This document shows positions 1 to 64,000 of a stretch of 64,000 nt of DNA, in pieces. The stretch comes from Atractiella rhizophila (Eukaryota). Both the position numbers and the translations under genes were made by a program. Under the pieces are notes generated by a model. It worked only from the letters and a program-made list of their open reading frames with translations. It had not been told where the DNA came from and did not search any database. The DNA is taken from positions 1 to 64,000 of the forward strand of contig MU271444.1 in assembly GCA_021432655.1 (NCBI GenBank), written 5' to 3'. The first letter of the stretch is position 1, and the number at the start of each line of letters is the position of its first letter.

Positions 1-1822
1 CTCCATAGATCAAGACTCCATTTTCGTCTCGACGGTGGCAGAAAGAGTCCCCTGGTGCCCACTTATTCGTATGCCCCTGATATTATGGTGATATGAGGGA
101 TTCCTTTATGGATCTGAGCGATGTAGCGAATCAGAGGTGTGGGGCGTGGTATGTTGACCCCTCGCATCCGCAAGTAAGTTTTCGCCTGCTCTTTTCTCTC
201 TCAACGGATCATCAAGAGCAATTCTGACATGTGTTAAGTTTTGCGACGTAAAAGCGTACTTCAAAAGTACAGACGGACACACAGGACAGGAATGCACTTT
301 CCTTTGGTCGTGCGGATGAAATATCTCACAAGAGCTAGTGTAGTGGGATTTCAACCCGCGTCGTGCCAATCTTCACCTCCTCAACTCCATCTCGTCGCAT
401 GGGGGGTATGTCCATCTCATCACTTGCGCTCCGATACCATAATGTTACTTTCTTCCAGGATGATATTAGTCGACTCGACTCGTCGAGGCAAAGTAAAGCA
501 GCCCCTCCCTTTTGTGCCGTTTAATGGTAACGAACTTATGAGCAGCGCTTCCCAGATGCTCTGCTAAAGACTGTGCCCCTGTGGTGTGCTGTCATCAACT
601 GTACTATGGAACGACTGAAGGTAGTGAAATACAACACCGACTATCGTACATTCTTCCCTCTCATCCCTCCTAGCGAGGCCGAGCAGATTTGCCGACTTTT
701 GCCCGTCTGGACAGAGAGATTGCTGGTTCGTTTCTTTCTGTCGAGGAGAAAATGGTCCCTCATTGATCGAGCTTCTTGTGAGTGTGACAGACTTCTTCGT
801 ATCCACTTGACAATTTAGTGAACCCCCTCACCAAACCTCTTAAACCCATCTTTGTGTCCCCCCCATCCGCTCTACCCAATGCAGAACAGGATACGTACAA
901 CGATTGCTATCCCATCTTTTGCACGAGTGCCAGTCGCTTCGTGCATGCTGGGGAAGGTGGACTAGTCGGCGATAGAGAAGGAGGATGGAGCTATGTGCAG
1001 GGCAGTGGGGACGATCATGAAGCCTGGGCAGATGTGAGCCTCATTGTCTGTTTGCCTTCTGCAAACTTTGCTGTTGAAGTGGTGACTTAAATCGAGTATA
1101 GGGTTTGACAGCGAAATTGTGGTGGGAACACAAAGATCTTCTTCTCCAGACAGACAGAGAGGACTTGCAGCATGTCATTCGTGGTCTTGTCCTAGAAGAC
1201 AGCAGAATGGTGGAAAAGGCGAAACGTTTCGATGTAGAGCAGACGAAAATTTCTATCCTCCTTGGAGGCTCACCGTCACCGTCGAAGCGTCCCGACGAGA
1301 GACCATCCGTCTTCATTGGACCCAAGGTGGTGAACGCAACAGAGTTTGGTGATGCCGCGATACAAGTCCTACTGCCTTCGAGTTTCAATGAACGCATGAA
1401 GAACTTTTTTGATGCCTTCCTTCCTCAAATATTGGATTTTTTCACGTCCAATCATGATCGGGGTCTCAACATCGTTGTTTTGCAGGACGAGTTTCTGGAT
1501 TTCGCGATTGCTGCTGCTCTTGCTCTCCTCGGTATTGTATATTTCTTTTATATAGGTATCGCTGACTTTCTCTCCGTCACAGTCAGATTCTACGACGATA
1601 AGCGCCAGTTCTCAGTGCCAGACGACAGCCATAGAATCAGTGAGTGAATGTCTATTGATGCCCTCAACCCGCTAAGTTTAAGGTATAGTGGACAAGACAG
1701 TGATTCGAAGTCGGCTACAATGGCTCATATCCTCCTCCGAAGGCCAACTCAATCCATGTCGTGCCGTCCTGAACAAAACGAATGTCTATTTCATGTCTAA
1801 ACCTAGGATGAATCACCATTAA
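1..1822 (+). CDS. RIT1: Initiator tRNA phosphoribosyl transferase (5'-partial, multi-exon)
   Basis: Spliced exons give PNQRCGAWY, FKSTDGH, LVDSTRRGK, VPLWCAVIN and YVQGSGDDHEAW, all Rit1-family motifs. Stop TAA at 1820-1822; the start lies before the window. Confidence 0.9.
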
Positions 1823-1886
1823 TCCCTGCGCACATCAAAACGCTGGAGACGATATATACGAAGGTCCATCTACAAATCGTCCATTT

Positions 1887-3339
1887 TTAATCTCGTTCCA
1901 AGCCAAGAACAATGATCCCAATCACAACAGCGCCACTTGTCAAACCCCAGGCGGCCCAAATCAAACTGAAAGCATTCCCGACCTCCGCCAAATTCAGTAC
2001 ACCCTTCTTATCGATATGAGCGTTGAAGCTTTGTTCAGCATCCCCAAGCTGCAAGCGGAAGATGACTGTCGTTATGATGCCCACGAGAAGAGCAGAAGCA
2101 GAGGTCAACACGGCGGTTTTCGCGAACAGACGATGTTTTGCTTCGAGGGCAGACATCTTTGCGGTGTGTATGGGGAGGGCGGCTAGTAAGAAGAGCACGA
2201 AAGAGCTGAAGAGCAGGATGATACAGAAGAGCAACAGCAAGGGGATTAGAGGAAATGAAATTGGAAGTCCCAGCGTCTCCCTAACGGCCGGGAATTCCAG
2301 TCCGAAATCGAGATAGGAGTTCAGGAAGTAAGGAACCAAGGAGCTGGACGAGCAGTTCGTCGTTGACTGGATACGGACGCAGGAGCCTAGTGTCCCCAAG
2401 AGCAGTTGATCACTGTCGTCCTCTTTTGTGGAACTTTCAGTTTGCCGCCGTCGCAGAGCCATGCTCATCAGTCGTCCTGGGATGGGTCGCTCTTCGAGCT
2501 CCACATTCAGAGAAGATCCCACGATGTTACTTGATGCTTTTGTGGTAGCGATGCTATTCGAATGGGAAATCTTGAGGAACGCCAAAGATTCGTCAAAAAT
2601 AGCGGTCGGCGCGAGAAAGACGAGGAGGACGAGGATGAAGGATGCAAAAGAGAGGAGAGAAGGGAAAGTGTGATACAGGTGCTTCTTCAGCCTGTTGATG
2701 GCCACAATTAGTCCATGGCCAGAGAGGAAGGAAAGGAACTTGCATCACTGATGATAATCCTTTCTTTCCGTCTGATGCCATGAATGTTTTTTCAATTGCC
2801 TGCTCTGTTGCGTTGAAGACGGGGGAGTTTTCTTGGACTAAGGATTTTTCCGGTTGCGTCCCTGGTTGAACCTCAGAGGATAGTGTTGGCGTTGGTGAAA
2901 TGAGGGTTGTAATTTCCTGTGAAGATGGGGAAGCGGGAGGTTGTAGAAATGTCGCTCCTGGCGTCGAGGCAGAATCGTGGTTTTCCACGACTAATCTTTT
3001 CTCCTTAGGCTCCTCTTCCAAAGCTAAGGCTGCGAAAGAGCAAAAGCTATCGTTGTCCTCCGAATCTACCGTAAACGCTGATGCAGTTCCGTCGTTTTCT
3101 AAAAATTCACTCGAAGGGTTGAGCGCTGAATAAAGGGAAATGCCTTTTGGAAAAGCGGCGGTGATTCGTTTATCAAAATCTTCTTCTTGTGGGCGATAAT
3201 AATAGTGGAACAACGGGTCCTCTACAGCTCTGACTTCTTTGGCTGACAACGGAAACGAATAACGACGATGCTGTGATTTTGCGAGGATGGGTAGCTGCCG
3301 AAAGGACGAGACAAAAGAAGTGGACTTCGAGGAATCCAC
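1887..3339 (-). CDS. SUR7/PalI-like four-TM membrane protein with a possible long acidic N-terminal extension
   Basis: Four hydrophobic segments plus a G-x-x-G-x-C-x8-C loop motif (LGTLGSCVRIQSTTNC). A GC-AG intron at 2692-2743 joins ORF 2593..3339 in frame to ORF 1887..2705. Start is either GTG 3339 or ATG 2781. Confidence 0.65.
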
Positions 3340-4226
3340 GTTGAAAACCTGATCAAAGGTGGTGTCGAAAGATTAAAGTGAAAGTGAGGAACAAGGCACG
3401 GTGCCATATCCATTCCATGGCTATCTTTTATAAGCGAAAATTGGGGTTCACATACGGCGAGCAAACCCGAGTAGTTCGAAGTAAACAAGGGTGAAAATCA
3501 CCCGCGCGTCTTAGTTAATTTTGCAACAAGGGCAAAGGACCTTCAGCTTTGACTTTGACTTTGGCAACAAGGGGAAGGTTTACTGCGGAATGCGGAGGTC
3601 AGTGCGTTTGTCGTACTTTGTTAAGCTGCTCCTAATGCATTTTGGTCCTCTCAGTCGTTGGAAGATCCTTTCACGCGTCGCTCTCTTTATTCAGTGAGGT
3701 TGTGTCCGAAAGCATTCGTCCAATGCACATGATGGAACAGAGGGTGTATGATTACGCCCAGAGCGCGCTCACAGCATCCTGCCCTCTCTACCCTTCATAC
3801 GATCTGATCATGGTGTTGGATCATAGTTTCGTCACCAACTGTCGCTCCACCTCCGTAGGGTCTGATACTGACCCCGACGGAACGGTCTTCGGAGCGATGG
3901 TGAGCTTTCGCAGATTGAGTGTATCCTACGACTGGACGACTCCACCTTCATCTTTCACAAACGTGGAAGCCTAAAATCTTTCCTTCCGTCATCAGCTCCA
4001 CCGGCTGCCACAGGTGCCGTCGTCAACAATGTCATTGACTAATTAGAGCAAATTTCACTAAGTGGAGGTTGAATTGAAGGCTGGCTAAGTGGAGGGAGGA
4101 TCGAGGAGTAGGGGACAAAATTAGATGTCTGCTAATGGAGGTAGAATTTGTCGATAAAAGCAGGTTCACGATGCTCTCGACCTACCCAAGCCTTGTCGAT
4201 AAGATCCAGAAAGTCTAGCATCCATC

Positions 4227-5760
4227 ATGTCCACTGAACAAATACCTAAGCAATTCTCCGGTTACGCTGCCCTTTCTGAAGAGGAGGGAAAGAAATTGGA
4301 TGTGGAACCTTACTCTTTCACGCCGAAGACTTGGAGCGAGGACGACGTTACCCTAAAAATTGTAAGCTAGCTCCTCCAGGTTGAATTCTATCACATCTAA
4401 CATACTTGATAGACTCACTGCGGGTGCGTTCCAACTTTTCATCATCTGCAGTTGAAGTGGCTTAGCTAAATTTCGCTGGAAAGAATCTGCGGTTCCTGCA
4501 TTCACACGCTTACAAACGGCTGGCCATTTCCAACGTAAGCTTCCTATCCCTTCGTTGTTCAAAGTCATTCATTTTGCTTGTTTACCAGCAAATACCCCGC
4601 GATTTGTGGTCACGAAGTCGTTGGAATCGTTGTTGAAGCTGGTTCAAACACGCGCCACAAAGTTGGTGATCGAGTTGGAGTAGGAGCCCAATCCATCAGC
4701 TGTGGCGAATGTAGGGAGTGCAAGGCGGGAAAGGAGCCATACTGCCTTAAAATGGGTACGCTTTCTTTTCACATCCACTCACATGAAGTTGGATGTGCTT
4801 GTTGATGTATACAAACAGGCGGAACGTATCAAGGAATTTTCGAAGATGGAACCATGGCTCAGGGAGGCTATTCGAACTATATGCGAACCAAAGGCGCTTT
4901 CGCAGTCCCGATTCCGAGCGTATTGAAGAGTGAAGTAGCCGCTCCACTGCTCTGTGCGGGGATCACGACCTATTCGCCTCTGAAGCGTTTTGGAGCGAGC
5001 CCGGGTAAGAAAGTCGGGGTACTTGGTATCGGTCCGTTTCAGCTTACAGTTCCCTGGGACGATACTTATGTGTTATATTCAAGGCGGTTTGGGCCATCTA
5101 GGGCTTATGTTCTCGAAGGCGCTGGGAGCAGATACTTACGCCTTGTCCTCGTCTAATGGAAAGTTGGATGATGTGGTCAAGATGGGCATTCCTAAGGTTC
5201 GTAATCCCACTCCTCATAAATGAGATGGAAAATTGACGACAACCTTCATAGGAGAACTACATCTCCTATTCCAATCCACAAGAAGTCATTGGCGCACATC
5301 GCGGCTCCTTCGATTTGATCATCTCGACCTCATCAGGAAAAGGAATGCCTCTCGAATCCCTCTTCTTTGAACTCCTTGCCCCAGAAGGCGTCTTCTGCCT
5401 CCTCGGCATGCCCGAGGAAAAATTCCCTGCCATGTTTGGGCAAGCTTTTGCTATGAAGGGTACCTTATTGTCTCTCTGCTCATCGCGAAAAGCTCCTCAC
5501 CCTTTAACCTAGGGATCCAATTGGCGGGAAGCATGATCGGCGGACCTCGCCAAATCGAGTGAGTCTTTTCTGGCTTCGACTGGAGAGAACTTGCTGATCG
5601 ATTGGATGACAATAGGGAGATGCTCAATTTCGCTGCTGATAACGGCGTTAAACCTTGGGTGGAGGTCAAACCCATGCACCAAGCTTCACAAGCTTTGAAA
5701 GAAGTGCACGCGGGCAGACCTAGGTATCGCTATGTTTTGGCGAACCCTGATTTCTCCTAA
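4227..5760 (+). CDS. Zn-dependent NADP(H) alcohol dehydrogenase, cinnamyl-ADH/Adh6-like
   Basis: GHEVVG, GDRVGVG, structural-Zn CGECRECKAGKEPYC, APLLCAGITTYSPL, GIGGLGHLG and C-terminal RPRYRYVL. Many introns, including an 11-nt microexon at 4413-4423. Confidence 0.92.
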
Positions 5761-6522
5761 AGCTGAAGCAAGAAGGCGTAAGAATCCAGCGTGAATGAAG
5801 TGACATCTTTTCCAAAAGAAATCGAGTGAAATTGATATCGTCAACGTTTGATAATTGCCAGTGGCAGCTTAAGTTTTGCAGAGTAACGTCTTTTTCGGCA
5901 AAAATTGACATATTTCGCAACAGCTCACTACATACCAGCGACCCTTCAGTTGACCCCGTCATGAAATAATGAGTGCCTCAGTTGTTTCTCACATTCAACG
6001 CAGTCAAATTTGAGTTTGGATAGCAAACAGCTCAAATTATCGAGAACGGTAACTATTACTTTGATGGACTCAGAGAGTAACAAAGTGGAGACGACATGTT
6101 GCAAAAGAGGAAGGAAATGAAACAATGCCAATGCGTTGCAAGATGCTGTGTAGCTATGCAAAGTATCAATTAATTAGGGGGAGGAGAAACAGCAAGAACC
6201 CAACAGACTGAACCGAAGCGAATACTCAGTCCAAAAGGGAGAATTGACAGCCGCAGGCTGTGCAGTGATAACGATGAGGAGAGAGGGGATAAAGAGCTGA
6301 AAAATTGTCCGGTTTCATAAAGAAGCAAGCAAAAGTATCAACGAGACATTTGTATCAATAAAAGACCACGAAACTGCGATGCGACTGCGTTCGATAATTG
6401 AGATAGAGTCGAACACGAACAAAACGAGATCAAGAAAAACAAGGCGATTTTGTGAGTTGGATCGTATATATGTAGCGTTCTATCTGTGAAAAACACTGTC
6501 CATCTGATATAACGATAGGTCT

Positions 6523-7263
6523 TCAATATCCAGCGGCGCTGGTATGTTCACTGGGCCTGGGATTGTTGGACTCGAGTTCAACCTCCGTATCCGTCGTGGC
6601 ATCCTCGTCGCTGTCGTCATAAGGAAGCACGCTACGGAGCAGTGTGAGGTGTTCGTTGTGCGCGAACGGTCCTTTCAAGTGTCTCTGCCACTGGCAGACC
6701 CTCTTGTATGCTTTCTCCATAAGGGTAGACTCATCGTCTGAAGCATCGGATTCTTCCCGTCCTCTCTTCTTCCCAGCTTCAAGTCGAATATTTTCATTGG
6801 TATTGTTCTTGGTGGGGGAAACACTAGAAAAGAGATCTAGACCTCCGCTCGCGTTGGGAGTGGAGAAAGGAGAGAGAAGCGACGTAGAAAGGCAGAACTT
6901 GGGGACATCGAAAGTCATTCCGCTGGCAGTATGAGGCACTTTTGGCGTGCTGTCGACGGTGGGGAACTCGAGACGGCCTTACGCCACGAAACCATCACTT
7001 TCTCTCCAAAAAAAGAGAGATGAGAGACCAGACTCACGATGTGCGCTTCTCCTTCCTTCGCAGTACTTTCTGCTATATTCGCTCGTCTTGTTCGATCCGG
7101 CACTATTCTGCAGGTTTCTTCTGGCCTTCTGCGATGTCGTTGGGGTCAATCCAAGGGAGAGTGGTTGGTCGAGCGCCGAGTCTTTGAGGTGAAACTGTTT
7201 CGGCTCCTCAGTGGGAGGGGGAGTGAAGAACGTTAGGGAGGAGGACAATAGTGTGATCGACAT
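6523..7263 (-). CDS. Hypothetical S/T-P-rich disordered protein, 2 exons
   Basis: ATG at 7263. A GTGAGT...TAAG intron (about 6979-7038) joins the first ORF in frame to ORF 6523..6939, giving ...SAHRRLEFPTVDSTPKVPH... Confidence 0.6.
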
Positions 7264-7449
7264 GTTGAGAAACAGGTATTGTCCGAGTATATTTAATCAA
7301 GCGTATGATAGAGCGCTGGAGTACTGGGCAGACCGGATGATAGAGTGGGTGGGCGCTGGGTGGATGCCGGTTTAGAAAAAGGGGCAAGTTGTGTCATCAC
7401 GTGATGTTTATCTTATTTATTTTTATCCAGACACATCGCGTCGCTTTCA

Positions 7450-7704
7450 ACGCGTTCTATCAAAAAAATACTTTCATGCATTCACGTTTATGTTTCGCAC
7501 GATTGCCAGCTGCAAACCCTCCGTTCAGCGATGTTCAGTTCATTTACTAAGTACGCGTCGCGACGCGTGAATTCTGACTCTCACTCCTCTCATTCAGGTT
7601 GAATTCACGAGTTAAATATTCCACGCCTCGTGATCAAATGAGTCGCAGTTTTTCGGTCTATCATAAACATCAGTTTGGCTTTACAAAGTAGAACCCTAAC
7701 GCGT
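7450..7704. promoter_or_regulatory. Cluster of four MluI/MCB (ACGCGT) sites including a perfect 16-bp palindrome
   Basis: ACGCGT at 7450, 7553, 7563 and 7699; ACGCGTCGCGACGCGT at 7553-7568. Lies in the divergent intergenic region between the orphan gene and the nitrilase gene. Confidence 0.55.
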
Positions 7705-7851
7705 CAATAAATAAATATTTGAGACAGAGAGGGAAATGCGTTAGCAAACTCTGACAACCGTTGCACCCTCTACAATTTACTGTAGGGAACACAGCGCCAG
7801 GGGTTTGGCTGGAACGAGCAGATACTGGGAGATCAGGAGAGATCACCGACC

Positions 7852-9182
7852 ATGAGTGTCACTGCAGCTATCACCCAGATCACGTCGCGTTCTTCCATCG
7901 CGTCGAACCTCCTGATGTGTCGCAGAGTGGTTCAACGGGCAGCAGAAGAGGGTGCCAAAGTTCTCTCCTCTCATCTTTATCTTCATATTCATCTAATTGA
8001 TACGACGAAACATAGGTCGTCTTCCTCCCAGAAGCGTCGGACTTCATCCTCTCTACTGGGCACACCGATCCTTCCCTCTCTTCTGCTGGGCTCTCGAAGC
8101 CGCTGAATGACAGCAACGAGTTTCTGGAGGGTATGAAGGAGCAAGCGAGAGAGTCCGGCGTGTGGATTAGCGTGGGGCTGCATGAGTCTGTTCGTGCAAT
8201 TGCTTCACATCACTTTGAGTGTAATCAGCGTTGGCCAATGTAGGCAGAAGACCAAAGGCGATGTTATAACACCTCAGTCTTAATTAACAACGAAGGCCAA
8301 GTGCGTATCCTCTCCTCACACTTTTGCATAAAGACAGAACTGATCGAACTGATATATTCAGGTGCTTCAATCTTACCGCAAGCTTCACTTGTTCGACGTA
8401 GACGTTAAGCCGGATGGTCCTACGATTCTCGAGTCAAAGTCAACGGTTCAAGGAAAAGAGATCTTACCACCCGTCGAGACTCCACTAGGCAAGCTAGGGA
8501 GCTTAATTTGCTATGATTTGAGGTAAGACTTTTCTACTAAGACTTCGTTGCAGCTTGTTTGATCAAAGTTTCTGGGATGGACAGGTTTCCTGAGCCTAGT
8601 TTACGCTTGAGGAGGATGGGGGCTCAAGTAATAAGTTATCCCGTATGCTCGCTTCCCTTGTCTTTGACAATTCACCTTGACATACGATCGGAGTAGTCAG
8701 CATTCACGATGAAAACCGGTGCTGCTCATTGGGGTACACTGTTCCTCCCCTTGCTCTGTAACAGTAACAATAACAAATCTCATCATTGCGTCTAGAAACT
8801 TTGCTAAAGACGAGAGCGATCGAGACTCAATCCTACATATTCGCCTCTGCACAAGTTCGTATTCTCATACCTTCATTTACCTTCTTCCCGTGATGATCTA
8901 ACACAGGTTGGCTATCATCTTCCCTTAACACAATCCTCCTCTCTTTCTCTCAAGTCTCTTCCAAACCCACCTCCTCGAGTGTCCTACGGCAGGGCACTCG
9001 CCATAGATCCATGGGGAGATATCATCGCCCGTCTTCCCCCTTTTAGCGATGACTATGATCCCGAAGACCTGGAAGATGGCCTTTTTGCACTTTGTCATGT
9101 GAATTTGGAGTATTTGGAGAAGTGCAGGCGTGAAATGCCGCTTTGGGAGCAGAGGAGAGCGGATGTATATCCTGAGATGTAA
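7852..9182 (+). CDS. NIT2: Carbon-nitrogen hydrolase, deaminated-glutathione amidase (yeast Nit2/human NIT1-like)
   Basis: VFLPEASDF (catalytic E), YRKLHLFDVD (K), ICYDLRFPE (C), SAFTMKTGAAHW, RAIETQSY and SYGRALAIDPWG across about 8 introns. Confidence 0.88.
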
Positions 9183-9537
9183 TGATTGATTCTGATGTAC
9201 TTTAATGAAGAGGCAAAATCTGTTAAGGATACGGGTCATTCACGCGCATTAACACACAGATTCCTAATTGTTGTTTTCTTGGAGGACATGCTGATACAGC
9301 CTCGTCCGCATGGATTGATTAGTTTTACCAGCAGTTCTCTCTCAAAATGACCGTCTCCCATCGACACCCTCTCAATTCAAGAAGTTCTTGCTGACCTTCC
9401 TGCATATTAGTTCTCGCAACGGTAAAGCCGTAGTTACCCCAACACTTCGCAACGCCGCTCGCCGATCCACGTCCTGCTGCTTCCAAGCGCGGGCGACGAA
9501 AACGCCAGGGAGGCTTGCATACCCTTAGCAGCTAACG

Positions 9538-11764
9538 ATGGCCCTGCGCCACCCTAGTGACCGCTTCCGGCACGCGCTCATCTCGCCCACTTCCACAATC
9601 CCCCACTTGAACCGTCTGGCGGAGAAGCTGGAGAATGGAATCGAGAATCCGGATTTTGAACGAAAGACGAGTTTGGCACTGGCTGTCGAGCATGGACGGT
9701 TAGATGTTGCAAGGTGGTTGTTGGAGATTGGACATGAGGATAGGGAGATTAGTAGGGTATGTCGATCATTTCAATTGCAGGCAGAAGGAAGGTGCTTCTG
9801 TGTTCGACATATGCCTGTCAATCGTCTTTTTCGCTGCTTTTGTGGCGTACGTGCTCGACAGATGATACTCTGATGCCATTACTCTGTCTGCTGTAGCTAA
9901 CGCCTACATACTGGTGATGCGTCGACTTTTCACATGCTATGCCAAGCTTCCTGCCTAGGTTGTATGAGCGAATTTTAGCTCAAGAACAGGTTGAATGTGC
10001 ATCAGAGTCTGTGGACTTAACATGCTGACGTTGAATATGCTACACAGGACTTCGAGAACAACACCATCCTGCACATTGCGGCCGCGCACGATCAACTGGA
10101 TATCATCGAGCTCTACGTATCCTTCTTCCCGTCCGTGACCTCTGTCGCTTCGCATTTTTCCATCTCTAATGCACAAGTAGATATGTGCTCGACTGGTCCA
10201 ACTCCCGTGGCTTTACCCCTCTGCACGTTGCTTGTCAGAAGGGAAAGACGGAATGTGCCGCCATCTTGTTGGATTTAGGTGCGGACATTGACCTGCCAGA
10301 TTCGAAGGGGAACACCCCACTGCATCAGTAAGGTTTTGTCTCAGCATACGGAGAATGAGGAACTAATTGGAGGATTGTTGGACAGTGCGAGCATGTGGGG
10401 ACATTTACCCGTGAGTTTATTTAAGGCGAAAGGAGAATGGGCTAATGGAGCATTCTCACAGATTGTGAAACTTTTGATTGAGCGTGGATGCTCCTTCGCT
10501 TCTAAAAACAATGATCATTTCACTGCTTCAGAATACGCATATTCGTTCGTCTTTTCAGCCTCTTATAAGATAAGTTAACTAACGAAACTTCTGACCATGG
10601 GATAGGTTTGAGGTCATGAACAAGCTACAAGAATACGGAAGGGCATACTTTGAATCCTCGAAACGTCAGCGAAAGCAGAAGCATCGAGATCGGGAGCGAG
10701 AAAAAAGTGACCGTCCAGCCGGGAGCAGCCGTTCGCACAGACTGGGAAATTCGGCATCGTCCAACACGCTTAACAGTGGGTTCGTGAACGGGGCAGAGGA
10801 CGATAGCGCCTCCATCGTCACTACACGGGAGGTATTCAAAGGGCGCTTGAGGAAGGAGAGTGGGTCCACGGTCGACAATACCATCGGCAGCGGCATTGGA
10901 AGCTCTGTAATGAGCTCTGGACTGTCCGGCAGATCTGGTTCGTTATCTATCAATGGTACTTCCCCGCCGGTAGCGAGCGCCAATCTCCCCTCTTCTGCCT
11001 CGATCGCCGGCTCCCTTGCTGCTTCATCGACGGTGGTCGCATCTCCAATGCCCCGTCCAGCTCCACTGCTGACCGCCATATCGACTCTCAACGGTCCCAT
11101 ACCGGCGCCATCCCTTTCCCCCGCTTCGATAAGTAGTGTTCGAAAAACGTTGAATCGAGATCAACAAGCCATGGCGGTCTTCAAAGCGGACGTGGGAAGA
11201 TCAAATAGCGTCACTCCCCTCCGCTCGAACTCGGCTCTAGACGATGGATACTTAGAAGACGATGTACTCGGTACTCCCACGGCTGCCTCTCCTCCAGTCG
11301 CCCCGCTCGTCGGAAGCCTTCGCTCAAAACTCCCACTACGCTCCAGATCCGTTTCCAACTCCACTGTTTCCAGTGGAGAGACACCATCCATTTCAAGTGC
11401 CAAGGCGTCAGCAGCTGCCAGTCTGAGAAAGGTCAAAGCCAACGTTCTCGAAGGGATACATCGACACACACGCTCTTCATCAGGTTCATCGACCAAACCG
11501 CCACCTCCGTTATCAGGCAAGACTCTGTCACACTCGACCTCTCTCCAATCCCTCACCCCTTCCACGCCGAATGGGAAAATCAACGCAGCCGTCGCTCCTC
11601 TCAACGTACTAGGGAGAAATATGGCTCCTCCAAAGCCGCCGCCAGAGAGCGAGAAGCCGAAGGGAAGGAGCAGGGCAGACAGTCAGGATGAGCTGGGGAA
11701 AAGGTTAGGCGTCGTACCGAAAGAGGATAGTGGCTTTGCGCCGAGACCGCCAGCGAAGGATTGA
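9538..11764 (+). CDS. AVO2: Ankyrin-repeat protein with long Ser/Pro-rich tail, TORC2 subunit Avo2-like
   Basis: N-terminal ankyrin repeats (TSLALAVEHG, NTILHIAA, LTPLHVACQKG, GNTPLH..ASMWGH, NDHFTASEYAYS) followed by a low-complexity C-terminus. Confidence 0.65.
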
Positions 11765-12139
11765 TTAGGGAGATTTTGGATTTCAGTACTTTTGTTGTTG
11801 TGTTGTATACGGTGTTGATCTGGATCAGACGCAGTTTGTCATCTTATCATTCGCATTCGGACAGCTGCTACCAGGAATATTATTTGATGCTTTATCTCAT
11901 GTTAGAGCGCTAGCATGATCAATCATCGCTGGAAATGTATAGCTTTGCCTATGGCTGGTGCTCAACTCCAGGTAAGGATGCACTCTGGGTAATAGACGGC
12001 TAACCGATGTCACGTGATTCAACATTATTCGTGTTGACTCCACGCAACGATCACCTACTTCTCTGTTGCTTTTCTGTGCCGGATCGCTGAGGATCTTTGC
12101 GAACCTCTTTCAGCAGAGACCTAAAATACTGGGAGGAGT

Positions 12140-13786
12140 ATGGGAAAGCATGGACTGTCGGTTGGATTGATTGGGATGGGGGACATGGGGAGAATGTATG
12201 CGTCGCGACTACTTGCAGCAGACGAGTCTTCAATGTGCGCCAGTTACTACCTATTTTTGTATCTGAAGATTCCGAGATGACATTGTTTGGAGACCAGCAT
12301 AAACGTCTGTGACGTTCCGGAACGATATGAATCGTTGAAGAAGGAGTTTGAAAGTCAGTCGACGCCATCCTTTGCTTTCGGTTCTAAGTGAGGAAGCTCA
12401 TTCTGAGTCGATGAAGATTCAAAACTTAACGTATTGAAGACGGGACATCATGTTTCACGATCGAGCGATTTCATCATCTATTCGGTTCCTGCTGAGCACA
12501 TTGACAAGATCATTGCAGAGTATGGACCCTGTAAGCTGCATCATCTTTATGTTTAGGCTTAGCTGATAGGACTCGGTAGCTACCAAAATTGGCGCGATTG
12601 TAGCGGGACAAACATCGACGAAAGCTCCCGAGAAGGCGGCTTTCGACAAATACCTTCCTGAGGATGTGAGCATCGTCTCCATCCACTCTTTACATGGGCC
12701 CCAGGTTCCGCCAGATGGTCAACCTTTGGTTCGTCATTTCTCTCTCCCTCAGCTATCACTCATTGGCGAGATTGATCCGCTATAGGTCATAATCAAATAT
12801 CGAGCTGCAGATGAGCATGTGAAGATTGTTGAAGAGATTTTAGCGCCGCTGAAGAGTCGATACGTGTATTTGAGCTACGAAGAGCACGACCAAGTAACTG
12901 CGAACACGCAGGCCGTAACGCATGCAGCCTTCTTGAGGTGCGTCCACGGTCCCTTTGCAGTCCACGCAACCCGTCTCACCGAGATCCATTCTGTGCGGAT
13001 AAAAGCATGGGTACGGCGTGGAACAACATGAATCGTTTCCCTTGGGACACCGGAAGGTACACAAAAGGGATAGAGATAGCAAAAATCAACATTACGCTCC
13101 GCATCTATTCCTCGAAATGGCATGTCTACGCAGGTCTAGCGATCCTCAACCCGTCCGCAAAAGTGCAGATCGACTGTTTTGCCCACTGTGTATCCGACCT
13201 CTTCAAGCTCATGATCGAGGAACGGGAAGGGGACCTACGGAAACGAATGTATGACGCGAGGGATGGGGTTTTTGGGAGGCCAGGGGACGAATCAGGGGGT
13301 AAAAATCGATCTCCGATCCTGCTGAGCGACGAGGTGTTGAATCAGTTCTCGATCGGCGAGCCTCCGAATGAATCCACTCCTCAACCGCCACCCAACTCAC
13401 ATCTCGCCCTCCTTGCCATGGTCGACTGTTGGCACACTCTGAAAATCAACCCCTACCACCACCTTGCGATCGCGGCTACGCCTCTGTTTCGTGTTTGGAT
13501 CGGAGTGGCCGAATACCTCTTCAGGGATCAAGACAGATTGAACGCAGCCATACAGGCCGCGTTGTGGGACAAGAGCCACAGGAGCGATGATGCCGAGTTT
13601 ATGTTGGCTGCGAGAGGATGGAGCCAGTGTGTGTCCTATGGGGATTTTAAGTGGTACAAACATCGGTTCGAAGAGACGGCAAGGTTCTTTGAGCCTCGCT
13701 TTGAGGAGGGGAAGAAGGTGGCTGCTAAATTGCTGCAGGTCATTATGGATCAGGAGAAGGAGAGATCAGCAGCTCGAGAAAACTGA
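12140..13786 (+). CDS. TYR1: Prephenate dehydrogenase (NADP+)
   Basis: VGLIGMGDMGRMYA Rossmann motif, GQTSTKAPE, IHSLHGP, HDQVTANTQAVTHAAFLSMG and LRIYSSKWHVYAGLAILNP. Confidence 0.95.
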
Positions 13787-13802
13787 GCGCGAGATGTTGT
13801 TG

Positions 13803-15176
13803 TTATGAACGGTAATCGGCATTGATGCTTATGTATTCCTGTATCCACATACCATGTCAGTCGTGTGCCGTTCACAGTTGACACTCAAGGGAAGGTGCAC
13901 GCACATGAGTTAAATCGCAAGTCCAATAGCACCCAGACTGAGACCCTACACCCATATCGACCCTGATCTCCACTTCCTCCTCCTCCAACAAAAGCTTTGC
14001 CTCCTCCTCGCTCCAATCCGTCGGCTGTCCCTTCCGCAACATCTCCACGCGTCTCCTCCCTCCCCCTTCGACGCCCGACACGAGAGAGACAGAGATTCTG
14101 TCGATGTCCGGAGTGGTCCCTGTGCGAGAGTTCCCGACTGCACAGAGGATGCGTCCCCAGTTAGCGTCACGTCCATAAATTGCAGTTTTGACGAGTGGGG
14201 AGATGGCGATCGCTTTAGCTATTGCGTGAGCTTCTTCGGCTGAGTTCCAATTCTATGGACGCAGGACCTCAGTGTCTGTCACTCTCTCGGTGGAGGGAAG
14301 GAGGGATGTACAGACCTCGACTGAGACCTTGATTAGTTTGGTAGCACCTTCCCCATCGCGCACCACTAACTTTGCCATCTCCAGCATTATCTCCTCCAAG
14401 TTGTTCCGGAAAAGAAGCTCGTCCTCGCTCCCCTCTCTGAAGGCAGCTCCACCAGAAGCCCCATTGGCGAGGAGGAGGATGGAGTCGTTAGTGGACGTGT
14501 CGCCATCCACGGATATGTTATTGAACGATCCCCTGATGCCTCCATCCAAGACCTGTCGAAGGAGAGAGGAAGGCACGGGAGCGTCAGTGAGGAAGACTCC
14601 GAGCAGGGTTGCGTGGAGTTGTTTTTTGTTGACAGAAGCAGAAGAAAGACCAGAGGTGACGAGGGATGGATGCATCATCCCTGCTCCTTTCACAATCCCC
14701 AACACGCTCCGCTTCTTCCCATCGGACGAGGTCCAGGATCGACTCCGAAGTTTCGGGAAGGTGTCGGTGGTCATGAAAGCCTTTGAAGCGTTGGTCCAAG
14801 CGTCGAAATCGTTTCTGAGATTGTCGAAAAGGACCGGGATGGATCCTACCACCCTATCGATGGGCAATCGCTGACCTATCACTCCGGTAGACATCACCAA
14901 GCTCCCCATCCCATCCAGTCGTCCATGTTGAAACTGAGGTTCATCAGAGTGACAGGACGAAGAAAAGATCAGCATTGCATGAACGTTGGTGAGGAGTCAC
15001 CTACCTGAGGTTCATCAGAGTGACAGGAAGCCAACTGGCACATGAAGAGGTGTGGTTGGGGCAAGGGTGAAGCGTTCGATCTTGGAGGAGTTGGACCCGT
15101 TAGACAAGAGCGTGGATGTCGTGCTGAAAAACCGAACAGCAGCTGGACGACGTAACAGACGGCTGACGGCAGGCAT
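13803..15176 (-). pseudogene. ARG7: Mitochondrial ornithine acetyltransferase ArgJ/Arg7, disrupted as assembled
   Basis: The C-terminal two-thirds is intact (MSTGVIGQ, FMTTDTFPK, KGAGMMHP, HATLLG, SFNNISVDGDTSTND, VRDGEGATK, DANWGRI, YWTCDLTHEYISINADYRS). The N-terminal presequence MPAVSRLLRR...VPVGF hits TGA TGA after 53 codons, and the GVK..DL/AAPV/NSGCANA region is absent. Confidence 0.8.
14934..15028. repeat. Exact 24-bp direct repeat with 71-bp period
   Basis: ctgaggttcatcagagtgacagga occurs at 14934-14957 and 15005-15028. Confidence 0.95.
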
Positions 15177-15683
15177 GTTGATTGACACGCTGGCGTGCTG
15201 AGAAAATATTCCTTTTCTATTTTTCTGTAAACTTCTATTTCAAATTCAAGACTCGATCGATATTGTGAGAAAGTAGGGCACGTGACCCTTTCTCTGTTAT
15301 TTCGCTGTGCTGTGAACAAAAGTTTAGACGTAGCCCATTAAACATTTGCTATGTTGTCTGAGCGCTACCTAATTTACTGTGATGCTGGGTCGATCTCAGG
15401 TTGGACTGTAACGGAAGACAGACAATAGGGTTCTTCCCGCCATTCCTCTGCTTGCGGTTCTATTACCGTCTTCTTCCTGTGAGTGTCTCGTCGCGCAGAA
15501 AACTTGCTAAGTAAAGCTTACATATCACTCTAAACAAGTGTTGGTGCGAACAAAACACCATACGCAACGACGATGGAGCGCCACCGCCGTGACAAGGAGT
15601 ATAAAAAGCGGGAGGATTGTTCACGCTCCATCATCTATTAACGATTCAATCTTCGCAGCGTCCAAAGAACAAAAGAAAACAGG

Positions 15684-16898
15684 ATGACCTCTTCCTCACG
15701 CCTCATAGCGATCGTAGGCATCACTGGCTCACAAGGTGGCTCTGTCTTTCGCGCCTTACAGGAGTCCTCGCTCCCGTACAGATTCAGAGGTTTCACGCGA
15801 GATACGACCAAACCCTCTAGCCAAGCACTGAGCAAACAGGGTGTGGAGATGGTACAGTTGGATATTGTGCCTGGGAAGGAGAAGGAGGTGACAGAGGCCT
15901 TTCGCGGTGCAGACGTTGTCTTTGTGAGCTTTTTCCACCTCCTATCTTGTTCAGGTGAAAGTGCTTGCTGACAATATGGATGGAGTAGGGGATGACAAAT
16001 TTCTGGGACGGTTTCTCATTGGAGAAGGTGAGTTCTCTCGCTTCCAATATCACACAGACTAAATTTGACGATTGAACTCCAGGAAATCGCACAAGGAAAG
16101 CTTATGGTAGACTCCGCCATCTCAGCCGGTGTCTCGCTCTTCATCTTCTCCGGACTCGAATCCCCAACGAAAGTGAGCGGAGGAAAGTATTCCAACAACC
16201 TCCCTCTAGAAGGGAAAGCGGCCGTCGCCGAATACGCGCTCTCCAAAGCCAAAACTTCGCCTTCTTTCAAGGTGAAGATCGTCCAGCCAGGAATTTACGC
16301 ACAGAACTTTCTGGGAGGAAGATTTAACCTCAAACTGGATAAAGACACCGGCAAGATGGTTTTGACCACTGACGCGGCCGAGGAAATGGTCATGCCCATC
16401 CTTGATGTGGAAGACTATGGACTTTGGGTCAGGGCTGCGATCGAGGAAGAAGAAGCGTATCCGAGCGGGAGCTCGTTGTACACTTTCGGAGAGCAGATCG
16501 CTATAGGGGTAATGTTGAAACAATTCGGCGCATGTGCGTCTATCCCTCTTATTACATTTCTTATTACATTATAAATCAATGAATGCTCGACAGTGCTGGG
16601 ATACGAAACCGTCTTCAACCACGTAGACCCGAAAGTCGCACCATGGTACAACTTCTTTCCGGCTCACGTCCAGCCTTCTCTAAGAGAAAGGTTCGCCCAA
16701 GTCGCAGAATTCGGTTGTACGTCTCCTTCTTCTTCTTTCCCTCAAGTCGATCGTATTCTTGACAACGTTCGGTTCCTTCTAGACTTTGGGAAGTGTGATA
16801 CGTCTCGCTCACACGATCATCTGGCTAGGAAACCTCTGACTTGGAGGCAATATGTCGAGAAACACAAAGCGACATTTGACGCCTTGATCAAGAAATAG
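15684..16898 (+). CDS. NmrA-like (HSCARG) atypical SDR protein
   Basis: IAIVGITGSQGGSV, RGFTRD, ADVVFGMTNFW, QGKLMVDSA and FIFSGL. Confidence 0.9.
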
Positions 16899-17586
16899 CC
16901 AAACTCCCTGTTAAGTTCCGTTAGGAATGTTCGTCTGAATTTGTAATGCATATGAATGAAATTAGGAAGTGGTGACATTAGCCGATAAGGCGTCTCGTTT
17001 ACTGCAGAACATAGCATTTCTGAGACAATGACTAACTGCATAGGAAGGGTCATGTAAAGGTTAGACGGTTTTATGTACTATTGATTGACGCGCTCCACTC
17101 TCTATACAGACTACACACGCTCCTTTATGCTGGCACAAGCATAAGCAAGACTTATCTCATACTGACATACTAAAGGATAGGAAAGGTGGATAAGGCAAGA
17201 TAGGATAACGGAGAATGTTGGCGGGAGTATAGGATGGGGGAGAAGAAAGCAAAGTAAGGGATGGTAATACAACAACAGCCTCAATGTATACGAAGAAAGA
17301 ATCCCTCTTTCACACCTTCGACCTTCCAAACCATTGCACTGCTCCTCCTCCACTTCTAACCGCACAAAGGGAAAGAAGCAAAGAATGGACGACAGAAACA
17401 AGAGGAGGAGAGTCGAAAGCTATACCTTATGTGGCTTGAGAAAAGGACTGACAGAAATATGTTGGCAAGGAAAGGAATGAGTGGACCAAGAAGAAAGTGA
17501 CGGTGGACGAAAGTCGAAGGTTATCCCGGTGGCCAGCGAGAGGAAGAAGGATCGTACCGCAGGGAGCGTTTCGTTGATCGTCGGAT

Positions 17587-18176
17587 TCACTGACAGAGTT
17601 CCATCCCCTTCTCCAGTGCCCCACGCTCCATTGCCAGCATCTGCTTGTCGATCGAGAGCGAGAAACCGGGGGAGTGGAATCCGCCGGAAGAGAGATGCTG
17701 ATGCTGGAGTTGTTGAGGTTGAGGAGAAGAAGGGACGGAAGTCGGGTTCAATACTTTTTGCAACACTTCGTCCGCCTCCAACATCTTCATCCCTCCGATC
17801 AAAACCACCTCTTCTCCTTCATGCCCTTCGTTCACGATTGGTTCTCCGTCGCATCCTCCTTCGTCGTCCGAATCTTCCAGGTCCGATCTCTTCCTCTTCA
17901 TTCCACAAATCGCTCGTTTGTTGGACGGCAAAGTGGATTCGTCGGAGGAGGCGGAGGAGGAGGAGGATATGGATTGGAGGGAGGAGCGCTTTTCGAGGAG
18001 GATGAGTCGTTCCTGAGAGGCGAAGAAGGAGGATAGAGCAAGGAGTTCGGACGGAGGTAGAAGAGAGGAGGTCTGACAGGCAGGAGCAAGCAAGGGATCG
18101 AAATTAGTGAAACTGCGTTGTGAAGTCAACAAGGGATGGGTGGGCTCACGATGCTGGTCGTCAAAGGAGGAGACAT
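17587..18176 (-). CDS. Hypothetical low-complexity protein with a basic KRKR motif
   Basis: ATG 18176, short first exon, then a GTGAGC...CTAAT...CAG intron in frame with ORF 17587..18132. No recognisable domain. Confidence 0.5.
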
Positions 18177-18784
18177 CCTTTTTCTTTTCTTTTCGCTTTG
18201 AATTTGAACTACTATAGAGAAGAGAATGGCAGCCTAGCTAGCTAGCTCGATCGTCAAACGAGTGCCTGGTGATGTGCAAGTTGTTTGACTTTGGCAGTCA
18301 ACTCGAAAGTCGTCCAGCGGGGAAATCTCAGTGAAGAGATGAACTTCTTTGGCCAGAGAGAGGATAAAGGTGGTTTAAAACGGTGTAATAGGGTCGTAGC
18401 GAGCGGAACGTAGACGAGAGGTGGGAAGTGCGTCGAGGTATTATTGAGTAAGAATTTCGACCAGAAAGACGGCGAGCTGACTTGTCGGTCCGGCCCACCC
18501 AAACTTTCACGATATCGGCCTGACCTGAGAGCTTGGTTTGGCGTGTTGGAGTGAGCGTGAGTGGAAGGGTCCCCCCCAATCGTTGGGAGCTTTTGAGGCG
18601 AACTTGACTTGACTTGGTCGTTTTGCTGTGATGCTCCCGAAGCGACGAACAACGACACCTTGTTCGGCTGCGCACACACGGACGCAGACACACCCAGCGT
18701 TTTCAGCCTGTGCTTTGTCCTGATTAGCCAATCTTGCATCTTAGCCAGGAGTCCGACCATCACACTTGTGCAGACTCTCCCAGC

Positions 18785-21151
18785 ATGCAGGCACCAACGA
18801 TTGCCCCGTCGACGTCAGCGCCAGAGCGTCCCATGAATGCGCCATCAGCGTCTCAGTCCACCTCCGCCAGCTCCGCATGCACCACCCCTTCCGCGTCCAC
18901 TTCCGGCCACTCCAGACCAACACTCTACAATCGCCAGCGGGGCTTCTCAGAACTAGTCTTTCCGCGCCCCGAACTCCCCATCACGACCTCCAACATCTTA
19001 TCGAGCGAGAGGGAAGGCCAGAAAACGGTCAGGCTGCTCCTGGGTGGCAATTTCAAAGGTGGGAGCAAGGAGAGTGCGGAGAGCGGGTGTGGGAATGAGA
19101 AGTGGAGAATGGAACAGGTGAAGGAGGATGAAGATGTCGGTGGATCGAGATCGAGGGATGGACCCGAACTCCTCGTTTGGGGATTCGAGCTCCGTGAGTG
19201 CCAGCCTTTCTTGTTTGGGGCAGGCAAGCTTGTTCTTGCCCAATCAGTCGCTTCGGCTTTGTTGTGCCGATTTCATGCCCTCTTTTCTTCAACATCGAGT
19301 CGCATGGAGGGTTTGATGATGCTGTATTCTCTAATTGTCTATTGAAGGCATTAATGTCCTTCACTTACTTCCCTCGGTTAGCCCTACCTCCTCTATTTCG
19401 TTCGAGATCCATTCATTGCCTGAACATCCTACGCATCGCGTATGACCATCCTTTTTTGATTGAGGCTGCTGTCGATACATCAACCCAGTGACAGTTATTA
19501 TTCTCGATTCCGTTTCGGTCGCTGGTATTGTCCATCACTAGTCCAGTCGCATAAACGTCTCACTTTGTGGGCGGCACTTTTCAGAAAGAATTGCCTATTG
19601 CCAGTGGAAAGTGACCAGCCACGTTGTTTCACTTGTTGGTCAGGTCTGCCATTCCACCAATCAGAAGGAACACCTTTTAGATGTGGTCGGTAATTAGCAA
19701 CAACCCTCGCACACCATTGGCTCGTCTACGCCGCCATCTCTAGATAGAGAAATTTCTGGGATTGATCAGGAATCTGTACTTCCCTTCTGGCCAGCATCCC
19801 AAATAGTTATCTTTAGCATGACAGCTCCAGTTTCATTATTCATGTCACCTTCTCGCCCTGTTACTCCTCAGAGGATCTGTTCCAGTATCTGTTCACTGTG
19901 ATTAAGTACCAGTTAAGGAGCGACGGGCACCCAAGTGCTTAGTTGGGCTCGTTATAGCTGTCGTCCTAACTAATTACCTCCTTCATACAACTTGCTGCCA
20001 TTGTCTCATCTCAACCATGGTCATTATGCTGAACCTCGAAACAGCTGCCTCTCAACAAATCCTCTCCCGCACACGACTGCTCTCCTTCAAGCTGCCCCTC
20101 CTTCCCGTCCTCATCATCCCACCGAGCGAGATGCACAAGAAGACCGGCGCAGCGGTCGATGCCCTCGAGTGCCAATTGAAAGCTGCAGGCGTTCGGTTCG
20201 TGAAATTCGACCAGGAGAGGATACCGGTTATGGAAGAAAGTAGGGATGTCACGGAAACGTTGGAGCAGATAGTGAAGGGCGAGGTTTGGGAAGAGAAGGT
20301 GGAGAGGGTTCGGAAGGAGGGTATTCGGCTTTGGAGCGAGTGGATGGAAGTGGATATGGCTGCTAGAGGAGTGTGGGACGATTTGGAGAGGGATGTGGAC
20401 GATGGTCGGTCTTTCTGTTCTTATTCCTTTCATCGTGACGCTGAGATGCCTTGGGGAAGGTGGCGTTGCTTCTTTCCACGTTAGTCGACATGATCAAGAA
20501 CGCTGGTTGGACTTTTCGAGACGAGTGGCAGAACGTCGTACCGAGCTTTTGTTAACTGGTGATGACACCCTCACACAGTCCAGGACGTTAGGCTCGACTC
20601 AAGAGAACTGGCGAGAAGTCGTCGAACGATGGAGACGAGCTGGTGGGCCTGCCCATCCCAAATCAGAAGAAGACAACTGGTCAAGTCAAGAAGAAGGCGT
20701 CGTCTCCGACCTGTCCTCTCTCACTCTAGACGAGGAGTCTGAAAAAGACAAGGAGCTGGCCTACCTCGAAGACCTCTACCTTGACCCTTTCCATTTTCCA
20801 TCCCTCCTGCGTCTAGGTCTCAATATCTTCACTTCCATGCTACGAAGTTGGCGTTTCACAATGTTCGGTCGTCGTCCCCATACTCTATCACCCGACATTC
20901 GTTCCACGGTCCAATCACTCCAATCCACCATAACGATGACTAAAGACGACGAGAAATCCTACCTTGAGCCTCACGAATCGCAATCGGATCAAAGTACATG
21001 CGAGGATAGGCCGGCCATAAGGAAGATTTCTTTGACTGGCGCTTTTCTTGCTTGCGCAGCTGCTTATGCCATCGGATGGCTGGTCGGTAGTGGTAGTTTG
21101 GAGCGTATGGTTAGTGCCTGCATCGGATCTAGAACTTGTCATGGCACTTGA
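18785..21151 (+). CDS. Hypothetical multi-exon protein with C-terminal TM segment (tail-anchored-like)
   Basis: ORFs 18734.., 20017.. and 20393.. plus small candidate exons between 19340 and 19900. Has a DPFHFPSL motif and a terminal hydrophobic helix (ISLTGAFLACAAAYAIGWLVG). Exon structure uncertain. Confidence 0.5.
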
Positions 21152-21496
21152 ACTCGATTTTCTTCACGAATTGCAAATTGTACGAACGTAAGTCGCTGTT
21201 GCTCGCTTCGGTTGTAAAGGGTTATGCGATTGTTGTATTCATCCTTGTAATTTTATCACTGACAATGCAGGATCCGTCCATGTCCATAGGAGTATCGCAG
21301 ACCAACTGTTGGCACGGTTTCAGTAACTACCTAATTATATAGGAGCAAGTGATACTGAACACTACTAAACTGACTGCTAAAGTGTGGATGGAGATAAAAA
21401 GAAACTCAAGAACCTGAAATTGAGTAAGTTACACGGAAGAAAAGGCCCAAAATGAGAGTTTATGATGCAAAAAGAATAAGGAATATGCAAGAAGAG

Positions 21497-24387
21497 TTAT
21501 GTTAGCGAAGAAGAAGAAGCTCGGATGATCTCGTGTCTTCGAAGCTCGTGCTTCCTTTCTTCCACCTGCTGCCAGAACTGATATCGCGGTCTATTGTACC
21601 AAATATCCTTCTCTCTTCCTTTCATGTTAGGTCCCATTTCCTCACTGGAACCGTGAAGATGGAAAGGACTAAGTTCCTTAGGAAAGCTTCCTTCGTGACG
21701 GTGATTGGTCACTTCTTTCTCGTGAACGTCTTTCAGGAGGGCGAGGAACTCGATGGCAGAACGCTGGAACTGGAAAGTAGCGAGAATAGGGTCGAGCTGT
21801 GCCGTCCATGCTCGTTAGCTAGAACGGAAAGAGGGAGAGAAGGGGCAAAGTACATGACGCTCGACTAGATCCCAAACGTCGTCAGGCTCCGGACGAGGAG
21901 GTTCTTCATCTTCCTCCCACGCCACCGCAGGGTCCATTGTCTTCTGAAGAGCTACCAAACTGGCGTCTCCATCAACAGTCTCCATATCGTCTGCAGGGTC
22001 TGGTATCTCAGCACTGACACCAAGCCACCACTCCCAGAGGTCCAGCCGCTGACGATCAATTTGTGTCCTGATTGTTTGCGTACTCAGCACCAGTGTAACA
22101 GGGAAGAAATGCAGACCGACGCTTTGATGATCCTACTGAATCTTTGAAAGTTGAAGAATGCCACATTGTCCCTCATGACATTCTCCAAGTTCCCATGCAC
22201 GTCTCCACAATCGAAGTGTGAGGAATGAGCCTTGACATAAGACCAAGGTAGAAGAGGCGATCGAACATCGATGATACCTTCCCACCCCAGAAACTCCTTC
22301 TTCGCCTCCTCTTTCAGAGCAAGCTTGAAAACGGGGCTTCCGCTCTCGAACCTGCCATTGAACTCCTTGTCGCTTCTCTTCACCATCGGCTTGTACGTAG
22401 TCTGCGAACGAGGCGTCCTCTTATCCGAGAACTCGGGATTATAATGTTTCACTTCAGGCAGCAAACGCATGCGTCGAACCCAGAACCGTCGACGGACAAA
22501 AGACTTCCAAACATCTGGCTGTCCCTTCCATTTGCCCCATCGGAAGGTGACAGAATACTGCCAACCTCGCTCATCCACATTGTGGGACATGTTTACGTAG
22601 AATTTGTCGTCCAACCATTCCCATTGTGGACCAGGGAGTGCATATTTGTTTGGATCGTACATGGTATCCCTAAGATATTGGTATCACGACTGTTACAAGT
22701 TTGAGACGGGAGAGGACTTACTGATGAGTCTCATCTGTCCATCCGTGAGGATCCCATTGGAAAAGGATGTTGCGGCTGAAGTTTGGCTGACCGAATACGA
22801 AGAGGCTTTGGACGACCGACGCATTAGCATATTACTCGAACGCATGAGGCAGAGACCTCACCCTCTCTGATTCTCTATCAATGTCACATGCCGAATCGTA
22901 GGCTGCGCGTCATGAGCAGTAGGCAGTTTGGATAGAGCAGCGACGAGTTGATCGGTAATGAGGGTCTTCTCCTGCTCCGTCTTTTTCCTGGGGACAGAAA
23001 TGCTTTCTTTTCTCGCAGTCTTCTTCAAAGCAACCTTGATATCATGAAATGTCGATTTCCTGAGCGTGAGGTCGGCCGAGTAGCTCCCTTTTTTATGCCT
23101 TGATGATAAAGAATTTGTTTTACTGAGCCCTTGAGTGTTCATAGGTGGAGTACCACGCAGTGAATCGTGTCTGCTGTGACTATGGCTGTGAGTGTGCTCT
23201 CGATCGCGTTTCGGAAACGCAAAATCCTTCCCGATGAACTGGCTCAACCTGCTCTTCTTCTTCACATCTCCTTTCCTCCCCTCCGGATCCTCGATCACCA
23301 ACTCCGCTCCCTCGGTAGCCTCCTCCTCATTATCCTCTTCGTGCAAAAGCGTAGGAAGCTTCGTCCTCGGCGTCCTGAGGGTAGCATACCTCGGCGAATC
23401 TGTGCCATCTGCATGTCCCGCAGAACTATGACGGAGAGCGGCGGTGGCGGGTAAGGGAGAAGCAGCGAAAGAAACTTCCCCGCTACTTGTTCCGGCTTTG
23501 AGGAGGTCAGCGGAGAGAATGGGTTCGATCGTCAGTCGCGGAGTTTCTCGTGATATTCGACCAGGGAAGGAGGGCAGGACGGGACGAGGAGAGAGGTCGA
23601 GGAGGGAGACGGAGCTAGAAGAGGGTTGAGGGTCTGATGGGCTGCGGTGACGAACGAGCGGCCATTTGAATTCTGGGATGGGAGGACGAGGAGAGGGTGG
23701 TGCTGATGGCCGTTGGGCGGGAGAGGCGGAAGGAGAGGCGAGAGCGGATGCGGCAGAACGTGGGGAGGAGTCCTGAGGTGATAGTGGGGGGCCATGGTCA
23801 TCCGCTGAAGAGAAGGTGGATGCTATACGACTGAGGGAGAGTGAAGAAGCGCGAGGAGAAGCTACTTGAGATCCGTTTCTCGGTGATCCTCCTGGAGGGT
23901 AGAGGAAAGTGTTCTTCCGTCGAAAGGAGCCTTCCAAATCTTTCAAGTTCACGCTCCCTCCCGTCGAACTCTTCTTTAACCTCTTCACCTTTTCAGTGAT
24001 GGTCCCAAATTTGCTCTGCAGCTTATCCGTCATCTGCTTTCCAACGCCAACAGTGATCCCACCGTCCTCCTGTGACAAGTCGAAGAAGTCGTCCTTGACA
24101 TTATGTTGTTCAGGATCATAGCTTGTAAACTTGTCATCGTCAAGTACGCGATCTGGGCCTGTGGCTTTCAGAAATATACGAAGGTACAGTGGGACGGCAG
24201 GAGGGTTGAGCTTGGCGTCGACGTCGGCTTTGACAGACGGAGAGAGCGACAAAGTGTCCCATTCCTTTTCCGTCGAACGGTCGCCGCTGGGTATGGGACT
24301 CGATGCGCCGAACGTCCCCGGTGAGGAGGGCTGAGGAGACTGGGAGAGAGAAGGAGATTGAGAAGCTGGCGAGCCTGATGGCTCCAT
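21497..24387 (-). CDS. Dysferlin-domain protein, Spo73/Mug65-like, with long disordered N-terminus
   Basis: LIENQRG, YALPGPQWEW, VNMSHNVDERGWQYS and FVRRRFWVRRMR are DysF signatures; IDRQRL follows. Confidence 0.8.
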
Positions 24388-24664
24388 GAAGACTGTTCCT
24401 GGCAGAGAGTCAGCATTACGTCGCAATATAGTGTGAGAGAAACTCGCAACAGAAGGAGCGAGGATCGTTATGGGTAAAGTGATTGTTATGGCTTATTTAT
24501 GCGAAATTTATGGACACAAGAGTGGAGGAGACTGCAAAGCGAAAGATGTTGATGGTTTGAAGGAAGAGTCACGCAAGGAGTCTTGAACTTTAGTGACTGT
24601 GCAGAATAAACTCACAAGAGAACATTGGATTGGAACATTGCATAAAGTTTATGTGTGTTCGAAC

Positions 24665-25144
24665 GTTCAAGTAGGCTTCTGAGGCTTTCAAGTTGAGACC
24701 GGGACAAGGACAAAGACGAAGCTGGCGCGCAGAAACACTGCCGCCCTTCGGTGGTCATTGAGAAGCCTATGAGTCTGGATCAGGGCTCGGCCAAGACATG
24801 GCGTTCTGTGTAGCTCGCTGCCTCGCTCCAGTACTGCTCCCCGTCGTTACCATTCACAGACATGGAACAAATCCGTCCCTAAGGAAAGAGCCGGATAGAT
24901 ATCCAACCTCATTGTTTGTTACACCATCGTGCAACGACGCACTCCAGGTTTCCCCGGTCGTATGTTGCAGTTGCTCATAAAAGACCAATGATTTGTTCGA
25001 GCGTCAACTTGCTTCTTCCTGTGTTGCATTCGCTATCTCAATTGTAATGACGGCCAGCCCGATAATTCTCTTCACCACCTCCCCAGAGGCTGGGCAGTCC
25101 AATTTCTGCGTCTCCCTTATCCGACATTTGCTTCTTCACGCCAA

Positions 25145-25145
<1 letters not shown>
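24665..25145 (+). pseudogene. Truncated, diverged upstream duplicate of the glycosyltransferase promoter plus first 33 codons
   Basis: Aligns with about 25207-25706. ATG 25047 gives MTASPIILFTTSPEAGQSNFCVSLIRHLLLHAN versus MATRPTILFTTSPEAGQSNFCVSLIRHLLLHAN in the intact gene, then runs into poly(A). Confidence 0.85.

Positions 25146-25186
<41 letters not shown>
25146..25186 (+). repeat. A41 homopolymer at the duplication junction
   Basis: 41 consecutive A residues. Confidence 0.95.
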
Positions 25187-25189
<3 letters not shown>

Positions 25190-25607
25190 TCAAGGAATGT
25201 TGCATATTCAAATAGGCTCTGAGGCTTTCGAGTTGAGACCGAAGACGAGTTGGTGCGCAGAAAGACTCACCATCGCCATAACACACCTGGCGCCCTTCGG
25301 TGGTCATTGAGAAGCTTATGAGTCTGGAACAGCGCTCGGCCAAAACATGGCGTTCTGTGTAGCTCGTAGCTCGCTGCGTCCCTCCACTAGCTCGCTCCAC
25401 TCCTGCTGCCCGTCATTACAATTCATGGAACCAATTCGTCCCTGAGGAAAAGCCGCATAGATATCCAATCTCATTGTTCGTTACACCATCATGCAACGGC
25501 GTACTCTAGATTCCCTCGGTCGTATTTTCCAGTTGCTCGTATAAAATCAATGGCTGCCAGAGTGTCATCTTCTGTCTTGCCTTCGCTCCTTTCCATTTCG
25601 CACTTAC

Positions 25608-27309
25608 ATGGCTACTCGCCCTACAATCCTCTTCACCACCTCTCCGGAGGCTGGTCAGTCCAATTTCTGCGTTTCCCTTATCCGACATTTGCTTCTTCAC
25701 GCCAACAAAGTTGGCGCCTCCGTCTCCATTCATTTAGCAGCCGAATGCCTCGATGGCAAGTTTTCTCGACGCGTTGGCTCTCTCTTCAATGATTCCGAGG
25801 TCACTTTCCATCCTTTAGGAAAGCGAGGACAAGCGGAAGAGACGGCAGAGAATGTGGAGAAGGTCAGACATCCACCTGGATGGAAGGACAAGATACCCTA
25901 CCGCGACATGCTCAAAGTGCTCACTTTCGGCACAGACTTCTACGTCAAAGGAACTAACGAAATGATGCGGTTGATTGATACCTTGAAGCCGGATTTGGTC
26001 ATCAATGATCAGATTTTGATGACTGCTATCGACGCCTGTCAGAACACAGGAACGAAATATGCAATCTTCTCCCCTGTTCCGTTGGGAGAACCGTTCTTGA
26101 TACCTCACCAACCCTACCTTTCCTGGCTATGGAAGTACCCAGGTGTGTTAACTCCCCACAAAATGTTGCCACTGCTCACCAACATGACATCTCTCAAGTC
26201 TATTTCTCCGGTTTACCCTACCCCCTTCCTCTCTCTTGCATCCCAGCAAACCTCTCCTGTTTCTTCTCCATGGTATACACCGCCATCACCTCGCCCGAAA
26301 GCAAACAACTAAGGGAAGCACGAAAAGCAGCTAACCTGAAAGGTCCCATACCGCTCGTCGACGGTTACCCGCACGACGCCGTCCTGTACATCGTCGCTGG
26401 CTTCCCAGAAGCGGACTATCCCCTTCTCTCCCGTCCAAAAAACGCGATCGAAGTCGGACCGCTCGCCGAATTCCATAATAACTCCCCTTCTGCGTCTGAT
26501 TCTCCTTCGACAGTCAGCCCGATTCGAAGTTGGCTCGATGATGCTGCTGCGTGTCAGGATCAAGTCGTGCTCATTTGTTTGGGCACTCATATTCAGTTTA
26601 CGAAGCAATCGGGGAATACGGAGAGGATGGCTGACGCGATCGAAAGGACGGTGTTGAGGAAGGGGACAAGGGTGTTGTGGAAGCTACCGAATGCGAATGA
26701 CTACGAGGACCTTGTTGAAGGGATGAGGGCCCGGCTTGGACACAAAATTCATGTGACGAATTGGATCGACGTTCCAATGCCGATTCTTTACAACCATCCA
26801 GCTGTTGATGTTGTTGTTCATCATGGCGGCGCGAACTCATATTTGGAAGCGTTGAAGTTCGGTATCAAACAGTTTGTCTTCTTCTTCCCTCTTAACAATG
26901 AACTCGCTGACCATTTATTTTTGCATAGGGTCGTGCTTCCTCAATGGTTGGTCCCGCTCATTCAAATAACTTCCTTCGTACTGATTGACCGTGTATAGGT
27001 ATGATACATATAATCAATGCTGTGAGTGCTCCCTGTGAAGTGTTGTCAATTGATTGATGGTTCCTTGCAGCACGCATAGAGTATATTGGGGTGGGATTAT
27101 GGGGCAGCAGGACGTCTGCGCCAGACATCTCCGCTCCTGAGCTGCATGATACTCTTGTTTGCGTTCTGGACGATAAGAAGGGGACATTCAAAGCTTCTGT
27201 TGCTAGGCTGAAAGATGCTTGTGCACAGACAGGGGGAGGAGAACTCGCCGCCAGTAAAGTGCTCGAAGTTGTGCTGGACTCAACAGTAGAGGTCAAGAAA
27301 GAACGCTAA
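25608..27309 (+). CDS. UDP-glycosyltransferase, GT1 family
   Basis: KPDLVIND, VLICLGT, RVLWKL and the PSPG-like box WIDVPMPILYNHPAVDVVVHHGGANSYLEAL; VVLPQW, IEYIGVGLWG. Confidence 0.9.
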
Positions 27310-27501
27310 AGTGGTTCACATATACTGATTGACGGATCAAATAATTGCCTGTTTATTCGTTTCTGGATAGGAGGAAAGATTGACTAATTATTGTGCACAC
27401 TATGTCTGTGAGGAGCGATTGCACCGATTGCAATGAAAGGTATCGACAGTACAGAATCCAGATATTACCCAAACAAGTCCATCCGTCCCGCTCTCAAAAG
27501 T

Positions 27502-29578
27502 TTAGAAGGCTGACCCGGCGAGAACGACTGAGATTGTGGCAAACCAAGCCCAGCCAATGGTCAAAGAAGAGGCAGCACCGAAAACGCTCGCATCCTTAGT
27601 CTGAGATGGCCACACATATGTCGACGTCGTTGTGGATGCAGTCGCCAAAGCGCCACTGACCCCATTCAAACTAGGGTTGGAACCAGAGAAATCGGTAGGA
27701 GTCGTTTGAGCTACAGCAAGGTCGAAATGAGTGTCTTTGACAGCCGCAAAGGCACTGAGAAAGCTGGCTCGGATGGTATCGTCGGCGGAGATTCGATAAT
27801 CACGATTGTCGTAATTAGGTTCTTTTGCAACTTGTCTCTCCGCTAGGTTAATCATTTTGAACTATGCTGGCTGTTAGCTCGTTATTTCGGTTGAAGAAGA
27901 AGAAGAAAGCACTTTTGGGTACGTTGTGTAGAAAGTGGGGTTCAGGATTCCGTCTGTCCACCATGCAGTCTGCAACGACGACTGAGTGGCGGTTCCTGTA
28001 TTTGAGCCTGTGAGGTTTGAGTGCCATGCAGCACCTAGTACCATCGGGATCAGCACTCCATGATTCTTCAATTCTAAACAGTAAACACACCAGTTTCAGA
28101 CAACATGCATGGTTTGTTGGCGCAGTAGTTTTGATAGAAGTTAGTGAAAGTGAGTGGAAGACCATTAGGCGTAATGACACTCGTGCCGGTGACACCTGCG
28201 CGGCAATTTGAGTAAGCTCTAGCGGGGAGAAAGAAGCATGCGTACCTCCCGCAAGTAAACCTGTTGGGGGATCTTCGTTCTTCAGGTACGGTGACTGCTT
28301 CCCGTTATAGTAATAGGAAATGCCGTTCCAGTCAACCTTTGTGTCGGGTTAGTGAGTATCATACAAGTGCATATCAAGCTTACATATTGGTCGCCAGGAT
28401 AATAGTCCTTGAAAGCGTCGTCCTTTGAGTTCAAGATGTTGCTAATACGCCGAACTTAGTCATAGATATCAAGCACGAAGGGAGAACTGCGCACTTGTGG
28501 TCTGTGTCTAGAATCTGCCTCGTGTCCTCACCTGTCGGCACGATGGTCAACAGCAGTCTTTACAATTCGGGTTTACACACTTTGGATGTTGCCTAGAACC
28601 ATGCCCCATCTGCACCAACAGAGCCATCACCACACATTCATGAAGGTAGAACAACAAAACACACGGATATCCCTCGCTTGCGTATGGAGACCAAACGATT
28701 GTAACACCAGGAGCAGCAGCCTTGACGGTGGTATACATCGTTTTCCAGTTGTCGACATAGGTGGTAGGTTGAACTCCGTAGTCATACCAGTTCCCATTCA
28801 TCTCTGGAGCGAAACGAAGGAACACTTGACGGTTGTAGGGAGCAGCCATGTAACGAGCAATCTAACGTAATTTAGATTCAGAGGAGCAGCACTGTAATTT
28901 AGAGCCGTGGAACAAACAAACCTGCTTTCCTAGCGCTTCGTAATCGGATGTGCTCACGAAATCGAAAGTGCCAACTGGGTATACTGTAGAAGCAGTGAGT
29001 TTGTAGCAACTCGCAGTTCACGAGGCAATATTGCTTACCCGTCATAAAGACATAAGCACTGGAGCCCGTAAGCTCAATTAAAGTCTCGTTCTGACATGCA
29101 AATTTATCAGACGAGTGGTAAATGCAATGCAACGAAAAGAGCTAGAACACACGATTTCTCCTCCTATCCCAGTCGCTGCATCGTACTCCACAATGGGCTT
29201 GTACCGGAGAATGAGCATGATGCGGGAGTATAAACTGCTACAAATGGCTCACAATCTGAACCTCAACATTGTCACAAACCACTTCTAGCCATAACGAAGA
29301 AGAGCGAGCTCACCGACTGCGAGAATTGAAAAGCGCTCGCCATGAATCCCATCCGATTGTTGAAATCCACAGGTGTATCTCCTCCCTGTACACTTGTATC
29401 CAGCCAGGCTCCGAGCAGCAGCCTTCCATCCCTGTCATTCCATCCCGAGCCTCTCTTAAGACTCCACTAACACTTGTTCGACAGGTAACTATGTAACTCA
29501 CGCTGGTTCGGGAACCTGAGCTGACACAAAACTGACACATCCGACTAAGAGAACGCTGACCAACTTGGGGCACCACAT
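27502..29578 (-). CDS. Secreted GH26-like glycoside hydrolase with GPI-type hydrophobic tail
   Basis: Signal peptide MWCPKLVSVLLVGCVSFVSA; VFLRFAPEMNGNWY (acid/base E), IVWSP, DYYPGDQYVDW, KPCMLSETG (nucleophile E); S/T-rich linker and hydrophobic C-terminus; many introns. Confidence 0.85.
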
Positions 29579-30861
29579 ATTGAGAGTCACTGACGATAAG
29601 GAGCGTAAAAAGGAAAGTGCTATCCCGAAGGAAACTCGGCCAGCTGTTGTTTACGTTTTAAGTTTGTTGGTAGTTTGAGTGAGCAAACTAAGAGACTAAC
29701 CTCAACCACTGCAACTCCAGACAGGGAATTCTTTCAAGACACATTGAGTATGAATATTTTACCAGATCCTACGTTGCTCCTGCTTACTCCTTCGCTTTCG
29801 CAGTGTCCTTTCCGACCTATTTCACCAATCCCCGAACGCCATGAAGAGAAAGTCGCGCGACATGAAGCAGGGTACGCTCAAGTTATCCAGTTTGCGACGC
29901 AATCGCACTGCAGCACTGCAGCACAGGAAAACGCTCTTACTACTTGAGCTTTGGATCTCCAACTACAGATACGCTTTCCGCAAGTATGGCAAATGTAAAT
30001 CCTGCGCCGTGATACAGCCTTCTTCCCTGAGCGTGCCTCAGCCTTAAAGCGACCTCTACAGCTGTCAATAGGGCAACAACATGAAATTCAGCGTAAAACG
30101 GCCAGACGCTGCTCGGCCATCTCATAACGGCGGTCGACAACTACCTATATCGCAATATGTCTTATTCTTGCTTCAGCTCTGCAAAAGTAAATTCCTCCCT
30201 TGCTTCCGTTTATCATGAGTCTATACTCTGAGCTGAGCTGTCTACCGCTCGACCAACAATAGAAACCCAACCATCGACATTACAACATTGACGCTTATGG
30301 TGTGGTCGTCAACATTAGATACAAAGTGCCTTCCATTTGATGGGCCAACTTCGTAGTTGCTGTATTGAGCGTTCTCCAATAAATTAAATATTTCGAATCC
30401 ATGACCATGAACTAGATTCGGCTTGAGCCACGCTCATCTTTGCTGATAGATCATCTGCAAACGAGAGGCTCCGTCATTGAAGCCCTCTAGCCTCTATTAC
30501 AACATCTTTTTGTTTTGCCTGTAGAGCGGAGCGCAGAATTTCAGCCAGTTAACGCTCACTTCTGTCCAAGCTAAGGGTTCATGCCATGGCACACCGTCCA
30601 TGACCAATGCGCAAGGAGTTGCATCCGCATACGACCGAAGTGCAAAGCTAGTCGTCGTAGGCTCGCTGCACCTAAGTAAACCAGCTATTGACATTGAATT
30701 ATCGCCAAAACGGGCACATAAACAGCCTCGCTCAGGTCGAGGCCTCAGGTGGCGAGACAAGGAACACAAAACGTCTACAAATCCAAATTTCGCGCCACTC
30801 GCCAGCTCCGTCAGACGACTGCAGATCCACGGATGTACAGACATTAAGTTCTCTCAAACGT

Positions 30862-31711
30862 CTAATGCTGCAGAACTACCCCTTTGCCTGGCTGCCACTC
30901 GCGACAGACGTCTTCCACATTCCTAAGATATCTCAGTCGGATGAGCAGCTCTTTCCCTCTGTCTAAATCCCGAGGCTGTCCATCAAGTGCCTCTTTGAGG
31001 TCTTCAATAGTTTGATCCATATCCACTACACCCACGGAACCTTTAGCCATGCACGGTTCTGAAGCCAGGTGGAGCGAGGACGAACCTCGATTCTCTGCCC
31101 GAATCTCCTCTACCTCTTCTTCAGCTGTTGCAGCCTCTAATTTCTCTCTCGTTTCAAGGATAGAGATGAGGAGGTCAGGGTCTTCCAGTTGGTCCGACTC
31201 CCCAATCTCCACTCCCTCGCGTGCCAGCTGCACACGACACTCAACGGCTGGCTCTCCGCATACGAAACAGGAACGGGCGCACCATCCACTCAGCTCGCTT
31301 GAAATCATCCTCTAATGTTCTCAATCCCTCATTTACCCTCGCGCTCCACTCCCTAGCCCAGACCTCTTTCCCCAAGGCTCGATCAGGGTGGACAACTCCC
31401 TGCAGCCGCCTATACTCCTTCTTGAGTGACTCTAATGCTTCACGGCTGAGGTAATAAGTCTTTGGTATTGAGAAAAGCGTCCGATAGTCGAGTTCGGAAG
31501 ACGAAGGAGGGGCAAGAGGCTTGCTACAGGAGGGACAGAGCGGAGCTGGGGCAGTGAGCGTTGTATGGCATTCTGGACAGCTAGAAGTGGCTCGCCAAGC
31601 TGAAGTCGTAGTAAAAGGAAAACCTCGTAAGCTGTTCAAAGGGGACGATGTAGCAGGACGAGGTAGCGTTGTTACACGGCGAAGAATGGGAAATGGAAGT
31701 GTTGGTCGCAT
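30862..31711 (-). CDS. JAC1: Mitochondrial Fe-S cluster J-domain co-chaperone HscB/Jac1
   Basis: Arg-rich presequence, CxxC-x10-CxxC, HPD motif, SARVNEGLRTL..RAEW, DPDLLISILETRE and LIRLRYLRNV...EWQPGK. Confidence 0.92.
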
Positions 31712-32021
31712 TTTTTTGGTACGCTCCCTTACGTAATTTCATCTCTGTCAGCCCACACAATACCTACTGCAAAACACACTTGCGTTCATCAAGGCACGCC
31801 AATGGTAAAAAACCGTTACATTAATTGGCACAAACATGCCACCATTTATATCTGAAGGCGTAGGCAAAAAGCCGACATTGTAGCAGAGGGGTGTATCCTC
31901 AAATTCGTCCCAAGAAGTCGTTTAAAATATCGTTAAAAGAAGCATTGCAGTGGCGCTACCCTGCCTGCAAGCAAGGTCAGTATTCAGATTGTACGGTAAG
32001 ACGAATATAGGGAGGACATAC

Positions 32022-33241
32022 TTAAACACTCAAGCAAACCATTCCAGCTAAACCAAGGATCATTCCAACCTCCAAGCCAAACCACTTTCTCCCCAGATGT
32101 TGACCCACGAGCATTCCGGCCAGAGGTATCCCTTGCATCTCCATTCCGTTGATGTTGATGGACGAACGGACTTTGGAAGAGTGGGCAGAGTTAGAAATTG
32201 GGAGATTGGCTGCTATTGTATAGTTAACACAATCCTACGACCACATGTCAGCCATGAAACCTAAGAGGGAGTCACAAACCTGGAATGTAAGGTTCCTATC
32301 GGTAGAGGGATACAGGAAGGGTGCCGTAACATTGTTGGCAGCGCTATCATTAAGCGGAGGAGAGGGAGAGGTGTAACCCTCGAAAAAATTGCCCAGCACA
32401 AAACTGGACTCGCGGTAGTATTGTAAATCATATTGAGGTGCTGGAGACGGCAGAAGCGTCTGGTTCGTCGTCGTCGTCTCGTTACCGACGATAACAGCAC
32501 TGCAGTTCCAGACGAGCGACTCAGCGATGAAGGCCACGCTCGAGTTGTCGCCATAAACGATATATTGTGGAGGTGAGGTCGCGGTCAGCGACGGAGGATT
32601 GAAGGAAGAGGCAATTTGAGGTCCACCTGGACGCGAAGAATTATCTTTTGGGCCATATTCATCATCACCTAAAGATATCACAATCAGCAAACTATGGCAC
32701 CGTAAAACTCTCATTAGATGTACGAACCATAGTATCGGGGTCCGATGTAAAGAGGCCAAAAGCCAAAACCAAAGTTCCGTCCAGCCACGTTTGATAATGC
32801 CAAAACACCGAGGTAGCCAGCACCAAAAGCAGCGGTCCCATATATCTTCAGTTTTATGTTACGATCATAACAAAGAGAAGAGGAAATTTTGACGAACCGC
32901 TCCACGAGTTGCGCCACCATACGTTCTGCCTGCAAAGGGCGAGCCAGCAGGAATAACAATAGGTCTCCCGCCTCCACGATTGGCTGATGAAGCCGTCGAT
33001 CCGCCTGGAGATGATTTTCTTGTCAGCATCGTTGGGAGGATAGAAAGGATGAAGAAAAGGGAGATAAGAGATAAAGAGGGGAATAAGACGACATACGCCC
33101 AAATGTTCCCGCAACAGTAACGGAGGTAGGATTGTTAGCTCCTCCCCTAGGTCCACCAGTGCTACCACCACCACCTCCTCCTCTGCTTTTACGCTTCTCA
33201 AATGTGAGTAAAAGGGTCTCATTAGTCGCGCTCGGAGCCAT
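32022..33241 (-). CDS. Conserved fungal Gly-rich membrane/secreted glycoprotein, unknown function
   Basis: KRKSRGGGGGG, FGFGFWPLY, DEYGPKDNSSRPGGP, LQYYRESSFVL, CVNYTIAANLPI, many NxS/T sites and a hydrophobic C-terminus. Start uncertain. Confidence 0.7.
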
Positions 33242-33812
33242 TTTGCAGTTATCGTTAGACTCCCAGAACGCAAGATGTGAAGCGAGGGATCGCAAGCCAA
33301 GGTCGCAAGTCGAAGGAATCCTTTAAAGCCAACGGATTTTCCGTGATAACTTTTTGTGGGTTCAAGCTGCAATGCAATGTCAGGTTGTAAGATGTGCTAC
33401 ATGTTCACGGTCATTGACGCAAATACGAACCTCACAATTCACAACCTTACACTTTCACCAGCCCAGTCGTGTCCAAGTCGTACGTGTCGTTGGAGCGGAC
33501 CGTTCTAACTTATTGGAGAAAGTCTACTAGTAGTCCGCCTTGGTTGAAGCTATTTAAGGCTCTCTTTCCACTTTCGGACGTTTTGTCCTTCGGCAAGTTA
33601 TGGTCCAATTTTCACAACTCTTGTCTGCCCAGAGTCACTCAATGCTTTATAGGTAGCACGCATTTCGACTCCAAAATTATCAGATGTTCATGCTGAAGAC
33701 GGAGGATACAATCCCTTGTCATAGAACTTGATATTGGTCAATACAACAACAATGTCTATCCATATCGTCACCTCGCGGCTACCATAGACGAAACAGATTT
33801 GAAACTGCCGTT

Positions 33813-35297
33813 CTATTCCTCCAACATATCATCAGTTACTCGTTGGCCACCACCAAGCCTTCGTGCAAGCTTCTCTGCCCATTCGCCCATCTCCAACCTG
33901 TCATATATTCGATCAATGCCGAGGAGAGAGTGTGTGACGGACCAAGTAAACCATCCACCAAAGATTACTTGCTCCAATTTGACAGCGAGTTCAACCGTGG
34001 GATTTCTCCATAGCCAGGCTCCAAAACGTGGATCGTATCTCGCCAGTTGAGCTTGAAAGTACACAGAAAGCCATGTATCCTTGATATCTGAAAGCATAGA
34101 AGGAAGCATCTGTTTCTCCACAGGGCTCATTGCTTCGACTGGAGATGATAACGATACCGTATCTTCCGTCCAATGCCGCCATCGTCCTCCAGCTGGTCGA
34201 AGATCCGAGGGGTATCGAGCTGCTAGGTGTAACGGAACTATCGCAGACCCATCAAAATCCAGAAGAGAAGTCACTTCCAGAGTTTCGGGAGAAATCAATA
34301 CGTTATAAAAGGTAAAGTCCTCGTGACGGAGAGTGAGCTGAGAAGCGTCGGAGGGAAGTGACAGCAGTTGCTTCGCAGTGGAAGTCAGCAACGAAGAAAG
34401 GTTTAGGTAAGAGTTCATAAAATCGCTAATCGTGTAAGGACGTGCGCCAGAAGTATGAATAGTTGGATCCGGAGATTCTGCCCATCTTGTACGGCAGAGA
34501 TGGAACTCGCTATTTGACCAGATAAATCAGACCTTCCCTCGATGGTGATGGCCATACCTGTTAAGATGAGAGCTCCATGAATCTTCCAATAGAGAGAAAG
34601 CTTCAGTTACAGGAGGCGGTACCGTTGTATAAAAGTCATCGAGGTCTCTCTTTGAAAGTTTAGGCACCAGTGGGCCAATTTCGAACTCAGCGAACTGATT
34701 GAGCCCTTCTTTTCGAAGTCGCTTAAAATCAAACTGTTCTTCGATCCTCTTCATGTCCTTTAGAACGATACTGCCAATCTTCGTGTAGAAGTCTGGTAAA
34801 TGGGCCGTGAGCGCCCCATAGAGCTTGGCCAAATTTCCCAGAACTTTCATCTTTTCTGTTTCGTTTAATCCTCGCCGATCTTTTCCTTCCCATTCCCACC
34901 AAACGCTCCCGACTGTCATTCCGTCTGCCTTTTCCATGATCAGGTATGGGGCCTTCAGCGGGTTCGAGTCGTCGTCTCCCAAGCCCCAACCGTAAATGCG
35001 TGGCACTGGGAGGTTGAGCTTTTCTCGGACAAATATCATTGTCGAAATTTCTGATTGCAATCGGAGGCTCGTCACAGTTGGGACATATTCTGAAGGTATT
35101 GGGATCCGAACAATTACCCCTGATGGCGCATTCGGATAGCCCTCCAGGAGATATAAGATGTTGAATCCGCCAGACGCGAAACCTTTGATGACTACTTGGG
35201 ACAAATCGAAAGATGCAGGAGCAGATAAGGCTCGAGCGACTAGTGATGGCAAAACCGTTTGTGCATGATCATTGAGAGTCTCGAGATCTTCCCACAT
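33813..35297 (-). CDS. Aminoglycoside phosphotransferase (APH)/choline-kinase-like protein
   Basis: GGFNILY, VIVRIP, LQSEISTM, LPVPRIYGW, YLIMEKADG, LRHEDFTFYNVLI and LLDFD. One 48-nt in-frame intron (about 34511-34558) removes the stop. Confidence 0.88.
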
Positions 35298-36066
35298 GCT
35301 CTACAGGCGTGAAAAGGGTATCCCCGTTTCTGGACAGTGAAAATTCGACGAAGCTGTGTGCAGGTAAACGACGACTTGAGAAATTGCGGCGCAATAATCA
35401 CGACAAATCCGAACGATCCAATGTGTGTATAAGGCTTTATGCCTGCGAACCCAATGATCAGGAGGGTATAGGAACAGTTTACACGTTGTTTGAGGTGACG
35501 GACAATCCGCCTCAAGGTACAAATGCGACTGAGCCCGCCCAGGAGTTATGAGCTCGTGACAGTTAAGCTTCAAGTTGAGACGCAAAGTTCGAAGTTCGAG
35601 AATCAAGGCAGGCAATGAACAATCAATATTTCACACGTTCTATTAGTGAGATGTATCTACTAGAGAAATAATGCTGCCATGACGTTGTCAGGGGGGAAGG
35701 AACTAACTGTGCAACATTTCGCAAGACACCAACGTCTAGAAAAAAACGACAGCTGAGAAACACATTTAAGTTGATTAATGGGATCCACACCACTGAATAA
35801 CTCGAATGACCTGGATAAACAACCAAATTTGCTCCGATGCCCCGATGCAACCTTTTGATGATGTTACAACCATGTGCACCTCTGCCATAAAGGTTCACGC
35901 AATAATAGGTGGTTATTCAAGGTGTGAGATTGGTGAAAAGGTGACTTGAGGCATGAACGAACTGAAAGCGATCAACAGGAAAGCGCTATGTTACAATTTT
36001 CTGCTCGGCAGGTTAGTACCATCCTGAAGTACTCATGGACAGACCTACAGTGTTCATGAAACAAAA

Positions 36067-39000
36067 TTATTTCTCTTCTTGATTATCCGTGCTCCAAATT
36101 GACTTCCCGAAAATCAACTTTCGAGCTAAAGAAGCATCGCCACCAGCGAAGCTTGCTCTGCGTCCCTCTGACTCCAGATCCAAGCGGGGATTCCAAGGAT
36201 CAAAAGATCCCTTTTTGGAGTGCCCAAGCGAACCTTCTTTCCCACTTGTCTGCTTGCGTAAAGTTTCAACATTCATTGAGGAACTTCGAACATTTTTTAA
36301 CGCATTCAAGGCAGCCCAGTCGACTGTTTCTGGATCCATGGATCCACGACGGCTGCTGAATGGATCAGGGTCGATGGAGAGACTGTCAGAGTGTACATGA
36401 GAGGATGTGGACGCCTTAGGGCGGGATTCGCCGTTGAGATCGAGGCTACCTATTCGACTAACTACTTCGTCTGAAAGAGTCGTTGACTGTCCAGGACGAG
36501 CATCCATGTCTCGATTTGTAGAAGGAAAACTGCCCGAATGTGAAGAAGTTTGTTGCAGCCCGTGCGAAGACAGCTGTTGGGATCTACCTTCGCTCCCTTG
36601 GCTGCTGGAGCTTCTCGCCGACAACCCGAACGCGTTAGCTCCACTTGAGCTCGAATGTGTACGTTGCATTGCTAGGTTGTCTCCTGGTAACGTGAGCCTG
36701 TCGGTAGATGCCAAAACAACTGCCTCATCACTTTCTTCAGTGTCTACCTCCTTCTGCTCTTGCGGATGATTGGGTTCACTAAATGGTTGGAAGTATGGAG
36801 GGAACATGGGATTGTGATTTGGTGGGATGTGGACGGGAGCACCAGGGGCTGCGTTGATATGCGGATTAGGCCCAAAAAGAGGAGGACTATGCACGACGGG
36901 AGAGTAGGGTCCAAGGCCAGGCGAGAGGAAGTGAGGGAGGAGAGGTGGAGTTTGAGGGTATGGATGAAACTGGAAGCTGGGCATCGACGGCGTCATAAGC
37001 GGAGCATGGCCTTGTTGTGGGGAGAATGGATCGGAAAAGTGAAAAGGATTAGCTGGCATTTTGATCGTCCCTGGAGCAGTCGATCGTGACGAGTTAACAC
37101 GGGTAGGTTTTGCTGGCGACGGTCTCCCTTCTGAGCCCACCTCACCTATTTGCTCAGAAGACGCGGCACCGTCCGCCTGTTGTGTTCCAATTTGGTCCAT
37201 CGATTGCTGTTGGGCGTTGAGATCTACAGGAGGCATGACTATATTATCGAAGGGATTGGCCTGCAGGTTCATAGGTGACATGGGGCCGAACGGCGTATGC
37301 ATCGCGACTTGGCTTGGGATAAGCATTGGCTGGTTTTGATGTATCGGAGAGTGGACAGGCGAGTGGAGGGGGAACACCATTGGAGAATGGTACGGCGAGT
37401 GTTGCATAAGTTGTGGGGGTTGCGAATACTTGTCAAAGTGCACCTTCAGTTGTCGACCGTTCCATTCATACCCGTTATACATCTTCACCGCATTCTGAGC
37501 ATCCTCTGGCGTCCCAAACAGCACAGTCCCAAATCCACGACTCCTTCCGTCCGGTCCAAGCGTCACGTCTGCTCTGAGGATGTTCCCTGCGTTGCGGAAG
37601 AGGTCCTTTAGATCTTGCCACTGGACGTTGAAAGGCAGGTTACCGACGAAGAGGTGTCGATTCGCGTAATGAGGCGGCATAACACCATTTGAACCATAGA
37701 AGGATGCTGCGTAGGGGCTATATGGATTCTGATTGTTTGGTCCAAAGAGACTTGCTGAGTTTGGAGCACTCGGCATGCTTCCATTAGAACCTGCAAACGA
37801 GTTGGAATGTTGAAGGATATGAGGAGGCAAAGATCCAAGCGAAGGAGGAACCGGCCTGCGGGAGCCAGCGTTTGCATTGTCGATTGGAGCACTTGCTAAA
37901 GCCGAGTTAGAATCCTGACCTTGCGAACTCGTGGGGCGAGATTGAGGAGAGAGTGTGAGACTGGCGGGATGAGGTGGATGAGGAAGGCCAACCCCCTGAA
38001 ATGAAGGAGGTGGATATGCCATTGGTAACGACGAATGCATCTGCATGCTTGGGAAAGGTATTCCAGTGTGCCACATTGCAGGAGAAGGGACAGCGGATGC
38101 CGCCGCTGATGCTGCAGCTTGTTGAGCTGCTTGACGATTTGCGTTTTCAATTGTCTGTGCTCCGGTTGGATCTTGTTGATCTATGCGGACATCGAGCACT
38201 CTTCCTTGCCACGTGAACCCGTTGTAAGTTTCTAACGAGCAACTTTTACTTCTAACTTCGTGGTAGAGAAAGGACAAACCAATGGCTTTCATGGCATCTT
38301 CGTAGTTTGCAAATAAAACGGTGCCATATCCTTTGCTGCGATTATCTGGAGTTAAGGCGACGTCAGCTCTGAGGACCGTTCCTACTTTGCGGAACAGGTC
38401 TTTGCTATCTTGCCATCGACATCGGAATGGAAGCTATTCTTCATGTCAGCTTTACGCGCAATGACAAACACGCAGCGTACATTTCCCACAAAGAGTTGGG
38501 TCCTGGTGTCCACTGTATTTGGTTTCTTCATCGTATCAAAGTCTGTAGAATCACCTCGATGACTCCCACTCCTGGCAGAGTCCGCCCTCGACGAGGGTCT
38601 GCGGTCGAGAATTGACAGTGCCGGATGTCCTCTCCCGCCTTGAAGGTGGCTTGGCAATCCGTTCCCAGACCCTGTGCGGGGTAAAGGCGGAGCGGAGGCG
38701 ACGGAATCGGAATGAGAATGATTGAGGACAGGGTTGTGAAAAGAGAAAGAGGTGTGGTGGGAAGAGGCAGAACGAGCAAGTGGACTTGATGTGGTTTGCA
38801 TATTCGGCGGGAAAGCGGCGGTGGTGCATGACTGAGGCCTTGAAGGCATCGAGTACGATTGAGAATGTGTATGAAGAGGGTTAGGGCGGAATGGCGGTGC
38901 TTGGGAGCCTGAACGCGACGACGGATTGGAATTTGTGACTCCAGGCGCCCTCTTCCCCCAACCCATTGATAAGGGAGAAGGAAGGGGTAAGCCAGAACCT

Positions 39001-39427
39001 CCTACCGATCTGATATCGTCGCCGTCTACGACTTCGACGTCAAACCGTGACCCCAATGCTGCGCCAAAACCACCATCTGGGAGGTCCGAAAAACTGTTCC
39101 AATTTGGAGCCGCAGTTGGTGATGGCTCTACCAAAGACCTAGACGTGGAAGTTGAAGCGAATGGATCGGACATTTGGGGTAACTGTGGACGGAGTCCCAG
39201 GTCAGAAAACACTACACTCCAAAACTTGACTCGAGACGGGAGAATGCTGGGAGAAAAGCTGTGCTCTGTGCTCTGAATCCCTTAAATTTTGACCACCCAT
39301 GATCATGAAGCATATGACCGGAGGAAAATATTGCCAATCCCCTCGTAAAAACACACAACTCGAGAACCCCAAACCTCATCTGTCCCCGGAACCCACAGAA
39401 CGCAATACAACACTCACCTCTTTGCAT
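36067..39427 (-). CDS. Two-RRM RNA-binding protein (Gbp2/hnRNP-M-type RRMs) with extensive Q/S/P low-complexity regions
   Basis: Two RRMs: [31 protein letters not shown] and [30 protein letters not shown]. Short first exon ATG CAA AGA G splices in frame. Confidence 0.85.
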
Positions 39428-39810
39428 CAAACAATAAAAAGTGCACAGATATTTCCAAAAGCGTTAGCGCTTGGCATCAAGCGAATCCTCCTCTCAAATT
39501 CCCCTAACACTGTTGACCTTTCTGCACCAGCCTGTACTTGCGTAAATATAGACGAAACCACTTCCTTTGCGTTCCTGCACTCGAGGTGTGATCTAGAACG
39601 TCCTCGCTGAGTTTTATTGAGTCCTTCTATGGACTATTCTGGCGACAAGGAAGCAGACAGCAAAGTGGTAACCTCACCCGACTAGCGTCATCAAACGTCC
39701 GTTTCTCTGAACGTACACTATCGGCATGAGCTTCGGCAAGTTTGATCTCATTTATTTCGTCTTAGAATAGAAACTCTACACATCCATATTACACATACGT
39801 CTTTTGCGGC

Positions 39811-41013
39811 TTAATCAACACCAAAAGTATCCTGTTCTTGTGTTTCCCCGCCAGCTCCCCCGCCAGCAGCGGACGAGTCTGAAAACCCCCTTTCTTGAAG
39901 AATGTCTGGATCAACTATCTGAAACTGCACAATCCAGTAGACTTCTGAGTCACTTCGATGTTTTGCGATATAGGTGACAGGTTGTCCATCCCTAATAGGT
40001 ATTATGTATGAGACGCAACAAGGAACCAAATCGGCGCACCAATATTTTGCCAGAGAGATCTCCATCCCAACGATGCTAAGCGACAGATTATTGAAGTTGA
40101 TGCTAAAGAGGCGCGTCAGGTAGGCTGTAGCTTGATCAGAAGACTTACTAGCCGTTGCAGAAATCGGAGGTTACGATGACCTGAATAAGATTTATGAGAT
40201 TCTATAAAGCTCCCGAAAAAAAAAATTACGTGCCTCTTTGTTTAGAGTAACACTTTTCCTATGCTCCTCGCTCGCAAAATGCTTTTTTCGTTGGGCAACA
40301 TCTCCCGTCTGCAAATTTTCGACAAGTGAAGTAAGGTCCTCCTTTGGAGGTTCTGGATTCCATTGATCTTTCTCCGTCGTCGCAATATGAATGGAATTCA
40401 TCGTAGCCAAGAGAGGAGACCTATGGTAAAGCAGATGTCAGACCGATTCGTAAAAGGACGTTTCAAACGCACAAGGCCCACGGTTTGTCACCGTTAAGAT
40501 CATGCTGCCACCGATCATTTGATGCGAGTCTGGAAAGGGGAGGTTAGAAAAGTACCAACCTGAATGGCTGGATCGATGAATTTGACGAACTTGAGGATGG
40601 CCGTGGTCCCATAAGGCAAGGACGTTCGGATAGGCTCTGCAACCATTGTCGACTCAGTATGTGTCAAGATCTATCAGGCAGCTTACTCTCAAAAACGTTT
40701 CCGAACAGAACATCATCTGAAGAAACGTCTTTTAAATATCTCCCTGTCTCACATGTCAGGCGGATCTCTGGAGAAAAGCAGAAGAGGAACCTTGAACCTG
40801 GATGCTGTAGTTCATTCCATGTCCCTCTTCCTTATCAAAGTAACCGCTTTCAGGATCCGGGAACTCTTCAAATCCCCGTATTCGAACAGTCAGGAATCCC
40901 TCAAAGGAGGAAGAGCTGATCTTGAAGGGCTTAGACACATCTTGATTGACGGCGACAGGAGAGAGGGAGTCAAGGCTGGGGCCGGCGAGAACTTGAAGTT
41001 TAGGTGGTGCCAT
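39811..41013 (-). CDS. DUF1769-like conserved fungal protein
   Basis: LQVLAGPS, FEGFLTVRIRGF, YSIQVQG, DVLFGNVF, LPYGT, KFIDP, KPWALSPLLATMN, RKKHF, DFCNGY and YWDGQPVTY. Confidence 0.8.
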
Positions 41014-41454
41014 GCGCAATCGGCTCTAAATCTATTGAGAATTGGCTGTTTAAGAAGCTCTGCAAAGGTCTGGTATTGTCACGGATGGACAGTGGTCGCA
41101 GAGAATGGCCTTGCGAGAAGTGACATCACGCGTTCACTCATCATCGTACATCAAGCTGCTTGTATGAATGGATGAAGCTGGATGAAGCACATTGTAATCT
41201 GCGTTTGCGGTGGGTGATACAGAATGCATCTGAGCAGAGCTGCAGTGCGATTAGAAGCCAGAGATGTTCCTTTGAGTTCAGTGAGGCTCCAAGGGACAGA
41301 CATCTGAAAGAGGCCTGAATATCATAGAATATAGCTGTGGATGAGCGGCGAGACAGACAGTTGGAATTGGTGCGATAGCGACAACGGAACGATAGGAGTG
41401 GTAGTATGCGAGAGAGCTTCTTAACTGAAGGAGAGCTCAATATCTGTCCTACTT

Positions 41455-42958
41455 TCAGTCAGATATTTCGAGATATTCAATCTTCTTCTTCTTGATGTGA
41501 GCTTTTGACGGCGGTTTGACGACATTGAGGGTGTCGAGAACGGTGGGGAGTGAGGTCGTCGACTTTGGCTTGGATTTCCGTTTGGCTGTCTCTGGCGCTG
41601 TCTTTGGCTGCAATTTCTCGAAGGCGTTTGGTATCTTCTTTTGCTGCTTCTTCGTCGTCTTCCTCGTTTGAGGCTCAATGTCCCAGCAATATTCTTCCTC
41701 TCCACTTGCCACCAGGATTGCTTCCTCCACGCCCTCGACTTCTTCTGGTAAAGCGCCGTAAGCTGCATCTTCAACTGCCAGGACACGTTCTTCGTCTTCA
41801 CTCTCGTCCTCGTCCTCTTCCTCGCTGTCAGGAATGACAGCCTTCATTCCACGAGCCTTTTTCTGCTTCTTTCCCAAAGTGTAGACTTCGTGCCTGCGGT
41901 AGCTACAGCGGATGAGATTGATCCAAACTAACTCTCCATCGCAAGCGGGACATGCGCCGCGATCAGGAACGAGAGCGGTGGTGTCAGATTTGAGGAGGGA
42001 AGAGGCGAGACATGAGAGATGTGAAATACTTGTGCAACGTTGGTGAGGGCAGAAGGCGAAGGTGAGGTGATTTCGAACGTCGACGTCGAGGTTGCAGACG
42101 CTACACTTTTCTCCACCAAATCCTGGAAGAAAAGATTCCCAACGTTTGAGCTGTGCACAAGTGTATTCATCTGCATCATGAAATCCAATTAGTAAGTCCT
42201 GCATGTGGCCGAAAAAGGAGCATACCGTCATTCGCAACATAAGGATTTGTCGAACCCATCATCTCGCCTGGTTCGCGCTGGGCTCGACCTCCATCCACAC
42301 CTTCAAAACGTTTATGGACCTTCACTAGCTTGAGTTTGGAGATCTCATCCTCTTCTAGCTTAATATTCACCGCCGGCGCTGCTTTCTTCACCTTCTTGTT
42401 CCTCCCGGGCTCCTTCATTGGTTCAAGGTTATCCTCCCACGCGGCCAAGCTATCCTCCCCAAAGATCGTAACTTCAAGAGAAAATCGATCCCAAGGAGGC
42501 GAGCAGAGCATAGACTGAAGCACCAGAATCTTGTTCTTCATCGTATATGACAGAGGGTGTTTCTTGAACCTGGCTTTCTTCACGTCTTCTCCTTCCTCAT
42601 CTACAACCAGCGCAAGATGCCTGCTCCTCTCCGGATTCTGCCATGCCCATTCAAACTGCAAAGCGGCGAGTTTAGAGGGGAATCCATGGGCTATTATTTC
42701 CATCTCCCATGGACGACCTCGTTTTGTCTTCCATGCACCTCCATTCTTCAGAATACCATTGTGTTGCCGGATTCGACGGTATGGATCAGGAGTTGAGCCT
42801 ATATAGGTGCGGGAGAGGAGGCGTCCATTCTTCCCGGTTTGGCGAGAACGCAACAAGTAGCAGGCATAGAACGGAGGGATGGTATGATTGGTCAACGTCG
42901 AACGCGAAGGTTGCGACGAGGTCACACTAAGAATTTTAGAGCTTGACGCGTCTTTCAT
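41455..42958 (-). CDS. SLX1: Structure-specific endonuclease subunit Slx1 (GIY-YIG plus C-terminal Zn finger)
   Basis: FYACYLLRS, TYIGSTPDPYRRIRQHNG, GGAWKT..RPW, GFPSKLAALQFEWAWQ; CSVC...C...HLSCLA...CPAC. Confidence 0.95.
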
Positions 42959-43147
42959 GACGCTCTTTCTAATGACCAAATGCTGATGCCTTGATGGCTC
43001 TTGCTCTGCGTTGCTTATCATAGTCACGTGGAATGGATGCGCTGACGCACGCGAGCCGCGACAGCGACGACAACAAACCGCGATCCCGCCAGTTGCCACA
43101 ACCAAATCCAGCACAAGCCTCACATTGATTCTCCTCCACCAGCCATA

Positions 43148-44004
43148 ATGACTGCTCACAAATTCTCTCCTAGCATATTTCAGACTCCCAAAGCTCAGAT
43201 TAGTCGACCTTGGTCACCTTCCTGGGACAAAACTCCGAAATTCGAGCCATCTCCATCTCCTCAGCCAGATGCTCAAGCCATTGCAGCCCGCAAGAATGTA
43301 TACCAAGAAGTTAAGGGCAGAGGGATGAGATTCACGACCTTCGGTCATGGGACGGATATCAGCAAGGGACACGAGGATGCAATCAAACAAGTTGAAGGAC
43401 TTGGATACGTAAGAATGACCCTGAAGGAATCCGGGGGTTTCTCGCTCGATTGTCCTTCGGATGATGACTTTCAATCAATTTGTCTGGGTTGGTTTGCCTG
43501 GAATGGTGAGTCTGTCTTCTCTCCGGTGCGACAGCAGTGACATGAAGAGTTGCAGGTGAAAGGTGGTGTCCTATTCCTCTCCCTCCCCCATGCTACGGCC
43601 ATCAGTACGCCACATATGTCGTCTTCCCTAACTGGTCTTATTTCCCACTCGCTGGCCGGAACTATTACACTCTTGCTGAGGAACGTAACCTCCCTTCTTT
43701 CACTAGCTTCTCCGATGCTGTCTATACTTGTGGTGTCGTCCGCGATGTTCGCAGTCAGGCTCAAACGAATGGGCAAGCTGAAGGGCAAGAACAGAGAAAT
43801 CAAGAAGGAAAAGCAGCCAAGCACAAGATTCTCAATGGAAGGTATCGTGATTATATCATTCGATCGGGAGGAAAGAGCGACCATTTGGAGAGGAAGAGGT
43901 CTCGTGAAGAAGATCAAGACCAAGAGGGACAGGAAGCAAGACGCACTCCAAAGAAAGCGAAAGTCGAAGTCCAGCTTCTGTCTCCTATCATTCTCTCATC
44001 TTAA
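43148..44004 (+). CDS. Hypothetical 2-exon protein
   Basis: ATG 43148. A GTGAGT...TGCAG intron (about 43507-43555) joins in frame to GERWCPIPLPPPCYGHQYATYVVFPNW..., ending TAA 44004. This frame is not listed in the ORF track. Confidence 0.6.
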
Positions 44005-44719
44005 GCTGCTATCGCCTTCAAGAGGTTCAACTAGATGCAGAAGAGCTTCTTGGACATTCATTGCAGGGACGCGACGGTACATCTACATCTTCACTCCTTT
44101 ATACCAACGTGACTGTAACCTGCTTGCATCTTTTCCTCCGACTTCCTCCTCCCTCCATTCCATGCGCTCAATAGTGTTCCCTTTCTCCTTTTGACTGCAC
44201 TCTCAGTCGTTAACTGTTGTTGTGGCTCCATGTGAGTTTGCTTCTCCCACTATTTACATAAACAAATCCTCCTCTATCGTCCACAAGTGCATACCTGTAC
44301 TTTGCCAGATTGTTGCTGATCCCATGTTCAATTGTATTATTGCTATACATGGTCACACTTATCGCATCGTATCATTATTCTCTTTTCCTTTCTCGTTCTA
44401 TTGCTTGAATCCCTTCTTTTGATTCTTGTTTTGTTTCCTAAATAGTAATCATCTGCCGTAGAATAAATTTATCTGTCAACCTCATCGCATTGTGGGCATG
44501 GCAGAAGTAAAGGTTTAGCAGGTTTAGTAAAGAAAAAAGACATAGAATTGGAGCGGACGGAAAGTTGCTGGATATCATACACTGATGATACACGACTGAT
44601 CACTCAAACGACTGAAACTGGCCGAAGACATAAGCATAAACAGGATACGTCTAAGTGGGATGATGTTACAATGAAGGGGTCAAGGAGGATGTGCGCAGGC
44701 ACTGAAGGATGAGGGGTTA

Positions 44720-47662
44720 TCAACGGATCCAAAAGCTATGAACGAACCCGACGAAGCACACAATCGCGACGAGGAAGAAGCCTAGAGCGTAATTGAAGGG
44801 GTAATTTCGGGCATCAGGTCCATCTGCAATGGAATACGACCAAATCGCGCCGCCAATAAGAGGTCCCAAGAAGCGAGCAGCTGCAAAAGTATGTCAGCAA
44901 TTTGATGAAAGGTAAACGACAAGGATACCTGATACTACGCTCTGAGCGGTACCGTTTGCCAAAGAGACGAGAGGTGCTGGCGTCATCGCGTTGACGAGAA
45001 TCATGATGGCGGTATATGAGCAGACACTGGCTAAACTTCGGATGACTGGTAGCCCTCGTGAGTATCCGGTTGATAGCAGGTAAGGCATATATACCCATGA
45101 GCAGGAGCATTCCAAACATTACAAATCCATTTGTATTTTGGTGGAGCAGTCCTCGAAGTTCTGGGAAGAGGAGGTAGACTGGAATGTAGAGCAGCAGTCC
45201 GAAACGGAACATGAAGAGGTGAGAGAAGTGGCCTCTTGGCGGTCCGACGTTGGGGTACTGTTAAACACATCTTTAGAGTGGAACAGTGTGGACGAGTGTT
45301 AAATCTCACGAAGCGGAATTGAAACAGCATTTGGAAGAAGCATAACTGTTTAGCCAGTCAAAAATACGCCATCGTGAACAGAATGGAACTCACGAGTGCG
45401 ATGAGTGTGGCGTAATCCGAAGCTCTCAGGCCCAATCCACCGCTCGCAACAGGGGTTACCAAAAACGACCTGTTTTGCACCAGTTCACTTTCCCCCACAT
45501 AGGATGAACAGAATTACGGACATGAAGACTTGGTCGCAAGTGGTTCCATGAAGAGCCACAACGGCATACTGGACGATGAGAGTGACAGGGAGTAACTTCC
45601 ACACACTTTCCTGCATTCCATCCCCAGGAATAGTTTCCGCGGGAGGGACAGTCGTCTCTCCTCCGGTCAGCTGAATCACATCTTCCTCCTGCTCCTCCTC
45701 TTCCGCCCCAACATTCACCGGCGTCTTCGTCAGACCAGTGTTATGAAAGATCGCACGAACGGATGAGGTAGAGCTGGACCTCCTGAGAGAAAGAGGAGCC
45801 AGAGTCCGTCCCACCCCTCTGCCTCTGTCCAATTCTCCATGGTCAGGCTCTTTAAGCTTTTGGCTCGGCTGGAAAAGCGCAGAAGGACGCGTATCAGGGA
45901 GGGGGAATAGGAGGTCTTCTGGGGTATCTGCGGTGGAGATAGCGGCTTGGATGCCGAGACCTATCGTCGGACGAGTTTGTTGAATGTCCTTCCACGGTCG
46001 CGCGTCTTCTTCTGAAACTTCCCTTGGACCAACTTGGTACCTGGAGCGGGAGTAGAGGGCTTGCTTGCGAGTGGCGTTTCGGACATCCGTTTCATTATGG
46101 GTTGCAGCATCGACCCATAGATCGGAGATGGAGAAAATATTGTTATCGTTGGACATGAGCAATCTTCCATTTGCATCAGCCTTCATGATTCTGAAGGAAA
46201 ATCAGACGAGAACTTACCGCTTCGCAAAGCCTCCACTAGTGCTAGTCCTCGACCTCAAACTAGAACCACTAGCTGAACTTCTCCTCCGCCCCGTCCCTCT
46301 TCCCTGAGTCGGATAACCGTACCTCCTATCATCCTCACTCGAACTCTCCTTCCCCTTCCCCTTTCCTGGAATAACAAAGCTGATCTTCCTCGTCGGCTTC
46401 GTCACGATCGGAACCTTTGAGCTCCCTTGCCGGTCATCATCGCTGTCGTCCGGCGAGCTAGCAGAGGATACCCCAATGGTCTTCTCCTCCCCCTCTAACC
46501 TGATACCGCCTTCTTTGACCCCTCCGTCCCATCCAAGGAAGATGGAGAGGAGGCAACCCGTCCCGGTGACACAAGCGGCTATGAGACATGGGAGGAGGTA
46601 TGGATGCACAACGAAGATTTCGAGTTTTGGAGAGCTGAAGAGAGAAGGCAATTTGAGAGCTGGATGTTCTGTCAGGCCACCAATGATTGGGCCAACCTGT
46701 GGCATTCATGGAGCTCGTCAGTACAGCCCGCAATGAGGATGTCATTCTTCCACATCCTGAGATGCGCCGCTCTACGCAGACGCAGTCCATCCATACTGAG
46801 AACAGAAGGTAGACTCACGATTCCGCCCATTCCCCAACAGAACCCCACAAGAGCATAAGCCCTCTGCTCATTTGTCGTGTCCGTAACGTCCTTCACAACT
46901 CCGCGCGCAACGCCAACGGCACCATTGAATAGACCTTGGGCGAATCTAATGAGCAAGAGCTGTGGCAAGCTTGTAGCAGTTCCTTCATTCCAAAACCAAA
47001 AGACCTCAATGTCCAACCTTTACTACAGGAAAAGCAAAAGCAGACGTACCAAACAGCAGCAACGAGATGGTATTACCCGCCAAACTGCTCATCAACACCA
47101 CCCTCCTGCCGTGTTTTCTCCCAATAGAAGCCCATAGCAGACTGGTCAGGAATTGAGAGAGGAAGAAAGTCGAAGCGACGATTCCGGCCCATAGTCCGAC
47201 TTTAGATTCGAGACCTTCTTCAGCTTCCCCAGACTCTCGGAAGAAGCCCTCGATCATGAAGAAGAGGAAAGGACCGGCGACAGAAGCGGACAGAAATTCG
47301 CCAATCATTATGATGCAGAGCACCGTCATAGGTACAACGGGCAAAGGCGTGATGGACTCGCCATCCTTCGAGACCTTGCTCTGACGATACCGCGGCAGAG
47401 GCAGCTTGGGGATCGAGGGCCGATACGGTTTTGAGGAATAAGAGAAAGCGGGCTCTTCGAACGTGTTCATCTCCACTGGCAGCAGGGGATCATTGTCCAC
47501 AGTCGACGGCCGTGGGACGCTGGACATCCGCGGTGGGAAGCGAACGAAGGAGGCAAGGCGGTCGAGTAGCGTGGCCTTCTTCCTGCGCTTGAAGGAGGTC
47601 GGTGGCGCAGGTGGCCGCGGTGGCATCGTCAGGGGAGCTGGGGAAAGTGCTCGAGCTAACAT
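44720..47662 (-). CDS. MFS transporter, YCR023C/ZIFL-like, with large central loop
   Basis: TPLPVVPM, WAGIVASTFFLSQFLTSLLW, GRKHGRR, RFAQGLFNGAVGVARG, GPIIGG, HPYLLPC and LANGTAQS. Confidence 0.88.
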
Positions 47663-47897
47663 GTTGGTCGTCGAAAGTGAAGCTGAATTCGCTAACAAAG
47701 AATACGCAGCCCCATTGATCGACTTTCTGGCTACTGCGTAATTTAATGTCTTGTACAATACTTAATGCACCAGAATTCCGGAATCATTCTCGAGAAGCAC
47801 CATAACTAGCCACTTCATCAGATTTGCATCCTTTCATTAAGGCAGTCGCCTGACAGGCTGTCGTAAACCTTTTTTTTATCGATCGCGTTGGTTGAGG

Positions 47898-49692
47898 ATG
47901 GCGTCCTTTCTTCCTTATCACGAACCAAGCATACGAACAATCCTCATAAATGGGAGCTTTCTTCTGACCCTCAACTGGATCAATTATATCCTGGATTCCA
48001 CAGTCTACTGTGGCTTAATCGGGCAAATATTCATCGGGGTCGCCTGGGGAACACCAGCAGGTAAATGGCTCACAGAAGAAGCGGAACATACCATTGTTCA
48101 GTTGGGATATTTGGGCTTGATCCTTCTCGTTTACGAAGGTAACAATTCTATCTGCCATTGAAAGTCTGTAGCAGCTGACACTCAAGATGATTAAACTGAA
48201 AGGTGGCCTTTCGACGTCTTTTTCAGCTCTCAAAGCGAACTTGTTACTGTCTACAAGCGTGGCCCTGACGGGCATACTCATGCCCATCGCTCTCTCCTTC
48301 CTCCTCGTCCCCATCGCAAAAGCGACCCATCTTCAAGCCTTTGCCGCCGGAGCAGCTCTCTGTTCAACCAGTTTGGGGACCACCTTCACCGTTCTATCGA
48401 CTAGCGGACTAACCAACTCCCGTCTCGGAGTGGTGTTGACGAGCGCAGCCATGATGGATGACGTTGTTGGGCTGGTGATGGTGCAGGTCATTTCGAATCT
48501 CGGGAACTCCTCTTCGTCAGGTCGAGATGCTTTGGAAGCCACAGACGTGATTCGACCTATCGCGGTGTCGATCGGTTTTGCCGTGCTCATACCGTTAGCC
48601 TGCAGGTGGATCGTGAAGCCTTTGACAGAGTTCTTGAATCGAAAGAGAATGGAGAGGAGAGATGGTTTTGCCAATCGTATACTCAGGTTGGAACACACTC
48701 CGCTGATTCTGCACCTTCTTATTCTCCTCGCTTTTGTTGCTGCTGGATCTTACGCTGGGACGTCGAATCTCTTCACGGCTTATATCGCTGGAGCATGCAT
48801 TGGTTGGTGGGATACAGAAGTTGGCCATTGCACCACGTCTCCTCCTAGCTCCCAATCCACGATCGAGAACGAACCCGGAGCTCAAGCAATCAAAACCAGT
48901 AACAAAAGCGACCAGCTCGAGGATCGCAGCAAAAGGACGGGGCAAGCAATCTACTCTATATATCTCTCCCATGCGGTGGACCGGATTCTCAAACCCTTTT
49001 TCTTCGCGTCCATAGGATTTTCCATTCCTATTTCCCGCATGTTCGACGGCCCAGTCATCTGGCGAGGTATCGTCTATAGCATTCTCATGGCCTTCGCAAA
49101 GATCGTCTGTGGACTATGGCTTGTCAGGATGTCCATGCCACCAGCAATTCCTAGAATCCTGAGAAGACTAAATGGTGCTCTTCCAAAGATTTCTCACGAT
49201 TGGTGGCCGTGGAAGAAGAACAGTAACACGGCGAAATCTCGATCTAAACCTCTTAAACCGCCCGCCTCTCCCTCTCTCGCCATCACAAGGAAGAAGCGCA
49301 AAAGTGACGACTCTCCTAAACAACCTACCCAAGCAGAATCGTCGCCGGAAGTGGAAGTCTCTCCTCGTCCGAATGATCACACCTCTCCAGATCCTCCGAA
49401 ACCTCTTTCGTTGTACCCAGCAGGAATTCTAGGGTGTGCAATGGTCGCAAGAGGCGAAATAGGTTTCCTCATTTCCTCCCTCGCCGACAGCAGAGCCATC
49501 TTCTCAAATAGTGAAGGCGGAGATGGGGAGAGCGACCAAATTTTTCTCATCATTATTTGGGCTATTATGGTCTGCACGATCGTTGGTCCACTCAGTGTTG
49601 GACTTTTGGTGAAGAGAGTGAAAAGGTTGGATAGTGGACATCAAAATGGTGGTGGCGCGAATGGACCACTTGGAGTTTGGGGTGTCAAGTAA
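47898..49692 (+). CDS. Cation/H+ antiporter (Na+/H+ exchanger, CPA2-like)
   Basis: LPYHEP, LGYLGLILLVYEGG, GAALCSTSLGTT, SAAMMDDVVGL, PFFFASIGF and AMVARGEIGF; one intron. Confidence 0.92.
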
Positions 49693-51643
49693 AAGATCTA
49701 GAGTTGACACCACTCTCTCTTTCTGTACATATTTGACTGCATAATGATCATTTCCAAAATCGATCTGTGGAGCGCTCATCCTCATGCTGTTAGGAACCTC
49801 GAAGCGGAATGACTGATATGACACAAATGACTGGTCTTGTCCCACAATTAGAGCCACGAATACAGTTCTTTGGCCATAAAAGGGGGAGTCTCTGAAGAAG
49901 CAGGGCCAGCGAATTATCAAGCCAGCTTTGAACGCCTAAAATGACTCAAGACTCGAGCGAGAAGAAATCCTCGTCCCCATCGCAAAAGCGACCCATCTTC
50001 AAGCCTTTGCCGCCGGAGCAGCTCTCTGTTCAACCAGTTTGGGGACCACCTTCACCGTTCTAACGACGAGCGGACTAACCAACTCCCGTCTCGGAGTGGT
50101 GTTGACGAGCGCAGCCATGATGGATGACGTTGTTGGGCTGGTGATGGTCCAGGTCATTTCGAATCTCGGGAGCTCCTCTTCCTCTTCGTCAGGTCGAGAT
50201 GCCTTGGAAACCACAGATGTGATTCGACCTATCGTGGTGTCGATCGGTTTTGCCGTGCTCGTCCCTCTGGCCTGTCGGTGGATCGTGAAGCCTTTGACAG
50301 AGTTCTTGAATCGAGAGAGAATGGAGAGGAGAGATGGTTTTGCCAACCGTATCCTCTGCTTGGAACACACTCCGCTGATTCTGCACCTTCTTATTCTCCT
50401 CGCTTTTGTTGCTGCTGGATCTTACGCTGGGACGTCGAATCTCTTCACGGCTTATATCGCCGGAGCATGTATCAGTTGGTGGGATACAGAAGTTGGCCAT
50501 TGCACCACGTCTCCTCCTAGCTCCCAATCCACGATCGAGAACGAACCCGGAGCTCAAGCAATCAAAACCAGTAACAAAAGCGACCAACTTGAGGATCGCA
50601 GCAAAAGGACGGGGCAAGCAATCTACTCTATATATCTCTCCCATGCGGTGGACCGAATTCTCAAACCCTTTTTCTTCGCGTCCATTGGATTCTCTATTCC
50701 TATTTCCCGCATGTTCGACGGCCCAGTCATCTGGAGAGGTATCGTCTATAGCATTCTCATGGGCTTCGCAAAGATCGTCTGTGGACTATGGCTTGTCAGG
50801 ACGTCGATGCCTTCAGTCATTCCCAGGATCATGAGAAGACTAAAAGGTGCTCTTCCAAAGATTACTCACGATTGGTGGCCGTGGAAGAAGGATAACAACA
50901 AGTCGAAATCTCGATCTAAACCTTTTAAACCGCCCGCCTCTCCCTCTCTCGTCGTCACAAGGAAGAAGAGTAAAATTGACGCCTCTCCTAGACAACCTAC
51001 CCAAGCAGCAAAGTCGCCAGATGTCGAAGTCTCTCCTCGTCCAAACGATCACACCTCTCCAGATCCTCCGAAACCTCTTTCGCTGTACCCAGCAGGAATT
51101 TTAGGATGTGCAATGGTCGCAAGAGGCGAGATAGGTTTCCTCATTTCCTCCCTCGCCGACAGCAGAGGCATCTTCTCGAATAGTGACGGCGGAGATGGGG
51201 AGAGCGACCAAATTTTTCTCATCATTACTTGGGCTATTATGGTCTGCACGATCGTTGGTCCACTCAGCGTTGGACTTTTGGTGAAGAGAGTGAAACGGTT
51301 GGATGGTGGACATCAAAATGGTGGTGGTGGCGTGAATGGACCACTTGGAGTTTGGGGTGTCAAGTAAAAGATCTAGAGTTGACACCACTCTCTCTTTCTG
51401 TACATATTTTGACTGCATAATGATCATTTCCAAAATCGATCTGTGGAGCGCTCATCCTCATGCTGTTAGGAACCTCGAAGCGGAATGACTGATATGACAC
51501 AAATGACTGTTCTTGTCCCACAATTAGAGCCACGAATGCAGTTCTTTGGCCATAAAAGAGGGAGTCTCTGAAGAAGCAGGGCCAGCGAATTATCAAGCCA
51601 GCTTTGAACGCCTAAAATGACTCAAGATTCGAGCGAGAAGAAA
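48302..51643 (+). repeat. Tandem segmental duplication (1666-bp and 1676-bp units)
   Basis: 48302-49967 is repeated at 49968-51643 with scattered substitutions and indels of +6, +3 and +1 nt. Confidence 0.95.
49968..51367 (+). pseudogene. 5'-truncated second copy of the cation/H+ antiporter (frame still open)
   Basis: Lacks exon 1 and the first TM helices. It follows the duplicated start of the GFA gene (ATG 49941), which is out of frame with it. Confidence 0.75.
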
Positions 51644-52064
51644 ACGTACACCGGAGGCTGCCACTGCCGTTCCAATATCTATGAGTTCAAGTGTCCGCCT
51701 CTCGACTCTGCCAAGGCGGAGCTGCACTATTGCAACTGTTCCTACTGCAAGTATGACACCGGAGTTTCAATGCAAGTGCCTCCTCTTAGGAATTGATAAT
51801 TTCTGACCATCCCACAGCGCCGTCCCTTCCTCCGATTTCCGTTTCATAAAGGGGAGCATGGAGAACATGACCGGCTACTTCTTTGCCAACAAACGCATTG
51901 GACAATACTTCTGCAAGACTTGCGGCGTCACTATTTTGGCACATTTTGACAAGATGGACGAGTACATTGTCGGGCTGAGATGTGTCGATGATTTCGAGCT
52001 GACGGATGAGATTGCGAAACGCGCAAAGTTGTACGATGGTAAAAGTGTTGCTATCAAAACCTGA
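51617..52064 (+). CDS. GFA/CENP-V (Mss4-like) Zn-binding protein
   Basis: TYTGGCHC, HYCNCSYC and YFCKTCGV, with one intron. Confidence 0.9.
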
Positions 52065-53131
52065 ACTGTTTGAATGTATGTGGAACCCTTCAAGGACAAC
52101 GATCAGGCAGCTGTGAGCGTACATAAAAACATTTCGTTGCTGAAACGGATTCCAGTCAAGAATGCTCCAGTCTGGCAGGGCAAAAAGTCGGAGCCACATC
52201 ACATTGGAAGCTCAACCTCCTTTTCGTGTCCTTCATGCTCGTATGAAGGCTTTGAAATGCACTTTCCCTTTTCTCGGTTGTCATGTATTCCCTTTCATTG
52301 GGTGGATTCATCTCTTCAAAGCGCGACGATATCTTAATTTCAAATCGCGGGAAGGTTGCGGTGAACCTTCTTCAAGTTACAAGCAGGAGGAATGTTATTC
52401 AACCTTCAAGTTGTCCCTACTACTTCATTTGTTTATTTGTTTTGATTTAAACTCATGCCATGATGACTACTCAAAAGGTTGCCTCGAGCAGGTTGCTGTG
52501 TAGCCCTTGTTTAGTGTTTCAACTGGATCGTTTTCCTTATCAACTTTACACGCGAAGCTTCAAGTTTGTTCATTCAGCGTCATTTGTTATTTTTCAGTCG
52601 CAAGGAACATGTTCGTTGTTTTTATCAGCAGTTGCCACGCGCAGAAGAACGATTGGATATGTCGACATGTGACTTGTTGCCGCTATTCATGATAGCAATC
52701 GTACTTCCTAGCCGGGGTGATGTTGATTTCCATTGGGCCTATCTACTGCCTTCTTTGTTATCCTGTTACGCACTGCCGGAGTCATCGAACATCCGCCTGA
52801 TAAATGTAATCAAGCGATTAATGAGGTTTTAATACCCCGATCTTGAAGTGCTGAACGCGTCGCGGGCACGCGAACTTACCAAAATAGACACTCCGTGCCT
52901 GCAGAGAACCTGCTTTCCGTTTGTCACGCCCCCGTCGCTTCCAGCATTCCTGTTACTCCTTAAAACCTTACGGCAGGATATATAATGATGCAGCAGACCC
53001 AGTTATGAATGAACCGCCTGGGTAGTTGCGAGAGTCCGAACTTCTCGTCAGTCATACATACATCTTAGACTCTTGTTTGCTCTCCCAGAGATTTACTTCT
53101 GTGTCTGAACGTTCTATTTTACTTGACCACC

Positions 53132-54855
53132 ATGAAAGCCTTCATCACTGTCGTTACCGCAGCGAGTTTATTCGCAACAACTTCAGCGCAGTATTCAGCC
53201 ACCTACAATCCCGGGTCCTTGCCGAACCAGACAGAAACTGGTCAAGAGGGATACAACATTTGTGGGAATGGTAATAGCCAAGATTCGATGTGTCAGGTCC
53301 GTATTCTCCACTGACGAATGTTTCCGGAGAACAACGTGTTCTTCTGTTGTTCGTTTCCCAGTTCAAGCACGTACTAATGGTACCTATCCAGACATTGTAC
53401 TTCAACTCGTGAGGCTCTCCGTTCTCACGGGATCAATGGCATTTATCGGCCGACGTCAGGCTCAATGACTTCTGCGTCTGGGGTCCTCCAGGTCCAAAGG
53501 CTGAGGAGATCGGAGAGAGCGAACGTTACGAGGTCGCTTGGTGCACCAAACCAGGTTCGTCAGCCCGTCCTTCACGCGAAATACGCTTGATAGCACGAGC
53601 TAGGTTATGGCACGAGGTTGATCCCTGATGGCACTATCACGGGTGCACATTGGGTGAGCGCTGTTGTCTCCATATCTCTGCGATCCATTATTCATGAGAG
53701 TTCAGGTCGAGACTCCTGATTACGTTCAGATTACTGGCAAGTTAATCACGACAGCTCTAGAGTTTTTCTGAATACCATCAGGCTATGGAGATTTCACAAA
53801 GGTATGTCAATGCTTACCTGGGCTTTCTAAACTGATGGCTCACGGAAATGATCAGATAAACGTCGTTCCCGGGAACACAGCGAACAGTGCAGGAGAACTA
53901 GGTATGGTTTCGTTTGCTGCTGAGAGTAAATATGACAATCTGCTTTAGACCCTCATGGAGCTGATGGTTTGTCCTTTACTCTGGCACGAGCTCCAGTCCT
54001 CATCTCTCTTTCCATCTTAGGCAACGGCAATCCAATCGGCGGAATCGTGTTCACAACCGCTTTTGGTGGTGGTGTGACACAAGCCCATGAATGGACAAAT
54101 TTCATGAGCAATACCGTATTCTGTTTCCGCGTGTGCAAGGATGGGCCGAATGCGTGGCTTTGGTGGTACGTTTGCGCCAGTTCTCGAAATTCAACTGAAA
54201 TATGTGCAATGCAGCCAACATATTTATGATGTGATGGGGTAAGCCAGTTTTATAAGTTCCGTGACAGCTCCTGCTTACTTGAATAGTTGCGAATGGAATA
54301 ACCCTGGTGAATTCTACTGTGTTCACAAGCCAACTTTCAATTTTGCTGACAGCTTGATGCAGGTGACTACACAATTGGGACTTTCGATTCATGCGATGGA
54401 GACTCTGGACAATTTCCAGGTAAGCGATGCTTTGGAGAATCGGCCGCCATATCTTTGCTTAGACGTCTCTAAAAGGAATTGATAACGGCTCTACTTTCCA
54501 TCAAGACAACGGACACACTCCTGCTGCTCATCCTGCTCCTCCCAAATCCAACTGCGTCCCTCAAAACACAATCTCCCCCAACAATGCTGTTGCCCTCCCC
54601 CAAACCACCAGCACGACAACGACTTCGACAAGTACAAGTACAAGCACAAGCACAAGCACCACCTCAACTTCCTCTACGACTTCCACTACAATTGTCAACA
54701 ACACTCCTTCGCGCTCGACTACTGAAACTGCTTCACAGGCAACCGGTACAAAGGCAAGCTCGTCCCAAGGTGACCACTCTGGAGCTACTATACTCGCTGG
54801 TGGCACTGGCTTCGGATTTGTCAGCATGATGCTCGCTGTGGCTGCATTGTTTTAA
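53132..54855 (+). CDS. Secreted/GPI mannoprotein, Cryptococcus MP88 / macrophage-activating glycoprotein family
   Basis: Signal peptide, GQEGYNIC, DFCVWGPP, EVAWCTKPGYGTRLIPDGTITGAHW, TPDYVQITG, GELDPHGAD, GNPIGG, EWTNF, CQHIYDVMGC, S/T-rich stalk and hydrophobic tail; more than 10 introns. Confidence 0.88.
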
Positions 54856-55137
54856 TTACACACAGCGTTCCACTGGGAGCAAACAGGTTGATTAGGGCTT
54901 TATGGACTGACTGATTTCACCATCGTTTCTCTACGCTCTTTGGTAGTAATCATAAGGCCATGCCAATGAATTAATATTTCTAATACATACTGGTACAGTA
55001 ATAACGACGAGAAATAAGTTCATTTTCTATGAAGAGAAAGCAAAGCCTGTATAAATATAAATAAAGTTAAAGTTCAAACAAGGAAAGGAATTGTAATTGT
55101 CTTTGTCTAAAGAGATCCGCCCGCCGTACCACTCAAC

Positions 55138-56036
55138 ATGTCAAACAACTCTTTGTCACGACAGCCTTCCTCTCTATCCACCAACTCGTCATCAGCGCCG
55201 CCGAAACGGAAGGCAAAAAATCTTTTGAGGGAGTATTATGGCTTACAGCATCCTCAAAGTCCAGTCACTCCTAAGGCGTTCCAGCACGGGGAAGTGCAGG
55301 GAGACCCTTTAATGATCGGTACGTTATCTTCTCACACTTTACAGTACCGGGAGATGGTGTGACATTCTGCGTTCAAAGATACACCTGCCTTTGAACCACA
55401 AACTTATTTCAAGCATATTGCGGATACCGCTTCTGTACCCGAGCTGCTGAAGAAACATGAAGAGCTACTGTCAGGTGAGAAGCTTCTGCTGTTCAACGAG
55501 AGGTTCTGAATCGTGTCTAGAAATCCGAGAGCTTGATGGCGAGCGTCAATCCTTGGTTTACAACCACCATCATGAGCTCATCGACGGGTCGGATACAATC
55601 AAAAAGGTGTGAACCCTCCACTCCTCTTCCACGGACTAACACTGTTTCTCAGCTGAACAGTCGAGCCGACTCTCTTGATTCTACTTTAGACCGCCTCCGC
55701 ACTTCCTTCTCAACAATATCCCAACTCTCATCCACGCTCTCTCTCCCAGCACCAAAACCTCCTTCTCGTACCTTTTCACCCATCGAGCACCTTCCAACAC
55801 TGCTTTCTCTCCCCTTGGTTCTTCGAAACCTTCTCGAACAGTCCAAGGATAAGGAGGCACGGGAAGTGTGGGGGCGGTGGGAGCCGGTGCTGAAGGAATG
55901 GAAAGATGCCACGGTGGAAGGAGCGGAAGAGATAGAAAGAGAATGCAGGGATGTTTTCGGAGCTATGAGACTGAGAAGAGTCAGCATGGGGGATGAAGAA
56001 GGGAGGAGGAGCATTGAGAGCGCATCTGTGTACTGA
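55138..56036 (+). CDS. VPS51: GARP complex subunit Vps51
   Basis: LLREYYGL and EIRELDGERQSLVYNHHHELIDGSDTIKK match the Vps51/Vps67 domain. Confidence 0.88.
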
Positions 56037-57039
56037 CCACCTTCAGAACTTTAACATGGCAATTGACTTGAGTGCTGAAAATGAGTCCGGGAACAGGGAA
56101 AAAGGAGACGTCTGATGAAAATGCATTGATTATTATAAAAGGTAGCAGTAAATATCGAGTAAGTAAGCAAGACATCAATGCACGAAAACTAGAAGGATCC
56201 ACTGTATTTGAAAATCGAACATCTGTGGGCAAGTGAGGGATTGCATCAACAGCTGCATTGAGGGGAAACACCACAAATCGTCCATTTGGCACAAGAGGAT
56301 CCAACTTCACTTCCACTGTTCAGCAGAAAGACGAAAAAAATCACACACATTTCGGGAAGTTCAACGACGAGACGTGGAAATACTAAAAGTGAACGAGGGT
56401 ATTTTGCTTTTGAGGAAGTCAGAATATTGGAGAAGAGGGAAGATAAAGAGTGGAATCGATAAGTAAAAGGGTGGTGTCGTGGAGGGTGTGGTATATTAAC
56501 GTGGGGGTTTATGATTATAAGTGTTTTGGAAGGTAAGAAAAGCGAAGCTCCATCCTGACAAACTAGAAACAAGCGATTGTTGCTCTGCTGCAAAGACTAG
56601 CCAGATGAGAAGCGAGTGAAGAAAAGAGGAGAGAGAAAGAACGTGGTAGTTTCCTTCTACTGAAGTTTGAGGGAGGAGGGGTAATGAAGGCACATATTGC
56701 GGCAGGTTGGTTTTGATGAAAACGAATAGTACGAAAGAAGACAAGCAGTCGATGGATGAGAGCGGAGGAAAGTCATCCCAACCGAACGAGCAGAAATTAT
56801 GACCCAAAATCGTAAAGGTATCTCAAGTAAGGACGACTTCCTGTGATTTATTTGTTTTGGATATTTTGAAGAGTGTGTGTATTCACGTCGTCGACATGCT
56901 GACGGTTAGACTGAAAACAACTGACGAATTTGTCTCTGCTGCTGCAAGCAAGCGTCTAAGAACTGAAGGCGGTGAGAAACGAACTCTGAATCGAGCACCG
57001 AGCGGTAAAAATCGAATCGAGTCAGTGACAAGCTTCAAA

Positions 57040-58749
57040 CTAATACATTGGCCCAAACGTGAGACCCGGAGGAATTTGAATCGGTGGTTCAGTCGTCGAA
57101 GGAAGAGCACTGAGGAGGTCCGCGCTCGTATCTGTCAATGGATCGAAGCCAAATAGTGATAGACTTTCAGGCCAGCCATCCGTAATCGTCAAGGAGAGCC
57201 CAAGAGAGGCGGCAGCGTTAGCATCTTTTGAAAGGTTTACTGGACGTAGTCCTCCATCCGGATGATCAAAGGAGATTTCAGAAGAGGAGCGAGTGTGATC
57301 CGTGTGGTCGGTGTCTCCCTCTTCAGTATCGTTACCTTCCGACTGTATCCCATGAAATCATCAACAAAATTCTGCAGAGGAGGAAAGGAGAACAAACAGT
57401 GAAATCGAGAGAATCCTGTTCACCCGAGCGCAAATGTGCCCGTTTATGCCTGTACACGGCAGACCGTAAGCAATACTCAGTCAAAGGACAGAAGGGACAA
57501 ACCTCATAGCGTCCATCTGCAGCTTGCACAACCTCTTCAAAGGGTCGTTCTCCAGACTCGTCCTCAATTTACACGTCGCCAAATGCGCTCTGATGACAGC
57601 CGGACGTTTGGCTTTCGATCTAAACCGACAATTGGGTAGGCAAGACTGGTGTTTCAGCCATGCATTCGAGTTGCCTGTGGATGGGAACAGTTCGTGATCT
57701 TGCTCGAACACGCGGGTATAAGACCTTGGTGGGAACTACCAAACATAATCTTCACTACTCTATCAAGCGGCGAGGGAAGTGCTTACGGTGATGGTGTCAT
57801 TGTGCGGCCGTCCGACGGCCGCTCTCCCTCGTTCAGAATTGGCGGGATAGAGCTGCGAATCTTGTCTATCCCAAACATAATTTTCCTCTCCCTCGTTCAT
57901 CAAACTGAAACCTCCGGGGGTGGTGACGCCAGACGACGTCCCATTCGCCCCAGTCGTAAACTGAAGGCTGGTAGGTCTCCGTTGTCCAATCAATTCGTCA
58001 CCCGAGTCCAGCGACGTGAGACTACTCCGATCTCCGGCCATATACGGCGTATGATGTTCCGTCGTCCTACCGCGTTTCATCGTGTGGCCATTCGTCCGTG
58101 AGAGAACGCCTGTGGGCGGAAGGAAAGATTGGGAGGTTGATTGAGGAGAGAAAAAGTTCGGAAGGCCGTTCGATGCATCTGGAGGACTGGGAATGAACGA
58201 TGACTGCGGAGAAGTGGAGGCATAGGATGAAGAAGCGGTCCCATTGGCAGTGGGGTAGATCGTGGATCCGTACGTAGATTGAGAGGAAGAAACCTGCATT
58301 CCATTCGAAGAATACGGTGCTGGGGGTCCTTCCCATCCAACATATAGTCACTCCGCCCATTCTTCTCTGCACAAAAATGACGCAAGAAACTCACCGTTCT
58401 GCATCCCTGCCGTGAACCCCAGCTCCGGAATGGCCAAGTTATTCTGCTGCAACGCTTTATTCAACACGTCCCACGTCAAATACAACGTTCCAGGTGCCAA
58501 CGCGGTGAGATAAAGCCCGAGAGTGCCGTTGAAGCGAACCTGTGCTGGCACGACTTCATAAGTCGGGAAATTGGAAAACTGCTGCATCTGGTGATGGGGA
58601 TTCGAGCCGAACTGCTGTTGCGAGGGAGGGTGGGCATGATTTTGAGCGTGGGGAGGGAGAGACGGGAGGGGCTGTTGAGGGGGCGGCTGGAGGGGAGGAG
58701 GAAGGGTAGCGGTTGAAGTCGAAGCTTGCCAACTTGGAGGACCCTCCAT
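57040..58749 (-). CDS. Hypothetical protein with C2HC-like Zn-finger domain (paralogue A), putative nuclear regulator
   Basis: Five exons reconstructed in frame: P/Q-rich N-terminus, C-x3-C-x14-H-x3-C, basic RHKR patch and an acidic/hydrophobic C-terminus. Confidence 0.7.
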
Positions 58750-58763
58750 CCCATCGACGAGCA

Positions 58764-58800
58764 GAGTGCGAGTGCGGGTGCGGGTGCGAGTGCGATGTGC
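58764..58800. repeat. Imperfect (GAGTGC/GGGTGC)n hexamer microsatellite
   Basis: gagtgcgagtgcgggtgcgggtgcgagtgcgatgtgc lies just upstream of the ATG of paralogue A. Confidence 0.7.
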
Positions 58801-59372
58801 GATCGAATGCTCTGAACTTTTCCAGGGCACGATGGACTCGTTCGAAAAGAAGCAGGTGATCGTGTGGTCGGAGAGAGATGCCGCGGTCTGTCGTTCCAAT
58901 CGTTAGGGGAAGGAGAAGCTGGCAGTTATACGGTAGAGCCGTGGAAGTAACGATGGGGCTAGTCCAGACGTCCGCGTTAGCGATGGCGCAAACAGGGCTG
59001 GTCGTTGGATCGTTGGAGGTGGTCGTTGTGTTTGGAGTTGGAGTTCGTTGAAGAAGCTGGCTCTCGGCTTTTGCTCCTCGTGTCGAGCGTGGCAGTCATC
59101 AATTCAAATCAGAGTCAATGTTCCATCTGCCGATTCTTAATTCTAACCCTAATAGCCATACTTCTCTCGGACAGCCGTCCAACACCAGAGTTCCTCCTGT
59201 CAAGGTTGTGGCTTCTTATTGGCGCTCTTATCCAGTCTTATCCACGTTCAACAGTCAACAAGGAGCAAGAAGAAGCAATGGGAAGGCATGAAGATATGGT
59301 GTAGGATTGCATTGCTGGCATACAAAGAATAGAGGGATGGCGGCATAAACAGTCGAAGTGTACGAAGAGTAT

Positions 59373-60196
59373 CTAAGCCTTGTTCGAAATGATACCGTCG
59401 AACTGTCACAAGATTCAGCATCTCACCCCATGACTTGCTGAGGAAGAAAGACTCACTCGCTGTTTGAACCAAGCTTGAGAATCCTCCTTCTTCACCCTGT
59501 GGGAAGATCCAACTCGAGACTTGCACCTCTTTCGCCTCGCTACTCGGGCACCAGGACGTCCCATGCAGACATAGAAGTCCATTCCGAAGATACTATTCAC
59601 ATCCCACATCTTCACTCTCCGCCTTGACAACATCCAGAGCAAGTGCTTACCCAATAGCAGGATCATACTTGATGCCCAAATCGATATGCTCCTGAATGCC
59701 AAACCCAAAATTTCCAGTCTCGCTAAAGTTCCTCCTCTTCAACTCGTACTCCTTCACCTTCAAAGCCCTCTCCAAAATCTCCTCCGCTTTCGGTCCACGG
59801 ATGGTGACGTGAACCGCAATCTTTTCGTTACGACGGATACCGAACGATCGAATCGTGTATCGCGCCTTGGAAGTGACGGGGGATTGACCGGTGAGTTGTT
59901 CCAACACCTTGGATGCTCGTGTTAGACGATCTCCAGACTCGCCAACCGAAATGTCTGTCATTGAAGAGAACATGGATTAGAATGAGGGAGATGCAGACGA
60001 AAATGCAGGAGACGGACTGATGACGAGCTTCTCGATGCGGAGCTCCCTCTGTCAATATCAGAATCGTCAGTTGTTGTCCTTATGTGTGAGGAGGAACGCT
60101 CACGTTAGGATTGACGGATTTCTTTTCGTCAGCCTATCCCAATCCATCCACCATCACTCCCATGCACCTCTGGGAGCATAAAAAGGGACGAACCAT
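59373..60196 (-). CDS. RPL11: 60S ribosomal protein L11 (uL5)
   Basis: [57 protein letters not shown] and IFGMDFY; ATG-only first exon. Confidence 0.97.
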
Positions 60197-60273
60197 TGTA
60201 TGAGTCCACCTTTCCCTTCCTTACCTCAAGTCTGTCGTTTGGCGTGTCAAGTGGAAAATACGCGAGCCTCGTC

Positions 60274-60302
60274 TTAGGGTTGTCAGGTTACAAGTTAGGG
60301 TT
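60274..60302. promoter_or_regulatory. Two TTAGGGTT (telobox/Tbf1-like) sites in the 203-bp RPL11/SmB bidirectional promoter
   Basis: TTAGGGTT at 60274-60281 and 60295-60302, 21 bp apart. Confidence 0.5.
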
Positions 60303-60399
60303 CAGCGGGCGGATCTCACCCGCACTTTATTCGCCACCTATTCTTCATTCTCCAAACGGACTTTTTTGGGAGCTCGTTTCAAGCAGCAGGCGCACCAAA

Positions 60400-61183
60400 A
60401 TGGTGAGTCTCTTTCATCGGTAGCGCGTACGGGAGCTGAGGAGAGGGATAGTCTACGAAAAAAGGGGGGAAATTGATGGGCCTCATCCATTATCGCGTTC
60501 GCGTGACGCTGAACGACTCTCGGACGCTGATTGGACAGCTGCTCGCCTTCGACAAGCACATGAACTTGGTGTTGGCGGAGTGTGAAGACTTTAGGACGAT
60601 CAAGATGAAGAAGAAGAAGGATGCGGGAGGTGCTGGCGTCGGTGGAATGGGGGAGAAGATGGTGGTCGATGGAGAGGAGGGCAGTAATAGGTTGCAGGAG
60701 ATTAAGAGGTCGTTGGGATTGACGATCCTTAGAGGAGAGACTATCGTTTCTATCTCTGTGGAAAGCCCTCCGCCTGTAGTTGACGAGAGCAAGCAGCCGA
60801 ATGTTCGTCCTCTCTTTCTTCTCTAAAGGGTGTCATCTCATTCTCCATTCTTCTTTGTAATTAGATCCTTCCTGGACCTGGCGTTGGTCGTGCGGTAGGA
60901 CGTGGAGTGGGGCTAGCACCACCACGTACGTCTCCTCTCTCTGTCATGGTATTTTAGCGGGAATGATGCGCGGTGGTCCGATGCCATTCCCCCCTCGTCC
61001 TCCAGGCGCACCAGGCCTTCCTCCGCCCCCACCTGGGATGTTACCAGGCATGATGCCTCCTCCTGGGTTCTCTGGACCACCACCTGGGTTTGTTCATCCC
61101 TTACCATCTTTCCTTTCTTTGCTTGTCTGTGTGAGAAGGCTGATGCTTGTTGAGATAGGTTCATGCCTCCACCGCCGCGATAA
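60400..61183 (+). CDS. SMB1: Small nuclear ribonucleoprotein SmB
   Basis: YRVRVTLNDSRTLIGQLLAFDKHMNLVLAECEDFR, KRSLGLTILRGETIVSISVESPPP and an RG/Pro-rich tail. Confidence 0.95.
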
Positions 61184-61378
61184 TCGAGGATCGTTTTAAG
61201 CGTGGCATTGCAAGATGGTTGGATGATAGGATGAGAAGACGATATCGATTGGTGAGGAAGGTGAAAGGGCTGAAAAGTCAAAAGTGATACATGTTACGTC
61301 GTTTCTTTGCATCCAATCTGTTGTTCTCTTTCCACTCTGCTCCACGCTTCCTCGCTTCCATGCACCACACTCTTCATT

Positions 61379-61995
61379 CTACGAAATCCGATCCTCGCTC
61401 TCCAGCTTTTTAGCCCTACTCTCAGCAATCAATCCCACCTCCCTCACCGCTCGCTCCACCTCTCCCTTCCACCTCTCGCTCTCAACCTCAAACCTCTCCT
61501 TCCCTTTCCCCTCCTCCCTCAACTCAGCTTCCCACTCCTTGATCCTAGATTCGAGTTCGGAAGCGATGGCAGAACGAGAGCGCGAATTGACAAAGGTGAT
61601 GTACCGTAACCCGGGAAAGAGATCCTCGTATCTGGCATTCAAGACCTGCCATCTTCCCTTCAGTTTTACATCAAACTAAATTAGACATGAATATGGACCT
61701 TCAATGTCTCCACCACTTCGGGAGGACATGCTTCACCGCCTTCTCCGCGCGTTTGCTCCCCTTTCGACGCCGCACTTAGATGTTGGACGGGAGCTCCGAT
61801 GCGTGGATGGGAGTGGAGGAAGGAGGCGCGGAGGGGGAGAGGCCAGGATTGGATGATGGTGATGGAGGTGGGGACGAGGGTTGTGGGTTTGTATGTTGTG
61901 TTGGGTGGGAGGGAGGGGATGAGGTGGGTGCTGAGGAGGGGGTGGTTTTCGAAGAGCAGGGGGAGGAGGATGGCTGGGTTGGTTGGGTAGGACAT
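61379..61995 (-). CDS. OHCU decarboxylase family protein
   Basis: LLFE, FLHSHPRIG, LSAASKGEQ, LNARYEDLFPGLRYITFVN and EVGLIAESR. Confidence 0.85.
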
Positions 61996-62194
61996 GGTTG
62001 TACTTGTGCTACCTTGTGGACTTATGTTATTGCAATATCTATTCCACAAGCTAAGATGCACTTGTTACTGAGCATCCATATTTCAGGCCAGCTAGCTGAT
62101 TGATGGATTGCTGGAGAAGGGGTCAGGTCATCAACAGACATCAAGAGAAGGACCAACGTCAGCAACAAGGCCAACAACGAACGTTGAGTCTGCG

Positions 62195-63974
62195 ATGTCC
62201 ATCTCTCGCCCTCCCTCCGCTTCAACGCCGTACGTCCACCGCACCCTCCTCCAGCCTCAGCCACAGCCGAGCGAGGACGACCAGCACCACGACGACGTCT
62301 CCGTCTCAGGCGACGGCATACACCTCGGAGCGAACGTCCTCAAGTGGGACCAGCTCGCTGAGGTCCTCGTGTCTCAGTCGACCGCTGGTCTTTTGCCGAG
62401 TGGACATGTCCTCGGATTGGCTGTCGCTTGCTTACGTGCGTCTACTCTTATTATTTTTCTGTGTTCTATGGATTGGGATTGAATGGATCCTTGGATGTAG
62501 ATACGGCAAATGCATGGGCTAATGGAAGTCCTCCCGAACACGCATCTTCTTCAGCTCTTCAACCCACCACCTCTCATCGTCGATTACATCCCATCCCCAC
62601 ACGTATAACTCAACCCTCTCCACCCACCTCCCTACCCGCCACACCCTCAGGACCACCAGGACCAGCCACAACAACAACGACAACACACACAGCACCACCA
62701 ACCCACCCACCCTCCGTTCCCTACGGCGTCAAATCCGAAGGCTCAGCCTCCGACCTCCACTGCACCCTCTCCACCGACACCCTCGTCATCTACTGGGACC
62801 ACCGCCTGCTCCGACCCGTGAACTCGCCGAGCGCGATAGTGTATCCGAGCGGGGCGACGGCGGCCGAAGAGGAGTTTGAGAGGATCGAGTTTGGCCCGAG
62901 GAGTCATTGGAAGGTCGTCAGAGCCGGAATCGAGGTCTGGCCGTGGGATGGGATTGGGCCGGGTAACGATTGGCTGCGTGGTCAGGTGTGTCTTTTCTCT
63001 CCTCTCCCTTTTTCTTTTTTTTTGAATAAAAGATCGACGATTGTTGATGGATTGGTGATGTAGCTCGTCAATTCGCCAGAGTGTAGATGTGGAGTGTTCC
63101 ACTTCAGACACTCTAATTCGGGTTTCAAGAGACCAGCGGTCATACGAGAGCATCTCGCCTCTTGTTCGACGATGGAAGCCGTACCGGAAGGTTTGAGGCG
63201 ACTCTGCGTGTTGCAGAGGGATGCCGAGAAGATGGGAACGAAGAGGAAGAGGGAGGAAGCGAGGAAAGAAGGCGATATGGGGAAATTGGTTCGTCCTCCC
63301 CACCTCACTTCATATCCCTTTCGTCGACGTTGATTTTGGATTTTTGGATGTGGCATGGCGAATAGAAGAGAGCCAGATACGTGCCCAATCATTCGGCTTC
63401 GAGGACAGGATTGGAGATGGTCGAAGGAGGGAGGTCAGACTCGAACGGCGTCGGTGGAGGGATCGAATCCGGACCTACCTCTCTCGCTTCTGGATCAGGA
63501 TCTACAGCTATGACAGCAGGAGGAGGAGGAGGGAGATCAAACTTCTCAGCCGGCCTCTCCTCTCTCGCGATGGGAGCAACGATGGACCTCGACCCCGACA
63601 CGGATGGACGGGACATACCCATCGAAGTCGAGCCTGACTCGCCAGACGGAAACACCCCTACTACCGGCGGCGGTCTGCGCGCACGTGGAAGTGGAAGCGG
63701 TGGTGGAGGAGGAGGGACGAGGGAGATGGAAGAGCTGAGGGGGAGGAATATCGATGAGGATGTGCTTGATCCGGAAGTCGTTGGGCGGGCGGTCAGGAAT
63801 TCTAATTCCACTGGAACTCCCGCGTCGGGACATCGCAATGGGGGTACAGGTGGGAATGGGAATGGTACGGTGGGGACGAGTGAGGAGAGAGAGAGGATGG
63901 GGGAGGGGAAGTGGAGGGATGGTGATAGAATCGACATGTTTGTCAGGCGGGAACATCAGGATTTCGATTCATGA
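62195..63974 (+). CDS. Hypothetical protein with C2HC-like Zn-finger domain (paralogue B), putative nuclear regulator
   Basis: Four exons in frame: C-x-C-x20-H-x3-C, bipartite-like basic motif KRKR...KRAR and a Gly-rich acidic tail. Shares motifs with 57040..58749. Confidence 0.7.
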
Positions 63975-64000
63975 TTTCGGTGAATTCTGTCAGAATAAAT

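Follow-up and report, generated by a model that had tools for sequence, protein, structure and literature searches.

Can one mRNA of a fungal membrane-protein gene be read from two starts, a GUG and, further downstream, an AUG? The locus that raises this question lies on the minus strand of the window, i.e., the whole stretch of 64,000 nt that was analysed (Atractiella rhizophila GCA_021432655.1, MU271444.1, positions 1..64,000), and was chosen as an extreme case out of a genome-wide scan. The initial annotation proposed that a GUG-initiated N-terminal extension precedes a SUR7/PalI-like membrane domain here. The elements of the leader are:

2782..3404, minus strand: ATG-free zone of 623 nt, defined by the positions of the ATGs
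3373..3375, minus strand: in-frame TAA closing the open frame upstream, read from the sequence
3337..3339, minus strand: candidate GUG start of putative use, flanked by A (-3) and G (+4); no near-cognate codon of the open frame lies farther upstream
2782..3339, minus strand: putative N-terminal extension of 186 codons, rich in S, E, P, T and A, without Met and probably disordered (sequence; RNA-contig cover)
3250..3267, minus strand: RRYSFP motif, a pattern match spotted post hoc
2779..2781, minus strand: first in-frame ATG, in a weak context (T at -3), where the short form would begin (sequence; starts of relatives)

The minus-strand ATGs around the locus lie at 3453, 3418, 3413, 3407, 2781, 2745, 2716 and 2506, which confirms that 2782-3404 holds none in any of the three minus-strand frames. 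With both strands of the window compared, this is the longest gap without ATG; in 905,620 strand-bases (40 sampled loci and the window), with 27 gaps that measure 400 nt or longer, it ranks second. The expectation of about ten ATGs stood in part: the window-wide frequency gives 10.6, whereas the composition-corrected expectation is only about 3. Dinucleotide shuffles of the zone contained 3.0 ATGs on average and none in 3.0% of 5000; for codon shuffles the values were 4.0 and 0.66%, and for synonymous recoding 2.5 and 3.3% (5000 trials each). AUG depletion alone had been taken as a signature of dual initiation, which it is not, since selection acts against AUG in every leader that is scanned. 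The informative part of the locus is the open, coding-like frame rather than the depletion.

Long ATG gaps were also seen elsewhere. The second-longest of the window (18176-18739, minus strand, 560 nt) leaves 19 codons open into the next ATG. A frame of 186 codons (18254-18814), in a different phase, shares part of this gap and precedes an acidic ORF (17587-18237). At L039:3167-3871, on the plus strand, a gap of 702 nt with four codons open into the next ATG is probably a long plain leader.

One frame of the zone is open for 197 codons, from 3372 to ATG 2781. The TAA indeed lies 12 codons above GTG 3339, and 186 codons separate this GTG from ATG 2781. Residues S, P and T account for 0.30 of the extension and D and E for 0.14; its RRYSFP motif, which fits the patterns of PKA and 14-3-3 sites, is a candidate for both. 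The single-sequence fold (pLDDT 37) fits disorder, though this would be expected of any orphan sequence.

Whether the frame is transcribed, and from where, was judged, with small-share runs kept out of the evidence, from assembled RNA contigs of 4 out of 23 runs (X1, X2, X5 and X22), which are unable to show start or strand and from which rare forms are lost. These add the following elements:

2692..2743, minus strand: GC-AG intron of 52 nt, whose removal restores the in-frame ATG 2745 across the junction (joint seen in contigs of X22 and X5)
1887..2691, minus strand: exon for a four-helix claudin-fold domain (Sur7/PalI/Fig1 clan) with the stop (fold model, structure matches, haplotype variants)
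3386..3402, minus strand: probable transcription start region (~3399-3400), placed by the X22 contig end at 3400 and the TATA spacing
3405..3418, minus strand: three ATGs (3418, 3413 and 3407) in frames other than that of the extension, with none of the listed RNA-contig pieces over them
3425..3432, minus strand: TATA-like box in the sequence, of presumed function, 32-33 nt upstream of the point where RNA cover ends

The frame does continue into the membrane domain, by way of the 52-nt intron; left unspliced, it ends at a stop at 2595-2593. The X22 contig spans 2742-3123 and 3125-3400 and crosses the leader without a joint, the break in cover being a site where the haplotypes differ; leader cover ends at 3083 in X1 and at 3079 in X2. 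As it omits four introns, the X22 contig was taken as RNA. GUG 3339 lies inside transcript contigs, with the frame open to the main ORF and the strand assigned from the minus-strand splice joint. No transcription start confined to below ~3300 was found: the spliced contig extends to 3400, so at least some transcripts begin above 3300. Its loose 18-nt end at 3400 was considered as an upstream exon and rejected, since it does not occur in the window and matches exactly, in sense orientation, a syntaxin-like gene (C220, C864); this contig end is therefore a library chimera point and no mapped start. The locus with this gene (L053, G000:C220:6896-9913) contains two genes apparently in tandem, the second of which gave the chimeric tail, and which we take to be syntaxin-like from a reading of the translation.

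On the other side of the tetraspan gene, and convergent with it, a plus-strand gene at 900-1800 has weak Pfam matches to Rit1 (tRNA ribosyl-phosphate transferase) and three introns confirmed by RNA contigs. One X22 contig covers both genes, which suggests overlapping 3' ends.

In basidiomycete promoters the spacing from TATA to start is 35-46 nt (PMC9604717), and in Cryptococcus AUGs less than 20 nt from the transcript start get skipped (PMC7049704). ATGs 3418, 3413 and 3407 would probably sit in the promoter, between the TATA-like box and the start. The stretch 3125-3500, which takes in the TATA-like box, the probable start and the GTG, is identical between the haplotypes over 376 nt and carries three variants in X22.

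The extension could instead be ordinary coding sequence with its AUG on a small upstream exon, which we consider improbable. No joint was seen in the 2742-3400 contigs, which leaves a weak route: ATG 3407 or 3413 would come into frame upon removal of a 44-nt intron (3392-3349), which would take out the in-frame TAA, itself within a branch-like TTAAT, and farther exons could share the acceptor. An acceptor (3349) and a branch-like motif (3376) do occur, amid many pyrimidines, and splicing there would preserve the frame; an exon shorter than about 30 nt might be hidden by tip clipping during contig assembly, and the unspliced X22 end, with its chimeric tail, perhaps comes from rare molecules. 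The donor, on the other hand, would be GTTCCT, of a class (pyrimidine at +3, no G at +5) that occurs 68 times against 78 in the control, with no excess, whereas donors with G at +5 show one (80 vs 37). In a noisy, unvalidated set, introns of at most 44 nt make up just 9 of 161 candidates and donor-to-branch spacings of at most 16 nt 9 of 105. The candidate ATGs would be just 14-25 nt below the TATA-like box, other routes require non-consensus GC donors or introns of 452-837 nt, no cover of 3474-4175 exists in any of the four runs, and an AUG exon leaves the total lack of out-of-frame ATGs unexplained.

The public gene model for this gene (P0001, 2692-3993, minus strand) omits the extension, as had been foreseen, and adds 32 residues from exons ~1.1 kb upstream. 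Neither these exons nor the ~1.1 kb intron find RNA support (no cover in 4/4 runs, which is weak as absence), and we rejected them. The joint observed at the acceptor of P0001 starts at 2743, a GC donor which that model missed.

Fifteen in-frame near-cognate codons lie above ATG 2781, none of them CTG. GTG 3339 precedes all the others and alone combines A at -3 with G at +4, so that the strong context ascribed to it is the best among them by a rule borrowed from other fungi, which may differ in A. rhizophila. X22 has a 3-nt deletion right above this GTG, with positions -4 to +4 intact. The last three bases before ATG 2781 form a context termed poor in PMC7049704; two relatives (P0002 and P0035) start at a distance from the first membrane helix (TM1) comparable to that of this ATG. 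Structure of the leader is weak (z from -1.5 to 1.5), and a search for a hairpin enhancer downstream of GUG 3339 gave nothing above shuffles. Among near-cognates GUG is ranked second to CUG, and all are far less efficient than AUG (PMC5666671); the long form would therefore probably be a minor product.

Another alternative keeps the tail or the short form and moves a start: translation of the tail would begin at a later near-cognate (ACG 3072 and GTG 2988 are examples), or the short form would stem from an additional transcript start farther down and not from leaky scanning. We regard this as very improbable. It would agree with a sense-codon score below zero in the first 34 codons of the extension and of 0.041-0.047 in later parts, with the X1, X2 and X5 contigs ending before 3125, and with the mean depth in X22 (90.9 for the 5' contig, 174.4 for the 3' contig), contigs being a poor measure of level. 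Against it, the later codons have poorer contexts, the ATG depletion extends to the 5' end, and the haplotypes do not differ anywhere in 3125-3500.

The main rival to initiation at GUG 3339 is a long AUG-free 5' leader without useful translation, whose open frame arose by chance or is the decaying relic of an N-terminal tail; we judge it somewhat unlikely. Chance alone produced an open frame of 186 codons in 286 of 60,000 first-order Markov simulations (~0.5%), which speaks against it, as does the coding-like contrast between frames: the sense-codon score of the extension is 0.033 (coding median 0.029, n = 123 chunks), against -0.042 and -0.044 for the two remaining frames, and a phased Markov score gave a similar contrast, the training set for coding being long open frames and no annotated genes. 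On the opposite side, nine of 65 non-coding stop-free frames scored at least as high as the extension. Also against the rival, relic coding sequence should retain ATGs, and of 79 coding chunks with a length of 558 nt not one was ATG-free (Met-free: 3 of 79 chunks of 186 residues), so the region combines a coding-like frame with a leader-like lack of AUG. A leader of 600 nt would also far exceed the Cryptococcus median of 105 nt (PMC7049704).

Other observations favour this rival. Scored on synonymous choice alone, the codons of the extension fall below zero (-0.016; membrane exon, 0.025), other long ATG gaps of the genome lack an open frame into the next ATG (e.g., the one at L039), and the locus was selected as extreme. 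The two haplotypes differ at 430 of 24,638 aligned bases. Five of their differences in the extension are non-synonymous and two synonymous (seven and two with X22 included; neutral expectation, 70% non-synonymous), compared with none and six in the membrane exon (Fisher p 0.021) and 52 and 97 in other long frames over 24.6 kb (p 0.10 vs the extension). Polymorphism in the extension looks neutral, without sign of protein-level selection. The listed variants of the second haplotype and X22 introduce no stop, frameshift or new ATG into it, which is weak, the variants being few. No homologue of the extension was detected elsewhere (Atlas best 0.75), and the tails of six relatives gave no significant homology with it (144 to 450 of 500 shuffles as high). 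A human study describes many ribosome-supported extensions without signs of selection and notes that remnants of former coding sequence can look like such extensions (bioRxiv 10.1101/2022.05.02.490320).

The protein to which the extension would be attached deserves separate consideration. Its gene is present once per haplotype (C265, C254). The model of the membrane exon (mean pLDDT 87) has four helices and a loop with beta-sheet, and TARPs and claudins are the best Foldseek matches (best E 8.9e-4). In 26 sequences, one cysteine of a pair never varies (C113) and the other hardly does (C104). The only Pfam match is a weak one to Claudin_2, below the cut-off; neither SUR7/PalI (PF06687) nor Fig1 (PF12351) matched the tetraspan, and the locus is outside the 11 SUR7 matches of the genome. 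Among 30 proteins scanned, the tetraspan included, 11 had SUR7 matches (two above cut-off) and four had Fig1 matches (none above cut-off). By language model, its three nearest neighbours are all clusters of Fig1 (0.90-0.92). A PDB sequence search gave 0 matches; a search of the genome for the Fig1 family gave none either, and with the controls silent too it is uninformative. The tetraspan is claudin-like and belongs to the Sur7/PalI/Fig1 clan, being a Pfam member of neither family, so the SUR7/PalI-like label is retained at the level of the clan and dropped at that of the family. Four helices, the beta-sheet loop and the conserved Cys pair are shared with Sur7/PalI and Fig1 tetraspans. PalI/Rim9 forms bear long C-terminal tails; the tetraspan, by contrast, has almost none, and the tail proposed here is N-terminal. 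Sur7/PalI proteins are contained in Cryptococcus vesicles (PMC8329992), which tells nothing about the function of the tetraspan gene. Elsewhere in the genome, clusters of SUR7-family matches at G000:C172:58591-62215 and C1202:165-3500 resemble tandem copies.

HMMER returned 34 matches to the protein among 1.84 billion representatives. The three closest (P0002, P0035 and P0036) are tail-less gene calls from short contigs, and most others have the starting Met right before the first helix. P0022 and P0016 possess Met-started tails of ~200 residues, of a make-up resembling that of the extension and unalignable to it; the two tails are alike (1 of 500 shuffles as high), and both are automatic gene calls with possible intron read-through. 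Their clade also has short-tailed members. In the tree the gene stands beside this long-tail clade (SH-aLRT 91), a split also present in an earlier tree (95/88); P0031 is absent from both trees and P0030 from the second, and AU tests rejected no alternative placement (p 0.37, 0.41). Whether the query is taken from the long-tail or from the short-form clade, this gene is all that is recovered in the genome. With relatives in a short-form and a long-tail clade and a single gene answering to both, production of both forms from one gene is possible. That Atractiella would make the tailed and the tail-less tetraspan from one mRNA (GUG/AUG) where other Pucciniomycotina use two genes is, in our opinion, unlikely. 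Two metagenome scans for orthologous DNA returned 590 and 194 pattern matches, none of which was confirmed.

The mechanism itself is known in fungi (cpc-1, Pgd1 and the Cryptococcus synthetases) and, with Vangl2-Long, also for a membrane protein of vertebrates. Vangl2 crosses the membrane four times. Its long form is, like the form proposed here, a membrane protein with a non-AUG N-terminal extension made alongside an AUG form; it differs in the extension being of 48 residues (144 bp), conserved in vertebrates and a cause of Golgi retention, on a protein of an unrelated family (bioRxiv 10.1101/2020.10.20.347385). In Neurospora crassa cpc-1 and its homologues in Pezizomycotina and Basidiomycota, a near-cognate codon starts an N-terminal extension, and the likeness is close: a leader of several hundred nt without in-frame stop, a near-cognate with A at -3 and G at +4, and an extension of ~180 residues in Pezizomycotina, comparable to the 186 here (PMC5487733). 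Unlike the tetraspan gene, with no upstream AUG in its RNA contigs, cpc-1 encodes a transcription factor and has regulatory uORFs in the leader that the extension bypasses; a dN/dS of 0.35 and initiation experiments back its extension (PMC5487733), whereas ours is putative, from sequence and RNA contigs. Non-AUG isoforms of Ustilago maydis Pgd1 (PMC7214817) and of Cryptococcus ArgRS and LeuRS (PMC7049704) likewise arise in basidiomycetes from near-cognate starts and leaky scanning, which yield two forms. As described there, these are soluble enzymes with short organelle-targeting signals and starts at AGG-AUU, AUU or ACG; the tetraspan has a candidate GUG and a tail of 186 residues.

Given the observed sequence anatomy, intron, RNA-covered leader and membrane-domain fold, we favour, at a probability of about 0.55, dual initiation by leaky scanning at GUG 3339 and AUG 2781 (or 2745), i.e., two forms from one mRNA. 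The interpretation first advanced is thus partly supported: the contig reaching 3400, the lack of a joint, the GUG context and the missed annotation speak for it; depletion is no signature, and the variants look neutral. Transcription would begin at ~3400 on the minus strand, and a minority of ribosomes would initiate at GUG 3339, some 60 nt from the cap, giving a product of ~467 residues with a disordered cytosolic N-terminal tail ahead of the first membrane helix. The remaining ribosomes would move along the leader, which is weakly structured and devoid of AUG, as far as AUG 2781 or 2745 and produce a plain tetraspan of 281 residues, in a ratio of long to short that we can only infer. Absence of AUG would keep the short form reachable, and absence of stops would leave room for the long form. 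Its tail would most probably hold phosphorylation or sorting motifs that alter the location or the partners of the protein.

The wider weight of such a finding is limited, as the mechanism is already established. If the reading is true, the public gene model would be wrong at its 5' end, and a fungal claudin-like membrane protein would carry an unannotated cytosolic domain of 186 residues. We found no paper with both 'Sur7' and 'non-AUG' in a literature search that left subscription journals mostly outside; within its reach, this would be the first non-AUG isoform of the Sur7/PalI/Fig1 clan. The locus would then offer a compact test case for the use of GUG in Pucciniomycotina, and a tetraspan family of the plasma membrane would join organelle-targeting signals and cpc-1 among fungal non-AUG isoforms.

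Follow-up and report, generated by a model that had tools for sequence, protein, structure and literature searches.

A probably zinc-binding, apparently unnamed domain family of Pucciniomycotina represented by two divergently transcribed genes of Atractiella rhizophila

Introduction

Zinc-finger proteins of the ZAD, SCAN and BTB kinds join a dimer module to a zinc domain through a disordered linker and have undergone lineage-specific expansion, and the combination of a dimer module, a disordered linker, a basic domain and an acidic tail is a layout of transcription factors. The BED finger is described by the signature Cx2CxnHx3-5[H/C] and by a Trp and a Phe (PMC3365051), and fungal transcription-factor catalogues count around 80 known families (PMC5415576). 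A further system to be considered is that of the HD1 and HD2 mating genes, which are paralogous, lie in divergent orientation and encode regulators that dimerise through an N-terminal region; according to a study of Rhodotorula, the HD locus mostly holds HD1 and HD2 alone and their N-termini differ between alleles (10.1101/2025.09.11.675505).

Here we describe two genes, A and B, from a 64,000-nucleotide stretch of DNA of the root-associated fungus Atractiella rhizophila (assembly GCA_021432655.1, contig MU271444.1, positions 1 to 64,000; hereafter the window), which an earlier note had regarded as ancient paralogues sharing an unassigned domain.

Results

The features of the locus are collected in Table 1. 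A and B are real spliced genes, as had been proposed: their frames are open, the peptides quoted earlier are present, and joints in RNA-type contigs cover at least six of the seven predicted introns. All four introns of gene A and introns 1 and 2 of gene B appear as such joints and are absent as joints from the DNA run; for intron 3 of gene B no joint was seen among the 15 of 24 joints listed for RNA-type contigs. The public model of gene B (P0003) ends within intron 2 and is without the zinc site, and in this way public annotation conceals the domain here.

Contig C95 is the other haplotype of the A-B region (97.8% identical). Between the two haplotypes gene A shows 37 synonymous and a single non-synonymous codon difference, which establishes it as a working gene under purifying selection, and exons 1-3 of gene B show two synonymous and no non-synonymous differences. 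When the red-yeast protein P0013 was compared with this genome, its match to gene A had an E of 5e-20, compared with 3e-5 for the second-best locus, which makes gene A the likely orthologue of a conserved A-type gene of red yeasts.

The start codons of A and B are 3,446 nt apart and the genes are transcribed divergently, in agreement with the earlier description, with members of the L5, LSM and OHCU decarboxylase families between them by Pfam. The names RPL11 and SmB are suggested by Pfam family and sequence, the latter by its tail. The OHCU decarboxylase gene stands head to head with gene B and has an intron (62111-62157) in its 5' region.

Table 1. Positions of the genes and conserved segments of the locus within the window.
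Feature	Position	Strand	Remarks
Gene A	57040..58749	minus	5 exons, 494 aa
Gene A exons	58749-58395, 58328-57787, 57735-57503, 57449-57398, 57342-57040	minus	open frame, GT..AG introns
Gene A N-terminal module	58423..58554, aa 66-109	minus	degenerate; strands and first helix, last helix unrecognisable
Gene A Cys/Cys/His/Cys domain	57508..57897, aa 263-375	minus	C331, C335, H350, C354, plus C369
L5-family ribosomal protein (RPL11)	59279..60330, ends approximate	minus	Pfam PF00281/PF00673; RNA joints; poly(A) end at 59279
LSM-domain protein, Pro/Gly/Met tail (SmB-like)	60399..61183	plus	Pfam PF01423; joints
OHCU decarboxylase	61379..62160, 5' end approximate	minus	Pfam PF09349; joint
Gene B	62195..63974	plus	4 exons, 519 aa, B-type member
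Gene B exons	62195-62435, 62501-62985, 63064-63288, 63366-63974	plus	open frame, GT..AG introns
Gene B N-terminal module	62294..62434, aa 34-80	plus	last helix included
Gene B Cys/Cys/His/Cys domain	62779..63228, aa 174-297	plus	intron 62986-63063 inside
Basic patches KRKR, KLKRAR	63241..63380	plus	directly after B domain, NLS-like; span covers intron 3

The local protein alignment of A and B scores 134, against a mean of 41 and a maximum of 67 for 1000 shuffles, confirming a common domain; the two domains (about 110 aa) are identical in 45 of 106 aligned columns. At the DNA level no similarity was detected (best blastn E 0.38), and the intron within the domain, at 57736-57786 in gene A, is placed before FPP in A and after WLRGQ in B. 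Together with a deep split in the tree (below), these results sustain the claim of an old duplication. The N-terminal motif that the note had seen in both proteins stood in part: in the direct A-vs-B comparison its score of 30 was reached by 373 of 1000 shuffles and is not significant, whereas for A or B, each against nine relatives, the score was reached by 0 of 300. Basic patches after the domain and low-complexity linkers (56-59% S/T/P/G/Q) were correctly described for both genes.

The domain gave no match to a Pfam or NCBIfam family or to a PDB sequence, and the part of the literature covered by our search holds no description of it, so the family appears to be unnamed. Its invariants are Q-x-C, C, KRP-x2-IR-x-H-x3-C and DPL-x2-LC, and the residues constant in the family (A numbering) are F300, P317, N323, W325, Q329, C331, C335, F337, K342, R343, P344, I347, R348, H350, C354, D363, P364, L365, L368 and C369. 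Among 78 database domains the ligand columns are kept (C331 in 78/78, C335 in 72/77, H350 in 75/77 and C354 in 73/75), which bears out the proposed Cys/Cys/His/Cys core of an unassigned domain. Also conserved are Q329 (78/78), K342 (66/78), P344 (73/76) and R348 (64/78) and, N-terminal to the Cys pair, the aromatic positions W325 (61/77) and F300 (66/70). The strict CCHC pattern is found in 68 of the 78, the other ten being truncated models or having a longer Cys spacing. Since the fifth Cys is replaced by Ser in three intact paralogues, the constant ligand set is that of the four Cys/Cys/His/Cys residues. The region of the site is basic, with 15 K+R and 3 D+E in A and 14 K+R and 7 D+E in B. 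From these patterns we consider the domain to be probably zinc-binding.

An AF2 model of the domain of a single-exon paralogue (L043; pLDDT 97.6, pTM 0.88) is a single compact fold that displays, in order, a beta-rich first half, a short Trp helix, the Cys pair in a loop, the KRP helix and a last helix, with the His and following Cys borne on the helix that starts at KRP. The most conserved surface residues are the K, R and R of this zinc helix. Structure searches with the model returned no structural match, which for a predicted model is not proof of a new fold.

The family resembles BED fingers (PF02892) in its Cys pair, variable spacer, His-x3-Cys and aromatics N-terminal to the Cys pair, as well as in the existence of stand-alone factors and lineage expansions; BED clusters were also weak language-model neighbours (scores 0.76-0.83), to be read at the level of a lead. 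The H-x3-C of the BED signature is present, but its C-x2-C occurs in only 1 of 75 family domains (C-x3-C in 50 and C-x-C in 19). W325 and F300 are conserved, but in a different order and spacing and with no profile match, and the family zinc site is fused to a beta-rich part of about 60 aa and a further helix. PF02892 gave no match at E<=1 with the 24 profile rows or at E<=0.1 with 52 family proteins, hhalign of the family with a BED-like peptide encoded in the same genome gave 0.1%, and no BED structure was among the matches of the domain model. The three PF02892 matches of this genome are at other places than the family copies.

With classical C2H2/C2HC fingers, including zf-C2HC_2 (PF13913), the family shares a helical C-terminal H-x3-C, a hydrophobic position three residues N-terminal to the His and a helix that opens with a basic residue; R343, which precedes the His by seven residues, would correspond to position -1, where classical fingers read bases. 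It departs from them in spacing (C-x2-4-C-x12-H), given that the Cys-to-His spacer is of 14-16 or 21-44 residues and of 12 in 1/75 family domains, in that the family model shows no beta-hairpin around the Cys pair, and in that nearly all of its proteins carry just one copy of the domain. No Pfam match to classical fingers or zf-C2HC_2 was obtained, and hhalign against a C2HC peptide of this genome gave 0.7%. In its architecture and lineage-specific expansion the family resembles ZAD-, SCAN- and BTB-finger proteins; neither module had a sequence or fold match to these three families in the searches run.

The third exon of gene A alone has 47 matches in this genome, and pooled searches located the domain at no fewer than 61 places on 46 contigs, haplotype duplicates included. 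By our estimate some 40-45 distinct loci are left after removing obvious haplotype duplicates. Two of the 61 places (C83 and C568) are divergent and without the KRP motif. On C20, C40, C44, C82, C93 and C994 two or three family copies lie in tandem, and C406/C717 carry a divergent pair of closely related members; the nearest relatives of gene B are on C20. Dispersed copies keep their introns, and the DNA shared around some of them (0.5-2 kb) is mainly the gene itself. Many copies are short, domain-only gene models, and only about seven long members of the N-module type were seen. From the window alone these dozens of other copies are invisible.

A search of 1.84 billion representatives with a profile of 24 exon-level rows yielded 81 matching clusters at E<=0.001. 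The 14 named proteins among them are from Atractiella rhizophila (3), Phenoliferia (2), Rhodosporidiobolus (7), Rhodotorula (1) and Sporobolomyces (1), and the three from A. rhizophila are at least 98% identical to loci of this genome over the matched exons. We take all 14, the names at hand for 14 of the 81 clusters, to be Pucciniomycotina, and the family spans at least two classes of this group. The suggestion of a possibly lineage-specific family thus holds for an unassigned domain in a regulator-like architecture, its distribution being wider than supposed. Five tested representatives (P0037, P0046, P0065, P0073 and P0078) are not encoded in this genome, so B-type genes and separate expansions also exist in other organisms.

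A tree of 70 domains split 18 B-type from 52 A-type rows with an SH-aLRT of 96; a more careful tree of 75 rows gave a smaller B group with weaker support (86/82), and a topology forcing A and B together was rejected (p-AU 0.019). By these trees, A and B fall on opposite sides of the deepest split of the family and are not sisters, gene B being a member of a separate subfamily equally old as the A-type.

Besides the domain, both genes have a second conserved module at the N-terminus, of about 60 aa, predicted by AF2 to comprise three strands and three helices (pLDDT 84). The module of gene B scores 17 bits against an HMM of relatives from outside the window, where 500 shuffles gave at best 2.4; that of gene A was missed by the first-round HMM, and its ungapped profile score exceeds 300 of 300 shuffles. 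For the module of a paralogue (L047) a homodimer is predicted with a score of 0.54 (best of three controls 0.02), the runs agreeing in at least 95% of contacts with a pLDDT of at least 76. Among microbial proteins, this mark is attained for 21 of 30 solved pairs and 0 of 23 single chains; for eukaryotic proteins the corresponding numbers are 17 of 29 and 0 of 30. In the predicted dimer each chain places its last helix against the sheet of its partner; gene A is without this helix, which makes much of the interface. A beta-meander followed by a helix and a predicted dimer with an exchanged helix recall PC4/PUR/COMM-type dimers, and at least 10 of the 30 weak structure matches listed for the module are PC4, Sub1, Pur-alpha or COMMD chains. 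In the tails of A-type proteins the motifs W-L-x-x-Y-G-L and S-F-L are found in 15 and 19 of 20 proteins, respectively.

Discussion

We favor, with a probability of roughly 0.55, the reading that A and B belong to a family, found in Pucciniomycotina, of nuclear regulators that act as dimers and bind specific DNA sequences in a zinc-dependent manner, zinc and DNA binding both being inferred. C331, C335, H350 and C354 would hold one zinc, the helix beginning at the conserved K-R-P would contact DNA, and dimerisation through the N-module would present two such domains. The basic patches would drive nuclear import, and in A-type proteins co-regulators may be recruited by the tail motifs, which are short, hydrophobic and acidic. 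The dozens of short domain-only copies would have arisen by later tandem and dispersed DNA duplication in this fungus. The domain family appears to be unnamed, and its likely kind, that of zinc-binding regulators which combine a dimer module with lineage-specific expansion, is familiar. Should the reading hold, the known DNA-binding domains would gain one more, possibly with a new fold; detected by none of the catalogued families, the domain would go unseen in every Pucciniomycotina regulatory survey, despite its 40-45 or so loci here. The A-type relatives in red yeasts (Rhodotorula, Rhodosporidiobolus, Sporobolomyces) make the idea directly testable.

The nearest alternative, which we think rather unlikely, is that the domain is a zinc-stabilised adaptor for protein, chromatin or RNA and that the proteins act as nuclear scaffolds or co-regulators. 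Against it we set the hhalign probability of 0.7% with the C2HC finger, the conservation of K, R and R at the surface of the zinc helix, and an overall layout that is the one of transcription factors.

An extended form of the DNA-binding regulator reading, which we consider speculative and unlikely as a whole, would see in the domain a new class restricted to Pucciniomycotina with a fold absent from the PDB. The long members would mix through the helix-swapped N-module, the roughly 40 domain-only mini-paralogues would be fast-evolving competitors that retune the targets of a conserved factor, and the adjacency of A and B would be a trace of the founding duplication.

It is improbable that the domain derives from a transposon or travels as its cargo, in the way that hAT elements carry BED fingers, most copies then being mobile-element debris. 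The dispersal of the copies, often as short domain-only models, and the DNA common to some of them would fit such an origin, as would a tyrosine-recombinase frame near one copy and a reverse transcriptase frame near another (2 of 36 frames). However, the copies retain introns and share mainly the gene itself, terminal inverted repeats were at the ends of none of 8 regions, and no DDE transposase was among the 36 neighbouring long frames (flanks of 2-4 kb in both cases). Moreover, a transposase domain was found in 0 of 52 database relatives scanned, and gene A, which is shared with red yeasts, evolves under purifying selection.

The least probable view, and a very doubtful one, is that A and B form a linked divergent pair and an obligate heterodimer like HD1/HD2, since three housekeeping genes separate them, the haplotypes differ by one residue in A and none in exons 1-3 of B, no homeodomain or pheromone-pathway family is among the 71 long frames of the window, A is without the helix swapped in the dimer model, and A and B are not sisters. 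Nor is there a sign of a conserved neighbourhood: in nine metagenome A-type loci (about six distinct), RPL11, SmB, OHCU decarboxylase, the downstream neighbour and a second domain were found in 0/9, with upstream flanks of 0-4.5 kb, which suffice for the intervening genes in about five loci and barely suffice for B. The large number of dispersed copies, with no linkage kept as far as these flanks reach, and the near-identity of the haplotypes leave the dedicated heterodimer of the earlier note unsupported, and the neighbouring position of A and B looks incidental, no functional unit. On the side of a pair are the N-module in both genes, with dimerisation predicted for a paralogue, and the expression of A and B in the same RNA runs. 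The small number of long members also makes two of them within 6 kb unlikely by chance alone (about 1% by a rough estimate); this adjacency could be left over from the old duplication or could be fortuitous.

The junction and last exons of gene B

A single RNA contig spans the beginning of gene B and carries both a minus-strand intron and intron 1 of gene B, on the plus strand, implying that gene B and the OHCU decarboxylase gene meet or overlap at their 5' ends. At the other end of gene B, over its last exons, the contigs of sequencing run X3 alone reach a summed depth of 440,000-540,000, compared with about 185 over gene A and up to 7,600 over RPL11. Depth of this kind does not measure expression. 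Backward joints were also present there in X3, and runs X4 and X8 displayed neither such a depth peak nor such joints over these exons. On C95, the contig of the other haplotype, one base is absent from the last exon of gene B, which leaves the low-complexity tail altered and shorter; this difference is either an allele or an assembly error.

Neighboring genes and relatives elsewhere in the genome

Sodium/hydrogen exchanger frames are duplicated in tandem in the window, and part of a chloride-channel-like gene is present in duplicate beyond gene B; both may reflect recent duplication or be artefacts of the assembly. The gene directly downstream of gene A appears Vps51-like by eye, and a Pfam scan of one exon gave no support for this. 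At two loci elsewhere in the A. rhizophila genome, the N-terminal module faces a gene of the family in head-to-head orientation, with no Cys/His domain detectable downstream; by eye, the next gene resembles a UBX/SEP protein. In a divergent relative, found at two loci, the first half of the domain is present and the conserved KRP motif is absent. Two short frames of a BED-like Cys2-His2 type share 67% identity and scored above the PF02892 cut-off.

Coordinates of the features described in the window and in other loci of the genome
Feature	Contig or locus	Positions	Strand
Sodium/hydrogen exchanger frames	window	48172-51364	
Vps51-like gene	window	55139-56036	
RNA contig	window	61815-62501	
Intron in RNA contig	window	62111-62157	minus
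X3 depth peak	window	63127-64000	
Base absent from C95 (L040)	window	63534	
Chloride-channel-like duplicate	L040	1-2400	
N-terminal module	C8, L014	4828-5073	
N-terminal module	C851, L015	4684-4830	
Divergent relative	C83, L069	4038-4619	
Divergent relative	C568, L070	3980-4528	
BED-like frame	C109, L077		
BED-like frame	C2, L078
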